A DNA stretch of 62,345 bases, counting the filler. It is 7 parts of 7 records of this genome, joined end to end, with 100 filler letters (N's around TTAATTAATTAA, not from the genome) between each part and the next. Parts side by side here need not be neighbours in the genome. Positions count along the whole stretch, not along the records: positions 35,356 to 46,795 come from SRR31156797_30122; 6 more parts are not named here. The stretch is one strand, 5' to 3'. Position 1 is the first letter of the stretch. Each line of letters opens with the position of its first letter. The notes below the pieces were generated by a model that did no database searches, had not been told where the DNA came from, and saw only the letters and a list, made by a program, of their open reading frames with translations. The translations under genes and the position numbers were made by a program. This document shows, one piece after another, positions 1 to 62,345 of the stretch.

Positions 1-140
1 ACTATGATTCGATTAAGCAGCAAGAGCGTAGTTATTTTCGCCAATTAAAAAGTGTGAGATCCGATATTTACGAGCTGGAATCACAACGCTCGACATGCTT
101 ACATATCAATTCTACATGCTGTCAAAACCACGTCAGCCCC
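1..140 (-). ncRNA. ssrA: tmRNA, 5' portion (truncated by window start); tag peptide GENNYALAA at 42-13
   Basis: Reverse complement begins GGGGCTGACGTGGTTTTGACAGC and contains GGC GAA AAT AAC TAC GCT CTT GCT GCT TAA, a Bacteroidota-type tag. Confidence 0.95.
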
Positions 141-151
141 TAGAATTCATG

Positions 152-159
152 CAAAATTA
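152..159 (-). promoter_or_regulatory. Bacteroidota -7 promoter element for ssrA
   Basis: TAATTTTG (TAnnTTTG consensus) on minus strand just upstream of the tmRNA 5' end. Confidence 0.65.
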
Positions 160-389
160 GTAAAAAACTATTCATTGCGTAAGCTTTTGGCTAGGAATTC
201 ACTTTTTATTTATCATCCAGCTGCTACATTCTTTACTATCAGCAAGTAGAAAATTGTTAAAATTTTAAATAAAATCCTTAAATCCGTTAAGAATTTATTA
301 AATTAGAAGTACAAGCCCCAAACTATAAAAAATGAAGAGTATTAAAACCTTCATTTAACCTTTATTACTCACACCTAAAAACGAGTTTA

Positions 390-1622
390 ATGAAAAATAG
401 AATTAGAGTTGGCGTACTTCGTGAAACAAAGAATCCACCAGATAGAAGAGTGGCAATACCGCCACAAACTGGATTGAAAATATTGGATAAATATCCAAAT
501 GTTAGCATTTTTATTCAGCCAAGTGATATTAGATGCTATACCGATGCTGAGTATAGAGAACAAGGATATTTTTTAACTGAGGATTTACGAGAATGTGATA
601 TTCTAATTGGTGTAAAAGAAGTTAATATTCCCACTTTAATTCCTAATAAAACCTATTTGTTTTTTTCTCATACAGCAAAGGAACAGCCTCATAATAGAGA
701 ATTATTACGGCAAGCAATCAAGAGAAATATTACACTAATCGATTATGAATATCTAACTGATAAGAGCAATAAACGATTGGTAGCTTTTGGTCATTGGGCT
801 GGAGTAGTTGGAGCATATAAGGCTTTGCGTGCAAGAGGGATGAGAACAGATTTTTTTGATTTGCCACCTGCTCGATCGTGCAAAGATATGTACGAAATGT
901 ATGAGCATTTGAAAAATATTACACTAAAACCAATTAAAATTTTGGTGACTGGTGGTGGTCGGGTAGCTAATGGTGCCATGCAAACTATTCGTACTTTAAA
1001 TCTGAGAGAGGTAAGTGCGGAAGAGTTTTTAAATAATGATTATGCTGAACCTGTGGTTTGTCGAATTGATCCGGATCAGTACGTAGAAAGAATTGATGGT
1101 AGTGAATTTGATATGAATCATTTTTACCAGAATCCTGGCATGTATCGATCCACTTTTAAAAAATTTACCAGGGTTACCGATTTATTCATTGCTTGTCATT
1201 ATTGGGATCCTAAATCACCAAAATTTATAACTCCTGATGATTATAAAGAGGATGATTTTAACATATCAGTAATTGCTGATGTGAGTTGTGATATAAATGG
1301 ACCCATTCCTTCCACTCTTAGGGCATCGACAATTGCCTCTTCATTTTATGGCTACGATCGTTATAACGAAGAAGAAACCATTCCTTTCGTTGATAAGAGA
1401 AACGTAACAGTTATGGCAGTAGATAATTTACCTGGTGAATTGCCTCGTGATTCTTCAATAGATTTTGGAGAAGGGCTTTATGAGAATGTGTATAAGGCTT
1501 TGTTTGATAACGACTCAGAAGGAATATTGGAAAGAGCCACCATTGCTAAAGGTGGAAAATTAACTCCACAATTTTCTTACTTACAAAATTATTTAGAAGG
1601 AAAGAATGTCGTTACAGTGTAA
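390..1622 (+). CDS. Saccharopine dehydrogenase / lysine-ketoglutarate reductase-like NAD(P)-dependent oxidoreductase (AlaDh/PNT family)
   Basis: RETKNPPDRRV, GVKEV, FFSHT, IDYE, Rossmann TGGGRVANG, IADVSCD and MAVDNLP motifs. Confidence 0.8.
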   Translation: MKNRIRVGVLRETKNPPDRRVAIPPQTGLKILDKYPNVSIFIQPSDIRCYTDAEYREQGYFLTEDLRECDILIGVKEVNIPTLIPNKTYLFFSHTAKEQPHNRELLRQAIKRNITLIDYEYLTDKSNKRLVAFGHWAGVVGAYKALRARGMRTDFFDLPPARSCKDMYEMYEHLKNITLKPIKILVTGGGRVANGAMQTIRTLNLREVSAEEFLNNDYAEPVVCRIDPDQYVERIDGSEFDMNHFYQNPGMYRSTFKKFTRVTDLFIACHYWDPKSPKFITPDDYKEDDFNISVIADVSCDINGPIPSTLRASTIASSFYGYDRYNEEETIPFVDKRNVTVMAVDNLPGELPRDSSIDFGEGLYENVYKALFDNDSEGILERATIAKGGKLTPQFSYLQNYLEGKNVVTV

Positions 1623-1625
1623 AAA

Positions 1626-1661
1626 AAGAAAGACCAAATGTAAATTCATTTGGTCTTTCTT
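1626..1661. terminator. Bidirectional intrinsic terminator
   Basis: AAGAAAGACCAAATG-taaatt-CATTTGGTCTTTCTT between convergent genes. Confidence 0.85.
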
Positions 1662-1666
1662 CTGTC

Positions 1667-2317
1667 TTATAGTTTTTTCAAATCGGATATGGTCTCACTT
1701 GGATTATTTGCTCCAAAAACAAAACTTCCGGCAACTAGAGCATCAGCGCCAGCTTCAACTAATTTTTTCCCGGTTTCAGTATTTACACCTCCATCAATTT
1801 CGATAATCGTATTAGCATTTTGTTCGGCAATCATAGTTTTGAGCTGTCCAACTTTTTTATAAGTGTTCTCAATAAAACTCTGTCCACCAAATCCTGGATT
1901 TACACTCATAAGCAGAACTAAATCAAGATCAACAATAATATCTTCAAGAACAGAAACAGGTGTATGTGGGTTTAATGAAACACCAGCTTTCATTCCATGT
2001 TGTTTAATATTCTGAATGGTTCTGTGAAGATGAGTACAAGCTTCATAATGAACGGTAAGGTAATCGGCTCCAGCTTTTTGAAATGCTTCTACATATCTGT
2101 CTGGATCCACGATCATTAAATGAACATCAAGAGGCTTGGTGGCAATCTTGTTTATTTGTTGTACAACTGGTAAACCGTAAGAAATGTTTGGAACAAATAC
2201 TCCATCCATAATATCCAGGTGAAACCAGTCTGCCTGACTGTTGTTAACCATCTCGATGTCAGCTTTTAGATTTGTAAAATCAGCAGCCAAAAGAGATGGT
2301 GAAATAATTGTTTGCAT
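1667..2317 (-). CDS. rpe: Ribulose-phosphate 3-epimerase
   Basis: ISPSLLAADF, HLDIMDGVFVPN, DVHLM, MSVNPGFGGQ and IDGG motifs. Confidence 0.97.
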   Translation of the reverse strand: MQTIISPSLLAADFTNLKADIEMVNNSQADWFHLDIMDGVFVPNISYGLPVVQQINKIATKPLDVHLMIVDPDRYVEAFQKAGADYLTVHYEACTHLHRTIQNIKQHGMKAGVSLNPHTPVSVLEDIIVDLDLVLLMSVNPGFGGQSFIENTYKKVGQLKTMIAEQNANTIIEIDGGVNTETGKKLVEAGADALVAGSFVFGANNPSETISDLKKL

Positions 2318-2348
2318 CGATTGTTTAGTATTAATTTTTTATCTGGCG

Positions 2349-2356
2349 CAAAGATA
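2349..2356 (-). promoter_or_regulatory. Bacteroidota -7 promoter element for rpe
   Basis: TATCTTTG on minus strand about 30 nt upstream of the rpe ATG. Confidence 0.65.
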
Positions 2357-2363
2357 TAATTAA

Positions 2364-2410
2364 AAAAGGATAAGAGATGAAAATTAACATTTCAAAACTC
2401 TTATCCTTTT
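2364..2410 (-). terminator. Intrinsic terminator after the sigma factor gene
   Basis: AAAAGGATAAGAG...CTCTTATCCTTTT inverted repeat followed by a U-run on the minus strand. Confidence 0.7.
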
Positions 2411-2433
2411 AATATCCTTAGTAGTTGTGCAAT

Positions 2434-3300
2434 TTATTCTCCTAAATAGGTTTTTAGAATTTTACTTCTAAAGGTTGTTTTCATTCTTTTAATCGCCTTT
2501 TCTTTTATTTGGCGTACTCTTTCTCTGGTAAGCCCAAATTCTTTTCCAATTTCTTCCAGTGAGTAAGGAGGTTTGCTGTTTAATCCAAAGTATAAGCGGA
2601 TAATGGAAGCTTCTCTTTTTGATAAGGTAGAAAGTGATCTTTCAATTTCCTTTCTTAAGGAGTCCCTAATTAATGCTTTATCCGGACTTATCTCATCGTT
2701 ACTTAATAAGATGTCGTACAAAGTATTTTCTTCATCCGGATTGATTGGAGCATCCATAGAAACGTGTCTTCCGGAAGCTTTAAGTGCTTCTTTTACGTCT
2801 TTAGGACTCATTTCTAAAATATTGGCAATTTCTTCAGCTGAAGGTTCACGCTGATATTCTTGCTCTAATTGAGAGAATGTTTTGTTAATTTTATTTATGG
2901 ATCCAATTTTATTTAAAGGCAAACGAACAATTCTTGCCTGTTCGGCTAATGCCTGCAAAATGGATTGGCGAATCCACCAAACAGCATACGAGATGAACTT
3001 GAAACCACGAGTTTCATCAAATCGTTGGGCTGCTTTAATTAATCCTAAATTTCCTTCATTAATTAAATCCGGTAAACTAAGCCCTTGATTTTGGTATTGC
3101 TTAGAAACGGATACAACAAAACGTAGATTACATTTAATCAGTCGATCCAGAGCTTTTTTGTCTCCTTTTTTTATCAACCTGGCAAGTTTTACCTCCTCTT
3201 CCGCTGAAATTAGATCGACTTTTCCAATTTCATGCAGATACTTGTCAAGCGACGGAGTCTCTCTGTTTGTTACTTGTTTTGTAATTTTTAATTGTCTCAT
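2434..3300 (-). CDS. RNA polymerase sigma-70 factor, Bacteroidota RpoD/SigA family (no region 1.1)
   Basis: Starts [70 protein letters not shown]. Start moved from 3363 to the ATG at 3300. Confidence 0.93.
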
Positions 3301-3604
3301 AGTGGGATTAAATGGTATTAAATGTTCAAGCCTAGCTTGTTCATTAATATTTAAATATAGCAAAATGATTTAAAAAATGAAATTGCTTGGAGACGTCATT
3401 TGTTAAAATTCAGTTATATAAATGTGATTAAAATCAATACAGTGATAAAACTGCAATTATTTTTTGCTAATTATAAGTAAATGCGTAATATTGCATTTGA
3501 ATTCCGATTGATTCTTCTCATTTAGAGGTCGAAAGATCAGGTTCCGTATTATTCTAATACAATTCTATCTAAAACATTACCCAAAAAATATTAATAAATT
3601 TTTT

Positions 3605-5359
3605 ATGTACGATATTCTTGAATTAAACAAGAAGCTTGTGCCTGAATTGCGAGAAATCGCTAAAGAACTCAAAATTAAAAAAATTGAGTCGTTCAAAAAG
3701 CAAGATTTAATTTATAAGATCCTTGATCAACAGGCAATTGTAGCTTCTGAAATGAAAACTTCTGAGAAAAAACCTACTCGCAAGAGAGTTAAGAAGTCAG
3801 AGGGAGAGACAAAGGTTGAGGAAGATCAGCCAAAATTGAAATTACGTAGAAGAAGAAAAACTGAGCAGCCGGTTAAAGAGGTTGTGAAGGAAGCTGCTGC
3901 GCAAATTGAAAAAGTGGAAAAGGTTGAAACTCCTGTTAAGGAAAACAGAAGAGAAAAGAAACCTGTTGAAGCGAAACAAAATCCTTTAAAGGAACAAGCT
4001 CCTGTTAAAAAAGAGGCACCTGTTAAAAAAGAAGTACCTGTGGCAAAGCAGGAAGAAAAGCCTGTCCAGGAAAAAGTTGAACGTCAGGAAAGACCAGAAA
4101 AACAAGAGCGTCCAGAAAGACAGGATCGTCCAGAGAGACAAGATCGTCAGGAAAGACCAGAAAGAGGGGATAGACAAGATAAATCCAATCAGAACAGAAA
4201 AAGATTTGATAAAAGAGAAAAGGAAAAACTTTTCGAATTTGATGGAATCATAAACAGTTCTGGAGTATTGGAAATTATGCCTGACGGATATGGTTTTCTT
4301 CGTTCGTCGGATTACAACTATTTGAATTCTCCAGATGATATTTACGTTTCTCAATCGCAAATTAAATTGTTTGGATTGAAAACTGGTGATACAGTTAATG
4401 GAACAATCCGTCCTCCTAAGGAAGGTGAAAAATATTTCCCATTAATAAAGGTCGCTAAAATTAATGGTCGTTTGCCAGAGGTAATTCGCGATAGAGTTCC
4501 TTTTGATCATTTGACTCCTTTATTTCCTGATGAGAAATTTGAATTAACAGGAAAAGGAAGAAGTTCATTGTCGACCAGAGTTGTTGATATGTTCGCACCA
4601 ATTGGTAAAGGGCAAAGGGGTTTAATTGTTGCACAGCCAAAAACTGGTAAAACAGTATTATTGAAAGAAGTTGCAAATGCAATTGCTGCCAATAATCCTG
4701 AAGCTTATATGATTATCCTTTTAATTGATGAGCGTCCTGAAGAGGTTACCGATATGGCTCGTAGCGTAAATGCTGAAGTTATTTCTTCAACATTTGATGA
4801 GCCGGCGGAGCGTCATGTACGAGTTGCAAATATCGTTTTGGAAAAAGCAAAACGTATGGTAGAGTGTGGTCACGATGTTGTTATTCTTTTGGATTCAATT
4901 ACTCGTTTAGCACGTGCTTACAATACTGTTTCTCCAGCATCAGGAAAAGTACTTTCGGGTGGTGTTGATGCGAACGCATTGCACAAACCTAAGCGTTTCT
5001 TTGGAGCTGCTCGTAATATTGAGCACGGAGGTTCGCTAACAATTTTAGCTACTGCTTTAACCGAAACTGGTTCTAAGATGGATGAGGTAATCTTCGAAGA
5101 ATTTAAGGGAACAGGTAATATGGAACTTCAGCTTGACCGTAAGTTGTCTAACAAACGTATTTACCCAGCTGTTGATATTACAGCCTCAAGTACTCGTCGT
5201 GAAGATCTTTTATTGGATGAAGCACAGTTGAACCGTATTTGGGTTCTTCGAAACTTCTTAACGGATATGAATTCGGTAGAAGCTATGCAGTTTATTAGCG
5301 ACAGAATGCGTAAAACCCGTTCAAACGAAGAGTTTTTAATTTCGATGAACGATAAGTAG
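3605..5359 (+). CDS. rho: Transcription termination factor Rho with a long charged N-terminal insertion
   Basis: [44 protein letters not shown] and [10 protein letters not shown] motifs. Confidence 0.98.
4079..4180 (+). repeat. Degenerate 9-nt tandem repeat in rho encoding (R/K)-(Q/P)-(E/D) units
   Basis: Encodes [34 protein letters not shown]. Confidence 0.8.
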
Positions 5360-5382
5360 GAAAGATATTTCCATAGAAATAT

Positions 5383-5419
5383 AAAGGCAGTAGGTTTTAA
5401 ATCTACTGCCTTTTTTTTT
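5383..5419 (+). terminator. Intrinsic terminator after rho
   Basis: AAAGGCAGTAG-gttttaaat-CTACTGCC followed by T9. Confidence 0.9.
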
Positions 5420-5630
5420 GTCAGTCTACCCTGTATAATGGTATTGTTGGATATTTATAGGGAGTCAGAATTGAACAAATTAAAATATATTAAATATTAT
5501 TTTAGCAATCTGAAAACGTACTCATCGATAGCTTGTTAATGTTTTCTTGCATCTTATTTTAAATAAGTATAAATTGCAAAATCTGAATCGTTTTGTAATC
5601 TCTAGATAGCAAAAGTAAGCTATAATTCTA

Positions 5631-5638
5631 TACATTTG
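5631..5638 (+). promoter_or_regulatory. Bacteroidota -7 promoter element
   Basis: TACATTTG 20 nt upstream of the ATG at 5659. Confidence 0.6.
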
Positions 5639-5658
5639 CGAAGTAAATTCGATAAAAT

Positions 5659-6846
5659 ATGAACACCTTACTACAGACTCACAACAGTTTGTTGAAAAAT
5701 AAAAAAAGTAACATTAGACGAGAGTTGGCTGATCAAATTGATTGGTCGCAACGTTTGATTGCTATTAAAGGTGCCAGAGGTGTAGGTAAAACTACATTCC
5801 TGCTTGATTATATTCGTGAACACTGTGCTAACGATAAAACTTGTTTGTATATAAATATGAACAATCTCTTTTTTACTGAACGAGGTTTGGTTTCATTTGT
5901 TGATGAGTTTTATAAAAAGGGTGGTAAGTTATTGCTACTTGATCAAATTCATAAGTATCCAGAATGGGCTGAAGATTTGAAAATTTGCTATGAGCAATAT
6001 GAAGATCTTAAGATTATTTTTACAGGATCATCTATTTTAAGAGTTAAAACTAATGAGGTCTTAAAAGATTTCGTTAAGGTTTACTACTTGAATGGTTTAT
6101 CGTTTAGAGAGTTTTTGAATTATGAAACTGGAAATAGGTTTACCAGCTACACTTTAGAGCATGTTCTTGAAAATCATGAAGAAATAGTTGAAGATATACT
6201 AAAAAAAGTACGTCCGTTAGCTTATTTTAATGATTATTTGCAATATGGGTATTATCCTTGTTATCAGGAAGAAAAAAGTTTCATTGATAACTTGTTGAAA
6301 ATTGTCAATTTGATGTTGGAGTTTGATATTACATATCTGAACCAAATTGAATTGAAATATCTGCCAAAACTTAAGAAATTACTATATATAATATCCAGTA
6401 ATGTACCATTTCAACCTAATGTAAGTAAACTTGCAAACGAAGTTGAAACATCACGAGCTACAATCATGAATTATTTGCGCTATTTAAAAAATGCCAGATT
6501 AATTCGCTTGTTAAATTCGAAAGAAAGTCAGAAAGATTCATCGAAGAAACCTAATAAAGTGTATTTACACAATACCAATCTTCTATATGCAATTTCTCCT
6601 GATAATATGGATGAAGCTAATTTGCGTGAAACCTTTTTTTACAATCAGGTTGGACCAGGCAGAATGATTACGAGCACTGATATGGGACATTTCATGGTAA
6701 ATGATAAATATAATTTTAACATTACTGGCAATTCGAATCCTACTGAATCAAAATTAAGAACAGAAGATTATTTTGAGGCAGCCGATATGATCGAACGCGG
6801 TGAAGGAAACAAAATTCCTTTGTGGTTGTTCGGTTTTTTGTATTAG
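5659..6846 (+). CDS. AAA-family ATPase (AAA_14/DUF4143-like)
   Basis: Walker A GARGVGKT, variant Walker B LLLLDQIH, FTGSS, LSFREFL and C-terminal IPLWLFGFLY. Confidence 0.85.
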   Translation: MNTLLQTHNSLLKNKKSNIRRELADQIDWSQRLIAIKGARGVGKTTFLLDYIREHCANDKTCLYINMNNLFFTERGLVSFVDEFYKKGGKLLLLDQIHKYPEWAEDLKICYEQYEDLKIIFTGSSILRVKTNEVLKDFVKVYYLNGLSFREFLNYETGNRFTSYTLEHVLENHEEIVEDILKKVRPLAYFNDYLQYGYYPCYQEEKSFIDNLLKIVNLMLEFDITYLNQIELKYLPKLKKLLYIISSNVPFQPNVSKLANEVETSRATIMNYLRYLKNARLIRLLNSKESQKDSSKKPNKVYLHNTNLLYAISPDNMDEANLRETFFYNQVGPGRMITSTDMGHFMVNDKYNFNITGNSNPTESKLRTEDYFEAADMIERGEGNKIPLWLFGFLY

Positions 6847-6867
6847 AGAAATAAATAACAGAAATAA

Positions 6868-8444
<1,577 letters not shown>

Positions 8445-8544
8445 NNNNNNNNNNNNNNNNNNNNNNNNNNNNNNNNNNNNNNNNNNNNTTAATTAATTAA
8501 NNNNNNNNNNNNNNNNNNNNNNNNNNNNNNNNNNNNNNNNNNNN
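8445..8544. other. Artificial contig spacer
   Basis: 44 N + TTAATTAATTAA + 44 N. Confidence 0.99.
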
Positions 8545-9321
8545 AAAGATAAACGACTCAAAGCGGGTGAATATTTTCTATCCACGGCCATGACCCCCCG
8601 CGAAATCCTGGGCCAGATGGTTCAAGGTCGCGTCCACCTCTATCGCGTTACCATCCCGGAAGGTTTTACCCTGGTTCAGATTGCCGACGCCGTTGCCGAG
8701 GCAGGGGTGGCTCAACGAAATGAGTTCTTGGAAGCCACCAAAAATCCCGAAACGGCAAAACGCTTGGGTGTGGATGCCCAGACACTGGAAGGATACCTGT
8801 TTCCTGATACGTACTATTTCCCAAGGGGTTTGGATCATCTCAGTATCATCGCCACCATGGTGAAACAGTTCCGTGCAGCGTTCAAACCGGAATGGGAAAA
8901 AAGGGCCAAGGAGCTGAATATGACTCTTCACGAAGTGGTTACGCTCGCTTCGATTATTGAAAAAGAGACCGGGGCCCCCGAAGAACGCCCCCTGATCGCT
9001 TCGGTTTTTCATAACCGCCTGCGCAAAGGCATGCGGCTTGAAACCGACCCTACGGTAATATACGGTATCCCCGACTTTGACGGCAACCTCACCCGCAAGC
9101 ATCTCAGAACCTATACGCCCTACAATACCTATAAAATCAAGGGACTCCCCCCCGGCCCCATTTCCAATCCAGGAGCGCTGGCATTGGAGGCGACGTTGTT
9201 TCCGGCTGAGAGCACCTATCTTTTCTTCGTTTCCAAAAAGAACGGAACCCATCAATTCTCCGCAACCATAGAGGAACACAATGCTGCGGTGCGCAAATAC
9301 CAGTTAAGGAAAAGAAAGTGA
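8545..9321 (+). CDS. mltG: Endolytic transglycosylase MltG, 5'-truncated
   Basis: Frame open from contig start (KDKRLKAGEY); VTIPEGF, LEGYLFPDTY, LASIIEKE, YNTY and GLPPGPISNPG motifs. Confidence 0.95.
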   Translation, partial: KDKRLKAGEYFLSTAMTPREILGQMVQGRVHLYRVTIPEGFTLVQIADAVAEAGVAQRNEFLEATKNPETAKRLGVDAQTLEGYLFPDTYYFPRGLDHLSIIATMVKQFRAAFKPEWEKRAKELNMTLHEVVTLASIIEKETGAPEERPLIASVFHNRLRKGMRLETDPTVIYGIPDFDGNLTRKHLRTYTPYNTYKIKGLPPGPISNPGALALEATLFPAESTYLFFVSKKNGTHQFSATIEEHNAAVRKYQLRKRK

Positions 9322-10811
9322 CGCGTAAAAAAGCTCCGTGCATCGCCGTCTTCGGAACCGGTTCAGACGTCGGGAAGAGCGTTCTGGCCGCCGCCTTTTG
9401 CCGAATTTTCTCCGATATGGGGATCAAGGTTGCCCCCTACAAGGCCCAGAACATGTCCAATAACTCCGGGGTCACCCCCGAGGGGTTGGAAATGGGGCGA
9501 GCGCAAATCGTTCAAGCCGAAGCGGCAAGGACCACGCCCCATGTGGACATGAACCCTGTTTTACTCAAGCCCACCAGCGATGTGGGTTCACAGGTGGTAT
9601 TGCTCGGCGAAGCCATCGGCAATCAGAGTGCCATGGATTACCATGAAAAAAAATCCGTTCTGGTAAAAGCAGCCAACCACGCTTTAGAACGCCTTCGAAG
9701 CAGGTACGACCTGGTGGTGATGGAAGGTGCGGGTTCCTGCGCCGAAGTCAACCTGCTGGACCACGACATCGTCAACTTCTCCATGGCCCAAACGGCCGAT
9801 GCCCCGGTCATTGTCGTCGGTGATATTCACAGGGGCGGTATTTTCGCCCAATTGGTCGGCACTCTGGAATGTCTCCCCCCGCACTATAAAAAACGCATTG
9901 CGGGATTCATCATCAACCGTTTTCGCGGCGATCAACGTCTTTTTGAAGACGGGGTGAAATGGATCGAAAAAAAGACCTGCCTTCCGATCTTCGGCGTCGT
10001 CCCCTGGTTCGACCATATCCGCATCGACCCGGAGGACTCGGTGGTCATTGAAAAACCGCAAACGGTCCGTGTAGAAAAAAATGGAAAGCATTCCATCGCC
10101 GTCCTTCGTATTCCCCATATCTCCAACTTTACCGATTTCGATCCGTTGCAATCCATTCCCGGAATCCACCTTCATTTCATCGAGACCCCCCAGGACCTGT
10201 CCGGTTTTGCCGCCGTGATTCTTCCCGGTTCAAAAAACACCCGGTTCGACCTGAAATGGCTGAAAACAAAGGGCTGGCAGGACCGTATAGAAGCCTATCA
10301 TCGAAACGGCGGCCACGTTACAGGCATTTGCGGCGGTTATCAGATGATGGGTAAAACGGTTCAGGATCCCGACGGCTTGGAGGGAAGATCCGGAGAAACC
10401 AAAGGGCTGGGCCTTTTGCCGGTAACCACCGTTCTCAAAGCACCCAAAACGACGACCTTGAGCCGATTCTCCTGGAATGGTGTCCAGGGAACAGGTTATG
10501 AGATTCATATGGGGCAAAGCCGGCTGGACGGGGGAACGCCGCTGTTGACCGTTCATGAGAGAAATGGAAATTCCGATCCGGATGTCGATGGGTGCCTTTC
10601 TGAAAACCTAAATGCGCTCGGCACCTACATGCACGGCCTGTTCGACACGCCTGAATTGGTTTCCCACTGGTTGAACAAGATCGGATTGCCTGACATCCCC
10701 GCGCCTGCAACCGGCGGCCTCGCTTTTCGGGATGGACAATACAACTTGCTGGCCGAGCACCTGAAAACCCATTTGGATATCATCAAAATTGCCGGATTGG
10801 CGGGAAATTGA
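9318..10811 (+). CDS. cobQ: Cobyric acid synthase
   Basis: GTGSDVGKS, KAQNMSNNS, MNPVLLKP, EGAGS, ISNFTDFDP, GICGGYQM and GTYMHGLF motifs. Confidence 0.96.
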   Translation: MTRKKAPCIAVFGTGSDVGKSVLAAAFCRIFSDMGIKVAPYKAQNMSNNSGVTPEGLEMGRAQIVQAEAARTTPHVDMNPVLLKPTSDVGSQVVLLGEAIGNQSAMDYHEKKSVLVKAANHALERLRSRYDLVVMEGAGSCAEVNLLDHDIVNFSMAQTADAPVIVVGDIHRGGIFAQLVGTLECLPPHYKKRIAGFIINRFRGDQRLFEDGVKWIEKKTCLPIFGVVPWFDHIRIDPEDSVVIEKPQTVRVEKNGKHSIAVLRIPHISNFTDFDPLQSIPGIHLHFIETPQDLSGFAAVILPGSKNTRFDLKWLKTKGWQDRIEAYHRNGGHVTGICGGYQMMGKTVQDPDGLEGRSGETKGLGLLPVTTVLKAPKTTTLSRFSWNGVQGTGYEIHMGQSRLDGGTPLLTVHERNGNSDPDVDGCLSENLNALGTYMHGLFDTPELVSHWLNKIGLPDIPAPATGGLAFRDGQYNLLAEHLKTHLDIIKIAGLAGN

Positions 10812-10818
10812 ACAGAAG

Positions 10819-11367
10819 ATGACAGAGAATCAGAAGATATTGGTCCTGGGCGGCTGCCGCAGCGGTAAAAGCAATCATGCGCTCCGACAGGCTGAAGCAA
10901 TCGGAGATCACCGGATTTTTGTTGCGACCTGCATTCCTAGAGACGATGAAATGGTAGACCGCGTAAACAAACATCGTAAAGATCGCGACGACAGTTGGAA
11001 GACCCTTGAAGTCCCCGTTGATATCGACCAGGCCATTACCCAATTCAGCCCTACGGCACAGGTCCTGCTGGTTGATTGCTTGACCCTGTGGGTCAACAAC
11101 CTGCTCATGGAAACCCAGGATGTAAAAAAGATTCAAGATTACATTGCCCGCCTTGCCGAAGCGGTCTTGAATGCCCATTGCGCCGTGGTACTGGTATCCA
11201 ACGAAGTGGGAACCGGTATTGTCCCGGAAAATGCCATGGCCCGCCTGTATCGTGATTTGGCCGGTTGGACCAATCAGGCAATGGCCAGGGTCTGCAACAA
11301 GGTAGTCTGGTCCGTCGCAGGCATCCCCGTCACCATCAAACCGTCTGCGACCGATACGGCGCCATGA
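10819..11367 (+). CDS. cobU: Adenosylcobinamide kinase / guanylyltransferase
   Basis: GGCRSGKS, LLVDCLTLW, VSNEVGTG and RLYRDLAG motifs; start set at MTENQK. Confidence 0.95.
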   Translation: MTENQKILVLGGCRSGKSNHALRQAEAIGDHRIFVATCIPRDDEMVDRVNKHRKDRDDSWKTLEVPVDIDQAITQFSPTAQVLLVDCLTLWVNNLLMETQDVKKIQDYIARLAEAVLNAHCAVVLVSNEVGTGIVPENAMARLYRDLAGWTNQAMARVCNKVVWSVAGIPVTIKPSATDTAP

Positions 11368-12092
11368 AATCCCTGATCGCATCTCTCCAGTTCATCACCG
11401 GCCTCCCCTTGGGAAAGCAGCAACGGTTCGATCCCAAAAGGATCATTGTAAATTTTCCGTTGGCCGGTTTGGTCATCGGCCTTCTGCTGGCTTCATTCGA
11501 TGCAATTGTCTCCACCCTCTGGTCTCTTCAGGTCACCGCTGCATTGGATGTGGTCCTGTTGGCCGCCGTCACCGGCGCCCTTCATCTGGACGGTCTCGCG
11601 GACACGGCGGACGGCCTGTACGGGCAAAGAGAACGAGACAAAGCACTGGCAATTATGAAGGATAGCCGTGTCGGTGCCATGGGCCTGGTTGCGGTCGTCT
11701 GTGCTTTGCTGATCAAAACTGTCTCTATCGGCCAGGTGGAGCAGTCCCGTTTTCTGGCCCTGGTTGTCGTGCCGGCGTATGCACGGACCGCGATGATGTT
11801 CGGCATGAAGTTTTTACCCTACGCGCGGGGCAGCGAGGGGACCGGCAGTTCATTTTTTGAAACGCCACTGACAAAAATAGAGTTCAGGTGGGCTGTTCTG
11901 CCCCTTTTACTCACTTTTTTGATCGGCTGGCGTGGAGCCTTGCTAAACCTTACGTTTGTATTCGTACTGAGCCTCCTTCTTCTCTTTTACCGAAAAAAAT
12001 TGGGCGGCATTACCGGTGACATGCTGGGCTGCATGGTTGAAGTCATGGAGGCTGCACTGTTTCTAACGCTATGCATAGGAGACGGGCCATGA
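11364..12092 (+). CDS. cobS: Adenosylcobinamide-GDP ribazoletransferase (cobamide synthase)
   Basis: TGALHLDGLADTADG, IMKDSRVGAMG and GGITGDMLG motifs; ATGA overlap with cobU. Confidence 0.96.
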   Translation: MKSLIASLQFITGLPLGKQQRFDPKRIIVNFPLAGLVIGLLLASFDAIVSTLWSLQVTAALDVVLLAAVTGALHLDGLADTADGLYGQRERDKALAIMKDSRVGAMGLVAVVCALLIKTVSIGQVEQSRFLALVVVPAYARTAMMFGMKFLPYARGSEGTGSSFFETPLTKIEFRWAVLPLLLTFLIGWRGALLNLTFVFVLSLLLLFYRKKLGGITGDMLGCMVEVMEAALFLTLCIGDGP

Positions 12093-13183
12093 TTTCCGGC
12101 CACGGTGGTAACATCTACGAGCTTGCCGGTAGGTTGGGCTGTGACACTGCGGACATTTGCGACATGAGCGCCAATGTGAATCCCCTTGGTCCCATGCCGT
12201 CCCTGGTATCGCACCTCCAGCAGGGAATTCAGGCAATCTCCACCCTCCCTGAAGTAAATGCGGAGGGTATCATCCGGTCATTTTCCAACTTCTATCGTGT
12301 AAACCCAAACCAGGTGTTGGCGGGAAACGGTACGACCGAATTGATTTATCTGATCCCGAGAGCGGTGAACCCCTCCAAAGCCCTGATCGTTGGTCCGACC
12401 TATGCCGATTATAAAGATTCATGCAAGATGAACAAGGTCCCCTATACCTATCTAACCTGCAAGGAGAAAACAAATTTTAGGCCGGACCTGCAAGACATCA
12501 AAAAGGCTGCCGCCGGCACGGATATCGTTTTTTTCTGCAATCCCAACAATCCGACCGGAACCATGGTTTCCCGTCCAGACCTCATGGCTTTGTGCAAATC
12601 GGTGCCCGACACTCTTTTTGTCATTGACGAATCTTATCTTCCCTTTGTCCCCGAACCGGAAGAAAAGACCCTGATGGATGCCGATCTGCCCAATGTACTG
12701 GTGCTGAATTCCATGTCCAAAGCATTTCGAATCCCTGGGCTTCGTATCGGCTTTGTGAAAGCGCCGAAATCAATTATTGAGAAGATGAGGCCCTACACCC
12801 TCCCCTGGTCGGTCAACGGTCTGGCCCAGGAAGCCGTCTCCTGGCTGATGAGCCATGCCCACCCCGTAAACCGGTTTTTGCACAACTCCCGCGACCTGAT
12901 TGACACACAACGATCCTGGTTGGTCCATCAAATTAAAACAAAAACGCAGATCCGCTGCTTTCCTTCCGTTACCTCCTTCATCCTCATGCGTCTTCCCAAG
13001 GATCTGGATGCACAAAAAGTCTGGCATCACATGGCAGAAAACCGCATTTTAATCCGCAATTGCTCCAATTTTGAAGGATTGACTGATCGGTTCATTCGCA
13101 TTTCCCTCAAACAGGAAAAAGAAAACCGAAAAGCAGCGAACCTTTTGATACGGGTAAGCCGGGAGAGCACCGATGGGGGCTGA
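12089..13183 (+). CDS. cobD: L-threonine-O-3-phosphate decarboxylase (PLP-dependent)
   Basis: HGGN, DMSANVNPLG, CNPNNPTG, IDES and SMSKAFRIPGLRIG motifs; operon context. Confidence 0.9.
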   Translation: MISGHGGNIYELAGRLGCDTADICDMSANVNPLGPMPSLVSHLQQGIQAISTLPEVNAEGIIRSFSNFYRVNPNQVLAGNGTTELIYLIPRAVNPSKALIVGPTYADYKDSCKMNKVPYTYLTCKEKTNFRPDLQDIKKAAAGTDIVFFCNPNNPTGTMVSRPDLMALCKSVPDTLFVIDESYLPFVPEPEEKTLMDADLPNVLVLNSMSKAFRIPGLRIGFVKAPKSIIEKMRPYTLPWSVNGLAQEAVSWLMSHAHPVNRFLHNSRDLIDTQRSWLVHQIKTKTQIRCFPSVTSFILMRLPKDLDAQKVWHHMAENRILIRNCSNFEGLTDRFIRISLKQEKENRKAANLLIRVSRESTDGG

Positions 13184-14135
13184 AGAGATGGTTGTATCCT
13201 TGACGCTGGCCTTTGTACTGGACATGTGGCTGGGCGACCCCTTGTGGCTGCCGCACCCTATCCGGTGGATGGGAAAAGCCATTGAGTGGGCCGAACCCCG
13301 ATTTCGGTTGCTACCGTTCAGCCGGGTGACTACCGGCGCCCTCATGTCCCTTTCATTGATTGTCCTTGCGTGGGCCGTTTCGATGGCTCTCGTCTCGGGT
13401 GCAATGGTTGTCCACCCCGTCCTGGGCCTCTTGATGCAGACGATCCTCCTTTTCACCTGTATTTCCGCCCGCGGCCTGTACGATGCTGCAATGACCGTGT
13501 TTCATGCACTCAAACAATGGGGCCTTACAGAAGGCAGAAAGGCCGTATCCATGATCGTCGGCCGGCAGGTGGACCATCTGGATGAAAGAGGGATTAGCAG
13601 GGCCACCGTGGAAACCGTAGCGGAGAACCTGGTGGATGGCGTTGTTTCTCCCCTTTTCTTTTTTGTTATCGGAGGCGCCCCCCTGGCCATGGCTTTCAAA
13701 ATGATCAACACGCTGGATTCAATGATCGGGTACAAAAACGATCGTTACCTATCCTTCGGCAAATTCGCAGCCAGGGTCGACGATTTCGCCAATTACCTGC
13801 CTGCGCGGCTGACGGTGCCTTTGATTGCGCTCGCATCCAAATGGCTCTGCGGCCGTGGCAAACAGTCCCTGACAACCGCAATTCGTGATGGACGAAAACA
13901 TGCAAGTCCCAATGCGGGTTACCCGGAAGCTGCTTTTGCAGGTGCGCTGTCTCTCTGGCTGGGCGGGCCAAACATTTACCACGGAAGGCTCGTGCAAAAA
14001 CCCGTCATCGGAGAAGGTCTGTCACAGACCCGGCCCGCCCAGATTGTCCGGGCATGCCAGTTGATGTTGGCCTCTGCTGCGCTGGCGTTCATGACGGCTG
14101 CCTTGAGCCTTTTACTATGTAGCGTCGTGAGGTGA
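13173..14135 (+). CDS. cbiB: Adenosylcobinamide-phosphate synthase
   Basis: GDP..LPHP, ETVAENLVDG, INTLDSMIGY, DDFANYLPARL and SPNAGYPEAA motifs. Confidence 0.96.
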   Translation: MGAEEMVVSLTLAFVLDMWLGDPLWLPHPIRWMGKAIEWAEPRFRLLPFSRVTTGALMSLSLIVLAWAVSMALVSGAMVVHPVLGLLMQTILLFTCISARGLYDAAMTVFHALKQWGLTEGRKAVSMIVGRQVDHLDERGISRATVETVAENLVDGVVSPLFFFVIGGAPLAMAFKMINTLDSMIGYKNDRYLSFGKFAARVDDFANYLPARLTVPLIALASKWLCGRGKQSLTTAIRDGRKHASPNAGYPEAAFAGALSLWLGGPNIYHGRLVQKPVIGEGLSQTRPAQIVRACQLMLASAALAFMTAALSLLLCSVVR

Positions 14136-14830
14136 TGATTGTGGACCCTCGATCCGAACCTCTTGCTTCTTTTGTTCCGCTGGACAGATCATTTAAAAAA
14201 AAGCTTCCCTTTCCCCTGGCTTGTCCATCGTTTGTATACCGATCCGGCTATGCGGAGAATGTTTGCCATCTGGCACCCTTTGTAGATGAAATCCAGCTGC
14301 TTTTTTTTGAAAGCCGGTTTCCCGAAAGCCTGCCCGCACCGGCACTGGTAAACGAATTACAACGGCTTGCCGACAGCCATGACCTTACCTACAATGTTCA
14401 TCTGCCCACGGATCTTTTCCCCGGACATCCCGACCCGGAGGAACGGCGACATGCCGCAGACACAATTGAAGAACTGGTCCGATGCTGTAAACCATTGGAT
14501 CCGACCACCTTTACACTTCACTTGAATCAAAATCCAGCCGGTTGCCCCCGTCTCCCCTTTTCTGCCTGGCAGGACAACGTGTTCGCAACAATGGAAAAAA
14601 TAATGAAAGCGGGTCTGTCCGGCCGCAGTTTTTCCATTGAAAACATTGACGATCAACTCGAAGGAGTTGACGAAATCATCGGGATGTTTGATCTTTCCGT
14701 GTGCATGGACATCGGTCACCTGATGGCCCACGGTATGGCCCTCTCCTCATTTTACCGAAAATGGAGAGAGCGCATTTCCATAGTGCACCTGCATGGTGTA
14801 GAGGGTAGACGGGACCACCTTCCGTTGAAC
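14132..14830 (+). CDS. cbiR: CbiR-like cobamide-remodelling phosphodiesterase (AP endonuclease 2 TIM barrel), 3'-truncated
   Basis: PSFVY, VDEIQLLFFES, YNVHLP, SIEN, CMDIGHL, VHLHG and RDHLPL metal motifs; last gene of a cob operon. Confidence 0.75.
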
Positions 14831-14930
14831 NNNNNNNNNNNNNNNNNNNNNNNNNNNNNNNNNNNNNNNNNNNNTTAATTAATTAANNNNNNNNNNNNNN
14901 NNNNNNNNNNNNNNNNNNNNNNNNNNNNNN
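14831..14930. other. Artificial contig spacer
   Basis: N-run with TTAATTAATTAA linker. Confidence 0.99.
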
Positions 14931-15636
14931 TTTTTTTTACAGCCCATCCCAGGTACTCTTCTTCCTGTATGGGCAGCCCGATTTTAATGTCCGGGTAGTA
15001 TCTGCGGTTTAAGAGTGCAATGTTTGAATCCGCGATGGTGAATTTGATTTTTTTTTCAGAAATCCTTCTGATGATTTCCTCGGTGGCCAGATCATCAAGC
15101 AGCTGAATATCCAGATCAATTCCGGATTCTTTGAGTTCCTCTAAGCGTTCCTGATAGGAGGTGCCTTTCCTGACATGAATGGTTCTGCCTGCCAGCTGCT
15201 CAATATTTTTAATACCGAATTTTAGTTTGTGGTGAATAAATTTTTGCTGCACAGACATGTAGGGACCTGAAAATAAAGCGATCTGCTCCCTTGGTTCTGT
15301 TCTGGTGATGCCGGCGGCGATGAAATCGCCCTGTCCTGAATTAAGCAGTTCAAACATTGTGTCCCATTCCGGTACTATAACTTCAAGCGTCACTCCCAGA
15401 TGATCTGCAAACGCCTTTGCAAGCTCATACTCAAATCCCATGGGAGAATCCCGGTAGGTGTAATAGGATGTGGCATTATTGGCCGTAATCATTCGGATCG
15501 TACCTCGTTTTTGGATTTGTTGCATGGGGGCTTTGAATCTGATCCCCATTTGATCCAACAGGAGGTATATGCCGATTCCTGCAGCAGCCACCATTACAAG
15601 AATGACCGGATATAACTTTTTTTTGTGATTGAAAAT
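14931..15636 (-). CDS. mltF: Membrane-bound lytic transglycosylase MltF-like protein (SBP domain), 3'-truncated; probable ATT start
   Basis: RGTIRMIT, MGFEYELAKAFADHLG, DFIAAGIT, VRKGTSY and TIADS motifs; AGGAGG 5 nt before an in-frame ATT at 15636. Confidence 0.8.
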
Positions 15637-15930
15637 AATCGCCTCCTGTTCATGTTGTGGTTAACGCCGTCCCGATTAATAAGTAAAGCTTCGGTTTATT
15701 TTTATCCTATTTTACCTATTTTACATAACCTTAATTAAATCCAGAGTCAGAGAATAGAAGCAATGTGCAGAGGGAAACACCCTGACTAAAAGGAACTTGA
15801 CCTGAATAATTTTACAGAAAAAAAAATTGCATTCTCACAGTGACGCCTGTACTTTGTAAATTAAAAAAACTCGTATCTATTTTTTTGTTCATTCAGGAAA
15901 CCCTGTTCCCTGTTTTTAAGGAGCATGTTT

Positions 15931-16824
15931 ATGATTTTGTGTTTGAAAAGAGTGCTTTTCCGGGTTTGTCTGGCGGGCTGCTGTTTACTGCCGCAGGTTC
16001 TGAGCGGCTGTGCAGGAACAATGGCGGTCGTCCCTCCTGTGAATGTTGAAGCCGTGCAAACATACCATGCTGGTAAATTTGTCTGGTTTGATCTTTTCAC
16101 AACAGAGATGAAACAGGCTGCCTCTTTTTATGAACACCTGTTTGGATGGGAGCTGACACCGGTTTCAACCCCTGGACAACGTGATTTGCTGACAATTTAT
16201 TCCAATGGCAAGCCCATTGGCAATATAATTCAAAGGAAAAAGAAAGATGTGGGTTCCAAGTGGCTTTCCTATCTGTCTGTGGCTGATTTTAACCTTGCAC
16301 TGAAGGCAGTAAACCGTGCCCATGGAAAGGTAATCCATAATATCGGCAACCTACCTGACCGGGGAAAAGTCGCAGTTGTTGCAGACGATCAGGAGGCGAC
16401 TTTTGCCATCATAAAATCAAGCAGCGGTGATCCTGAAGACCAAAAAGCAGCAGTCAGTCAATGGGTGGATTGTGAACTGTGGACTAAAAATGTGGAAACG
16501 GCACTGCTTTTTTACGGGCAGATTGTCCAATATGAGCCGGAAACCATCCAACTTTCAGAAACAATAAACTATACCCTGCTGATGAAAGACGGTTTAAGAA
16601 GGGGTGGTGTTGTAAAAATTCCCTGGAAAGAGATTAAGTCGGAATGGATTCCCTATGTCGCAGTCAGGGATATCAGTGCGGTAACTGCCAAAGTCAAAAA
16701 GTTGGGCGGAAAAATTCTTCTGGAACCCGAGATTGAAAGCCTTGAAGGTAGAGTCGCCATTATAGCAGATCCAAGTGGCGCTGTTCTGGGGCTGCAGCAG
16801 GTGGATGAAGGGGAGGGAGTATGA
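15931..16824 (+). CDS. VOC/glyoxalase-family lipoprotein (tandem domains)
   Basis: Lipobox LSGC; GKFVWFDL, FYEHLFGW, WLSYLSV, WIPYVAV and IADPSGA motifs. Confidence 0.85.
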   Translation: MILCLKRVLFRVCLAGCCLLPQVLSGCAGTMAVVPPVNVEAVQTYHAGKFVWFDLFTTEMKQAASFYEHLFGWELTPVSTPGQRDLLTIYSNGKPIGNIIQRKKKDVGSKWLSYLSVADFNLALKAVNRAHGKVIHNIGNLPDRGKVAVVADDQEATFAIIKSSSGDPEDQKAAVSQWVDCELWTKNVETALLFYGQIVQYEPETIQLSETINYTLLMKDGLRRGGVVKIPWKEIKSEWIPYVAVRDISAVTAKVKKLGGKILLEPEIESLEGRVAIIADPSGAVLGLQQVDEGEGV

Positions 16825-17066
16825 AAAAGCAATATGCAGTTTTTTTAATACTGGCCATATTTATACTGGTTGCCCTTTCCGGCTGCACTACAACCCCGTA
16901 TTATGGTGTCTCCTACACCTACGGCACATTCTGGGGACATTATGATCATCACCACCACCACCACCACCATCGTCCACCGCCTGCGGTTAGGCCAAAGCCG
17001 CCGCACAAACCAAAACCCAGACCACCGGTGAGCAGGCCCAAACCAAGGCCGAAGCGCCGGGGGTGA
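16821..17066 (+). CDS. Small lipoprotein with a His8 tract and Pro/Lys/Arg-rich tail
   Basis: MKK plus hydrophobic core plus LSGC lipobox; G/A-rich RBS; ATGA overlap with the VOC gene. Confidence 0.75.
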   Translation: MKKQYAVFLILAIFILVALSGCTTTPYYGVSYTYGTFWGHYDHHHHHHHHRPPPAVRPKPPHKPKPRPPVSRPKPRPKRRG

Positions 17067-17269
17067 AAATTGGGTTAGGACCGCAGAATAAATAAGTTGG
17101 GCCAAAGGGCAAGCTATTTCGTTCAAGTTATTTTATCATGTTCTTATTTTCTCGTTAGGGATTTATGTAAAAACTTTAAATTCATCACTTGCCTATTATT
17201 AATGCCGCAGATCTCATGAATCAGCTGTGTAAATTCAAAACAATATCTGGAAATTAAAAGGAAGAAACC

Positions 17270-18280
17270 ATGGAAATCAGCAAAAAAAAAGTTATTATCG
17301 ACACAGATATGGGGTGGGATGATGTTCTTTCTATTCTCTATTTAATGAAAAACCCTTCAATTGAGATAGTCGGTGTTACTGTAACCGGATGTGGAGAAAC
17401 TGATCTTCGCTGGGGAACTATTATTGCTAAAACCCTTATGGAATTAGGTTCTCAAACAAAGGCAAGTGTTTGTGTTGGAACAAGTACACCTATGAAGTTT
17501 AATCATGTTTTTCCTCAAACATTTAAAGATGATATGAATGACATCATGGGGCTGCTTGGATCACTTAATCCAAAAACGTTAATCGATATTGATGAGCGTC
17601 CTGCCTGGGAGTTTATGGCTGATACTTTAAAACAAACAAAAGATAATATTACTATTCTTTCCCTTGGCGGTTTTACTAATATTGCAAAATTACTGGAGCT
17701 TTATCCTTCAGGGCCAATTGATAAAATTGAGTCTGTTTATGCAATGGCAGGAGCTGTTTATGTGGATGGTAATGTATCTCTATTAAATGGTGCAAAACCA
17801 GAGTGGGATCAGGGGCTTATATATAGTACCAACTATGTTGCCGAATGGAATGTCTTTGTTGATCCTGTTGCAGCAAAAAAAGTTTTTGATTCTACAATCC
17901 CAGTCACTTTAGTTCCTTTGGATGCCTGTGATTATGTAATGCTAAGCCCTGATTATGTAAACAAAATAACAGCAACTGATCCTATCGCTACTCTTGCAAA
18001 AAATGTTTTTAAAAAGAAAACCGGCAGCAGCAGTGAAGGGATTCCGGTTCCAATTTTTGATCCGCTTGCGACAATGATAATGGCTGGTGGCCTTGGTTGT
18101 TATCAATCCCATCGTGAGTATATTGATGTTAATACTACAGACAGTAAAGACGATAATCAGTGTGGTAATACATATGTTGTTGAGTCAGGATCAAGAAAGA
18201 TAACTATTGTCCAGGGCGTGTCCCAGCGTGAGTTTGCCATTCATTATGCAGATATAATCAATAGAAAATTTTCAGAATAG
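17270..18280 (+). CDS. Nucleoside hydrolase (IU-NH family)
   Basis: IIDTDMGWDD, FTNIA, MAGA, AEWNVFVDP, LVPLD and FDP motifs. Confidence 0.9.
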   Translation: MEISKKKVIIDTDMGWDDVLSILYLMKNPSIEIVGVTVTGCGETDLRWGTIIAKTLMELGSQTKASVCVGTSTPMKFNHVFPQTFKDDMNDIMGLLGSLNPKTLIDIDERPAWEFMADTLKQTKDNITILSLGGFTNIAKLLELYPSGPIDKIESVYAMAGAVYVDGNVSLLNGAKPEWDQGLIYSTNYVAEWNVFVDPVAAKKVFDSTIPVTLVPLDACDYVMLSPDYVNKITATDPIATLAKNVFKKKTGSSSEGIPVPIFDPLATMIMAGGLGCYQSHREYIDVNTTDSKDDNQCGNTYVVESGSRKITIVQGVSQREFAIHYADIINRKFSE

Positions 18281-18321
18281 GTAAATGTCAATCTAATTGC
18301 ACACATAAAAAGGAGATATAT

Positions 18322-19305
18322 GTGATGAGATATTTTTCAGGGATCTTTATGATCGTTTTTTTATTTATAAGTTGTTCCATAAGTTATGCTGATTCATCAA
18401 AAAGTCAGGTTGGAAATTTTCAGCAATTAAAAAAAATTGTAATGGAGATGGGTGAACCCCATTCAACTCTGGTTGTAATGGATGATGACGACACCTTAAC
18501 AATGATGAAATGTTCCAGCGAGTCTAAGCCGGACTCTTGCCAATATCTTGGCGGTCCTGCCTGGTATGCCTGGCAGTCAAATCTGGTTGGTACTGCATCT
18601 CCCTATAGAGTTGCAGACACTGAAGGTGAATTATTGAATATATCAACACTTCTTTTTGCCATGAATAAAATGGATTATACAGAAGAAGATCTTCCATCTG
18701 TTCTTTATGATTTAACCGGTAAAGGTGTTCGCTTACTGGTTGAAACAGCAAGGGGCGGAAGTAATCTCTCTGCTACTGAAATGCAGATGGCTAACTTAAA
18801 AGTTAATGATTCCAATCACATCAGTTTTCTTGATACAATAAGTAAAAATTCTTTACTTATGGGGCCAATGAACATATCAAGTTTACCCAGTCCTTTTACA
18901 CCGTGTAATATTTCAGGTACAAGAGAGGTGGTGTATCAACAGGGGATTATGTATGTGGCAGGTCAAAATAAGGGCGTGATGCTGAATTGTCTTCTTAAAT
19001 ACTATGACAATCACAATTCAGGTAATACAGCTTTTCCCGTAAAAAATATTGTATTTATTGATGACACACAAAAGAATGTTGATGATGTCTACAATGCTTT
19101 TAAAGACAATACATATTATAAGGTGAAAGCTTTGCATTATAATGCTCTTGATAGTCATAAAGCAGCTTTAACGGCAAAAGGAAAACAAGGCGATAAATTA
19201 AGAAATACTGCTAAAGAACGTTGGGAAGCTATTCAGTCTACGCTATCAAAACAATTATTATTTCCTGCTACTGATGCACTTAAAAAAGGCGGCACCTTGC
19301 CTTAA
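18322..19305 (+). CDS. Secreted HAD-like protein (DUF2608-like)
   Basis: Signal peptide (SYA/DS); HAD motif I VMDDDDTL, TAR, NKG and motif IV IVFIDD. Confidence 0.7.
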   Translation: MMRYFSGIFMIVFLFISCSISYADSSKSQVGNFQQLKKIVMEMGEPHSTLVVMDDDDTLTMMKCSSESKPDSCQYLGGPAWYAWQSNLVGTASPYRVADTEGELLNISTLLFAMNKMDYTEEDLPSVLYDLTGKGVRLLVETARGGSNLSATEMQMANLKVNDSNHISFLDTISKNSLLMGPMNISSLPSPFTPCNISGTREVVYQQGIMYVAGQNKGVMLNCLLKYYDNHNSGNTAFPVKNIVFIDDTQKNVDDVYNAFKDNTYYKVKALHYNALDSHKAALTAKGKQGDKLRNTAKERWEAIQSTLSKQLLFPATDALKKGGTLP

Positions 19306-19333
19306 TGCTTTATAAAATTGTAAACCCTATAAA

Positions 19334-22201
19334 CTATTTTCGTGTCAGTTCAGTTTTCACGGCCAGTCCGATTTTTTCCAATGTATAGGGCTTTTTAACG
19401 TATTCTCCGGCACCTATCAACTGGGCCTCTTTGATACGGTCTGTTTCTGAAAATCCGCTGGCAATGATGGCCCGTTGTCCCGGGTTAAATTCCAGAATAT
19501 TTTTGTATGTGTCGAGGCCGTCTATCCCCGGGTCCATTATCATGTCCAGAATGATCATATCCGCCGTGTTGTTTTTCATGTATTCCACGGCTTCTTCTCC
19601 GCTTGAGACGGAATCAACGGCGTATCCCAATTTTCTCAGCAGGGCAGATGCAATTTCTGTTTGTTGTGAAACGTCATCAACAATCAGAATTTTTTCTCCG
19701 TTTCCCATGTAATCATCAATTGACAGGATGACGTTTTTTTCTACCTCCTTTCTTGTGACCGGAAAAAAGAGGGTGAATTTACTTCCTTTACCTTTTACAC
19801 TTTCAACATTGATGTAACCGTCATGGTCCTTTACTGTTCCCCATACCACAGCCATCCCCAGGCCTGTTCCACTCCTTCCCATGGTCTTTTTGGTATAAAA
19901 AGGCTCGAAAATTTTTTCCAGATCTTCTTCGCTGATACCTGATCCGTTATCAGTCACGTTCAGTATTACATAGTCTCCTTCCTGAATTTCGTCATAACCT
20001 TTTATACATGTATCAATGTAGTGGTTTTTTGTGGAAATGGAAACAAGCCCTCCATCATGAAAAGACTCAACGGCATTGGAGATCAAATTCATAATCGTTT
20101 TGGACAAATGAACCGGTGAGCCCATTATGTTTAACAGGTCACCTTGAAGGTTGGTCTTAAACTCAGCCTTGGGGTAAAATGACTTTAATTTTTTATATTC
20201 CGGCGATTTTAGATAGTCGTTAACCAAATCGTTTAAATTGACAACTTTGGAGACGGCTACGCCTCTCCTTGCCAGCGTCAGCAAATCCTGCACAATTGCG
20301 GCTGCCTTTTTTCCGGAATTCTGGATGGTCAAAATGGGTTTGCGCAAAGTGCTGTCTTCAGGTAGCCCCATCAGTATTAAATCCGGGTAGCTCACAAGAC
20401 CGGTCAGTACATTGTTCAGATCGTGAGCGACACCTCCTGCCAAAGTGCCTATCGCTTCCATTTTTTCTGCACGCCGAAGCCGGGCTTCAAGCGCTTCTTT
20501 TTGTGCTTGTGCCGTTTTTTGCTCAGACAGATCTCTGATCGCAACCATTCTGACCTCACACCCATGATAACCCATGGGCCTTACCCTGATCTCGACGGGG
20601 AAAGTGCTCCCGTCCTTCTTTATGCATGTGACTTCGTAGGGACCAAAGCTGTTGGCGTCGACCTTATGCTTCATCATCACTTCTGAATCAGGCGCCACCA
20701 ATACACGGAGAATATTTTTATCAGCCAGCTCTTCCCGGGTATAGCCGAACATTTTATAATACTGCTCATTGGCCTCGATGATATACCCGTTATCATGCAA
20801 GACGATTCCTTCAAATGTTGCATGGGATAAATTTCGGAACCGCTCTTCGCTTTCCCGAAGAGCCTTGTCTGTCCGTTTGCGGTCATCTACCATTTTGTTG
20901 GACAAATCCGCCAGTGTCCTGAATTCGGAAAAAGGGATCACCAAGGGATTGATTTTTTCATTTGAAACAGCACTTTTTTTAAAGAATTCTGCGAATACTT
21001 CAATTCCTTTTTTAATGTTTTTCAAAAAATAACGGAGTATGAGAATGGTAATTAAAATGGAAATTGCGAAGAGGGCCAGAATGAATGTTATTTGTTTTTT
21101 GACGCCTGCTTTATAAGCGGTAAGCTTTTCATTGATGGTCTTTTCAACATCGTCCATATACACGCCGGTACCAACAATCCATCCCCAGGCATCAAAGGAT
21201 TTCGCAAAACCCAGCTTCGGCACTTCTACGCCTGAGCTTGGTTTTTTCCACACATAGTTGACATAGACCCCTTCCGGGACCGTGGCTGCTTCCAAAAGTC
21301 TGCGGTTGATTTTGACACCGTTGGAATCTGTGACATTGATCATGTTTTTGCCAATATATTTTTGGGCAATATGACTTACATATGTTCCATCATATTTGAA
21401 GACAAAAAGATATCCGTCTTTTCCGAATCTGACATTTGATATCCTCTCCAGAACCTCGTTTTCGATCTCCTTTTCCATATCGTCAATGTATTCACCTGTG
21501 CCTATAAACCAATTCAATGGTTCAAAGCGTTTTACAAATGAGATTTTGGGAAAGCACTGTTCTTCCATTTCAGGTTTTGTCCAGAAATATTCATAAAACC
21601 CCTCCTTCTTCTCTTTTGCGATTTGGATCATGTCTTTAATGACATATTGGCCTCGCGAATCCTGTATATTATTAGCCGCTTTGCCCTTTGGTTGGGGCCT
21701 GTGCGTCAGAAGTTCTTCAGTGCCGGTCAGGGATGTGGCAAAATAGTATCCTCTTCCGTTGTTATAGCGCATGGACCGTAAGGTCTCACTGACCATATGC
21801 GTTAATTCTTTCGTGCTGTGGTTATCTTTGTAAAGATTGTAAATATGCGCTGCCAGTGCGTGGGCTTCGTATACCCTGGACTTAATTTGTTGTCTGACTC
21901 TTTTGTCTGTCTTGGATTTTTTATACGTTATATATTCAACAGCTTTTTCGACTTCGTTTCGTATGAATCTGCGTTGTGAGTCTATGAAATCGCTTTTTAG
22001 CTTACTCGACTCAGCACGAAATTTTTTTTGTTCTTGGTAAATCCAAAAATAACCCAATGAAGCAAAAAGCATTAATAAGATAATGGATGTGCTGATAAAA
22101 TATGTGCCGGCAATGCTTTTATTTTTGACCATTTCGATTTTAAATACTTTAATTTTTTGTAAAAAAATGTTCAGGCCACCATATATTGTGCCTGCCATCA
22201 A
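19334..22201 (-). CDS. Hybrid sensor histidine kinase (TM, two Cache, TM, PAS, HisKA, HATPase, REC); start may be 22132
   Basis: GYYFA/GYLFV Cache repeats, GVAHDLNN, NLISNA, DNGSG, GTGLG, LIVDD and LDMIM motifs. Confidence 0.93.
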   Translation of the reverse strand: MMAGTIYGGLNIFLQKIKVFKIEMVKNKSIAGTYFISTSIILLMLFASLGYFWIYQEQKKFRAESSKLKSDFIDSQRRFIRNEVEKAVEYITYKKSKTDKRVRQQIKSRVYEAHALAAHIYNLYKDNHSTKELTHMVSETLRSMRYNNGRGYYFATSLTGTEELLTHRPQPKGKAANNIQDSRGQYVIKDMIQIAKEKKEGFYEYFWTKPEMEEQCFPKISFVKRFEPLNWFIGTGEYIDDMEKEIENEVLERISNVRFGKDGYLFVFKYDGTYVSHIAQKYIGKNMINVTDSNGVKINRRLLEAATVPEGVYVNYVWKKPSSGVEVPKLGFAKSFDAWGWIVGTGVYMDDVEKTINEKLTAYKAGVKKQITFILALFAISILITILILRYFLKNIKKGIEVFAEFFKKSAVSNEKINPLVIPFSEFRTLADLSNKMVDDRKRTDKALRESEERFRNLSHATFEGIVLHDNGYIIEANEQYYKMFGYTREELADKNILRVLVAPDSEVMMKHKVDANSFGPYEVTCIKKDGSTFPVEIRVRPMGYHGCEVRMVAIRDLSEQKTAQAQKEALEARLRRAEKMEAIGTLAGGVAHDLNNVLTGLVSYPDLILMGLPEDSTLRKPILTIQNSGKKAAAIVQDLLTLARRGVAVSKVVNLNDLVNDYLKSPEYKKLKSFYPKAEFKTNLQGDLLNIMGSPVHLSKTIMNLISNAVESFHDGGLVSISTKNHYIDTCIKGYDEIQEGDYVILNVTDNGSGISEEDLEKIFEPFYTKKTMGRSGTGLGMAVVWGTVKDHDGYINVESVKGKGSKFTLFFPVTRKEVEKNVILSIDDYMGNGEKILIVDDVSQQTEIASALLRKLGYAVDSVSSGEEAVEYMKNNTADMIILDMIMDPGIDGLDTYKNILEFNPGQRAIIASGFSETDRIKEAQLIGAGEYVKKPYTLEKIGLAVKTELTRK

Positions 22202-22339
22202 AAGCCAATAATCAATTTAGGAATGAGTCCGAAATAACTTACCCTGAGAGCGCGGACATCTTGGCAAAATGCCAATCTACACTGACTTGAAAGAAGATAC
22301 AATTAAAAATCATGTCCTCTATTTTACCTATTTGAGTGC

Positions 22340-22374
22340 CGAGTTTTCCGGTTGAGTCCACGCGATTGTTATGA
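22340..22374 (-). mobile_element. Partial attC-like half-site (R''-L'') overlapping the 3D gene stop
   Basis: Minus strand TCATAAC-AATCG-CGTGGACT-CAACCGG; the stop TAA lies inside R''; no canonical R' found. Confidence 0.4.
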
Positions 22375-22761
22375 TTTATCATCTTTCCAATAAATATTAA
22401 CTTTTCTTTTGCCCCACTCCCTTGCTTTTTTAACATCTAATCCCATATAAATATCAATCTTTCTCTTCCACCGCTTATTCATTTTATCGAGAACAATATA
22501 TGTTTCCTTAAAGCCATCAATCCTCACCTCTTTATTATGGGATAAACCCATCTTTATAAGATCTCTTGAAACAGCAATAGCCCTCATGCCTGGTTCCAGA
22601 GTATCTCCCCACGCGGTTAAGAAGGGGTTAGAATCTGTTTCCCCTGGATTTGATGTATACGCAGTCGCCGTCACTTCAAGGGAAACGGCGTTTTTGTCTG
22701 CTTCACAACTTGCACAGAACAAAACGATAGAAAAAACTACAAAATATATTCCGACTTTCAT
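22369..22761 (-). CDS. 3D-domain (cell-wall associated) lipoprotein
   Basis: VTATAYTS, IAVSRDL, VLDKM and IDIYM three-Asp pattern; lipobox-like CASC. Confidence 0.85.
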   Translation of the reverse strand: MKVGIYFVVFSIVLFCASCEADKNAVSLEVTATAYTSNPGETDSNPFLTAWGDTLEPGMRAIAVSRDLIKMGLSHNKEVRIDGFKETYIVLDKMNKRWKRKIDIYMGLDVKKAREWGKRKVNIYWKDDKS

Positions 22762-22776
22762 TATACCCCCATGTTT

Positions 22777-22854
22777 TGCTAACGCCTAAATTACTGGTTC
22801 AAAAAGAGCTTGGCTGAGGCTCTTTTTGAATCCATGTGCATTTTATTATTATCT
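22777..22854 (-). mobile_element. Degenerate integron attC-like site
   Basis: Minus strand AGATAAT-AATA-AAATGCAC...TTCAAAAAGAGC/GCTCTTTTTGAA...GTAATTT-AGGC-GTTAGCA, co-oriented between two genes. Confidence 0.55.
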
Positions 22855-22871
22855 TATTTCAAGCACATAGC

Positions 22872-23804
22872 TCATTGTTTTTTGTTTTGTGTCTTTTTAA
22901 AGCGATAAAGCAAATTAGGCTCACTGACAATATAAAGATAGCCTTCACTGTCCATTGTAACACCTTCGGCTTGAGGGATTGAGTGATTTAAGTTATTAAA
23001 ACCATTTTCTAAATCCATATAGCTCACTTTATTACCTTGGAGATCTATTTCAGCCAATAATTTAGATTCATCACTAAGGAATAGTAAGTGATCTGTATTA
23101 GAGTCATAATGCAACCCTGACAAATCATCCATGTACAAATCATTTACTTTTATTTGATCATGATTTTGTATATTTATGCGATTATTATTTTCAATAAATC
23201 CAGTTATCTTTAAAAGCTGCATTGGATCTCGTTCACGAACTACAAAAATGGTATTTGTAACATAATCTATCGCAATACCTTCTAATCCGTTGTTGCTGTA
23301 TCCATGAAGGTTCAGAACTATCTGTTGCAAAGCATTCTTATCAAGTTGTTTTGTTTGACCACTAATTTTGGCAAGTGTTATAGTTTGGTCGCGCTCATCA
23401 GTTAAAAGATAATAGTCATTGCCAATATAGGCGATGGCTTCAGTATCTTTAAAATTTTTCAATTCGATACGTCGTAATAAGTTAAACTGCAAATTAATCT
23501 CAATCAGATAAGTTGGATTGTTTACAATTATCCATAATGTTTTCCTATCAAAATCATATGTAATCCCCGACGCATTGTCAGCAATACCTGGTATCTGCAG
23601 GTCAATAATATCGGCCTGATATTCTGGTAGCCATATTGAGTTATTCTTAGTCTCTTTGTTGATACTTGAATTATGAAAAAGATACCAAATCTTATCATCA
23701 AGATCAGTCAGAATTAGAGTAAGAATGGTTAGAGCAAGCAAAACGGCGCTAATGGATAACTTATTTAGCATAATGACACATATTTGTTTTAATATAGACA
23801 TCAA
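22872..23804 (-). CDS. SdiA-regulated domain (YjiK-like) beta-propeller protein
   Basis: N-terminal TM; NASGITY, DTEAIAY, NNGLEGIA, DLSGL, LSDES, PQAEGV and YIVSEPN motifs. Confidence 0.88.
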   Translation of the reverse strand: MMSILKQICVIMLNKLSISAVLLALTILTLILTDLDDKIWYLFHNSSINKETKNNSIWLPEYQADIIDLQIPGIADNASGITYDFDRKTLWIIVNNPTYLIEINLQFNLLRRIELKNFKDTEAIAYIGNDYYLLTDERDQTITLAKISGQTKQLDKNALQQIVLNLHGYSNNGLEGIAIDYVTNTIFVVRERDPMQLLKITGFIENNNRINIQNHDQIKVNDLYMDDLSGLHYDSNTDHLLFLSDESKLLAEIDLQGNKVSYMDLENGFNNLNHSIPQAEGVTMDSEGYLYIVSEPNLLYRFKKTQNKKQ

Positions 23805-24089
23805 AAGGATGTGTGGTTCTGTATATCTTTCAAAGTTTAATAGATTTACAGTCGAGGCATGGTCAAGTCATAATTTACTCTAACTGGATAACACCAATTT
23901 TTTAAGGTTATCCGAATTTGATATCATGCTTTAAGTCCCACCGGCATTAAATGAAAAATGTGCCCGGCTGGTGATTGACAGCGAAACACAGCCTAAAGAA
24001 TACCGGCCTACCGGAAATGGCTCGGGTACCATATTTTTATTCCCAGGATATGTTTACATAAGATTGCGTTGATTTCCCTGTAACGGATA

Positions 24090-25361
24090 TCAGCTTTGTT
24101 GACCTGCAGGCCGCCCAAACGCGGAGCCAACAAGATTCCGGTTCCTGGGACGATAGGTATTATCCGCTTTTTCCTTCTGGATGACCGTCTTTAACAGCTT
24201 GTACATTTTGATGTTCTGGGGTTCATCCTGGTAAAAGGAATCCCAGGCATATTGGAGCAGTCCCTGGAGGCGTTCCGGGGCCATATTTTTGGGCTGATAC
24301 ACCACCTTGTCCGCCGAATACTCATCCCAGTCATAGGATAGAATTCTATTCTGGCGGTTCAGCTCGTCCCATGCCCGGGTATGGGGGAAGGGCGTCAGAA
24401 CCGTAAATTCCGCCAGGTCCAGATCAATTTCCAAAAGAAAGTCAACCAGTCGTTTGATGGAGTCTTCGGTGTGGTGGTCAAGGCCCAGAAGGATGGTTCC
24501 CTCCACACCGATGCCGTGGTCATGGTACCGTTTGATCCTTTCCCGGATTAAATCCGAGGTGTCGAACACGGCCTGGTAAACATACCAGGCACCTGCCTGG
24601 GCTGCCAGGTCCAGCACCTTGGGGTCGTCTTCAATGGGGTGGCAGCACCATTTTTTCTTTAACGGGATCATTTCCCGGAAAAGGTCCAGTTCCCATTGCT
24701 TGTTCTGGGCCAGGGAGTTGTCCACGATAAAGAGGCGGTTGTTGTCAATACCGGCCAGCTCTTCAATGGTTTTGTCAATGGGTCTGGGCCTGAATTTGCG
24801 TCCCCCGAGGTAGGCCACGGCACAGGGGTAGCAGTTAAACCGGCATCCCCGGGAGGCATGGACCAGATCCACCATCTGTACCCCTTTGTAGTTGTACAGG
24901 TCCCGGTCAAGAATATCCCGTCTGGCCGGCCCCACCATCTCAATGGGCGGCTGTGATGACAGATAATCGTACACCGGGGCCAGGCGGTTTTTTGTAAGGT
25001 CGTCAAAGAGCTTTTCCATACGGCCTTCAGCCTCGCCAAGAAATACGGCATCCACCTGGCCTGTCATCTGTTCTGCATGGAGCATGGTGGCAATGCCCCC
25101 GGCAATGACCGGAATACCTTTGGCCCTGAACTTTTTTGCAATGGCAATGCCGCGGTTGACCTGGATGGTCAGCATCATGGAGAGCGCAACCACGTCCACC
25201 TGTTCGTCATAGTCAATGGTCTGGACATTCTCATCGATAAATTCGACATCAATATAATCGGGCAGGGCTGCTGCAAATACAACAGGTCCATGGGGGGGCA
25301 GATGAAATTCGGTCTGCCGGTCAAGTTTTGTCCATTTGGGATAAATCAGTTTCAGCTTCAT
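24090..25361 (-). CDS. Cobalamin-dependent radical SAM protein
   Basis: N-terminal B12-binding domain (GGIATM, GEAE); SRGCRFNCYPC CxxxCxxC motif; LTPFPHT. Confidence 0.9.
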   Translation of the reverse strand: MKLKLIYPKWTKLDRQTEFHLPPHGPVVFAAALPDYIDVEFIDENVQTIDYDEQVDVVALSMMLTIQVNRGIAIAKKFRAKGIPVIAGGIATMLHAEQMTGQVDAVFLGEAEGRMEKLFDDLTKNRLAPVYDYLSSQPPIEMVGPARRDILDRDLYNYKGVQMVDLVHASRGCRFNCYPCAVAYLGGRKFRPRPIDKTIEELAGIDNNRLFIVDNSLAQNKQWELDLFREMIPLKKKWCCHPIEDDPKVLDLAAQAGAWYVYQAVFDTSDLIRERIKRYHDHGIGVEGTILLGLDHHTEDSIKRLVDFLLEIDLDLAEFTVLTPFPHTRAWDELNRQNRILSYDWDEYSADKVVYQPKNMAPERLQGLLQYAWDSFYQDEPQNIKMYKLLKTVIQKEKADNTYRPRNRNLVGSAFGRPAGQQS

Positions 25362-26089
25362 TTATTGTCACCGCAGGGGTTGGTGTCGGAAATTAAATTT
25401 GCGTCTGTCAGGGTCATGGTTAAAGTGTATCGTGATGGAAATGCCGCCGTCAAGGTTATAGACTTTGGAAAAACAACGCGCCGGTTGTTTGTTGCAGTCC
25501 GGGGTTGGGAAAATAGATACTTAACACTGCGTTTGAGCCGATGGTTGTGGGTTCTTAAGTTCTGGGTCCAAACCGTCCTGTCCGGGGAGATGGTAATATC
25601 TATTGTTTTACCGTCAGCTTCTGAAAACCTTAAAATTTTATCTTTATTTTCAAGCTTTCCCCAGGCGTCAAGTCTGCCCCGGGGTCTGAAAAAAATAAGC
25701 TCAATGTCCGATACCAGACCCCGGGCAAGAGCCTGGCTGTCAAAGGGGGGAACGGCCCGGTGAATTGTGAACGCTTTGCGGGTGTGGTCCGCTTCAAAAA
25801 GAACCAGTCCCTCCAGGGTCATAATTACGCAATGGATGGCCCGGTGCCGGGGATGGATATTTACAACGCCCATGAGCATGGCCGAGTGGCTGCCCGGCAT
25901 GGTTAACTCTATGGCGTGGACAAACTGGAACGGATCGGTGGGGAACAGGTCGTTCAATTCGTGGGAAAGGTTTTGTTCATCCGGGGTAGGGGAATGGTCC
26001 AGGGGGATAATAGGCGGTAGACCCTTGCACCCTGCGCCAATTAAAAAAATAAATGCAAAGAGATATTCCAACGCTGTTTTCCGTCTCAT
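25358..26089 (-). CDS. Lipoprotein, DUF3261-like
   Basis: Lipobox GAGC; GLVLFEA, AVPPF and DIELIF resemble lipid-cluster DUF3261 proteins; 4-nt overlaps on both sides. Confidence 0.55.
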   Translation of the reverse strand: MRRKTALEYLFAFIFLIGAGCKGLPPIIPLDHSPTPDEQNLSHELNDLFPTDPFQFVHAIELTMPGSHSAMLMGVVNIHPRHRAIHCVIMTLEGLVLFEADHTRKAFTIHRAVPPFDSQALARGLVSDIELIFFRPRGRLDAWGKLENKDKILRFSEADGKTIDITISPDRTVWTQNLRTHNHRLKRSVKYLFSQPRTATNNRRVVFPKSITLTAAFPSRYTLTMTLTDANLISDTNPCGDNK

Positions 26090-26718
26090 TTCGGGGCTGC
26101 AAACACGTCAGGGTTAATGTTTTCATTGAGTTGCACCGTATCAAATCGAAGACGGGTGTAAGAATCTTGGCTTTCGCGGATAATGACTTCTTTAAAAACG
26201 CCCGGCTGTTCGGACAGCACCAAAGTGATGTCCTGGATAAAACTGGTCATGGCTTTGTCCTTTGGCACCAGGATGATTCTGCCGGGTTCCGGCGTCTTCT
26301 CAATGGTCGCATTGAAAACGCTGGTGTTGAAATCGCCTTTCAACCACTGGCTGATTTCATCCATGACAACCGTCATGGCGCCCATGGCCGCCGCATTGTC
26401 CCGGACAAAGGTGTTCTCCTTGTGTATATAGCGCGAAACGCGTTTTCCCTGCATGATGAGGATATTTTTAATGGGTTCCCGGTATTCAAACCTTAATGCG
26501 TCCGGGCTTTGAAAACGGATAATCCCTTTAGAGACCAGGGGTTTTACCAGGATTTTCATATGCTTTTCCTGGATAAAATCGGCACTGATTGACCGGATGC
26601 TGCCGGCCGTGGCCTGGATATCCGCCAGGGATGTTGCGTTTGCGCCGACTGAAACCATGACCGCCATCAGGACCGTGGTAGCCATCCCCAGGAAAATTTT
26701 TTTTTTTGCCATAAGCAT
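26086..26718 (-). CDS. LolA-like outer-membrane lipoprotein carrier
   Basis: Signal peptide; ADFIQEKH, PLVSKG, LRFEYREP and DSYTRLRF motifs. Confidence 0.85.
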   Translation of the reverse strand: MLMAKKKIFLGMATTVLMAVMVSVGANATSLADIQATAGSIRSISADFIQEKHMKILVKPLVSKGIIRFQSPDALRFEYREPIKNILIMQGKRVSRYIHKENTFVRDNAAAMGAMTVVMDEISQWLKGDFNTSVFNATIEKTPEPGRIILVPKDKAMTSFIQDITLVLSEQPGVFKEVIIRESQDSYTRLRFDTVQLNENINPDVFAAPK

Positions 26719-27306
26719 TAGAACATGCCGCCGTTGACGGAGATCACCTGGCCGGTGATGTAGGATGCGTCATCTGAACACAGAAATTTTACCACCCCTG
26801 CCACCTCTTCGGGCCGGCCCACCCGGGCCATGGGAATCATGGTTTTGACATTGGTCATGGGCAAATCCTTGGTCATATCGGTTTCAATGAGCCCTGGTGC
26901 CACAACATTGATTCGGATGCCAAGTCGTGCCACTTCGGATGCAATGCTGCGGCTGGCACCGATGAGTCCTGCCTTGGCGGCACTGTAATTGGCTTGTCCC
27001 CGGTTGCCTGTCAGGCCGGACAACGATGCAATGGAGACAACAGCCCCTCGCTTCTGGCGAACCATTCGTTTCAGGATCGGTTTTGTCATATTGTAAAAGC
27101 CGTCAAGGCTGGTTCGGATCACCTTGTCCCAGCTCTCTTCTTTCATCATGATGAACAGACCGTCATCAACAATTCCTGCATTGTTTACCAGTACATCAAT
27201 GGTTTCGCACCGGCCCACGATATTGTCAATTGCGGCTTTGGATTGTTCCCTGTGCGCCACATCGAACTGCATGATCTCCCCTTGGGAACCGGCGGCCTGG
27301 ACCTGT
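26718..27306 (-). CDS. fabG: 3-oxoacyl-ACP reductase, 5'-truncated
   Basis: [25 protein letters not shown] and [13 protein letters not shown] (cluster-type FabG ending) motifs. Confidence 0.9.
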
Positions 27307-27406
27307 NNNNNNNNNNNNNNNNNNNNNNNNNNNNNNNNNNNNNNNNNNNNTTAATTAATTAANNNNNNNNNNNNNNNNNNNNNNNNNNNNNNNNNNNNNN
27401 NNNNNN
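27307..27406. other. Artificial contig spacer
   Basis: N-run with linker. Confidence 0.99.
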
Positions 27407-27440
27407 TTTAAGCCCTCGGAGAGCCGCCGGAGGCATTACT

Positions 27441-28040
27441 ATGACATACTTCTCAGAAGACCGGATCAAACAAACCATTGAATTTCACGGCCACCAGTGC
27501 CCCGGACTTGCTATCGGCATCCGAGCGGCAGAGCTTTGCTTGCGCGAACTGGGCCATCATGACGACTCCCCCATCGTCGCTATCTGCGAAACCGACATGT
27601 GCGGAGTGGATGCCATCCAATTCCTGACCGGATGTTCCGTGGGCAAAGGAAACCTAATCCTCAAGGATCACGGTAAGATGGCTTTTACTTTTTACCGTCG
27701 GGAAGACGGAAAAGGAATACGAGCCCTACTCAACCCGGATTATATCGGAGAACTGCGCTCTAAAATGGGACGACTCATGGCTATAGACAACCCTACTCGC
27801 GCAGAAAAAGAGCAATGCACGCAAGTCCGTGCGGAATGCGAAAAACAATACTACGAAGCAGATCTTGCGGACATGTTCATCAAACAGGAACCGCATTTAA
27901 AAATGCCTCGTCCGGCTGCCATACTGCAATCACTTGTCTGTGAGGATTGCGGTGAAACGCACATGGAATCCCGCTCTCGAAGATTTGCAGGACACACACT
28001 TTGTCTGACTTGTTTTGATAAGGTTGAACAAAAAATGTAA
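27441..28040 (+). CDS. FmdE-family protein with C-terminal zinc finger
   Basis: FHGHQCPG, CGVDAIQ, GCSVGKGNL and CEDCGE...CLTC motifs. Confidence 0.9.
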   Translation: MTYFSEDRIKQTIEFHGHQCPGLAIGIRAAELCLRELGHHDDSPIVAICETDMCGVDAIQFLTGCSVGKGNLILKDHGKMAFTFYRREDGKGIRALLNPDYIGELRSKMGRLMAIDNPTRAEKEQCTQVRAECEKQYYEADLADMFIKQEPHLKMPRPAAILQSLVCEDCGETHMESRSRRFAGHTLCLTCFDKVEQKM

Positions 28041-28045
28041 AAAAA

Positions 28046-28073
28046 CGGGCTTCTGTCATAAGACAAAGGCCCG
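28046..28073. terminator. Bidirectional terminator hairpin
   Basis: CGGGCTTCTGTC-ataa-GACAAAGGCCCG between convergent genes, with A/T flanks. Confidence 0.7.
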
Positions 28074-28101
28074 CTTTATTTTTTACTTCTAATCCTGATC
28101 T

Positions 28102-31100
28102 TTAAGCCGGATTCTTAACCTTGTAGAACATGGTGTAAAGCACCGGAACAACCAACAGAGTCAGGACGGTGGCAAAAGCCAGTCCAGCCATGATAGTTAC
28201 TGCCATGGCTGAAAAAAAGGCATCAGTCACCAATGGGAGCATACCGAGAATGGTGGTTCCGGCTGCCATGGCTACCGGACGGATACGGCTCAGGGCCGAA
28301 TCCACAACTGCACGATACGGCTCCTTGCCCTCTGCAAGCTCTATGTTGATCTGATCCAGCAACACAATGGCATTCTTGATCAGCATACCTGAGAGAGAGA
28401 GAAATCCCAACAGAGCCATGAACCCAAAAGGTTCCCCGGTCAAAAGTAAACCACAGGTCACACCGATGATGGACAAGGGTACGGTCAACCAGATAATGGT
28501 CGGGATTCGCAGATTGTTAAAGAGCATCACAGTAGCAAGGATCATAATCAGAAATGGACCGCCGAGGCTGGCGGCAAGACTGGTCTGAGCATCAGAAGCA
28601 TCTTCAAATTCTCCGCCCCATTCCATGGTGTAGCCTGCTGGTATTTTCATACCTTCAATCTGCGGGCGCAGCTCATTAAGGAGCACGGACGGAAGTCCTT
28701 TAATCGGTTCGCAGGAAGCGGTGATGGTCAGCATACGGTTACGGGTACGCAACTTGCCCGGTTCGATGTTGGTTTCAAATCCTGAAACCACCTCTTCCAC
28801 CGGGATCATACGTCCGGCAACAGGACTGAATATCTGCACGTCACCGATCTGGTTTACGTCCAGCCTTTCATTGTCCGGGGGGCGGGCCACAATGGGCAGA
28901 AGCTTATCTCCCTCGCGGTAAACCCCAATATTGGTTCCACTGAAGAACATCTGCATGGCCTTGGCAAGATCAGGACGGGTAATACCCGCTCTCTTTGCCT
29001 GTGCTTCCATGATCACCGGACTTAAGACTTTTACATCCTGCCGCCAATCATCACGAACGGACTCCGCATGGCCGGTAGCGAGCATAATATCCTGCGCTTC
29101 ACGGGATAGTTGGCGCAAGGCCTTAGTATCAGGCCCGCTGAACCGCACTTCAATGGAGGCAGCCCGTCCGGGGCCGAGCTTGAATTTTTTAACCTTGGCT
29201 TCAGCCTGCGGATAATTCTCGTACAGATACTTTTTATAGCGGGCCATTACTTCGCCGGTTTTTTCATAATCCTTCACTTCCACCAGCAGCAGTCCGTATG
29301 ATTCCGCAGTTTTCTCAGGTGAATAGGTCAGGATGAAACGCGGCGCGCCCTGTCCGGTAAAAGTAGATACATTCTTAACTTGCTCATCTTTAAGGATCAC
29401 CTCGGCCAGTTCCTGCACATCTTCAGCAGTAGCCCGGATGTCAGTTCCCTGCGGCAACCAGTAATGGATGTAAAAGCGAGGCTGGGTGGAATCCGGAAAG
29501 AAACTCTGCTTAACGAACCCGAATCCATATATCGACCCAACCAGCATGACCACCAGAGTTGCCATGGTCAGCACCCTGTGGCGTAAGCAAAATTCGAGGA
29601 TACTGCGGTACATGCGAAAGATGAATCCACCATAAGGGTCACCACCGTCAGTGATCTTGGGGCGCAAGAACATTTCGCAAAGCAGCGGAGTCACGGTCAC
29701 AGCAGTAATCCAACTCATCATCAAGGAGATAAAGAGAACAATAAACAGCGAGCGGCAGAATTCGCCAACACTGTCCGGACTTAAACCGATTCCGGCAAAA
29801 GCCATGATGGCGATGATTGTACCGCCCAGAAGAGGCCATTTGCTCTGTTCCACAACGTCCACCGCAGCCTGTATGCGGTCCATTCCCTTCTGGTAACGGA
29901 TCAGCACCCCTTCGATGACCACAATAGCGTTATCCACCAGCATACCGAGAGCGATAATCAACGCCCCGAGCGAGATACGCTCCAGTGCGACACCGGCCAT
30001 CTGGATAAAAATGAATGAACCGCAAATGGTAATCAGCAGAATGGCCCCGATGAGCAGACCGGACTGCATGCCCATGAAAAGCAGCAATACGATGATTACG
30101 ATTGCTACAGCCTCAGCAAGGTTGATGACAAAGGAGTTGACCGCGTTATCGACTCTGCTGGGCTGGAAGTAAACTTCCTCAACATTGATGCCCACCGGAG
30201 TCTGGGCCTTCAATTGCTGTAATTTTCCATTGATCGCCTGCCCCAGCTCAACCACGTTGGCAGAGGGATTCATGGATATACCGATGGCTATGGCATTGTA
30301 GCCGTTAAAACCCATAATCTGAGAAGGCGGGCTCTGGTAGCCACGATGAATCTCAGCCACATCACGCAGTGGCACAAGTCTGCCGGAACCGTCACGGATG
30401 AACAGATCGCCAAGATCCTCAACAGACTCCACCCCTCCTGAAGGGGCTATCTCAATATATTCCCGGCCGACTTTGACATTACCGGACTTCACAACAAGGT
30501 TGCGGTTGGAAAGGGTATCGTAGACCGAGTCAAGAGAGACGCCCAACTGGGACATTCTTGCCCGCGATATTTCAACAAATACCGTCTCCTGCTGTTCCCC
30601 CCAGACGGTAATCTTCGCAACATTTTCCACCAGCAAAAGCTGCTTACGCAGAAAAGTCACGTAATCCTGCAGATCCTGCTGTGAATAGCCGTCCCCGGTT
30701 ACCGAGAGCAGGATGCCGTATACATCGCTGAAATCATCGATAACAAGGGAAGGCCCTGCCCCGGGGGGGAGTGAGGACTGGGCGTCACCGACTTTGCGGC
30801 GAAGTTCATCCCAGACCTGGGGCAGGGTGTCCTTGTCATATTGGTCCTGCACTTCCACGGTGACAATTGACTGTCCACGATTGGAAATGGAGGTTACCTT
30901 TTCAAGTTGTTTAAGCTGTTGTGCGGCCCCTTCAATCACGTCCGTAACTTCGTCTGCCACTTCCGCAGGGGTTGCACCGGGATAGTTGGTAACAACCAAC
31001 GCTTCCTTAATAGTGAATTCAGGATCCTCAAGACGGGGCATATCCAGAAAGGCCTTAATCCCACCGAGGAAGAAAACAATTGTCAGGACCAATGAAACGG

Positions 31101-31134
31101 TTTTCTTTTCAATGGTCAGCCGTGCAAGACTCAT
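28102..31134 (-). CDS. RND efflux transporter permease (AcrB/D/F family)
   Basis: 1010 aa; EDPEF, YPGA, ALGMLVDNAIVV, GMLIKNAIVL and RIRPV motifs. Confidence 0.95.
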   Translation of the reverse strand: MSLARLTIEKKTVSLVLTIVFFLGGIKAFLDMPRLEDPEFTIKEALVVTNYPGATPAEVADEVTDVIEGAAQQLKQLEKVTSISNRGQSIVTVEVQDQYDKDTLPQVWDELRRKVGDAQSSLPPGAGPSLVIDDFSDVYGILLSVTGDGYSQQDLQDYVTFLRKQLLLVENVAKITVWGEQQETVFVEISRARMSQLGVSLDSVYDTLSNRNLVVKSGNVKVGREYIEIAPSGGVESVEDLGDLFIRDGSGRLVPLRDVAEIHRGYQSPPSQIMGFNGYNAIAIGISMNPSANVVELGQAINGKLQQLKAQTPVGINVEEVYFQPSRVDNAVNSFVINLAEAVAIVIIVLLLFMGMQSGLLIGAILLITICGSFIFIQMAGVALERISLGALIIALGMLVDNAIVVIEGVLIRYQKGMDRIQAAVDVVEQSKWPLLGGTIIAIMAFAGIGLSPDSVGEFCRSLFIVLFISLMMSWITAVTVTPLLCEMFLRPKITDGGDPYGGFIFRMYRSILEFCLRHRVLTMATLVVMLVGSIYGFGFVKQSFFPDSTQPRFYIHYWLPQGTDIRATAEDVQELAEVILKDEQVKNVSTFTGQGAPRFILTYSPEKTAESYGLLLVEVKDYEKTGEVMARYKKYLYENYPQAEAKVKKFKLGPGRAASIEVRFSGPDTKALRQLSREAQDIMLATGHAESVRDDWRQDVKVLSPVIMEAQAKRAGITRPDLAKAMQMFFSGTNIGVYREGDKLLPIVARPPDNERLDVNQIGDVQIFSPVAGRMIPVEEVVSGFETNIEPGKLRTRNRMLTITASCEPIKGLPSVLLNELRPQIEGMKIPAGYTMEWGGEFEDASDAQTSLAASLGGPFLIMILATVMLFNNLRIPTIIWLTVPLSIIGVTCGLLLTGEPFGFMALLGFLSLSGMLIKNAIVLLDQINIELAEGKEPYRAVVDSALSRIRPVAMAAGTTILGMLPLVTDAFFSAMAVTIMAGLAFATVLTLLVVPVLYTMFYKVKNPA

Positions 31135-32237
31135 CCGCGGCCCCCGATTCTACCCTTGAGAATTTTTACTTCCTGTCCGTCACGCAAATAATGTGCTCCG
31201 GAGACCACCACCTGTTCACCGGTGTTGATGCCCTCATGAATTTCAAAGTTGTCGTTAACGATCCGGCCCACCTCAACGTTACGCTTATTCACTACACCTT
31301 TCTCATATACCCAGACATATTTATTCTGATCCGGATAACCGACCACTGCTGAGATAGGAACAGAGACAGAACTTACATTTTTATTTTCCGGCATGCTGGC
31401 CACAACCTCGGCAGTCATTCCCGGATGAATGGAAAAACCGTCAGGATTCTCCATTTTAAGCGTTACTTCATATGTCTGGGTCTCAGCATTGGCCTTAGTC
31501 TGGAATTCCTTGATACCCAATTTGAAATCACGTTCGGGATATGTCTCGAATTTTGCAACACCCTTAAAGTCATGGCTGTTCTTATTAATAAATCCACGAA
31601 CCCAGATATTTTCCGGCACATCCACAACCACATCAAGAGAGGAGGTATCCTCAAGCTGAACAATGGGTTCTTTGGCCTGAACAAACTCATGGTTCTCTAC
31701 AGACTTAACAGCAATGGTCCCGCTGAACGGAGCCACCAGACGGGTGTACTGTAAATTGAGCTTGGAACGTCGTAGCTCCTGTATCAAAGAATTTACCGTA
31801 GCTCTGCTACTCTCAAAAGTACTCTGAGCTGAATCAAAAGCAGACTGAGCAACAGTGTCGGACTCGAGCAGCTTGGCGTTGCGGTCATAATTCAATCTGG
31901 CTTCTTTCATAACTGACCGGGCACCAATAAGTTTGGCTTCAAGATCGGCAACTGCGGCCTGAAAATCACGCTGGTCCAACTCGGCAATGATCTGTCCTTT
32001 TTTGACGTAGTCGCCTTCCTTCACAACAAAGCGTTCAATCTGCCCGGGAACACGAAAAGCTAATGTTGCTTCACGCGTAGCCTTGACCTTACCGGGAAAT
32101 TTCCGCAGCTCAGGTGCGTTGCCGTCTGTAATCTTCATAACCCTTACCGGACGCACAGGCTGTTCCACATGAACTTCTTCCTTGCATCCCGGTAAAAGCA
32201 TCATTGCCATTATCAAAAAAAACATTTTGTTTCGCAT
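31131..32237 (-). CDS. RND periplasmic adaptor (MFP) lipoprotein
   Basis: LPGC lipobox; LAFRVPG, LVAPFSG and PGMTA motifs. Confidence 0.93.
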   Translation of the reverse strand: MRNKMFFLIMAMMLLPGCKEEVHVEQPVRPVRVMKITDGNAPELRKFPGKVKATREATLAFRVPGQIERFVVKEGDYVKKGQIIAELDQRDFQAAVADLEAKLIGARSVMKEARLNYDRNAKLLESDTVAQSAFDSAQSTFESSRATVNSLIQELRRSKLNLQYTRLVAPFSGTIAVKSVENHEFVQAKEPIVQLEDTSSLDVVVDVPENIWVRGFINKNSHDFKGVAKFETYPERDFKLGIKEFQTKANAETQTYEVTLKMENPDGFSIHPGMTAEVVASMPENKNVSSVSVPISAVVGYPDQNKYVWVYEKGVVNKRNVEVGRIVNDNFEIHEGINTGEQVVVSGAHYLRDGQEVKILKGRIGGRG

Positions 32238-32268
32238 GGTTCTCCCCCCACTGCATTTACTTTTATCC

Positions 32269-32290
32269 ACTAATCAATCAGTTGATTAGT
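32269..32290. promoter_or_regulatory. Palindromic operator upstream of the MFP gene
   Basis: ACTAATCAA-TCAG-TTGATTAGT perfect inverted repeat containing AATC-N4-GATTA. Confidence 0.65.
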
Positions 32291-32306
32291 TGTAGGTTAA
32301 AAAAAA

Positions 32307-32888
32307 TTATGACCAGAGCGCAGGGCTACCAGACTTCAACAAAGTCGTCACAACTTCCCTGTAAGCATCAATTTTCGTATCATCATCGATGTAATGCCCA
32401 CCACCAAGCAGATAGTCTGAAAAAATGGTCCCCAATACCGCTGTGAAGGTTATATCTTTAACATCTTCAGAACGATTTGGACTAACCCCGGTACGAGACA
32501 AGAATTCACTGAACAAATTCCACCCTGAATTATATAAACTCTTCCGTAAATCCTCTAATTCAGCGCTGTCGTGGTTAAGCTCACGTAATCCGACAAGATA
32601 AACATGACGATTCTGCCGTGCATCAGCAAGAAGTGCGGCTACATTTAACTCTACAAGTTCATAATGATCTGAAGCTTCAGACATGGACTCTTTAATTACG
32701 AACATCATCCGTTCCATGAAGCTGGTAAAAATCTCACGTAACAACCCGGACTTACCACCGAAGTAGTAAGATATCATGGCGCTGTTCACGTCAGCTTCCC
32801 GGGCAATATCCCTGATTCCAACTGAGTTGTAGGAACGTTCGGCAAAGAGCTTGGCCCCGGCATGGAAAATCTTTTCGCGTTTTGTCAT
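32307..32888 (-). CDS. TetR/AcrR-family regulator
   Basis: HTH VGIRDIAREADVNSAMISYYFGGK. Confidence 0.93.
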   Translation of the reverse strand: MTKREKIFHAGAKLFAERSYNSVGIRDIAREADVNSAMISYYFGGKSGLLREIFTSFMERMMFVIKESMSEASDHYELVELNVAALLADARQNRHVYLVGLRELNHDSAELEDLRKSLYNSGWNLFSEFLSRTGVSPNRSEDVKDITFTAVLGTIFSDYLLGGGHYIDDDTKIDAYREVVTTLLKSGSPALWS

Positions 32889-32897
32889 GAGGCTCAA

Positions 32898-32935
32898 TTA
32901 ATCATTCGATTAACAAATGTCAATCATCTGATTAA
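32898..32935 (-). promoter_or_regulatory. tetR promoter with two AATC-N4-GATTAA operators
   Basis: TTAATC-ATTC-GATTAA (32898-32913) and TCAATC-ATCT-GATTAA (32920-32935), the second overlapping a minus-strand TTGACA. Confidence 0.65.
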
Positions 32936-32955
32936 TTTTCTCGCAAATAAATTCC

Positions 32956-33474
32956 CTACCAAAGATTTTTTGTGTCTAACTCTTTGTAGACCTTAGGAGC
33001 ATCAGACTTCTTGCTGATATTGATGACTTCCACACGGCGATTCTGAGCTCTGCCCTGTGCGCTTTCATTTGAAGCTATAGGCTGGTCCTCACCCATGCCC
33101 TGCACTTCGATGCGCTCCGGGTCAATATTGAAATGGACTGCAAGGTAATTTTTAACTGCTTCTGCACGCTTGAGGCTCAGAGAACGATTGTACTCACTTT
33201 TCCCGGCGGAATCAGTATGACCGACCAACCTGACCTGCATAGACGCCCCTGGCCCGGAAGTCAGCGCAGTTCCAAGGGAGTCCACTACCGAGTACGCCTT
33301 CTTGCTAATCTTGGATGAATTGACCTTAAACTCAATCTTCAGAAATGCCCTTCCACCCGGATCGGTGATCATACGCAGAATGTCATCAGAATTGGCAGCA
33401 AATCCATCCTGCTCGGCATAAGCAAACGGTAGGCAGGTAAATATAAATATGATTAGGACAGCTAACTTCTTCAT
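32956..33474 (-). CDS. OmpA-family peptidoglycan-binding protein
   Basis: Signal peptide; GHTD, NRSLSLKRA and NRRVE motifs. Confidence 0.9.
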   Translation of the reverse strand: MKKLAVLIIFIFTCLPFAYAEQDGFAANSDDILRMITDPGGRAFLKIEFKVNSSKISKKAYSVVDSLGTALTSGPGASMQVRLVGHTDSAGKSEYNRSLSLKRAEAVKNYLAVHFNIDPERIEVQGMGEDQPIASNESAQGRAQNRRVEVINISKKSDAPKVYKELDTKNLW

Positions 33475-33590
33475 AGGGTCCTCCGGGCAAAGTTTAAGGG
33501 ATAATTATAAAATACCCTGTCCACAGCTTTGGGGCAAGGGTTTCAGTCCACAGGAGACCGCTGTAAATAAATATCTAAAAACAGACTGTC

Positions 33591-34007
33591 TCAATATCCG
33601 GGTTTAGAACGGCTCTTTTTTAGATCAGAACGCTTCTTCTTACCATCCATCCTTTTACGTTTTGCGGAATATGGGACTTTGGTTTTCTTTCTTTTGCGCA
33701 CAGGCTTCAAGGCCTCGGCAATAAGTTTGGCAAAACGGAAAACTGCTTCTTCCTTGTTACGGAACTGACTGCGATGCTCTTCGCAGGAAATCTGCAACTC
33801 ACCTTTGGAGTTAATCCGCCCGGACAGCCGAGTTTTGATTAAAGACTTCCGGTGGTCACTCAGGCTGGGAGAATCCTGAACATTAAAGACAAGGGTCACC
33901 TTGGATGAAGTCTTGTTAACGTGCTGACCGCCGGGGCCGGAACTGCGGCTGGTCAGAAAACTAATTTCATTATCAGGTATGGACAATACGGGAGTGATAC
34001 TTATCAT
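33591..34007 (-). CDS. arfB: Alternative ribosome-rescue peptidyl-tRNA hydrolase
   Basis: SSGPGGQHVNK, RSQFRN and a basic C-terminal tail. Confidence 0.93.
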   Translation of the reverse strand: MISITPVLSIPDNEISFLTSRSSGPGGQHVNKTSSKVTLVFNVQDSPSLSDHRKSLIKTRLSGRINSKGELQISCEEHRSQFRNKEEAVFRFAKLIAEALKPVRKRKKTKVPYSAKRKRMDGKKKRSDLKKSRSKPGY

Positions 34008-34119
34008 AGCTATCGGTTGGATATTCTGTCTTTTGTATGCGTATGTGGCGTACGCAGTCTATTAAGTACGGTGCTTCGGGTCTTGCATCGTTCTTACTTT
34101 TTTTCAAGGAGAATTTATT

Positions 34120-34479
34120 ATGAAAATCGCACTTCCCTCTAGAGATGGAATGGTCGACGGTCACTTCGGACATTGTGAAGCTTTCACCATCTACACTCTG
34201 GATGAGTCCAAAAATATCATCGAAGAAGAAAAACTTACACCTCCCCCGGGCTGCGGATGCAAATCCAACATTGTGCCCACCCTCGCTGAAATGGGCGTAA
34301 AGGTTCTGCTGGCAGGCAACATGGGTCAGGGTGCGGTTAACCTCTTGCAGAACAACGGCATTCAGGTTATCCGCGGTTGTGGTGGTGAACTCAAAGAAGC
34401 AGTTGCACAGTGGGCGACAGGAAGCCTGACCGACTCCGCAACTGTCTGCGACGACCACGGTTCCTGCGGCAACCATTAG
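34120..34479 (+). CDS. NifB/NifX-family metal-cluster-binding protein
   Basis: MKIALP, HFGHC, GCGCKS and GNMGQGA motifs. Confidence 0.9.
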   Translation: MKIALPSRDGMVDGHFGHCEAFTIYTLDESKNIIEEEKLTPPPGCGCKSNIVPTLAEMGVKVLLAGNMGQGAVNLLQNNGIQVIRGCGGELKEAVAQWATGSLTDSATVCDDHGSCGNH

Positions 34480-34521
34480 GATATAATCCCAAGGCCGCAA
34501 ATAAATAATTGGAGATAGAAC

Positions 34522-35004
34522 ATGAATGAATGTCCCTGCGGTTCCGGCAACGCTTACGAAAGCTGCTGCGAACCCTACATCACAGGAAAAGAGCCTGCAC
34601 CCACTGCTGAAGCACTTATGCGTTCCCGCTACAGTGCATTCGCTGTAAAGAATGTCGACTACCTCGGTGATACCCTCGCCCCGGAAAGCAAGCATGATTA
34701 CGACGAAGATCAGGTCAAAACTTGGGCAGAAACATCCACATGGCTCGGCCTTGAAATTGTTTCTACCTCCAAGGGCCTTGCCGACGATGAAACCGGCGAA
34801 GTCGAATTCATCGCCAAATTCAGGCAATCGGGAGCTATCCACACCCATCACGAAGCCAGCCGCTTTGAAAAAAGAGACGGCAACTGGCTTTACCTTGATG
34901 GCGACATCGTTCCTCCCATGCCGATCAAGAAAGATAAGAAAATCGGACGCAACGAGCCCTGCCCTTGCGGCAGCGGCAAGAAATACAAGAAGTGCTGCGG
35001 CTAA
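34522..35004 (+). CDS. YchJ-family protein with N- and C-terminal SEC-C motifs
   Basis: [29 protein letters not shown] and [18 protein letters not shown] motifs. Confidence 0.92.
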
Positions 35005-35033
35005 CCGCAACCTTCCACAAGTCTGAAAATGAT

Positions 35034-35068
35034 AAAACCCCCGCTCCAAGGAACGGGGGTTTTGTTTT
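35034..35068 (+). terminator. Intrinsic terminator
   Basis: AAAACCCCCG...CGGGGGTTTTGTTTT. Confidence 0.8.
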
Positions 35069-35255
35069 GGTATTAGGGCAGTTGCCTCTTGTCATGAAAC
35101 TAAAAACGCTATTCATACATGAACAGGGCTTTCTTGGGTATCAACGACTGGATTCATTGCACCAAAATTTAAGCGCGAAGCCTAGCCTGCGCCGTTTTTA
35201 TCATTAAAACCAAGCACGGCTATACCAATCCCCCAAAAAGCATTACAAGACGAAT

Positions 35256-35355
35256 NNNNNNNNNNNNNNNNNNNNNNNNNNNNNNNNNNNNNNNNNNNNT
35301 TAATTAATTAANNNNNNNNNNNNNNNNNNNNNNNNNNNNNNNNNNNNNNNNNNNN
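35256..35355. other. Artificial contig spacer
   Basis: N-run with linker. Confidence 0.99.
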
Positions 35356-35356
35356 G

Positions 35357-36583
35357 GGCTTCAAGCTGAAGAAGTTCAAACTTCAGGACCGTTATCAGTT
35401 TCAGGGCCTTCCCATATCCATTGAGAACAAAAAGGGTTCCTGGCGCCGGGGCGTTGATCCGGACGGCCATGAATGGAAAATTCGTATGGCCTTTGATTAT
35501 GGATATATCCGTAGGACCAAGGGTGAGGATGATGAGGGTGTGGATGTTTATGTGGGAGAGGATCGATCCGCAAAGCACGTTTACATCGTGAAGCAGCACA
35601 AGATTGAAAAAGTCAAAGGGTGGAAGGGTGAGTATTGTCCTGTATGTAACGAACATGCCCATGATTGCACATGCAAGGAATTTTTTGACGAGGACAAGGT
35701 TTTTCTCGGTTTTCCGAATAAAAGGGCCGTGATCAAGGCGTATGGCCGACAGTACGATTCACCGCTTTTTATGGGGCCGATTTCCACCATGACCATTGAA
35801 GATTTCAGAGCCTTGGTGGGCGGTCCCTGGGAAAAGGTCAAATTGCCCTTGCAGTTCGTGGGTGAAAGTGCGGCGGTCAGGACACCGCTGACGGTCCACG
35901 AAAACATCCAGCGGGGCCGGGAAGCCATGAAACGGGTCATCTCCCGCCATGTCGATGAACCTCGGGCAATGTTTCGCAAGGATCTGGGCTGGATCGCTTT
36001 TTATTGGGGAAAACCGGGCAAACAGCCGCCAGAGTTCGGCTCGAAACAAGAGATGCTTGATTGGTGGAATGGCCTTTCAAATAAATTCTCATTGTTCCGG
36101 AAAGGGCATGGGATATCGCATATTATTGCTAAACGCGATTGGGAAGGGCGCTATATCGAACCATTTTTAGGACAGGATGGGAAGGAAGTCGCCTTCAAAT
36201 TGGTTGAAGTGATTGCAAAAGGAAGAATGCTGGCAAACGGCGGAGGTGGAGCTCGGGTAGATATCTCTTACCGCGGTTACATGGTGACGTTATCAAAAAA
36301 GCTGTTCGAAAAAGAACAGGTTTGGGTCCTGTCTGGAATGAAGAAGCTGGGCAAAGATGAGGCATATGAAATAGTACTTGAATCTTCCGATGATCGTGGC
36401 TTTAGCTCTATGGCCACGACCTACACACCACAAGACTTCAATGGCCATCTTGTGGCGGGAGCGGAAGATTCAAGCCTGGTTACTTCTGATGGAACCGGAG
36501 AGGTTAACGACTCGACCGGCCCTACACACGATGGACCTACACTTACTCGTTCCACCGAGGGAGCAGAAGCAAATATCCTATAG
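35357..36583 (+). CDS. Polyvalent-type protein: InPase domain with Cys/His insert plus PBECR-type nuclease domain, 5'-truncated
   Basis: Frame open from contig start: ISIENKKGSWRRGVDPDGHEW..M..DYGYIRRTKGEDDEGVDVYVG...FDEDKVFLGF; then AMFRKDLGWIAFYWG...GHGISHIIAKR...WVLSG. Confidence 0.75.
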   Translation, partial: GFKLKKFKLQDRYQFQGLPISIENKKGSWRRGVDPDGHEWKIRMAFDYGYIRRTKGEDDEGVDVYVGEDRSAKHVYIVKQHKIEKVKGWKGEYCPVCNEHAHDCTCKEFFDEDKVFLGFPNKRAVIKAYGRQYDSPLFMGPISTMTIEDFRALVGGPWEKVKLPLQFVGESAAVRTPLTVHENIQRGREAMKRVISRHVDEPRAMFRKDLGWIAFYWGKPGKQPPEFGSKQEMLDWWNGLSNKFSLFRKGHGISHIIAKRDWEGRYIEPFLGQDGKEVAFKLVEVIAKGRMLANGGGGARVDISYRGYMVTLSKKLFEKEQVWVLSGMKKLGKDEAYEIVLESSDDRGFSSMATTYTPQDFNGHLVAGAEDSSLVTSDGTGEVNDSTGPTHDGPTLTRSTEGAEANIL

Positions 36584-36697
36584 TAAGAGTATCAATAATA
36601 CCCCAAGGGATGTCAAGAGAACTTTCGATTATTGATTGGACACCATTGAGCTGCAACGGTATCGATTTTTGTTTTGGTGGGAAATGCTATCTTTATT

Positions 36698-36729
36698 TAA
36701 AGCTGAAAAGATTAAATGATAAAAAGTGA
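36698..36729 (+). promoter_or_regulatory. Four phased 8-bp AT-rich units upstream of darB
   Basis: TAAAGCTG AAAAGATT AAATGATA AAAAGTGA, following a TGcTATCTT extended -10-like element. Confidence 0.4.
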
Positions 36730-36743
36730 AGGATTTGTAAATA

Positions 36744-39700
36744 ATGGGTGAAGCCTTGATTTTGGAGCGGGCGATACCGCAGTCAGTGCGTGAAAGAATA
36801 GAAGGGGCAAAATCCTATGACGATATTGCCCAGGTATTTGCGGAAGTGTTTTTCATGGCATCTATCCCGGGCATTGAAACCGGGCCGACGGCATACAAAA
36901 ATGAAAAATCAGACTTTGGGTTGAAATCCAAAGGAGTTAAGACACGGGAGAAAATCAACGCCAAGGCCCGGGAAATCCTGAAAAAGGCAGACAAGTTGGA
37001 CGACTTGTCCCAGGAGGATATTGATTTTCTGAAACAATATTCCGGACGGGGCGGTTTGACCGAGAATTCTCAGTTTGAATATTACACTCCGACCCCCATT
37101 GCCGAAGGTGTGTGGGATATTTTGAAGATGCACGGGTTTGAAAACGGTAATGTGCTGGATCCTTGCACCGGTGCCGGTGCCTTCCCTACCACCAAGCCCA
37201 AGGGCGTTCTGGTGACCGGGGCAGATATCGACCCTGTGGGGTCCAAGATAGCGCAGATGTTCAACCCGGAAGATTCCATCAATAACAGTTCCTTTGAGGC
37301 CCTGGTCGCGAAGACCGAGGACAGCTCCTTTGATTCTGTGGTCGGAAACGTGCCTTTTGGTGATGCCCGGGGGAAGAGCATCCATGAGGATCCAGCATAC
37401 AAGACTGAAAAGCGCATCGAGCGGTATTTCCTGCTGAGGATCATGGACAAGCTTAAACCCGGTGGCCTGGCCTGCCTGGTTGTCCCGATCAACATCGTCG
37501 GCGCCAAGAACGACAAGTGGAAGAGATTCCGTATCGCCATGAGCAAGAAGGGGGAGTTCCTTGGGGCCCATAAGTTGCCATCCAAGGCTTTCCGTGCTCA
37601 GGGGACCGATACCGTTGTTGATATTATCGTTTTCAAGAAACACCCCCAGGACCTGCTTGACAAGGTTGATGATATTGATTTTGAAACCCTGAAAGAGTCG
37701 AACTTCATATGGGATGAGTTCATCAATGGTCAATATTGGGCAGGGGAGGGGAAGCGGTTCATCCAGGGTAAATATGTCCCCAAGGTGGCCGGGGACCGGT
37801 GGAGCCGAGAAACCGTCGACGGTGATATTGATGCCATGGCTATCAAAAGTAAACTGGCACAGCATTTTGATTCCCGAATTGACTGGGATGCCTTGGAGAG
37901 TGCTCCTGTGGCAGTAAAAAATTACGTGAATGGTGACCAGAAGATTATCAACGGCATCCAGTATGAAATGGTGGGCGGTGAATGGCAGAGGGTTCACCTG
38001 GTTGAAAAAGATGATATCGGTATCGATGAGGGCAAATATGGGGCGAAGACTATCGAGGACCTCAAGGCTATGCTCGCATCTCCGGAAGGCGCCCTGGGAC
38101 TCACATCAAAGCAGCTGTTTTCTATTTACAAAACCTGGCCGGACATGCTCTCACCTCTTCAGAAAGACGCGGTTGAATTCTCCATGAGCCAACCCGATGA
38201 TTCTTTCCATGAACAGGCCAGCAGGGGAACTATCATCGGCGGGCTCCTGGGAAGATTGAAGGCGCATCCGGACGAGAATGAGCGGACCCGTCTGCAGGAA
38301 CTGGTAGTCGCTGAAATCGAAAAGTATGGCCACCCAAAGAATAACGCGCAGCTTTGCCTGACCGGATCCTCCTCACGGCAGTTCGGGCTTTTCATGAATT
38401 CCGTGGATGAAAAAGGGCAATTTTCCGATCTTCTGGCCGGCACCCTGGAAGCAGACCGGAGTGAGTTTGATTCCACCAATATTCAATCCATCGTTGAGCA
38501 TCTTTTTGTCCGGGAGGGCATCCATGCCATTGAGCTTGAGGATGTTAAAAAGCTGTATGCCGGCACCATGAAACTCGATTCTCTTGGGGACCTGGCTCAG
38601 GTGGAGAACATTGCCATTACGGCAGATGGCATGGTGATGCCCTTTGGCCGGTACACTGCCGGGGATATTTATGCCAAAGTTCAGGCCATGACCGATGCCA
38701 TGGCGGACGAGGAGGATCAAAGGATCAAGGATAAATGGCAGCAGCAGATAGACGCGATCAAGAAGAAGCGTAAGGTCACGGCCACCGAGGATATAACTTT
38801 CGGATTGCAAGATAAGTGGTTTTCCAAAAAGTACTTGGTGGACTTCCTTCGTGAAAACGGATACCCGGGTCTGAAGTACGGCTATTACGAAGAGGTCGAG
38901 AAAGAGGATCTCCTCGATGGAAGTACGTTCATGGGCAGGCAGTTTGTTGAAGACGTGGACGCCATCGAAGGGGAGTTTATCGGTATCCAGGGGAGCGGCT
39001 TTTCCAAGCAGTTCCTGAAATATCTGAACGGCGGTAAAATCACATCCTCCAAGCAGGAATACATTGAAGAGTATAAAAACGAGGTTGCGGCCGTAACGGA
39101 AAATTTTAACGCCTGGATGCAGCAACATGAAGACATGGACCAGGTTGCGGCCACCTACAACCGGAAGTTCAATGCCTTTTTGCCCCACGAGTATGAGGAT
39201 ACCGACCTGCATCTCGAGGGCTTTGCCAAACAGGTGAAGTTGCACGGATACCAGAACTCGGCCATTCGCCGGTTGTCCGAGGAGGGCCGGGGGATCCTGG
39301 GGGATGATGTCGGGCTTGGGAAGACCTTCCAGGCCATTGCACTGGCACAATACAATAAGCAGATGGGCAGATCAAAGAAAACCTGTATAGTTGTTCCGGA
39401 CGCTGTGCTGGCGAACTGGTATCATGAGGTTAATTTCCTGACGGGCAACATGAATGATGTCCTGTTTGTGGGGTTTGAACCCAAGCGGGACAAAACCGGG
39501 AGTATCCTCCGGGAAGCTGTGAAGGATGAAACCGGACAGCCGAAGATCAATAAGCTTACCGGAGAAACTGAATATCAGGACGTCCTGATAAAGCGGAAAT
39601 CGAAAAAAGATATTTGGGAGAAAATGTGGGAGATCCCCACGAGCAGTAAGTCCCTTGTTGTTATGACCAAGGAGAAGTTCGGTTCTATCCCCATGCGTCC

Positions 39701-42700
39701 GGAGACAAAAGAAAAGTACACCTCCAAGATGGTCGAGCGTTCCTTGATCAGTGCCCAAATGGGAGAATCTCTCTTGAAGGATGGTGGCAAAAAAAAGAGC
39801 TACCAGGACGATAAAGATAAGGCCAACCTTGAGGCAAAATACGCCGATGAAGGCACGTCAAAAAAAGAGGAACTGCCTTATTTTGAAGACATGGGCTTTA
39901 CCGATGTCATCATTGATGAAGCCCACGAGTATAAGAATTCGTATCAGGCCAAAGACACCAAGGGGATCGCTTACCTGCCTTCCGCGCCATCTTCCAAAAG
40001 GGCCATGGACATGACCTTGAAGACATCCTACCTGAAAGATGTCAACAATGGCCGTGGCGTTTATCCTCTCACTGCAACACCGGTAACCAATTCCGTCTTT
40101 GAAATTTATAATATGCTCTCCTATGTCTGCCCTGTCGAAGAATTCGAACGATTCGGGGTTTACACCGTCGATGATTTCGTTAAGGCCTTTGGCAAGATCG
40201 AGCCGGTTGACAAGGTGATGGTCAGCGGGGAGGTGAAGCCCCGGGATGGATTGGTGGGATTCCGGAACCTGGACGGCCTTCGGAATCTGTTCCATAAATA
40301 CTGCATCCTGAGAAATGCCGAAGACGTAGGGCTCGAGTTGCCGCCCCATGAAGAGGTCAACGATGAAGTTGCGTTGTCCGGAGAGCAGGTTGAAATTTAC
40401 AACGTTCTCAGAGACGAGGCCAAGGAAGCGGCCAAGCCCGGTTCAAAAGTATCTATGTTCTCCGTTATCCGGGACATGGATCGAATAACCACGGATGCAG
40501 ATCTGTACAACCACAAAATGACGTTTCATTTCCGTCCGGAGGATGAAACAAAAGTCCAGAAGCTTGTGGCTGATCTTCCAAGCATGATGACGGTGACCGA
40601 AAAAGGTGAGGACGGACGGTCGTTCAAAACACAAGTCGAGGTCACCCATGAGACATCAAAGGAAGATGGTGCTTATGTTCTGGTGGTCCCGGAGCAGGTG
40701 GAAACGGCTGTTGCTACCAGGTTGGCCAGGTTCGGCATTGATGATGCTGATGTATCACACCCCTTGACGCCAAAGTATGCCAAATTGGTTGAGAACCTTC
40801 GTTTGCACCTTGAGGCGAACGGCAAGCAGATTATTTTTACCGAGGAAAAATCCCAGCACCAGAAACTCAAAAGGATACTTGCTCACCATGTTCCCCTTGC
40901 CCGGGACAAGATCGGCATCATTAATGCCGAGGAGGCCGAGGGAAGCAAGCTGCAGAAGATCTCGGACTCCTACAATTCGGGCAAGATAAAAATCGTGATT
41001 GCAAACAAAAAGGCTGAGGTCGGGGTCAACCTGCAAAAGGGGACCACCGCCATTCATCATCTAACCCTACCATGGACGCCGGCAAGTATCCAGCAGCGGA
41101 ACGGCCGCGGGGTCCGCCAGGGAAATAAGGCCGCCAATATCAAGATTTATTATTACCTGGGCGGCAAATCTTTTGATTATTACCGCCTGGATTTACTGAA
41201 GCGTAAGTCCAATTGGATGCGGGATCTTTTCAATGGGGACGCTGTTGAATCGGAGAATGCCAACGCCCTTTCTCAGGACGATATGTTCGATCTTCTGGCA
41301 GACAATCCAGAAGAGGCCAAACGTCGGAGAATGGAGCGCTTGGCCAAGCAGAAAGAGGAGCGGGAAGAACGGGAACGCCGCCGGCTGATCAATATGATGC
41401 AGCAGGTCGCAAATATCAATGAAACTCTGGCTCGTTATGATGAAAAGAAAGGAGAGCGTCGGAAAAAACTTGAAAGTGATATCTCAGAGCACGAGCGGGT
41501 TATTGCGGATCTCCGGGCAAGGGGCCTGAAGTTTGAAGAGGGAGATGAGCGCCGGAAAAAGATCGGGGCCCGGATCTCAAAAAAACAAAAGCGGTTGGCC
41601 GAATCCAAGAAAACCTTGTCCGGGCTTGATGCGGCCTTCGACGCAAAAAAGGTCGTTCTCGAGGCTAAAACAAAGCAGCTCCGTGGTGTTTTGAACCTGA
41701 AGGCCCAAAAGGGGGAATTGCCCTTTGATGCAAAGCTGATCGATCATCCGGAGGACATGGTTGCAACCCTGGACGGCAAGGTGCTTGTGGTCGGAGAAAC
41801 CTATGAGAACCGGAGAGATCCTTCAAATATTTACAGGATTACAAAGGTATTTAATGATCCCAAGTGTGTTCAGTTGGAGGCGGTTATGGGTGGGTTGTAC
41901 AGTCTCAGACAGTCCTATGTTCAAGGTATTGACGGCCTGGTCGTCCTTCTGGCCAATTGGTCTTTCAAGAATCTCGTGAAATGCTCTTACTCGGAAAAAG
42001 AGCTTGCCTTGAAAAAGGTCTTGGCTTCAAGCATGGCCTATCAGGAGATTTCCAAAGAGATAGACAAGGCCACCTTCTATGAGAATGTCGATAAAATGGA
42101 GCTTTACGGCGATTTCCTGGTGCGGACAGTGGATGGGCACGAATTTAATCACGGATCGGATATCAAAGATCGAAGCACCATTGTTTATCCGGAACCCGGG
42201 AAGGAGGGGTTCCGTAAAGTTCTGGCGGAGACATACCTTGCCGCCTTCAGGGAGCATGGGTATGTGAGCGTATCCATATCAAGCATCATGGCAGGCGTAT
42301 TCGGCAGCGACTGGAAAAATGTTGCCATGGAATACGGCAAGATCGTAACGGAGACGGAGATCAGGAGCTTTTATGGCAATTTCATTCAGGATTATCTTGA
42401 TGATCACCTGGATAACGGTGCCAATGAAACAGACCCACGAATAATCCTGAGCGTTTTTAAAAACCGCTATAGCCCTACGGGACTTCATGCCAAGATCGGG
42501 GTTGCCGCGGAAAAGATCGGGGACAATACGGTATTTATTCGGAAGGTCCTGGGAGAATGTATGAGAAGTCATGAGGAAGACCTACGAGAGAAGACCCGAC
42601 AAATCGAAAAAGAAGAGGAGCTGGCTAAGCTTGAAGAGTTGAAGAACCATCCCGATTACAAAGAAGTGCCCGGGAGGATACGGGAAGCATTCGAGCAGAT

Positions 42701-42962
42701 GGGGATCACTGTTAAAACCAACATGACCCAGGCGGTATTGCCGGGGACCCGTCGATTCCGAGATACCACGGTAGAACCCTTTTCCAGATGGTTTATCCAG
42801 GATAAGCACGGCAAGGCCGGGGTGCTTTTCCGGGTGAAGGATATCCTGAAAGCTCGGTATAATGCCAAATTTTTCAGCAGCCAGTCCGGGGATTTCCACG
42901 GGGCCTGGTGGCATGTCAGCTCCCAAGAAGATCTTGAGGATATTTATGAACTGATGGTGTAA
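36744..42962 (+). CDS. darB: DarB-like antirestriction protein (N6-adenine methyltransferase plus SNF2 helicase)
   Basis: EYYTPTPIAEGVW, LDPCTGAG, VVGNVPFG, EFLGAHKLP, DDVGLGKT, IIDEAH, LTATP and QQRNGRGVRQG; closely follows P1 DarB as recalled. Confidence 0.85.
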   Translation: MGEALILERAIPQSVRERIEGAKSYDDIAQVFAEVFFMASIPGIETGPTAYKNEKSDFGLKSKGVKTREKINAKAREILKKADKLDDLSQEDIDFLKQYSGRGGLTENSQFEYYTPTPIAEGVWDILKMHGFENGNVLDPCTGAGAFPTTKPKGVLVTGADIDPVGSKIAQMFNPEDSINNSSFEALVAKTEDSSFDSVVGNVPFGDARGKSIHEDPAYKTEKRIERYFLLRIMDKLKPGGLACLVVPINIVGAKNDKWKRFRIAMSKKGEFLGAHKLPSKAFRAQGTDTVVDIIVFKKHPQDLLDKVDDIDFETLKESNFIWDEFINGQYWAGEGKRFIQGKYVPKVAGDRWSRETVDGDIDAMAIKSKLAQHFDSRIDWDALESAPVAVKNYVNGDQKIINGIQYEMVGGEWQRVHLVEKDDIGIDEGKYGAKTIEDLKAMLASPEGALGLTSKQLFSIYKTWPDMLSPLQKDAVEFSMSQPDDSFHEQASRGTIIGGLLGRLKAHPDENERTRLQELVVAEIEKYGHPKNNAQLCLTGSSSRQFGLFMNSVDEKGQFSDLLAGTLEADRSEFDSTNIQSIVEHLFVREGIHAIELEDVKKLYAGTMKLDSLGDLAQVENIAITADGMVMPFGRYTAGDIYAKVQAMTDAMADEEDQRIKDKWQQQIDAIKKKRKVTATEDITFGLQDKWFSKKYLVDFLRENGYPGLKYGYYEEVEKEDLLDGSTFMGRQFVEDVDAIEGEFIGIQGSGFSKQFLKYLNGGKITSSKQEYIEEYKNEVAAVTENFNAWMQQHEDMDQVAATYNRKFNAFLPHEYEDTDLHLEGFAKQVKLHGYQNSAIRRLSEEGRGILGDDVGLGKTFQAIALAQYNKQMGRSKKTCIVVPDAVLANWYHEVNFLTGNMNDVLFVGFEPKRDKTGSILREAVKDETGQPKINKLTGETEYQDVLIKRKSKKDIWEKMWEIPTSSKSLVVMTKEKFGSIPMRPETKEKYTSKMVERSLISAQMGESLLKDGGKKKSYQDDKDKANLEAKYADEGTSKKEELPYFEDMGFTDVIIDEAHEYKNSYQAKDTKGIAYLPSAPSSKRAMDMTLKTSYLKDVNNGRGVYPLTATPVTNSVFEIYNMLSYVCPVEEFERFGVYTVDDFVKAFGKIEPVDKVMVSGEVKPRDGLVGFRNLDGLRNLFHKYCILRNAEDVGLELPPHEEVNDEVALSGEQVEIYNVLRDEAKEAAKPGSKVSMFSVIRDMDRITTDADLYNHKMTFHFRPEDETKVQKLVADLPSMMTVTEKGEDGRSFKTQVEVTHETSKEDGAYVLVVPEQVETAVATRLARFGIDDADVSHPLTPKYAKLVENLRLHLEANGKQIIFTEEKSQHQKLKRILAHHVPLARDKIGIINAEEAEGSKLQKISDSYNSGKIKIVIANKKAEVGVNLQKGTTAIHHLTLPWTPASIQQRNGRGVRQGNKAANIKIYYYLGGKSFDYYRLDLLKRKSNWMRDLFNGDAVESENANALSQDDMFDLLADNPEEAKRRRMERLAKQKEEREERERRRLINMMQQVANINETLARYDEKKGERRKKLESDISEHERVIADLRARGLKFEEGDERRKKIGARISKKQKRLAESKKTLSGLDAAFDAKKVVLEAKTKQLRGVLNLKAQKGELPFDAKLIDHPEDMVATLDGKVLVVGETYENRRDPSNIYRITKVFNDPKCVQLEAVMGGLYSLRQSYVQGIDGLVVLLANWSFKNLVKCSYSEKELALKKVLASSMAYQEISKEIDKATFYENVDKMELYGDFLVRTVDGHEFNHGSDIKDRSTIVYPEPGKEGFRKVLAETYLAAFREHGYVSVSISSIMAGVFGSDWKNVAMEYGKIVTETEIRSFYGNFIQDYLDDHLDNGANETDPRIILSVFKNRYSPTGLHAKIGVAAEKIGDNTVFIRKVLGECMRSHEEDLREKTRQIEKEEELAKLEELKNHPDYKEVPGRIREAFEQMGITVKTNMTQAVLPGTRRFRDTTVEPFSRWFIQDKHGKAGVLFRVKDILKARYNAKFFSSQSGDFHGAWWHVSSQEDLEDIYELMV

Positions 42963-42967
42963 AGAAA

Positions 42968-42991
42968 TAAAGTTTTAAATTTTGAAAGTTT
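42968..42991 (+). promoter_or_regulatory. Three phased 8-bp units upstream of ulx
   Basis: TAAAGTTT TAAATTTT GAAAGTTT. Confidence 0.4.
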
Positions 42992-43039
42992 TTGATAGAT
43001 TCGGGTCATATCGGCCTGAATCTTAAAAGGAAAAATATC

Positions 43040-43444
43040 ATGCATATTCACAAACCGACAAAAGAACAGTTGCAGCCCTTACTCGATGAGGCTTGCTCAA
43101 AGCAAACAGAGGAGCAGTGGATCGAAAGGCTTCTTGAAGCAATAAAAACAGTTCTTCAAAAACAACCACTGCGGTATCGAGGGTATGGGGCCTACTGGTG
43201 GTTGCTCAAAAAAATGTTTATCGAAAGAGGGTTCCTGGACTTCGGAGAGCATGTGGACCTCCAGTGGCATGAGGCTATGGATTACGGGGATGAGAAATTC
43301 AACCTGGCCGCTGCCTTTGCCTATGAGGATGCCAGGTTTGAAATCGTCAATGTTTATGACAGCTATCACACCCTGAATACCGGTGCGGGCTCTATTGATT
43401 ATGTCTCAGCGGATGAGGACATGGAGTTGTTCGGAAGAAAATGA
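43040..43444 (+). CDS. ulx: Ulx-like protein (DarB incorporation factor in P1)
   Basis: KP...L...TEE, P..YRGYGAYW..KK...ERG...FG..VD pattern recalled from P1 Ulx; lies directly after darB. Confidence 0.7.
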   Translation: MHIHKPTKEQLQPLLDEACSKQTEEQWIERLLEAIKTVLQKQPLRYRGYGAYWWLLKKMFIERGFLDFGEHVDLQWHEAMDYGDEKFNLAAAFAYEDARFEIVNVYDSYHTLNTGAGSIDYVSADEDMELFGRK

Positions 43445-43482
43445 TGTGATCGCAACACGCAAAGAGGTTTGAGGCTTCGTCC

Positions 43483-45156
43483 ATGCCCGAAAAGAAAAAA
43501 AGAAAAAAAGTTCAAAAAGTCAGCCTATGGAACAAATTATTTGGCGGCTACAATGAAGAGCGTAACGAGCAGAGCTCCGACATTACCGAAGCCAACCCAC
43601 AAGGCAATGTCCATGGGTTGGCCCCTTTGCCGGGAAACCTTCTGGCGCAAAAAGAGGTCATAGGCGCTTCGGAGATCGGGACCGCCGAGGCCGAGCAGTT
43701 CAAGGATCAATTTCCGACGGAAAGGCTGGCTCAATATGGGTTCCTGTCAACCATGGATCGTGATTCAACCATAAGCGCTGCAATTACCCTGCATGTTAAC
43801 CAGGCGCTCAGCGCCAAGACAGCGACAGGTGAAATAGTCTCCATTGAGTCCACGTCCGACAAAGACAATATGTATGTCAAGGATCTCCGTGATACGTTTA
43901 AGGAAATCATAAATAAAAATTGCCAACAATGGGCCTACAATGCCGCTTTAAATGGCGTATGGTATGTTCGACCTTATGGTGCTCAGGGAGTCGGGATAAA
44001 GCATATACGGAGCGATTATTACACGCATCCTCGTTTTATAAAAGAGTATGAGCATGGTGGTCAGTTGGCCGGGTATACCCACGCCTACCAGGATGTTGCC
44101 AAAGAGGGGCGGGTGGAACTCATGGCCCCCTGGAAGTTCGTCTCCTTTAAGGTTCCCAACATGAAAAATGATGGATTGGTTGAGCCGATCAGATTTGATC
44201 AGGAAAAATTTGATATCGGGGACGATGACTGCCTGAATGAGGAACTTGTAGAGACACAGAACTATGGCAAATCGATCATTGAAACTGCCTTCGACCCATG
44301 GTTTGATCTGCAAAACGCCATCCTGAGCCTTAACATGAGCAGGCGTAATGCCGCACGGCTTGAGCGCGTTGTAGGGGTAAATACCGGCAAGCTTTCCCCG
44401 GTAAAGGCGGCTGAATATCTAAATTCGGTTTCATCCCAACTCAAGAAGGCCAATGAACAGCACGCCAGGCAATCGATAACCAAGGGTTTTTTCCAAACAG
44501 TTGTGAATCACCTGATTCCCATCTTTGGGGACCGTGGAAGGCTGGACATCTCCACGGTTGAGGGGTCCCCAAACATTGAGGGGCTTGAGGATGTGATGTT
44601 TCATGTAAAAAGGCTTGGCGGTGCCCTGGGGATAGATCCGTCCTTGCTCGGTTTTGGAGACATGCTTTCCGGAGGCCTTGGGGAGGGCGGGTATTTCCGA
44701 TTGTCGATAATGGCGGCCATAAAATCAAATCTTATTCGCCAGGCGATCAGAGACGGTATTGAGGAGCTGTTCAATATCCACATCGCCTACAAATACGGAA
44801 AATATTTTTTACCCGGGCAACGGCCATGGAGGCTTGTTTTCAACTCTATTTCTACGGCCGTTGAGCGCGAGGAGATGGAGAATATGGAAAGTCGGGTTAA
44901 CTATGCAACCATGCTATCAACTTTGGTGCAAACTGTAGATCCCGAATTTTCAAAAATGGACTGGAACGCCTTCAATAATTATTTATGGACGGATATCCTG
45001 AAGGTTGATGAAGAGAAGTACTCTGCCATGTTTCCCAAAAAAATAAAATCAGAAGTTCCGCCAAACGAGGAGGAGCCGGTGCTTGAATCGGCAGTGGAGG
45101 AGCATGTGAGTAGGCTAATCAATGAATTCTATGAAAAGGAGGGGCATTGTGCCTGA
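43483..45156 (+). CDS. prt: Phage portal protein, P1 Prt-like
   Basis: 557 aa directly before the protease; ETQNYGKS, LGGALGIDPSLLGFGDMLSGGLGEGG and HIAYKYGK motifs. Confidence 0.75.
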   Translation: MPEKKKRKKVQKVSLWNKLFGGYNEERNEQSSDITEANPQGNVHGLAPLPGNLLAQKEVIGASEIGTAEAEQFKDQFPTERLAQYGFLSTMDRDSTISAAITLHVNQALSAKTATGEIVSIESTSDKDNMYVKDLRDTFKEIINKNCQQWAYNAALNGVWYVRPYGAQGVGIKHIRSDYYTHPRFIKEYEHGGQLAGYTHAYQDVAKEGRVELMAPWKFVSFKVPNMKNDGLVEPIRFDQEKFDIGDDDCLNEELVETQNYGKSIIETAFDPWFDLQNAILSLNMSRRNAARLERVVGVNTGKLSPVKAAEYLNSVSSQLKKANEQHARQSITKGFFQTVVNHLIPIFGDRGRLDISTVEGSPNIEGLEDVMFHVKRLGGALGIDPSLLGFGDMLSGGLGEGGYFRLSIMAAIKSNLIRQAIRDGIEELFNIHIAYKYGKYFLPGQRPWRLVFNSISTAVEREEMENMESRVNYATMLSTLVQTVDPEFSKMDWNAFNNYLWTDILKVDEEKYSAMFPKKIKSEVPPNEEEPVLESAVEEHVSRLINEFYEKEGHCA

Positions 45157-46153
45157 AATAATAAAGTGTCGATTTAATTTGTTTGATGAGGGTAGGGACT
45201 ATACCGGGCATCACCGGCAGTATGTGTTGGAGAACGCCCGAAAGGTTTGTTATTCCCCTGCAACCAGGGAAGGGCTCAGACTTCGGGAAAAACTCGGGTA
45301 CCTGGGGCACGGTAGGCGGGAGATGGCCGGGAAGGTCCGGATCGGTGAAGTTGAAAAGGTGGAGCTGCCGGATGGAACGATGGCCGTGGTTGAAAATGTC
45401 CCCAGCAATGTAACAGTCTTCTTTGAGATTGATCAGAAAGGGAATGTCGACCACCACCAGGAGGTCCTATCCGAGAACGCTCCGGGGAAGGTGGTTTCCG
45501 GGCTGAATAAATCCAGGGTCGGTGGTTTTTCCTGGGCCATGGCCGGCATGGACGGGGGAGCTCATGGCGCCACCCGTGTAACATCCTTTGAGGGGTTTGA
45601 TTACGTGATGAACCCCGGTTTTTCGGCAAACAGGGGGTATGTGCTGGAATCTGCAGATGGCAAATCAAAGGACATGGTCCTGGAGAGTATCTGCAAAATG
45701 GGTGTTGAAGACAAGCTTGCCGACAAATACCTGGAAAGCTGGACCGCCTCTGCCCAGGCGTATGCCATGGAACTTGAAGATCGGTTGACGAATGCTGAGA
45801 TCTATGAGTCCGCTTTGCGGGAAAAGAACGAGACCCTTGATCTTCGGGTGAAGGAACTGGAAGAGCAGGCCCAGGCAAGGCGAACGCTGATCGCTGAATG
45901 TGCCAGGAACCATGCCGTGGTTGTCCCGGAGAACGTTGCAGATGCCCTTATCGGCATGACCAGTGAGGAAGATTTTGAAACCGTTATCGGCTTTTTCGAG
46001 GCTGCCGGATCCGTTGATTTGTCAAGGTACCCGTTACCAGGTGGTAAGCGGGAGAAAAGAGTTGTTCCTGCTTATCGAGGGGAACCGGCTGCACCTGAAT
46101 ATGGGCAGGCTGCTGCTGCCGTTGAGTTTGAGGAGACGGTCTTCATTCGGTGA
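45149..46153 (+). CDS. pro: Prohead (head-processing) protease, P1 Pro-like
   Basis: RQYVL, EGLRL, GYLGHGRR, NVP, GGFSWA and SFEGFDYVMNP match recalled P1 Pro; GTG start after GGAGG; coiled-coil C-terminus. Confidence 0.8.
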   Translation: MPEIIKCRFNLFDEGRDYTGHHRQYVLENARKVCYSPATREGLRLREKLGYLGHGRREMAGKVRIGEVEKVELPDGTMAVVENVPSNVTVFFEIDQKGNVDHHQEVLSENAPGKVVSGLNKSRVGGFSWAMAGMDGGAHGATRVTSFEGFDYVMNPGFSANRGYVLESADGKSKDMVLESICKMGVEDKLADKYLESWTASAQAYAMELEDRLTNAEIYESALREKNETLDLRVKELEEQAQARRTLIAECARNHAVVVPENVADALIGMTSEEDFETVIGFFEAAGSVDLSRYPLPGGKREKRVVPAYRGEPAAPEYGQAAAAVEFEETVFIR

Positions 46154-46223
46154 TTTTGTTTCCTTCCCCAGGTCAGGAGCCCGTTGCGATGCCGGCTCCT
46201 GATCCGGGGACAAAGCCTCTGTT

Positions 46224-46421
46224 TCAGATTTCGTCTTTTTCAGCTGCACGGAGTTTTTCCTCGATAGCCTCTGCCAGGAATTCCTGGATCTTCATTTCAT
46301 TTAGAGCGCAAAAAACACGCATTCTTTTATGGAGATCCTTGTTTATTTTGGCATTGAGGTGGGACATATTTGATGCTGTGGCTTCGGCTGGTTTTTCAGA
46401 GCTATCTTTCTTTTGTGGCAT
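46224..46421 (-). CDS. Ribbon-helix-helix DNA-binding protein (ParG/CopG-like)
   Basis: Flexible N-tail, then HLNAKI-NKDLHKRMRVFCAL-NEMKIQEFLAEAIEEKL. Confidence 0.75.
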   Translation of the reverse strand: MPQKKDSSEKPAEATASNMSHLNAKINKDLHKRMRVFCALNEMKIQEFLAEAIEEKLRAAEKDEI

Positions 46422-46435
46422 ATCTGATCCTGTTC

Positions 46436-46502
46436 TTTTTAAATTTTAAACTTTTTTGAAAGTTATCTTTGTTAGAGTATGGCTTTTAGCCATATTTTTC
46501 AA
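46436..46502 (-). promoter_or_regulatory. RHH gene promoter with palindrome and 8-bp units
   Basis: Minus strand TTGAAA-17-TACTCT; TATGGCT-TTT-AGCCATA (46478-46494); AAAAGTTT AAAATTTA downstream. Confidence 0.45.
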
Positions 46503-46530
46503 GATAAAAAGGAGGGAAATTGGAGGGGCT

Positions 46531-46660
46531 GTGAAAGAGGTCGGGCCGGTCCCTGGGGATCAACATCCGGCGGGGCGGTAACTGGGATCAGGACGGGGAA
46601 CCGGTCACTGATCAGGACTTCCAGGACCTGGTTCATTATGAAATTGAGGAGGAAGGATGA
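46531..46660 (+). pseudogene. C-terminal remnant of an M15-family peptidase (endolysin-like)
   Basis: GRSLGINIRRGGNWDQDGEPVTDQDFQDLVHYE; frameshift near 46543 and no N-terminal part. Confidence 0.6.
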
Positions 46661-46693
46661 ACATAAGCTGACTACGGAGGTGGCGTAATGGTT

Positions 46694-46730
46694 AAGGGTT
46701 CCCGCAAAGCAGGGCGGGGGCCCTTTTTTT
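46694..46730 (+). terminator. Intrinsic terminator
   Basis: AAGGGTTCCCGC-loop-GCGGGGGCCCTT followed by a T-run. Confidence 0.65.
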
Positions 46731-46795
46731 ATTCGAGTGTTTATCTCCAATAAACTTTAATTTTGATGGTAGCATCCTTGCTATTTTTTTGATCA

Positions 46796-46895
46796 NNNNN
46801 NNNNNNNNNNNNNNNNNNNNNNNNNNNNNNNNNNNNNNNTTAATTAATTAANNNNNNNNNNNNNNNNNNNNNNNNNNNNNNNNNNNNNNNNNNNN
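46796..46895. other. Artificial contig spacer
   Basis: N-run with linker. Confidence 0.99.
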
Positions 46896-47123
46896 GTCGT
46901 TGTGCTTGCCGCCGGCGCGCACGCACTTCTGGGAGGTAACAGCGGTGGTGTAGTCCCGCTTCTCGTCCCCTGTAAATACCCGCTTGAACTGAACCATGCC
47001 GGCATTGGTAAACAAAAGGGTGGGATCATCACTGGGCACCAGGGAGGAACTTCTCACATGGTTGTGGTGATGTTTCTTAAAAAACTCTATAAAAATCTTA
47101 CGTGCTTCATTGCCTGTCATCAT
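46896..47123 (-). CDS. alaS: Alanine--tRNA ligase, 3'-truncated
   Basis: [21 protein letters not shown] and [12 protein letters not shown] motifs. Confidence 0.96.
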
Positions 47124-47131
47124 CTACTCCT

Positions 47132-48166
47132 CTAGTTCGCTGCCGCCTCGCCGTTCTCCTGGGGAACCGATCCGGAAATTCCAAGTGCCTCTCTCACCCG
47201 AGCCTGGATCTTTTCAAACAGGTCGGGGTTGTCCTTAAAAAATGCCTTGACGTTCTGACGGCCCTGGCCGATTCTCTCCCCGTCATAGGAGTACCAGGCA
47301 CCGCTCTTGTCGATGATCCCAAGTTCAACACCCATGTCAAGCAGTTCCCCTGTTTTTGAGATACCCTCTCCGTACATGAGATCAAACTCCACACTCTTGA
47401 ACGGAGGCGCAAGCTTGTTCTTGACCACCTTGATCTTGGTCCTGTTTCCAAGGACCTCCTGGCCCTCCTTGATGGCCGCGGCCTTCCGGATCTCGATCCT
47501 GACGGAGGAGTAGAACTTCAGGGCGTTTCCGCCTGTGGTTGTCTCGGGATTTCCATAGACGACCCCGATCTTCATACGGATCTGGTTAATGAAGATCAAG
47601 GTGGTGTTTGTCTTGCCAATGGTCGCCGTGAGCTTTCTCAGGGCCTGGGACATGAGCCTTGCCTGGAGTCCCATGTGGGAATCTCCCATCTCGCCCTCGA
47701 TCTCAGCCCTTGGCACCAGGGCCGCCACCGAGTCGACGATCATGATATCAACGGCGCCGCTTCTCACCAGCATGTCCGCGATCTCAAGGGCCTGCTCACC
47801 GGTATCGGGCTGGGAGACCAGCAGTTCATCACAGTCCACACCAAGGCGTTTGGCATAGGCGACATCCAGTGCGTGCTCGGCATCGATGAATGCCGCGATC
47901 CCGCCCTGGCGCTGGCACTCGGCCACGGCATGGAGGGACAGGGTGGTCTTTCCCGAAGATTCCGGGCCGTAGATCTCGATCACACGCCCCTTGGGAAACC
48001 CGCCCACTCCCAGTGCCTTGTCAAGGGCCAGGGAACCGCTGCTTATCACCGGCACCGCCTGGACCTCCCGAGCCCCGAGCTTCATGATGGAGCCCTTGCC
48101 GAACTGGCGCTCGATCTGGCTCATTGCCGTCTGTACGGCCTTATCTTTTTCTGTAAAATCCGCCAT
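47132..48166 (-). CDS. recA: Recombinase RecA
   Basis: [30 protein letters not shown] and GGNALKFY motifs. Confidence 0.99.
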
Positions 48167-48196
48167 CTAAAAAATCCCCCAAACCCTATATATAAA

Positions 48197-48646
48197 TTAA
48201 AATATTATTCTTAAAACAACGGCACTCAAAAGGCCCGCGACAATGTCGTCCAGGACGATGCCCGGCCCGCCGGTAAACCGTTCCTCAAAATTTCTCACCG
48301 GCACGGGCTTGACAATGTCAAACACCCTGAAAAGCAAAAACCCCGCAACCAGGGTCCAGCCCGTCACGGGCATGCCTGCCATGGCAACGGTGTAACCTGC
48401 GACCTCGTCCAGCACAATGGATCCCGGATCCTTGACACCCATGATGGCCTCGGCCTCGTCACAGATCCACACGGACGCAACGATCAGGGTCACCACCGCA
48501 AAAACGGCCCACCCCTCACCCAGCCAGCCAAACAGGAATATCAAAGGAAGTGCGGCCAGGGTACCGAAGGTTCCCGGGGCCTTGGGTATTTTTCCAAGCC
48601 CCCCTCCCAGGGCCGCCGCCATGATCAACTTCTCTTTTAGATTCAT
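48197..48646 (-). CDS. pgpA: Phosphatidylglycerophosphatase A
   Basis: APGTFGT, DPGSIVLDEVAG, FRVFDIVKP and GIVLDD motifs. Confidence 0.93.
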   Translation of the reverse strand: MNLKEKLIMAAALGGGLGKIPKAPGTFGTLAALPLIFLFGWLGEGWAVFAVVTLIVASVWICDEAEAIMGVKDPGSIVLDEVAGYTVAMAGMPVTGWTLVAGFLLFRVFDIVKPVPVRNFEERFTGGPGIVLDDIVAGLLSAVVLRIIF

Positions 48647-48657
48647 AAACCTTTTTT

Positions 48658-49863
48658 TTATAGCCTGCTCTGGTTCATGTCAAGGCATAGTTGCGCGTAA
48701 ACATCCTGGAGGGCGATCTTTTTCTCGTCCGCCACCCTGCGGCACACCTCATATTCGGGAATCATGCGGACACTGCCGTCGGGATAGGTGACCTCCTTTG
48801 CCTGAAGCCGGCCAAAGGCTGTGTCCACAACGACCTCCCTTCGCTTCAAAAGCGCCCGCTCCACCTGGTGGTAGCGAACCCCGGTGGAGGAACTCTGGGC
48901 CAGGATCAGCTCAATCACCCGGTCGAGCCTGTCCCGCTTGCACAGCACCTCGAGCCGTGTCCCCGGCCGGTTCTTTTTCATCTGCACGGGAATGTGGCAC
49001 ACATCCAGGGCGCCTTCATCAAACAGCTTTTCCATGAGGTAACCCGATATCTCACCGCTCATGTCATCGGTGGAGGTCTCGACCACAAACACCTTTTCCG
49101 TGGAAATGGTCTCCCTTTGCCCTTTTTCATCCCCGGTTCCCAGGACGACCCGCAAAAGATTGGGCAGGCCCGAATCGGACCGCCGCTTGCCCGAGCCATA
49201 CCCGATGGCGTCAACCACCATGGAAGGCATGGGACCGAAGGAGTCGGCAAGGGTGGTGATGATGGCGGCCCCGGTGGGGGTAACGATCTCCATACCGATG
49301 CCGGAATCCCGCACCGGAATCCCCTTCAGGATCGCCAGGGTTGCAGGCACGGGAACGGGAATCGTGCCGTGGCTGCACTTGACAAAACCGTGGCCCAACG
49401 GAATCACGGAGGCGTGAACCCGGGTGATTCCCAGGCGCTCCGCACAGAGGAACGACCCCACGATATCAACGATGGCATCGATCCCCCCCACCTCATGGAA
49501 ATGGACGGATTCAAGGTCGGAACCGTGGATTTTGGACTCCGCAATGGCGATCTTCTCAAAGGCCGCAAGGCTCTGGGCCTTGACCCGGTCCGACAGGGTC
49601 GACGCTGAGATCAGCCGCTTGATCTCCTTGTAATCCCTTGCATGACCATGCCCATGGCCATGATCATGGTCATGGGCATCCACAAAAAGATCCATCCCCC
49701 GGATCCCGTTCTGCCACACCGCTTCGGTACGGATATCGAACCCGTCCAGGGGCAGGGCGGAAAGCTGCTCCTTCAGCCAGTCCACAGGCACCCCAAGGTC
49801 CACAAAGGCCCCCAGGGTCATGTCACCGCTTATGCCTGAGAACACGTCAAAATAGGCAATCAT
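48658..49863 (-). CDS. larC: Nickel pincer cofactor biosynthesis protein LarC
   Basis: SGISGDM, His-rich insert, VHFHEVG.IDAIVD, TPTGAA, MKKNRPG and PEYE motifs. Confidence 0.92.
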   Translation of the reverse strand: MIAYFDVFSGISGDMTLGAFVDLGVPVDWLKEQLSALPLDGFDIRTEAVWQNGIRGMDLFVDAHDHDHGHGHGHARDYKEIKRLISASTLSDRVKAQSLAAFEKIAIAESKIHGSDLESVHFHEVGGIDAIVDIVGSFLCAERLGITRVHASVIPLGHGFVKCSHGTIPVPVPATLAILKGIPVRDSGIGMEIVTPTGAAIITTLADSFGPMPSMVVDAIGYGSGKRRSDSGLPNLLRVVLGTGDEKGQRETISTEKVFVVETSTDDMSGEISGYLMEKLFDEGALDVCHIPVQMKKNRPGTRLEVLCKRDRLDRVIELILAQSSSTGVRYHQVERALLKRREVVVDTAFGRLQAKEVTYPDGSVRMIPEYEVCRRVADEKKIALQDVYAQLCLDMNQSRL

Positions 49864-49866
49864 GGG

Positions 49867-51012
49867 TTAAATCTCCCCCCGGGCATGGATGGCGATGATC
49901 TCAAGCAGGATCTCCGCGGTGTTGACCATGTCCGAAAGCTTCACGTTCTCCTTGACCGTATGCACATCGGTCATGCCCGTGCCAAGCACCCCTGCCACAA
50001 TGCCCTTGCCAAAAAGGACATTGGCATCGGCGCCGCCGCCGATGGTCTTGGTCTCCATGTTTTTGCCCAGATTTTCAGCGGCCTTTTGGGCAAGCCGCAC
50101 GACACGGTGGTCCTCGGAAATCTTGGTGGCGGGATAATCCTGGTCAAGGACCACCTCGATCCTGGGCAGTTCTTCCCCCTCTTTCCTGAAATTATCCGCG
50201 GCATGGTGGAACGCATTGATCATGGTATCCGTGACCTTTTTGAGCTTTTCCGAATCATGGCTCCTGGCCTCGCCGGCAACAGTGACAAACTCCGGAATGA
50301 TGTTGGTGGCCTTTCCACCCTGGATCTTACCGATATTGCAGGTGGTCTCGCTGTCGACCCGGCCCAGCGCCAGGGAATCAATAGCCTTTGCCGCAACTGA
50401 AATGGCATTGATGCCAAGCTCCGGTTCCGCCCCTGCATGGGCGGCCTTTCCAAACACATTGATACTGAACCGTGTGGATGCGGGCGCCCGGGTCACAATC
50501 CCATCCGTGTCGGTTGAATCAAGGATATAACCGATCTTGGCATCCATGAGGGAGAGATCCAGGTTCTTGGCCCCCATGAGCCCGATCTCCTCGCAGATGG
50601 TAAACACGATCTCAATGGGCGGATGGGGCAACCCCTTTTCAAGAATCACATCCATCACCTCCAGGATGATGGCAAGGGCGGACTTGTCATCGGCACCAAG
50701 GATGGTGGTGCCGTCACTCCTGAACACACCATCTTCAAACACCACCTTGACCCCCCTGCCCGGTTCCACCGTGTCCATATGACCGGAAAGAAACAGGGGC
50801 TCCGCATCAACCGAGCCTTTGAACTTTGCCACCAGGTTACCGGTATCGCTGCCAACCTTTTCACCGGCGTTGTCAAAACAGACCTCCGCCCCCATTCCTT
50901 TTAATATATCAGCAAGCTTGTCGGCCAGCACGCCCTCTTCCCTGGATACGGAATCCGTTTCAGCAAACATTGTGAACAGTTGGCTCATTCTCTCGGTATC
51001 GATCATTTCCAA
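49867..51012 (-). CDS. M20 family metallopeptidase (peptidase T-like)
   Basis: HMDTV, LGADDK, EEIG, HAG, GGADAN and VHT motifs. Confidence 0.9.
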   Translation of the reverse strand: MEMIDTERMSQLFTMFAETDSVSREEGVLADKLADILKGMGAEVCFDNAGEKVGSDTGNLVAKFKGSVDAEPLFLSGHMDTVEPGRGVKVVFEDGVFRSDGTTILGADDKSALAIILEVMDVILEKGLPHPPIEIVFTICEEIGLMGAKNLDLSLMDAKIGYILDSTDTDGIVTRAPASTRFSINVFGKAAHAGAEPELGINAISVAAKAIDSLALGRVDSETTCNIGKIQGGKATNIIPEFVTVAGEARSHDSEKLKKVTDTMINAFHHAADNFRKEGEELPRIEVVLDQDYPATKISEDHRVVRLAQKAAENLGKNMETKTIGGGADANVLFGKGIVAGVLGTGMTDVHTVKENVKLSDMVNTAEILLEIIAIHARGEI

Positions 51013-51471
51013 AAAACCTCTTCATATCAGTTAACGGGGCGGCTTTTTTTTCATCCTGCCCCATATAAAACAAAAACAATTAACATTTTTCTCTGTAAAT
51101 ACTAAATTTCCGGTCGAAGTGCTACAGAAATCAATTTTTTAAGGGGTTCTCTCTTTGTCGCGGTCATGAAAAATACAGCCCAATCCCGATGCCATTATCA
51201 AATCAAGACATTTGTTGCATGAGATACAGCGGGGCAGGAGCAAGGTCATCACTCAACTCCGCAACCGGGAGACCGCATACAGAATCAATCATGCCGGAAG
51301 GGCCGAACAGCGCTTATTTTTCCGGCAAAATGGCCGGATTCAGGGTGGAACCACAATGCAGCAGCTGGGCGCCCCCGGAACTGATGTCGTCCATGTGTTG
51401 ATTGACTTCAAAACTCTGAAAATGTTAGGGTATCAATCAACTTTTATCACAGACCCCCAAAGGCGCTCTCC

Positions 51472-52206
51472 ATGAATTGGCTTACCAAACAAACATTTTG
51501 GTTACTGAGCTTCTGCCTACTATCCGTCTCGTTTACGGCTGCTTCAGAAGTACATCTTGAGGTCGTAACGGAGAACTGGAGACCCTACAATTTCGAGGAA
51601 GGCGGCCAGATAAAGGGAACCTCCACCACCATTGTCAAAAAGGTTCTGGAAAAATCCGGATTAAAATACACCATTCGGGTCTATCCCTGGGCCAGGGCCT
51701 ACGATATGGCCCAAAAGAAAAAGAACTGCATGATATACAGTATCTTAAGATCCCCCCTGAGAGAGGGACTATTTAAGTGGATTCGCCCCCTGGGAGCTGT
51801 CGGGACCGTATATTTATATCGTCTCCGCTCGAATAAAGGGCTTAACCCTGCAACCATTGAAGAATCAAAGAGCTACCCTATAATAGCCCAGCGGGATTCA
51901 ATAGAGCATATCTGGCTGAGGGCAAATGGATTTAAGAACATCTACTTAACCGCAGAGGTGTCCCAGATCGTTCAACTCTTTTTGCGGGGCAGCCGCAGTC
52001 TGATCGTCTATAGCAATATTGCCCTTCCGATAGAGCTAAAAAAACAAGGCGCAAGCATGGATCAAGTGGTGGCGGTATTGCCCCTGTTTACCACCATTCC
52101 ATATATGGCCCTGAGCCGCTCTACTTCAGATGAGATTCTGCAACGCCTCCAAAAGGCCTATGACACCCTCCTCCGGGAAGGGGCCATTACCATCCTTAAA
52201 AACTGA
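51472..52206 (+). CDS. Periplasmic substrate-binding protein (family 3-like)
   Basis: Signal peptide; VTENWRPYNF, YPWARAY and REGLFKWI motifs. Confidence 0.8.
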   Translation: MNWLTKQTFWLLSFCLLSVSFTAASEVHLEVVTENWRPYNFEEGGQIKGTSTTIVKKVLEKSGLKYTIRVYPWARAYDMAQKKKNCMIYSILRSPLREGLFKWIRPLGAVGTVYLYRLRSNKGLNPATIEESKSYPIIAQRDSIEHIWLRANGFKNIYLTAEVSQIVQLFLRGSRSLIVYSNIALPIELKKQGASMDQVVAVLPLFTTIPYMALSRSTSDEILQRLQKAYDTLLREGAITILKN

Positions 52207-52250
52207 GAGGGACCGACTGGTACCATCAAAATTAAAAGGGCTCTCGAAAG

Positions 52251-54218
52251 TTAAAAAGTAATTATCTTATCGCTTTCTTTAATCAAATCATACAGATTCT
52301 TCTGAGTTCCCCGATTATGATCAGAATGGGCCGGGATAATCAGATGAAAACACGCACCCTTTCCAGGGCCGTCACTCTCGGCATAAATGCGGCCATGCAT
52401 TGCAGAAAGCGCATTGGCACACCAATGCAGACCAATACCGGAGGCGTTCCCGTTTTTTAACGAAACTCCCCGCTCGAAAATCCGTATCAGGTCATCGGCT
52501 TCGATCCCTGCGCCATTGTCCCGCACCCGGACATGGATCATAGCCTGGGTGTCCGGATTCTCGATGGCAGCTTGAATATGTATTTCCCCCTGGGTTTCCC
52601 CGTTCCGTTGAATCGCCTCGGCAGCATTGAGCCATAGATTCTCAAACACCTGTAAGAACGAGAGTCGATGCACAACGACGGCTCCAACCTCGGCCAGGCC
52701 AGGATCAAGGTGAGTCGAGACGGAAGCATAAAAATCTCCTTTGATGAACTGGACGGCATCATGCACAAGCTCTTCGAGGGGGATCGCTTCCTCAACTTGT
52801 TTGCCGTGCCCCCATTGTTGATGATTGTCAAGGATCTCTTCGATATGACCGATCCGTTCCGCCATCTCACACAATGTCGTTTTGGTGTCATTGGCGACCG
52901 TGATCAGACTCTTGTTCGACAGCAAGACAAATTTGATGAGATCTTGCCGGCGTCGTTCTGGAGCTGAGCCTTCATCCAATTCTTTCTGGGCCATTTCGAG
53001 TTGACGGAAGGGAGTTTTTTTCAGAGTACCGTGCATCAGATCCACTTGTCCGAGCAAAGGACTGAGGGCATTACGTACATTATGCAGAATTCCGGTAGCC
53101 ATTTCCGCCTTACCGGAATGATACGACTGGCTCATCAGTTTTTTCTGCGCGCCCGCCAACTGTGCCAGCATTTTATCAAACTCCCTTGAAAGGACGCCGA
53201 TTTCATCCGAACGTGATGCAGTGATCCGGGCCGAGAGATCACCGTTCCTGCCAATCGACAGGGTATGGTCGGTTAAATCGGATAGGGGCTTGAGCACAAT
53301 CTGCCGAAGCAATATCAATATGACGAGAATGATGCCTCCCCCAGTCGCGAGTATCGAAATCAGTGCAACCCGTGTGGTGACAACGCCTCTTTCAGAAATT
53401 TTCCTGGGAATCTTTGTCTTCAATAAAAGGACGGCATTGCCCTGGATATCGGGAACGGTTGTGAATACCAGCAGATTGCCATCACCGCTTTCTTTCATCA
53501 GAAAAGGATATTCCGTCGTGATCCGCCCCGGAATGTCCCTGAAAGCCTCTGGTAATCCGGTCGTTTGAATCGGATAGATCTGAAAATCGACGTTTGTTTG
53601 ATCGATGAGGGTACTTACGAGATCTTCGTCCAACAACCGTCCCATAATAAAAGTTCCACAGCTCGGCCCTTTGAACCCACTGGTCAGAATGGGACGGGCA
53701 GACACCAACATGGGCCCCTCCCCGGTCATGAATACACCGACAACACTTGTTTTTATCGGCGATTCCTCATCAATCACATGAGAGGTCAGGGGATGTGCCT
53801 TGGGGAAAGCATCGTTCGGGAATTCCGTTATCCGGATCCTCTTTTCGGTTTCCAGATCATAAATTTTCCCCCATACAACCTGCCCCTCCAGATCCAGGAT
53901 ATAAATGAGATTAATCTCACTACCCGTAAAAGAAGTGATAAGCAGATTAGACTCAATATACGCTTCCCGGCCGGATGATTCCTGAACAAATTCATACGTA
54001 TCATCCCACGTTGCCCAGTCAATACAAAGAGAGTCGAGATGATGAGCTTCCCTGTTGATCGCCTGCACGGAACGAAGTGTATTTTTACGGGCTTCATCCT
54101 GTTCCAGGGATATAAAACTCGGAAAGATAACGAAACGCTGGACAGCATATTCTCCCGCCGTATAGAGCACAAACACCAGCATCAGAATAATCAAGACCTT
54201 TGACGTGAGTGATTTCAC
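52251..54218 (-). CDS. CHASE4-HAMP sensor histidine kinase
   Basis: DWATWDDTY, DEIG..L, HNVRN, NAAEA, DNGAG and GIGL motifs. Confidence 0.9.
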   Translation of the reverse strand: MKSLTSKVLIILMLVFVLYTAGEYAVQRFVIFPSFISLEQDEARKNTLRSVQAINREAHHLDSLCIDWATWDDTYEFVQESSGREAYIESNLLITSFTGSEINLIYILDLEGQVVWGKIYDLETEKRIRITEFPNDAFPKAHPLTSHVIDEESPIKTSVVGVFMTGEGPMLVSARPILTSGFKGPSCGTFIMGRLLDEDLVSTLIDQTNVDFQIYPIQTTGLPEAFRDIPGRITTEYPFLMKESGDGNLLVFTTVPDIQGNAVLLLKTKIPRKISERGVVTTRVALISILATGGGIILVILILLRQIVLKPLSDLTDHTLSIGRNGDLSARITASRSDEIGVLSREFDKMLAQLAGAQKKLMSQSYHSGKAEMATGILHNVRNALSPLLGQVDLMHGTLKKTPFRQLEMAQKELDEGSAPERRRQDLIKFVLLSNKSLITVANDTKTTLCEMAERIGHIEEILDNHQQWGHGKQVEEAIPLEELVHDAVQFIKGDFYASVSTHLDPGLAEVGAVVVHRLSFLQVFENLWLNAAEAIQRNGETQGEIHIQAAIENPDTQAMIHVRVRDNGAGIEADDLIRIFERGVSLKNGNASGIGLHWCANALSAMHGRIYAESDGPGKGACFHLIIPAHSDHNRGTQKNLYDLIKESDKIITF

Positions 54219-54232
54219 GAGGATTTTTCCTT

Positions 54233-56518
54233 TTACTTGCGGTAGTTATATCCCGCGCGTAGCACGGCTTCAAAATCCTCGGCAGGCACAGGCCGGCCGT
54301 GACAGTACCCCTGAATTCTCTGGCACCCCAAGTGAACCAAAAACCTGTGCAACTCTATGGTCTCAACCCCCTCGGCAACGGTGACCATGTTCAGACTGCG
54401 GGCCATGGCGATAATCGTCTTGATAATCTCCTGATCGTCCCTGTTCGTGAGGGAATCCGTTACAAATGAGCGATCGATTTTTAAGACATCGACCGGAAAC
54501 AGCTTTAAACAACTCAGGGACGAGTAGCCCGTCCCAAAGTCGTCAATGGCAAAACGGATTCCCCGGTCCCGAAGACGCTGCATCGTTACCGATGCCTGTT
54601 CCGGGTTTTCCATAATGCAGCTCTCCGTGACTTCCAGTCTGAGACCGTGGGGCGACAGGCCGGTCTCCCTGAGGGCCTGCTCCACAGTTTCCACCAGGTC
54701 CGGTTCCTTAAATTGCCGGGGGGACAGGTTGACCGCCACATGAAACTCCGTGTACCCCATGTCATGCCATTTTTTGGCCTGGGCACAGGCCGTGTGTAAA
54801 ACCCAAGTTCCAATGGGGAGAATGGCGCCGGTCACTTCTGCAATTGGAATAAATTTAACCGGGCTGACCGGCCCCATCTCCGGATGCTGCCATCGTAACA
54901 GCGCCTCCGCTCCAACGATCCGTTGTGTTTGGTCCACCACCTGCTGATAATGTATTGCAAACTGGTTATCGTGAAGGGCGGAATGCAAACAGCTTTCCAT
55001 TGTCATCCGTTCCAACACGGCTCTATTCATTTCTTCCGTAAAAAAAAGATACCCTTGGCCCGTGTCTTTGGCTGCATACATGGCCATATCTGCATTTTTG
55101 ACCAATTTTTCCACATTCTCACCGTCCCTGGGGTGCATACTTATCCCGATACTGGTGCTGAGGTAGATGTCGTGACTCTTGACACAACACGGACGGGAAA
55201 CGGCCCCACGAACCTTTTCCGCCACTTTGGCTGCATCACTGTCATGCCTGACATCCCTCAAAAGGATCGTGAACTCATCGCCGCCGAGTCGGAAAAGATG
55301 ATCTGTCCTACGCAAGCAGTTCCGAATGCGTGTCCCAACGATCTGTAGAATTTCATCACCCGCATCATGTCCCAGGGAATCGTTAATGTCTTTAAATTTA
55401 TCCAGATCCAAAAACAAAAGGGCCCAGCTCCCCCCACCGCCCCGGCGGCGTTCACGTCTGGTCCGACAGTTTGAAGCGACCAGCTCTTCTTCCAGGCGCA
55501 TGTAAAATGACTTACGGTTCGGAAGTCCGGTCAAGGTATCATGGTAGGCAATGAATCGAATTTCCTCTTCGTTTTTTTTCCGTTCCGTGATGTCCTGAAT
55601 AGTAATAATGCAGCCCAACAGCATCCCCTGGTCGTCGAAAAAACCGGCCCCACTGATGGAGACCTCAAGGCGGTCTCTCTCTTTAGTGAACCGGGCTGAC
55701 TCCACACCGGAAACGGTTTCACCCTGCCGGATCTTCCCGAAGATCAACTTTTCTTCGGGAATGTGCTCAGATGGAACAAACGCCAGCGCCTGTCCGCGGG
55801 CTTCGTCCAATTTCCAACCAAACACTCGTGAAAACGCGGGATTCAGATATGTCACCCGACTCTGCATATCGTACACCACAACCGGATCGGGAGACGATTC
55901 CAAAACCAAGCGGTATTGCGTTTCCGCCCTTTCGCGTGCCTCTATTTCAGCCCGCAGCTCTTCGTTCGTCATTAACAGGTGGATTTGGGCCTGCTGCAAC
56001 TCCCTTTCCGTCTGCCATTTTTTTCCCAGGGCCGCTGCAAACTGCGTTATCTCTTGCGGATGAAACGGTTTTTGAATGTACAACAGCTTATGGAGGGGCG
56101 GGACCCGGTGTCCGATCTCCTCAGGATGAATATCGGAATACCCCGTCACCATGACGAGTTCAATATGGGGATCGACCTCTCTAATTTTTTCTGCCGTCCC
56201 AATCCCATCCGGCCCGGGGGGCATCCGAACATCGATAAATGCGACGGCAAAAGGCCGTTGTTCCTCAAGGGCGCTCGCCACCGTTTCCAAGGCCTCATCC
56301 CCCTGCCTGCATAGTACGAGTTCATAAGAAGATGCGACTGAAGAGGCTTGAGCCGGGGCGTCACCCTGAACACCGAAAAGCGAGCCAGCCAAGACATCTA
56401 TATCCGAAAACAGCGTGGATGCCTCCGTTCGGGCTGGAGAAAGGATACTCTGGTAGGTATCTAACACAGAGCGATCATCATCAGCCACAAGAATACGTAT
56501 TGAATCTGTTGATACCAT
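54233..56518 (-). CDS. REC-PAS-GGDEF-EAL c-di-GMP enzyme
   Basis: DVRMPPG, RRTD I-site, GGDEF, EALLRW and DDFGTGYSS motifs. Confidence 0.93.
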   Translation of the reverse strand: MVSTDSIRILVADDDRSVLDTYQSILSPARTEASTLFSDIDVLAGSLFGVQGDAPAQASSVASSYELVLCRQGDEALETVASALEEQRPFAVAFIDVRMPPGPDGIGTAEKIREVDPHIELVMVTGYSDIHPEEIGHRVPPLHKLLYIQKPFHPQEITQFAAALGKKWQTERELQQAQIHLLMTNEELRAEIEARERAETQYRLVLESSPDPVVVYDMQSRVTYLNPAFSRVFGWKLDEARGQALAFVPSEHIPEEKLIFGKIRQGETVSGVESARFTKERDRLEVSISGAGFFDDQGMLLGCIITIQDITERKKNEEEIRFIAYHDTLTGLPNRKSFYMRLEEELVASNCRTRRERRRGGGGSWALLFLDLDKFKDINDSLGHDAGDEILQIVGTRIRNCLRRTDHLFRLGGDEFTILLRDVRHDSDAAKVAEKVRGAVSRPCCVKSHDIYLSTSIGISMHPRDGENVEKLVKNADMAMYAAKDTGQGYLFFTEEMNRAVLERMTMESCLHSALHDNQFAIHYQQVVDQTQRIVGAEALLRWQHPEMGPVSPVKFIPIAEVTGAILPIGTWVLHTACAQAKKWHDMGYTEFHVAVNLSPRQFKEPDLVETVEQALRETGLSPHGLRLEVTESCIMENPEQASVTMQRLRDRGIRFAIDDFGTGYSSLSCLKLFPVDVLKIDRSFVTDSLTNRDDQEIIKTIIAMARSLNMVTVAEGVETIELHRFLVHLGCQRIQGYCHGRPVPAEDFEAVLRAGYNYRK

Positions 56519-56996
56519 TTTTTACCTTGTAATTATTATTTTCTACCCAAAGACCCGTAACTCCAACCAGGGCAAAAGCCCTTGCAAAGCCCGCCCCTTT
56601 GGCTCCATTTCCTATGTTCAAGCCATCTATCTCCACCATTGACTCCATAAAAGAATCAACTCTACCAGGAGTCAATAGCATTTGCTCCCGGCTTTTTCAA
56701 TACATGCCCTTTAGTTTTTGAACACGATTTTTTAAGTAGAGTAGGAGTAAGGCTTCGTTCTTTGGCTTATCCAGCCATATCCCTTCGATTCAAGACATGA
56801 AGTTTTCCCACATCCGACAGAGAGACCTTGTGCTGATCAACATGCTGAAATCGTAAAGATAGGAATTTGCAAGCAAAAGGGATATCATTCTGCCTTGGGG
56901 GGACGTTCCCTGCCTGTTTAATCCAGGTCATTCGAATATTGGCAAAACCATCGGCATGATTTTTTGACATTTTCGGACAAGGTCCTGTGAAAAAGG

Positions 56997-57024
56997 TTGA
57001 CAAGCCTGGATTTTTCTATATAGT
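56997..57024 (+). promoter_or_regulatory. Sigma70 promoter for the tRNA
   Basis: TTGACA-16 nt-TATAGT. Confidence 0.75.
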
Positions 57025-57045
57025 GTCTTTGTTTTTATCGATTGC

Positions 57046-57072
57046 GGAAGTGCGCGGCTCACTGGTGGGGCC
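57046..57072 (+). tRNA. selC: Probable tRNA-Sec, 5' 27 nt only
   Basis: GGAAGTGC acceptor strand and GGCTC(A)C-TGGT-GGGGCC D-arm with a YGGT loop; anticodon not visible. Confidence 0.65.
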
Positions 57073-57172
57073 NNNNNNNNNNNNNNNNNNNNNNNNNNNN
57101 NNNNNNNNNNNNNNNNTTAATTAATTAANNNNNNNNNNNNNNNNNNNNNNNNNNNNNNNNNNNNNNNNNNNN
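57073..57172. other. Artificial contig spacer
   Basis: N-run with linker. Confidence 0.99.
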
Positions 57173-57719
57173 TTACTATCTTGACTCGGATTCAAGTTCC
57201 AATCAGCCCATGATGGGGGGGAAGGTCGCAATGGCCATGTGTTACCTTGCCATCGCGCCGGAACTGCTCGATCCCCACAAGAACAGATACCATGGTGTGA
57301 CAGGTTTTTTCCCCACCCCAAAAGGTCCCGGGGCAAGGGCGACTTCCCTTGGCGGCCAGGGAATCTCCATCATCAGCTATTCAAAGAAAAAGGCGCTTTC
57401 CCTGAAATTCCTTGAATGGTTCATACGGGAGGATGTTCAAAAAAAATGGGCGGAAAAAGGGGGGCTCAGCTGCAACCGGAAGGTCCTTGAATCCCGGGCG
57501 TTTCTTTCGGCATCCCCCGTGAACCGGCCCTACAGGGAATCCATGGAGATTGTGAGGGATTTCTGGGCCGTTCCCGAGTATCCCCGGCTTCTGGCCGTTT
57601 CCCAGAAACATTGGAGCAGGTATATCACCACCGGGGAACCGGATGCGGAAGAGACCATGAATGTCGTTGCGAAACAATGGGAGGAGATTTTTGACCAGGC
57701 AGGGTATTACAGAGAGTAG
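57173..57719 (+). CDS. Sugar-type ABC substrate-binding protein, 5'-truncated
   Basis: SLGGQGISI, FLEWF..EDVQKKWA and DFWAVPEY motifs. Confidence 0.8.
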
Positions 57720-59907
57720 GGAAAAGAACGGAAAAACAAACATATTTATTTCCATCAGGACAAAACTTCTCATTCTGTGCATCTGCCTGGTCACGATTCC
57801 CGCCCTGGTCCTCGGCACTTTGATATACCATGCCCTGAAAAAGCAGGCCTACAGTCATACGGTCAGGGAACTTCAATTGATCGTGAGCGACTGGGAGACC
57901 ATTTCAAGGATTCAGATGGAACAGGTCTCAAGGGTGCTGAAACGGGAAGAGATACTGGTCGAGCTGCGGTTAAAGGCCATTGGAACCGCCGTCCAGGCCA
58001 CCCTTGACAGCTGGTACCAGGGGACTTTGACCAGGGAAAACGCCTTGGAGATCATATCGGCCGTCCGAATATCGAAGAACGGCCATGTGATGATGATCGC
58101 CCCCGACGGCACCATCCTTTTGTCCGGGGACCGGGTGGACGACGGTAAAAACATTTTCACACTGAATGATTGCCGGGCGGCGTTCGCAATGCAGGTTTTC
58201 TCCAAAGTAGAAACTCTTAAAAAAGGGAATACCGTCACACTGAAGCACCAATGGCAGGATACGGGGAGCCCCGCTCCAAGGCCTGTTCTGTCGGTGATTT
58301 CCTATCACAATCCCCTTGATATCATCATTTGCGTGAACATCTATGAATCCGATTATAAAAGCATCATGTTTGAAGCGCAGGTCAAAAGAGATCTTCGGTT
58401 CCTGATGGCGGAACAGAAGGTGGGAGAGAACGGATATCTCTATGTCATGAATACAAAAGGCGAATATGTGGTTTCAAAGGACAACCTCAGGGACGGGGAA
58501 AATATCCTGGACGAGGCCACCCGGGACGGAATACCCATCATAAGAGAGATGATCCGAAAAAATACGGCATCGGGCGGAAACGATTTCCTTACCTTTCATT
58601 ATTCCTGGAAAAGTATCCGGGACGGTAAGTTCCATGACAGGATATCAGTAACAAAATATTTACCCGAATGGGACTGGATCATCGGTGCGGCCATGCCCCA
58701 TGAGGATTTCCTGGGACTTCTTTCCCTGCTTGGAAATTATATCTTTATCATCTGCATGGGAGCGATTCTCACAGGTTCCCTGGTGGCATTGTTCATGTCA
58801 AAACTGTTGACCGCGCCCATACAATACCTTGAAAAAATCATCGGAAAAGCGTCCGGGGGAGAGCTTGAAATAGCAATAGACAGGTCCGTTGTGTCGTCAA
58901 AGGATGAGATTGGAAGCCTTGCGGCCTCTTTTGATACCATGATCAAAAATCTCAGGGAAAGGACCGAAACCCTTCACAGGGAAAAAAGGGCCCTCAGGGA
59001 AAGTGAGCAGCGATACCGGCAGATCATAGAAAACGCAAGTGACATCATCTTTACCATGGACCTGGACGGGATGATCCATGATATCTCCCGGAGCTGGAAA
59101 AGGCTCCTGGGCTATGAAGGCATTGAGATCCGGGGACACCATTACAACTCTTTTATCCATGCCGAGGACCGGGAAAAGGCTCAACGGGGATTAAAGGAGA
59201 TTCTGACAACCGGCCAGGACGTAAATATCGAATACAGGGTGTGGGACAGCCGGGGCCAACTTCAGTGGCATACCTGCAACGCAACCCTTCTCAAGGACGA
59301 TAACGGCCACCCCCTGTATATCATCGGCATTGCCAGGGATATTACGGAACAGAAGGAAAAGTTCGACCGGATACGGAGTGAGGCGGAACTTGATCCCCTT
59401 ACCGGAATTTTCAACCGAAGAATGCTGGAGCATTTCCTTGAATCGGAGATTTCCCAATCAAAGCGTTATGGAAGCGTTTTTTCGGTGATGATGATCGATC
59501 TCGATCATTTCAAACGCGTCAACGACACACACGGCCATGATACCGGGGATGCCGTGCTCAAGGAGAGTACCCGGATTTTTAAAGCAATCATCAGGGATTC
59601 GGATATGCTTGCAAGGTATGGGGGGGAAGAGTTCGTTCTCCTTGCCCCCAATACGGAACTTGCCAATGCCATGATCCTGTCGGAAAAAATAAGGGAGCGT
59701 TTTTCCAGAACCGTGTTTGACAAAGTGGGACACCTCACCCTCAGCATCGGGGTGGCCCGGTACCGTGAGAACGATACAAAAGCATCGGTCCTGAAAAGGG
59801 CGGACACGGCCCTTTACCGCGCAAAACAGACTGGAAGAAACAGGGTCGTAACCCTTGAAGAGCGCCATGACGATCCCGTTCCCCGGACAGAAGCACCGCC
59901 TTCCTGA
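57691..59907 (+). CDS. Cache-HAMP-PAS diguanylate cyclase
   Basis: Two TMs around Cache domains, DEIG HAMP, PAS, RDSD I-site and GGEEF; TTG start after GGAGGAG. Confidence 0.9.
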   Translation: MTRQGITESREKNGKTNIFISIRTKLLILCICLVTIPALVLGTLIYHALKKQAYSHTVRELQLIVSDWETISRIQMEQVSRVLKREEILVELRLKAIGTAVQATLDSWYQGTLTRENALEIISAVRISKNGHVMMIAPDGTILLSGDRVDDGKNIFTLNDCRAAFAMQVFSKVETLKKGNTVTLKHQWQDTGSPAPRPVLSVISYHNPLDIIICVNIYESDYKSIMFEAQVKRDLRFLMAEQKVGENGYLYVMNTKGEYVVSKDNLRDGENILDEATRDGIPIIREMIRKNTASGGNDFLTFHYSWKSIRDGKFHDRISVTKYLPEWDWIIGAAMPHEDFLGLLSLLGNYIFIICMGAILTGSLVALFMSKLLTAPIQYLEKIIGKASGGELEIAIDRSVVSSKDEIGSLAASFDTMIKNLRERTETLHREKRALRESEQRYRQIIENASDIIFTMDLDGMIHDISRSWKRLLGYEGIEIRGHHYNSFIHAEDREKAQRGLKEILTTGQDVNIEYRVWDSRGQLQWHTCNATLLKDDNGHPLYIIGIARDITEQKEKFDRIRSEAELDPLTGIFNRRMLEHFLESEISQSKRYGSVFSVMMIDLDHFKRVNDTHGHDTGDAVLKESTRIFKAIIRDSDMLARYGGEEFVLLAPNTELANAMILSEKIRERFSRTVFDKVGHLTLSIGVARYRENDTKASVLKRADTALYRAKQTGRNRVVTLEERHDDPVPRTEAPPS

Positions 59908-60062
59908 TCCCGTTCCATATGGATTGCCGGATAAATGTGCCGGGATTTCATTTGATCCTTTTCTGTGGGCATGGTTTTTCCTGCCTGTGTACGCTATTTA
60001 TTGACAGAAACACCTTGTTGTGACACATTGTCCGTCTGTTTGAAGGAAGGATAAGTTGTGGA

Positions 60063-61184
60063 GTGGAAAGCTTTTTGGGATTATCGATGAATATTCACAC
60101 ACCGGTGGTGAGCGTGCTGATTCTGGCAGGAGCGGGAATCATGCTGTACAGTATCAGGCAGTTTCAAGGCAACATCCGTCTGCTGAAAGATTTCTATATC
60201 CGTAAAAACAGGAAGCTGTCCCGGCGCATCTTCCTGCATATGGCCATGATGGTGTTTTTCTTCACGGGTTACCTTGGTTTTTTCTATTGTTTTATCACAG
60301 ACATCCATCTGGGGCTTGAGATGATCACGGCCAACGTGTTTTTCTTTGGCGCCATCTTTGTCGCCATGGGCAACAACCTTCACCGGGGCATGCTTTTTTC
60401 CATCAAAAACAGTTACCAGCGCACCTTGCGCATCAGCGCCGCCCTGGAGGAGGAACGGGAAAAGTTGCTCACCGCCAACCGCCAGCTGCTCCAGACCGAG
60501 GATGTGACCATCCTGGCCCTGGCTTACCAGGCGGAACTCCGGGACGGGGAAACCGGCAGTCATATTTCCCGCACATCGGAATATGTGGAACTCATTGCCC
60601 GGCGGTTGAAAAAGAAATCCAGCCAGTCCTCCTACCTTACGGAAGGGTATGTCCGGGAACTGGTGAAATCAGCGCCCCTCCACGATATCGGAAAGGTGGG
60701 GATCCCGGATCGCATCCTTCGGAAAAAGGGAACGTTTACTCCGGAGGAGTTTGAGATCATGAAAAAGCATTGTGAGTACGGATCGGAAGTGATCCGCAAG
60801 GCCCAGGCCAAGCTCAATTTTCAGTCCTTCCTGGAGATCGCGGCCCAGCTCACCCTTTGCCACCACGAGAAATGGGACGGCACCGGGTATCCCGCGGGCC
60901 TTGCCGGAGAACATATTCCCCTTTCCGCCAGGATCATGGCCCTGGCCGACGTCTACGACGCCCTGAGGTCCAAACGGTGTTACAAGGACGCCTTTTCCCA
61001 CGGGAAAGCCTGCGCCATCATCCGGGAGGAGCGGGGCAGGCATTTTGATCCGGAGATCGTTGACGCTTTTTTTGCCGAAGAAAGAAACTTTGCACGGATC
61101 TCCATTGAGCATGGGGATGAATTTCAAGACGCGTCCATTCAATCCTTGCCTGCGTTATGTCTTGTTGAGGAAAAAAAGGGTTGA
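60063..61184 (+). CDS. Membrane-anchored HD-GYP phosphodiesterase
   Basis: Three TMs; ETGSH, LHDIGK, HHEKWDGTGYP and ADVYDAL motifs. Confidence 0.92.
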   Translation: MESFLGLSMNIHTPVVSVLILAGAGIMLYSIRQFQGNIRLLKDFYIRKNRKLSRRIFLHMAMMVFFFTGYLGFFYCFITDIHLGLEMITANVFFFGAIFVAMGNNLHRGMLFSIKNSYQRTLRISAALEEEREKLLTANRQLLQTEDVTILALAYQAELRDGETGSHISRTSEYVELIARRLKKKSSQSSYLTEGYVRELVKSAPLHDIGKVGIPDRILRKKGTFTPEEFEIMKKHCEYGSEVIRKAQAKLNFQSFLEIAAQLTLCHHEKWDGTGYPAGLAGEHIPLSARIMALADVYDALRSKRCYKDAFSHGKACAIIREERGRHFDPEIVDAFFAEERNFARISIEHGDEFQDASIQSLPALCLVEEKKG

Positions 61185-61219
61185 CATCAAATCGTGTTGT
61201 GATTTATGTATGCCCCATA

Positions 61220-61241
61220 ATTACCTGAAGGTAATGGTTAC
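61220..61241. promoter_or_regulatory. Candidate metal-regulator operator
   Basis: ATTACC-TGAA-GGTAAT palindrome overlapping GTAATGGTTAC (one mismatch to the Zur-type core GTAATnATTAC). Confidence 0.35.
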
Positions 61242-61270
61242 TTAAAAAGTAGTAAATTTGTTCGAAACGT

Positions 61271-61326
61271 AAGCCACGAAGGCCTTTATTCCCCCTGATG
61301 GGGAATGGATCTTTGTGGCTTTTTTT
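61271..61326 (+). terminator. Terminator or attenuator hairpin upstream of the DUF4198-like gene
   Basis: AAGCCACGAAG...ATTCCCC-ctgat-GGGGAAT...CTTTGTGGC followed by T7. Confidence 0.7.
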
Positions 61327-61359
61327 GTTTTAACGGTCTATTTTTTTAAGGAGAAGACA

Positions 61360-61753
61360 ATGACCAGACCCTGTAAATTCTTTCTGTTATCGGTAATGAT
61401 TTGCTTTACTTTGCTTTCATCGGTTTCCGCCCATGAGTTTGTCATCAAACCGGTTCAGATGAACGTCGAACCGGATCAAAAAGTTCCCTTCAGCGTACTG
61501 TCGTGCCACGTGTTCATGGTCAGCGAGGAAATGGAACCCGGGCACCTGGCGGGTGGAGGTCAGTGATGGAATGGGGCATAAAATCATGGGCCGGGTCCAG
61601 GTGCAGCCTGAGCAAACCCAAGCGTCCGCCCCAAAAGTAACTCCCCTGGACCGGAAAGCCCTGTCCAGACCCCTTTCAGCAGTGCTGGGAATCAGCCTTA
61701 TCTTTAACCTCTGTATGGGCATTGTGCTGGTGCGCAGGAAAAAAAAAGAGTAA
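61360..61753 (+). pseudogene. Out-of-frame fusion of a DUF4198-like N-terminus and a Ni/Co transport accessory C-terminus
   Basis: Signal peptide plus AHEFVIKP...HVFMVSEEME, then another frame reads PGTWRVEVSDGMGH...TM-RRKKKE; junction near 61538-61543. Confidence 0.6.
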
Positions 61754-61784
61754 AGCCGGGCTGGGGACATCCCGGCAAAGAGAG

Positions 61785-61815
61785 CGCAACGTCTTCCCTG
61801 TGGGCGGACGTTGCG
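61785..61815. terminator. Hairpin between convergent genes
   Basis: CGCAACGTC...GACGTTGCG. Confidence 0.5.
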
Positions 61816-61823
61816 TTGCAGTA

Positions 61824-62345
61824 TCAGTCGATTTCAAGTTCTGATTTGATGAGGGCGACTGCTGTTTGAATCTCTTCTTTGTTTAATTTTCCTTCCTTAA
61901 AAAAGATGACCCGGTCTTCATGGTCAAGGACAATGACGGCGCTCTCTTTTTCCTTAAGTCCCCAGGTTTGGATGGCCAGGCCATCTTCATCCGCGACATA
62001 GCAGGCATAGGGAAATTCTTTTTGACTTTTCTCCAGGCGCATTCCGGCGATTCCCCTGGTTCCCCAGAGGGCATCATCCATGTTGAGGATGGTAATGGTT
62101 TTGTAGGGGGAGTCCGGGAGGGCTTCCGGGAGTCTTGCTTCTATGAGGGCGTCGATATACGGCTCGTTGATCTCATCAATGCCGTCCCGGGCCGCCAGAT
62201 GGTAAATTGTCCTGACCCTGCCGGAAAGTTCTTTACTGTCCCATTTCCGATATGAGATATCTCCATTTTTTTTAAAGACCATCCGGTCTTCCACAATCTC
62301 ATATTCAGGAACCATTACGCCTTTTTCCTTAATAGTGATTTTCGG
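61824..62345 (-). CDS. YtfJ-family protein, 5'-truncated
   Basis: HLAAR, TITILNMDDALWGT, KEFP and WGLKEKESAVIVLD motifs; frame open to window end. Confidence 0.8.
   Translation of the reverse strand, partial: PKITIKEKGVMVPEYEIVEDRMVFKKNGDISYRKWDSKELSGRVRTIYHLAARDGIDEINEPYIDALIEARLPEALPDSPYKTITILNMDDALWGTRGIAGMRLEKSQKEFPYACYVADEDGLAIQTWGLKEKESAVIVLDHEDRVIFFKEGKLNKEEIQTAVALIKSELEID

Follow-up and report, generated by a model that had tools for sequence, protein, structure and literature searches.

The window, by which we mean the whole stretch of 62,345 nucleotides that was analysed, consists of 7 contigs joined by six artificial spacers, with contig GC ranging from 0.35 to 0.53. The contig of interest spans positions 35356-46795 (11,440 bp, GC 0.49) and encodes, in this order and on one strand, an ORF with 2 recognizable domains, a DarB-like protein, a Ulx-like protein, a portal, and a Pro-like protein. 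The features are listed here with their coordinates, strand, and basis, with an arrow marking a predicted or mapped protease cut.

35256..35355, no strand: artificial contig junction N44-TTAATTAATTAA-N44, one of the six spacers
35357..36583, + strand: 5'-truncated ORF with 408 codons and a stop, coding for the C-terminal part of a polyvalent protein or polyprotein (match to P0122)
35357..35866, + strand: InPase module (aa 1-170), predicted family-I-type pyrophosphatase fold (Pfam, AF2, Foldseek, VIA-align)
35600..35680, + strand: insert that interrupts the InPase fold directly ahead of the FFDEDK strand, ~25 residues, aa ~82-108 (alignment, spacing)
35858..35872, + strand: predicted prohead-protease site 1, V-G-E170↓S171-A (end of conserved LQFVxE↓SA)
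35867..36382, + strand: PBECR1 module (aa 171-342), predicted metal-independent endoRNase (Pfam, alignment A2, AF2)
36374..36388, + strand: predicted prohead-protease site 2, V-L-E342↓S343-S (motif and relatives)
36383..36583, + strand: C-terminal tail, 66 aa and predicted to be disordered, followed by the stop codon (alignment, AF2)
36744..42962, + strand: DarB-like methyltransferase plus SNF2 helicase, 2072 aa (Pfam, PHROG)
42992..43444, + strand: Ulx-like protein, 150 aa (phrog_1629, E = 1.5 × 10−35)
43483..45156, + strand: portal protein, with PVLE535↓SAV at nt 45079-45093 (36% identity to P1 Prt)
45122..46153, + strand: P1 Pro homologue, predicted prohead protease, 343 aa, with YVLE176↓SAD at nt 45641-45655 (BLASTP)
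46694..46725, + strand: strong terminator-like hairpin with a 12-bp stem and T-run, closing the same-strand gene string (hairpin scan)

Translation of 35357-36583 gives 408 residues with a terminal TAG as the sole stop, and the frame stays open to the first base of the contig at 35356, so the gene is 5'-truncated. Position 35357 is not the start of a gene: with the spacer at 35256-35355 ahead of it and the frame open to the contig edge, what is present is a gene fragment. The earliest ATG, GTG, or TTG in the ORF is at 35486, within the InPase domain, and a stand-alone gene from that ATG is ruled out because the InPase match begins upstream of it, at aa 10. A relative of 1768 aa, P0122, covers 100% of the ORF at 57% identity. 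When 12 relatives, including their N-terminal domains, were aligned to the window by tblastn, no match was found outside 35384-41213. PHROG scans of the adjoining window contigs (27407-35255 and 46896-57072) found no head or Dar genes, so it is not evident that these belong to the same phage. A capsid-targeting element would sit in the N-terminal part of the gene, and that part is outside the window. The relatives P0004, P0005, P0010, and P0122 have an N-terminal domain of ~110 aa. A promoter scan found 10 sites against 9.9 expected, which is uninformative.

The first module matches the Pfam family InPase (PF18823) with E = 4.5 × 10−33 and 114.4 bits against a cut-off of 26.8. The profile is matched in 2 stretches, the first aligning aa 10-84 with profile positions 11-85 of 135, and the contig edge removes about 3 residues from the mature module. 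Residues E23, R30, Y48, D58, D63, D111, E112, K114, and Y133, the putative catalytic residues, are invariant in 40 sequences, and the acidic, Lys, Arg, and Tyr positions expected of type I pyrophosphatases are present; presumably they are equivalent to the numbered residues of the Escherichia coli enzyme. With the AF2 model (pLDDT 89.7), Foldseek lists inorganic pyrophosphatases in every row, with a best E = 4.7 × 10−4, and the top 50 rows from VIA-align are all pyrophosphatases, at a moderate Z of 6.3. The module is predicted to be a family-I-type pyrophosphatase with the OB-like fold of type I, and is a putative hydrolase of PPi or of another phosphoanhydride. With family I enzymes such as Mycobacterium tuberculosis Rv3628 and E. 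coli Ppa it shares the predicted fold and the Y..D..D..D segment, with which its YGYI...DxExxD stretch aligns. It is at the same time distant from them, with Z about 6, rmsd 3.6 Å over 110 residues, and 11-19% identity, and it differs in being a module of a phage polyprotein and in carrying a Cys4 insert of about 25 residues ahead of the D-x-K strand. InPase also occurs in gp19 of Pseudomonas phage Pa193 (PDB ID: 9B41), where the chain sequence has it at 635-757 (A1 profile E = 5.5 × 10−36), fused to the portal, with no knuckle insert in the aligned region. The Pa193 paper, in its account of the gp19 portal protomer, shows residues 94-528, so no experimental structure of the InPase domain appears to exist.

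The insert had been described as a Cys/His metal finger, CPVCNEHAHDCTC, at 35636-35674 just before FDEDK. Translation confirms the position, placing it at aa 94-106 immediately ahead of KEFFDEDK, with the pattern C94-P-x-C97-x6-C104-x-C106 inside the insert. That there is an insert stands, and the Cys/His ligand set falls, because the four Cys are the only invariant positions of the knuckle while its His residues vary, with EH changing to EQ, KK, or EL. Among representatives without a knuckle, 84 of 98 have a 17-residue spacing at this place, which is the canonical InPase. The knuckle is present in 24/231 proteins, counting the query and its relatives, and an exhaustive search finds it in 52 of the best 150 cluster representatives (35 Cys4 and 17 Cys3His), with P0270 as a representative having the insert without its Cys. 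Judged from these alignments, the recurrence of the insert is not chance, and the insert is by its pattern a Cys4 knuckle, and a Cys3His one in some relatives. The model is confident here, with pLDDT of 94-96 for the blocks at 91-110. Four conserved candidate metal ligands in CxxC...CxC spacing are what a zinc knuckle should have, and we infer that the knuckle binds zinc.

The second module matches PBECR1 (PF18809) over aa 204-330 with E = 5.3 × 10−7 and 30.5 bits, which is marginal against the cut-off of 27.6; relatives score 23.5-41.4 bits. Both Pfam matches thus agree with the domains that the preliminary description had assigned, and the GISHIIAKR segment it placed in a PBECR-like domain is found at aa 252-260 (nt 36110-36136), in a helix with H255. 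Iyer, Burroughs, Anand, de Souza, and Aravind (2017, PMC5512222) describe PBECR1 as having a His in the N-terminal helix of the core and a Ser or Thr in strand 4, and the window copy has both expected residues, the second as S326 in the strand WVLSG. Among 28 PBECR1 cores, the His is found in 20, with Lys in the other 8, and Ser or Thr in 27. We predict that this module is a PBECR1 endoRNase with His255 and Ser326. Its AF2 model has a pLDDT of 80.9 and no Foldseek match at E ≤ 1 × 10−3. VIA-align gives CdiA-CT NC101 at Z = 5.1 (rmsd 4.8 over 86 aa), CDI toxin 7m5f at Z = 5.0, colicin D at Z = 4.3, and BrnT at Z = 4.1, all of them within the stated noise range of the tool; at that level, they are consistent with a BECR fold. 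The C-terminal tail has the motifs xTHxxP...R...GAE in common with other PBECR1 tails.

By gene content and order, what the contig carries is a head/Dar module distantly like that of P1. The P1 system as we compare it consists of DarA, Hdf, DdrA, DdrB, DarB, and Ulx, with Prt and Pro. P1 Dar proteins are described as internal head proteins that are ejected with the DNA (PMC9024508, PMC12810830). In P1, darB, ulx, prt, and pro are together, and their counterparts are clustered likewise here, although the portal and Pro identities are only 33-36%, and the window genes are on one strand whereas the P1 counterparts are divergent. The named phages with the closest portal relatives are D6 and P1, with 36% identity, and BLASTP aligns the Pro-like protein to P1 Pro at 33% identity with E = 6 × 10−39. 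Pfam finds no family in the Pro-like protein, and its PDB sequence matches, to designed repeat proteins, are spurious. No DarA, Hdf, or DdrA appears on the contig, which covers only 11.4 kb. No InPase or PBECR1 gene is annotated in stretches 5555-30895 and 54000-64000 of the P1 record, and when the whole ORF was run by tblastn on the phage collection, the 22 records matched included none of P1. Between the ORF and the DarB-like gene there is no hairpin comparable to the one that closes the gene string. The earlier suggestion that defences other than restriction are the target is neither favored nor disfavored here; the only functional context of the ORF is an anti-restriction (Dar-type) module. 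Since the gene is directly upstream of the DarB-like, Ulx-like, portal, and Pro-like genes, the earlier suggestion that its product is co-injected is plausible from context.

The DarB-like protein begins with MGEALILE↓RA and continues into a helix, ...SYDDIAQVFAEVF (nt 36744-36851). The DarB-like proteins of loci L002 and L006 share the same leader, and this motif followed by a DWRxxIxxAxSFxDIxxVF helix makes up the N-terminus of the DarB-like proteins. The first 30 residues of P1 DarB direct cargo to the capsid, according to PMC9024508. By eye, their similarity to the leader and helix in the window is too weak to claim homology, and the equivalence is of position only.

The order of InPase polyprotein, DarB-like protein, and Ulx-like protein is found again in L002 and L006. 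P0134 joins a PBECR1 module to a DarB-like protein; a DdrB-type ParB domain occurs among relatives of the ORF, and the annotation of InPase relatives in PHROG is minor head protein or virion structural protein. The viral scan yields three loci, of which two are near-identical in the matched segment, the genome scan yields one locus, L006, and the metagenome scan yields only four, which are distant at 32-35% identity and uninformative on the N-terminus. As in polyvalent proteins, 2 unrelated effector domains are found in one phage polypeptide in a virion gene context, and polyvalent proteins likewise combine these two Pfam families in a single gene next to genes for the virion. InPase and PBECR1 are both in the polyvalent-protein repertoire of Iyer et al. 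(PMC5512222), as the preliminary description had stated, and those authors already proposed that the virion carries and injects such domains, and that functional units are cut out of polyvalent proteins. Processing is assigned there to a built-in zincin-like MPTase, which is common in polyvalent proteins but not obligatory, whereas here it is a prohead-protease motif that bounds the modules. In its passages on InPase, that paper has the domain without a beta-hairpin and mentions no Cys-rich insert, although its supplementary alignments might show one.

Both modules of the ORF are bracketed by the pattern hydrophobic-x-Glu↓Ser/Ala, as VGE↓SA and VLE↓SS. The mature N-terminus of P1 gp23 is given as SVAAEM by Edman degradation (PMC9024508), and in the gp23 gene SVAAEM is preceded by AMLE, placing the cut at MLE↓SVAAEM, E120↓S121, so the motif is that of the P1 prohead protease in its capsid protein. 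P1 DarA carries LLE68↓A, and residues 1-69 are missing from its cryo-EM density (PMC12810830); cleavage of both gp23 and DarA is attributed to P1 Pro (PMC9024508, PMC12810830). Only one P1 Pro site has been mapped experimentally. In the window ORF, predicted sites 1 and 2 are both in low-pLDDT linkers of the AF2 models. A P1 Pro-type substrate should have the motif at exposed domain borders, as at E120↓S121 in gp23, and the placing in the ORF agrees with this. The motif is also at the aligned place in Pro, as YVLE176↓SAD here and GMFE↓SAD in P1, and near the C-terminus of the portal, as PVLE535↓SAV 22 residues from the end here and QILE↓SVF 10 residues from the end in P1 Prt. Further candidate sites in P1 are around E171 of Pro and E441 of DdrB.

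Across 230 relatives, the strict form of the motif is found 78 times, where 200 shuffles gave 10.5 ± 3.0 with a maximum of 21, and its occurrences are concentrated in 42 proteins. It divides the relatives into segments with one Pfam domain each, and the lengths between sites are 173-177 aa for InPase and 169-178 aa for PBECR1. These lengths and borders were drawn with a looser pattern allowing glycine, alanine, or serine before the Glu, which also matches inside the DdrB-ParB domain; site 1 fails the strict pattern because Gly precedes the Glu. Of 12 stand-alone PBECR1 proteins in alignment A2, 10 start with a leader of 6-20 residues ending in the motif, and a downstream site follows 18 of 28 PBECR1 cores. 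Site 1 is present in 13 of the 24 knuckle-bearing modules, where the downstream site is absent in the other 11 and an upstream one is absent in 10. The portal and Pro-like protein of the window together have 3 sites against 0.31 expected, reached in 1 of 1000 shuffles. The motif is short and its specificity is limited: in twelve P1 control proteins from outside the head there are 3 strict matches against 0.82 expected, reached in 52 of 1000 shuffles, and six P1 Dar proteins pooled have 1 against 1.24 expected. What is new here is the bracketing of effector modules by what reads as the P1 prohead-protease motif, recurring at the module borders of relatives.

The reading we favor, at a probability of roughly 55%, is that the ORF belongs to a distant P1-like phage, in which it makes up the 3' part of a late gene and encodes the last 2 modules of a capsid-internal effector polyprotein that would be targeted to the capsid, cut by the prohead protease into separate ~19-kDa enzymes, and ejected with the DNA. 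The precursor would be made late, alongside the DarB-like, Ulx-like, portal, and Pro-like proteins, and would then enter the prohead. There the Pro-like protease would cut at E170↓S171 and E342↓S343, and the freed enzymes would leave with the DNA and work early in the next host in a putative anti-defence role, the pyrophosphatase on PPi or on a nucleotide containing P-O-P, and the RNase on host or defence RNA. No Pfam peptidase domain is found in the window fragment or in the 6 multi-module relatives scanned, so processing, if there is any, would need to be in trans. The InPase-PBECR fusion of the preliminary description survives as one gene; since the 2 modules are separated and flanked by P1-type protease motifs, they are probably fused at the gene level only and released as separate proteins.

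Comparable systems are described in other phages. T4 internal proteins have a capsid-targeting leader ending at x-x-Glu that is removed by the prohead protease, and T4 head proteins are ejected, while the inner-body proteins of phiKZ are heavily processed. The similar short leaders ending in a Glu motif on the stand-alone PBECR1 relatives resemble these, although here several enzymatic cargoes would be in one precursor and are shuffled between genes. The T4 capsid-targeting sequence (CTS) is mentioned in PMC9024508.

The motif might instead be a conserved linker, or an element for capsid targeting or docking, in a polyvalent protein that is never cut, so that InPase and PBECR1 act joined, possibly in a much larger protein like P0122. 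There are polyvalent proteins delivered whole, such as N4 vRNAP, ArdC, and TraC1 (Iyer et al. 2017, PMC5512222), and the motif with the DWRxxIxxAxSFxDIxxVF helix also starts the DarB-like proteins, which is where P1 DarB has its capsid-targeting signal of 30 residues, with no removal reported in the passages on it in PMC9024508. The motif matches in the P1 control proteins speak in the same direction. Even so we consider the uncleaved protein unlikely, if still to be taken seriously, given that the mapped cleavage site of gp23 is the identical motif, that the motif also fits the start of the DarA density, that both phages have kept it where the Pro protease domain ends, which is a typical place for autoprocessing, and that it falls at exact module borders.

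It seems to us distinctly improbable that the ORF product stays out of the virion altogether, as a pair of cytoplasmic enzymes serving nucleotide or PPi housekeeping and the turnover of host RNA, with a gene that merely neighbors the head genes. Family I pyrophosphatases are housekeeping enzymes, and a gene neighborhood by itself is weak evidence, but three independent loci show the same synteny with DarB-like and Ulx-like genes, PBECR1 is joined to DarB in P0134, the InPase PHROG relatives carry the head and virion annotation, and the deposited portal sequence of Pa193 includes an InPase domain. The account of InPase given by Iyer et al. (PMC5512222) places it only in phage-type, virion-linked polyvalent proteins. 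We would hardly expect at all that the domains have lost their catalytic activity and act inside the head as structural or DNA-condensing proteins. P1 DarA and Hdf do have a structural role in head size determination (PMC12810830), and the change of His to Lys in 8/28 PBECR1 cores could mean relaxed catalysis; against this, the acidic, Lys, Arg, and Tyr positions of InPase do not vary in any of the 40 sequences, and the window copy of PBECR1 has kept both His255 and Ser326.

Beyond the favored reading of a cleaved, capsid-internal polyprotein, a broader and more tentative idea, with the odds somewhat against it, is that P1-like phages have a plug-and-play system of injected effectors, built from motif-bounded cassettes and including a specialised knuckle InPase. 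Pyrophosphatase, RNases, ADP-ribosyltransferase, ParB-type nuclease, and DarB may be strung in any order, with a fixed grammar that may be only the protease motif between cassettes and a short targeting leader or helix, so that any new cassette may be automatically packaged, freed within the head, and injected. The knuckle InPase may then be a phosphoanhydride hydrolase whose active-site lid has been rebuilt for a nucleotide-like substrate or a nucleic-acid end, and not for free PPi.

Polyvalent proteins are regarded as one of the main ways in which phages bring several counter-defence activities to bear at infection, and the separation of those activities has so far been explained only by proposed self-cleavage by built-in metallopeptidases. 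From the locus described here and from its relatives, a second route can be proposed, in which the protease that matures the head would act in trans and cut at a motif already mapped in P1. Both predicted enzymes, the zinc-knuckle pyrophosphatase and the PBECR1 RNase, are compact and would be able to fold separately. If the second route is real, the mature proteins that P1-like phages inject could be predicted from sequence by a simple rule, and the free shuffling of cassettes between genes would be explained. The P1 capsid-targeting tool, by which cargo is delivered by P1 virions, would then extend to cleavable cargo.

N44-TTAATTAATTAA-N44 occurs six times in the window against 0.01 expected by chance, and the parts between range in GC from 0.35 to 0.53, hence the window is seven contigs and not a single stretch of genome. 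Where a feature meets a spacer, the assembly has broken it, and adjoining contigs may come from different genomes. The 408-residue frame under study contains no stop codon and is open into the spacer, and its earliest in-frame ATG, GTG, or TTG is at 35486, within the InPase domain, whose Pfam match starts at residue 10. What is seen is thus only the 3' portion of a gene broken by the assembly; the missing 5' part was searched for in the rest of the window and not found. Relatives carry a predicted prohead protease site ahead of InPase, and because the contig starts only three residues past that position, the InPase module is essentially complete. A shared N-terminal domain of ~85-135 aa (...T.WD.P...GFGM.G...), without a Pfam match, opens P0004, P0005, P0008, P0010, P0014, P0122-P0124, and P0136 and ends at their first ESA site. 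The contig edge may have cost the ORF this domain, whose role may be in capsid targeting.

Features of the window (arrows mark predicted cuts)
8445-8544, 14831-14930, 27307-27406, 35256-35355, 46796-46895, 57073-57172: artificial spacers
35356-46795: fifth contig, 11,440 bp, GC 0.49, with the ORF at its very start
35357-36583, plus strand: the ORF, with InPase (residues 1-170) and PBECR1 (171-342)
35636-35674: residues 94-106, knuckle string CPVCNEHAHDCTC, immediately ahead of KEFFDEDK
ORF residues 252-260: GISHIIAKR
VGE170↓SA and VLE342↓SS: sites in the ORF, both in low-confidence linkers of the AlphaFold2 models
36383-36580: 66-residue tail after PBECR1, predicted disordered
From 36744, same strand as the ORF: DarB-like methyltransferase and SNF2 helicase, 2072 aa (phrog_1685, E = 0; Pfam Eco57I, SNF2, Helicase_C)
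36744-36851: DarB-like leader MGEALILE↓RA, then helix ...SYDDIAQVFAEVF
Downstream, same strand: Ulx-like protein (phrog_1629, E = 1.5e-35)
Downstream, same strand: portal (phrog_1497, E = 8e-148)
Downstream, same strand: Pro-like protein, 343 aa (33% identity to P1 Pro, E = 6e-39)
46694-46725: strong terminator, closing the gene string

The preliminary description read InPase motifs interrupted by the insert just before FDEDK, followed by a PBECR-like domain with GISHIIAKR, and the translation and Pfam bear this out, both profiles being matched above their cut-offs: InPase (PF18823) in two stretches with E = 4.5e-33 and 114.4 bits (cut-off 26.8), and PBECR1 (PF18809) with E = 5.3e-7 and 30.5 bits (cut-off 27.6). 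Across 40 aligned InPase sequences, E23, R30, Y48, D58, D63, D111, E112, K114, and Y133 are invariant, and the YGYI..D..E..D segment of the alignment profile matches the corresponding segment in solved family I pyrophosphatases. The AlphaFold2 model of the module has a mean pLDDT of 89.7, with 94-96 for blocks 91-110. Every match listed by Foldseek is an inorganic pyrophosphatase (best E = 4.7e-4, TM ~0.4), and VIA-align gives Z = 6.3 with an rmsd of 3.6 Å over 110 aligned residues, with pyrophosphatases in 50 of the 50 rows shown. By its invariant residues and these fold matches, module 1 is thus predicted, at low similarity, to be a type I pyrophosphatase in fold and putative catalytic residues, which is what the structure prediction proposed earlier has returned. 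Because the catalytic positions are conserved, PPi is the default predicted substrate; a nucleotide-like substrate is the alternative raised by Iyer et al. (PMC5512222). Among solved entries, an InPase sequence is present only in gp19, the portal of Pseudomonas phage Pa193 (PDB ID: 9B41 chain L), at the C-terminus (residues 635-757, E = 5.5e-36 to our InPase profile). The protomer shown in the figure legend of the Pa193 paper is residues 94-528, and the accessible text of that paper does not mention a pyrophosphatase.

At E <= 1e-3 an exhaustive InPase search gave 9,288 cluster representatives, of which 59 reach E <= 1e-30. Among the best 150 of the 9,288, CxxC-x(5-9)-CxC is found in 35, CxxC-x(5-9)-CxH in 17, and neither in 98, and 84 of these 98 have the canonical 17-residue spacing as against ~40 in the ORF. 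The four Cys are invariant across 24 Cys4 copies (query included), while the His positions vary, with EH becoming EQ, KK, or EL. The insert had been taken for a Cys/His metal finger, a reading to be amended since it is the Cys that are fixed: by sequence, the insert is a Cys4 knuckle that defines a small InPase subfamily, with Cys3His in a sister group. That group (CxxC...CxH) includes P0018, P0242, P0246, P0247, P0250, and others, and P0270 retains the long loop without any Cys. We infer that the Cys4 insert is a structural zinc site that would stiffen the rebuilt loop beside the D-x-K strand. In the accessible literature on InPase in polyvalent proteins we found only Iyer et al. 2017, and an earlier description of the Cys insert is possible.

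The defining residues of a PBECR domain, according to Iyer et al. (PMC5512222), are a core-helix His and a Ser/Thr on strand 4; the ORF copy has H255 and S326. The invariant core of 19 aligned PBECR1 sequences is ...EPRAM.R..LGWI.F.WG...G(I/V)S(H/K)I(I/L)AKR.WE...W(V/L)L(S/T)G; among 28 cores in the collected proteins, the helix position is His in 20 and Lys in 8, and the strand 4 position is Ser/Thr in 27. The model (pLDDT 80.9) has no Foldseek matches at E <= 1e-3. The two best rows in unbiased VIA-align are nuclease domains of CDI toxins (5i4q, Z = 5.1; 7m5f, Z = 5.0); colicin D (Z = 4.3) and BrnT (Z = 4.1) rank lower. All four are in the Z range that the tool calls common; the ranking is as would be expected of a BECR fold. 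Membership in PBECR1 leans on the marginal profile score together with the motifs. Motifs of the tail, xTHxxP ... R ... GAE/GAxDS, recur, sometimes in multiple copies, in the tails of other PBECR1 proteins; of the 28 cores, 9 have xH..P and 14 a GAxDS-like motif. One idea is that the tail could be a pro-peptide or an inhibitor of the predicted RNase. Experiments on PBECR1 were not found in the accessible literature on PBECR and phage, including a 2026 preprint.

At the sequence level, cassettes are shuffled among relatives of the ORF. The InPase nearest to it, P0002 (87% identity), stands alone in a protein of 228 aa; P0122 (1768 aa) covers the whole fragment at 57% identity and further contains a DdrB-ParB domain and an ADP-ribosyltransferase; in P0123 InPase is preceded by PBECR1 and followed by PBECR3; in P0124 two LPD3 domains flank InPase; and in P0134 the PBECR1 module is fused to a DarB-like protein 56% identical to the one in the window. 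The motif hydrophobic-hydrophobic-Glu-Ser/Ala-Ala stands before and after modules in these relatives; in knuckle-bearing InPase modules the upstream site is missing from 10 of 24 and the downstream one from 11 of 24, chiefly among those more distantly related. The strict motif is found 78 times in 230 proteins, concentrated in 42 of them, versus 10.5 ± 3.0 (maximum 21) in 200 shuffles. Cutting after Glu by a looser pattern, with glycine, alanine, or serine permitted ahead of it, gives segments of 173-177 residues for InPase and 169-178 for PBECR1, one segment per Pfam domain, except that the looser pattern also matches twice within the ParB domain. By manual count, 10 of the 12 stand-alone proteins in the PBECR1 alignment open with a leader of 6-20 residues ending in the motif, e.g., M..(I/V)(L/F)E↓(S/A)A.

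The link to a head protease comes from phage P1, where mature gp23 begins SVAAEM with 120 residues removed, as found by Edman degradation, and Pro is the likely protease (Gonzales et al. 2022, PMC9024508). The gp23 gene has AMLE directly ahead of SVAAEM, so that the cleavage site is MLE↓SVA. DarA contains LLE68↓AISS, and the density absent for its residues 1-69 has been ascribed to Pro cleavage (2026 cryo-EM study, PMC12810830). A stated Pro consensus was not found in the accessible text of either paper. P1 gp23, Prt, and Pro together have 4 strict sites versus 0.45 expected (reached in 0 of 1000 shuffles), and the portal and Pro-like proteins of the window have 3 versus 0.31 (1 of 1000). In P1 Pro the conserved half closes with GMFE↓SAD, to which the Pro-like YVLE↓SAD (45641-45655) aligns, and the portal motif (45079-45093) is near the C-terminus as in P1 Prt. 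These matching positions suggest that phages of this group trim the portal at its C-terminus and that their Pro processes itself. Twelve non-head control proteins of P1 have 3 strict matches versus 0.82 expected (reached in 52 of 1000 shuffles), the six P1 Dar proteins together have 1 versus 1.24, and the DarB-like and Ulx-like proteins of the window have none. Given these counts and the missing sites, the motif by itself is weakly specific, and its weight comes from position, conservation, and identity with the mapped gp23 site. P1 DdrB has GGLFE441↓SVSGG mid-protein; its processing to ~76 kDa was ascribed to a C-terminal metallopeptidase in earlier studies to which Iyer et al. (PMC5512222) refer, and a cut at E441 would yield other sizes.

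A scan for terminator-like sites between the ORF and the DarB-like gene found none. The genes that follow are grouped as darB, ulx, prt, and pro also are in P1, whose Pro is a predicted prohead protease, and the best named relatives of the portal are in phages D6 and P1 (36% identity). The Pro-like gene is separated from the terminator by two short ORFs of 99 and 69 aa (46150-46688), neither with a PHROG match. An InPase-bearing multi-module protein followed by DarB-like and Ulx-like genes is found at two further loci, L002, a 58-kb viral contig, and L006, a contig of 155 kb from a Pseudomonadota MAG. The L006 InPase protein has a DdrB-type ParB domain in addition. The next contig encodes a 344-aa RecA/UvsX-like recombinase (47132-48166; phrog_97, E = 6e-94), and the genes around it include nothing pointing to the same phage.

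In P1 the Dar proteins reside inside the head and leave it with the DNA (PMC12810830, PMC9024508), and residues 1-30 of DarB are enough to bring a reporter into the capsid (section 3.3, PMC9024508). L002 and L006 encode DarB-like proteins that open with the same leader and helix as that of the window; by analogy, leader and helix are a candidate capsid-targeting element, the positional equivalent of the P1 signal, with sequence similarity to the P1 DarB leader too weak to call. The helix, DWRxxIxxAxSFxDIxxVF, is also found after a site (ESA) at the C-terminus of many relatives or before large cassettes. A 609-aa protein of L006 (2020-3849) begins with it as well.

The most economical account is that the ORF would be part of an effector polyprotein internal to the capsid, split in trans by the head protease into separate small enzymes that would be ejected together with the DNA. 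The preliminary interpretation of a co-injected effector is partly supported: its InPase and PBECR1 domains hold, and delivery with the virion is plausible from the DarB-like, portal, and Pro-like genes alongside; the product would probably not stay fused, as the modules are bracketed by predicted cleavage sites. For polyvalent proteins it has been proposed that built-in MPTase (zincin-like peptidase) domains carry out self-cleavage (Iyer et al. 2017, PMC5512222), whereas here the cut would be made by the head protease; Pfam finds no peptidase domain in the fragment or in the six relatives scanned. The accessible literature tying polyvalent proteins to prohead protease cleavage came to Iyer et al. 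2017 only, and an earlier description of the linker motif is possible. The idea we put forward for this family is thus that polyvalent proteins may be processed in trans at prohead protease sites.
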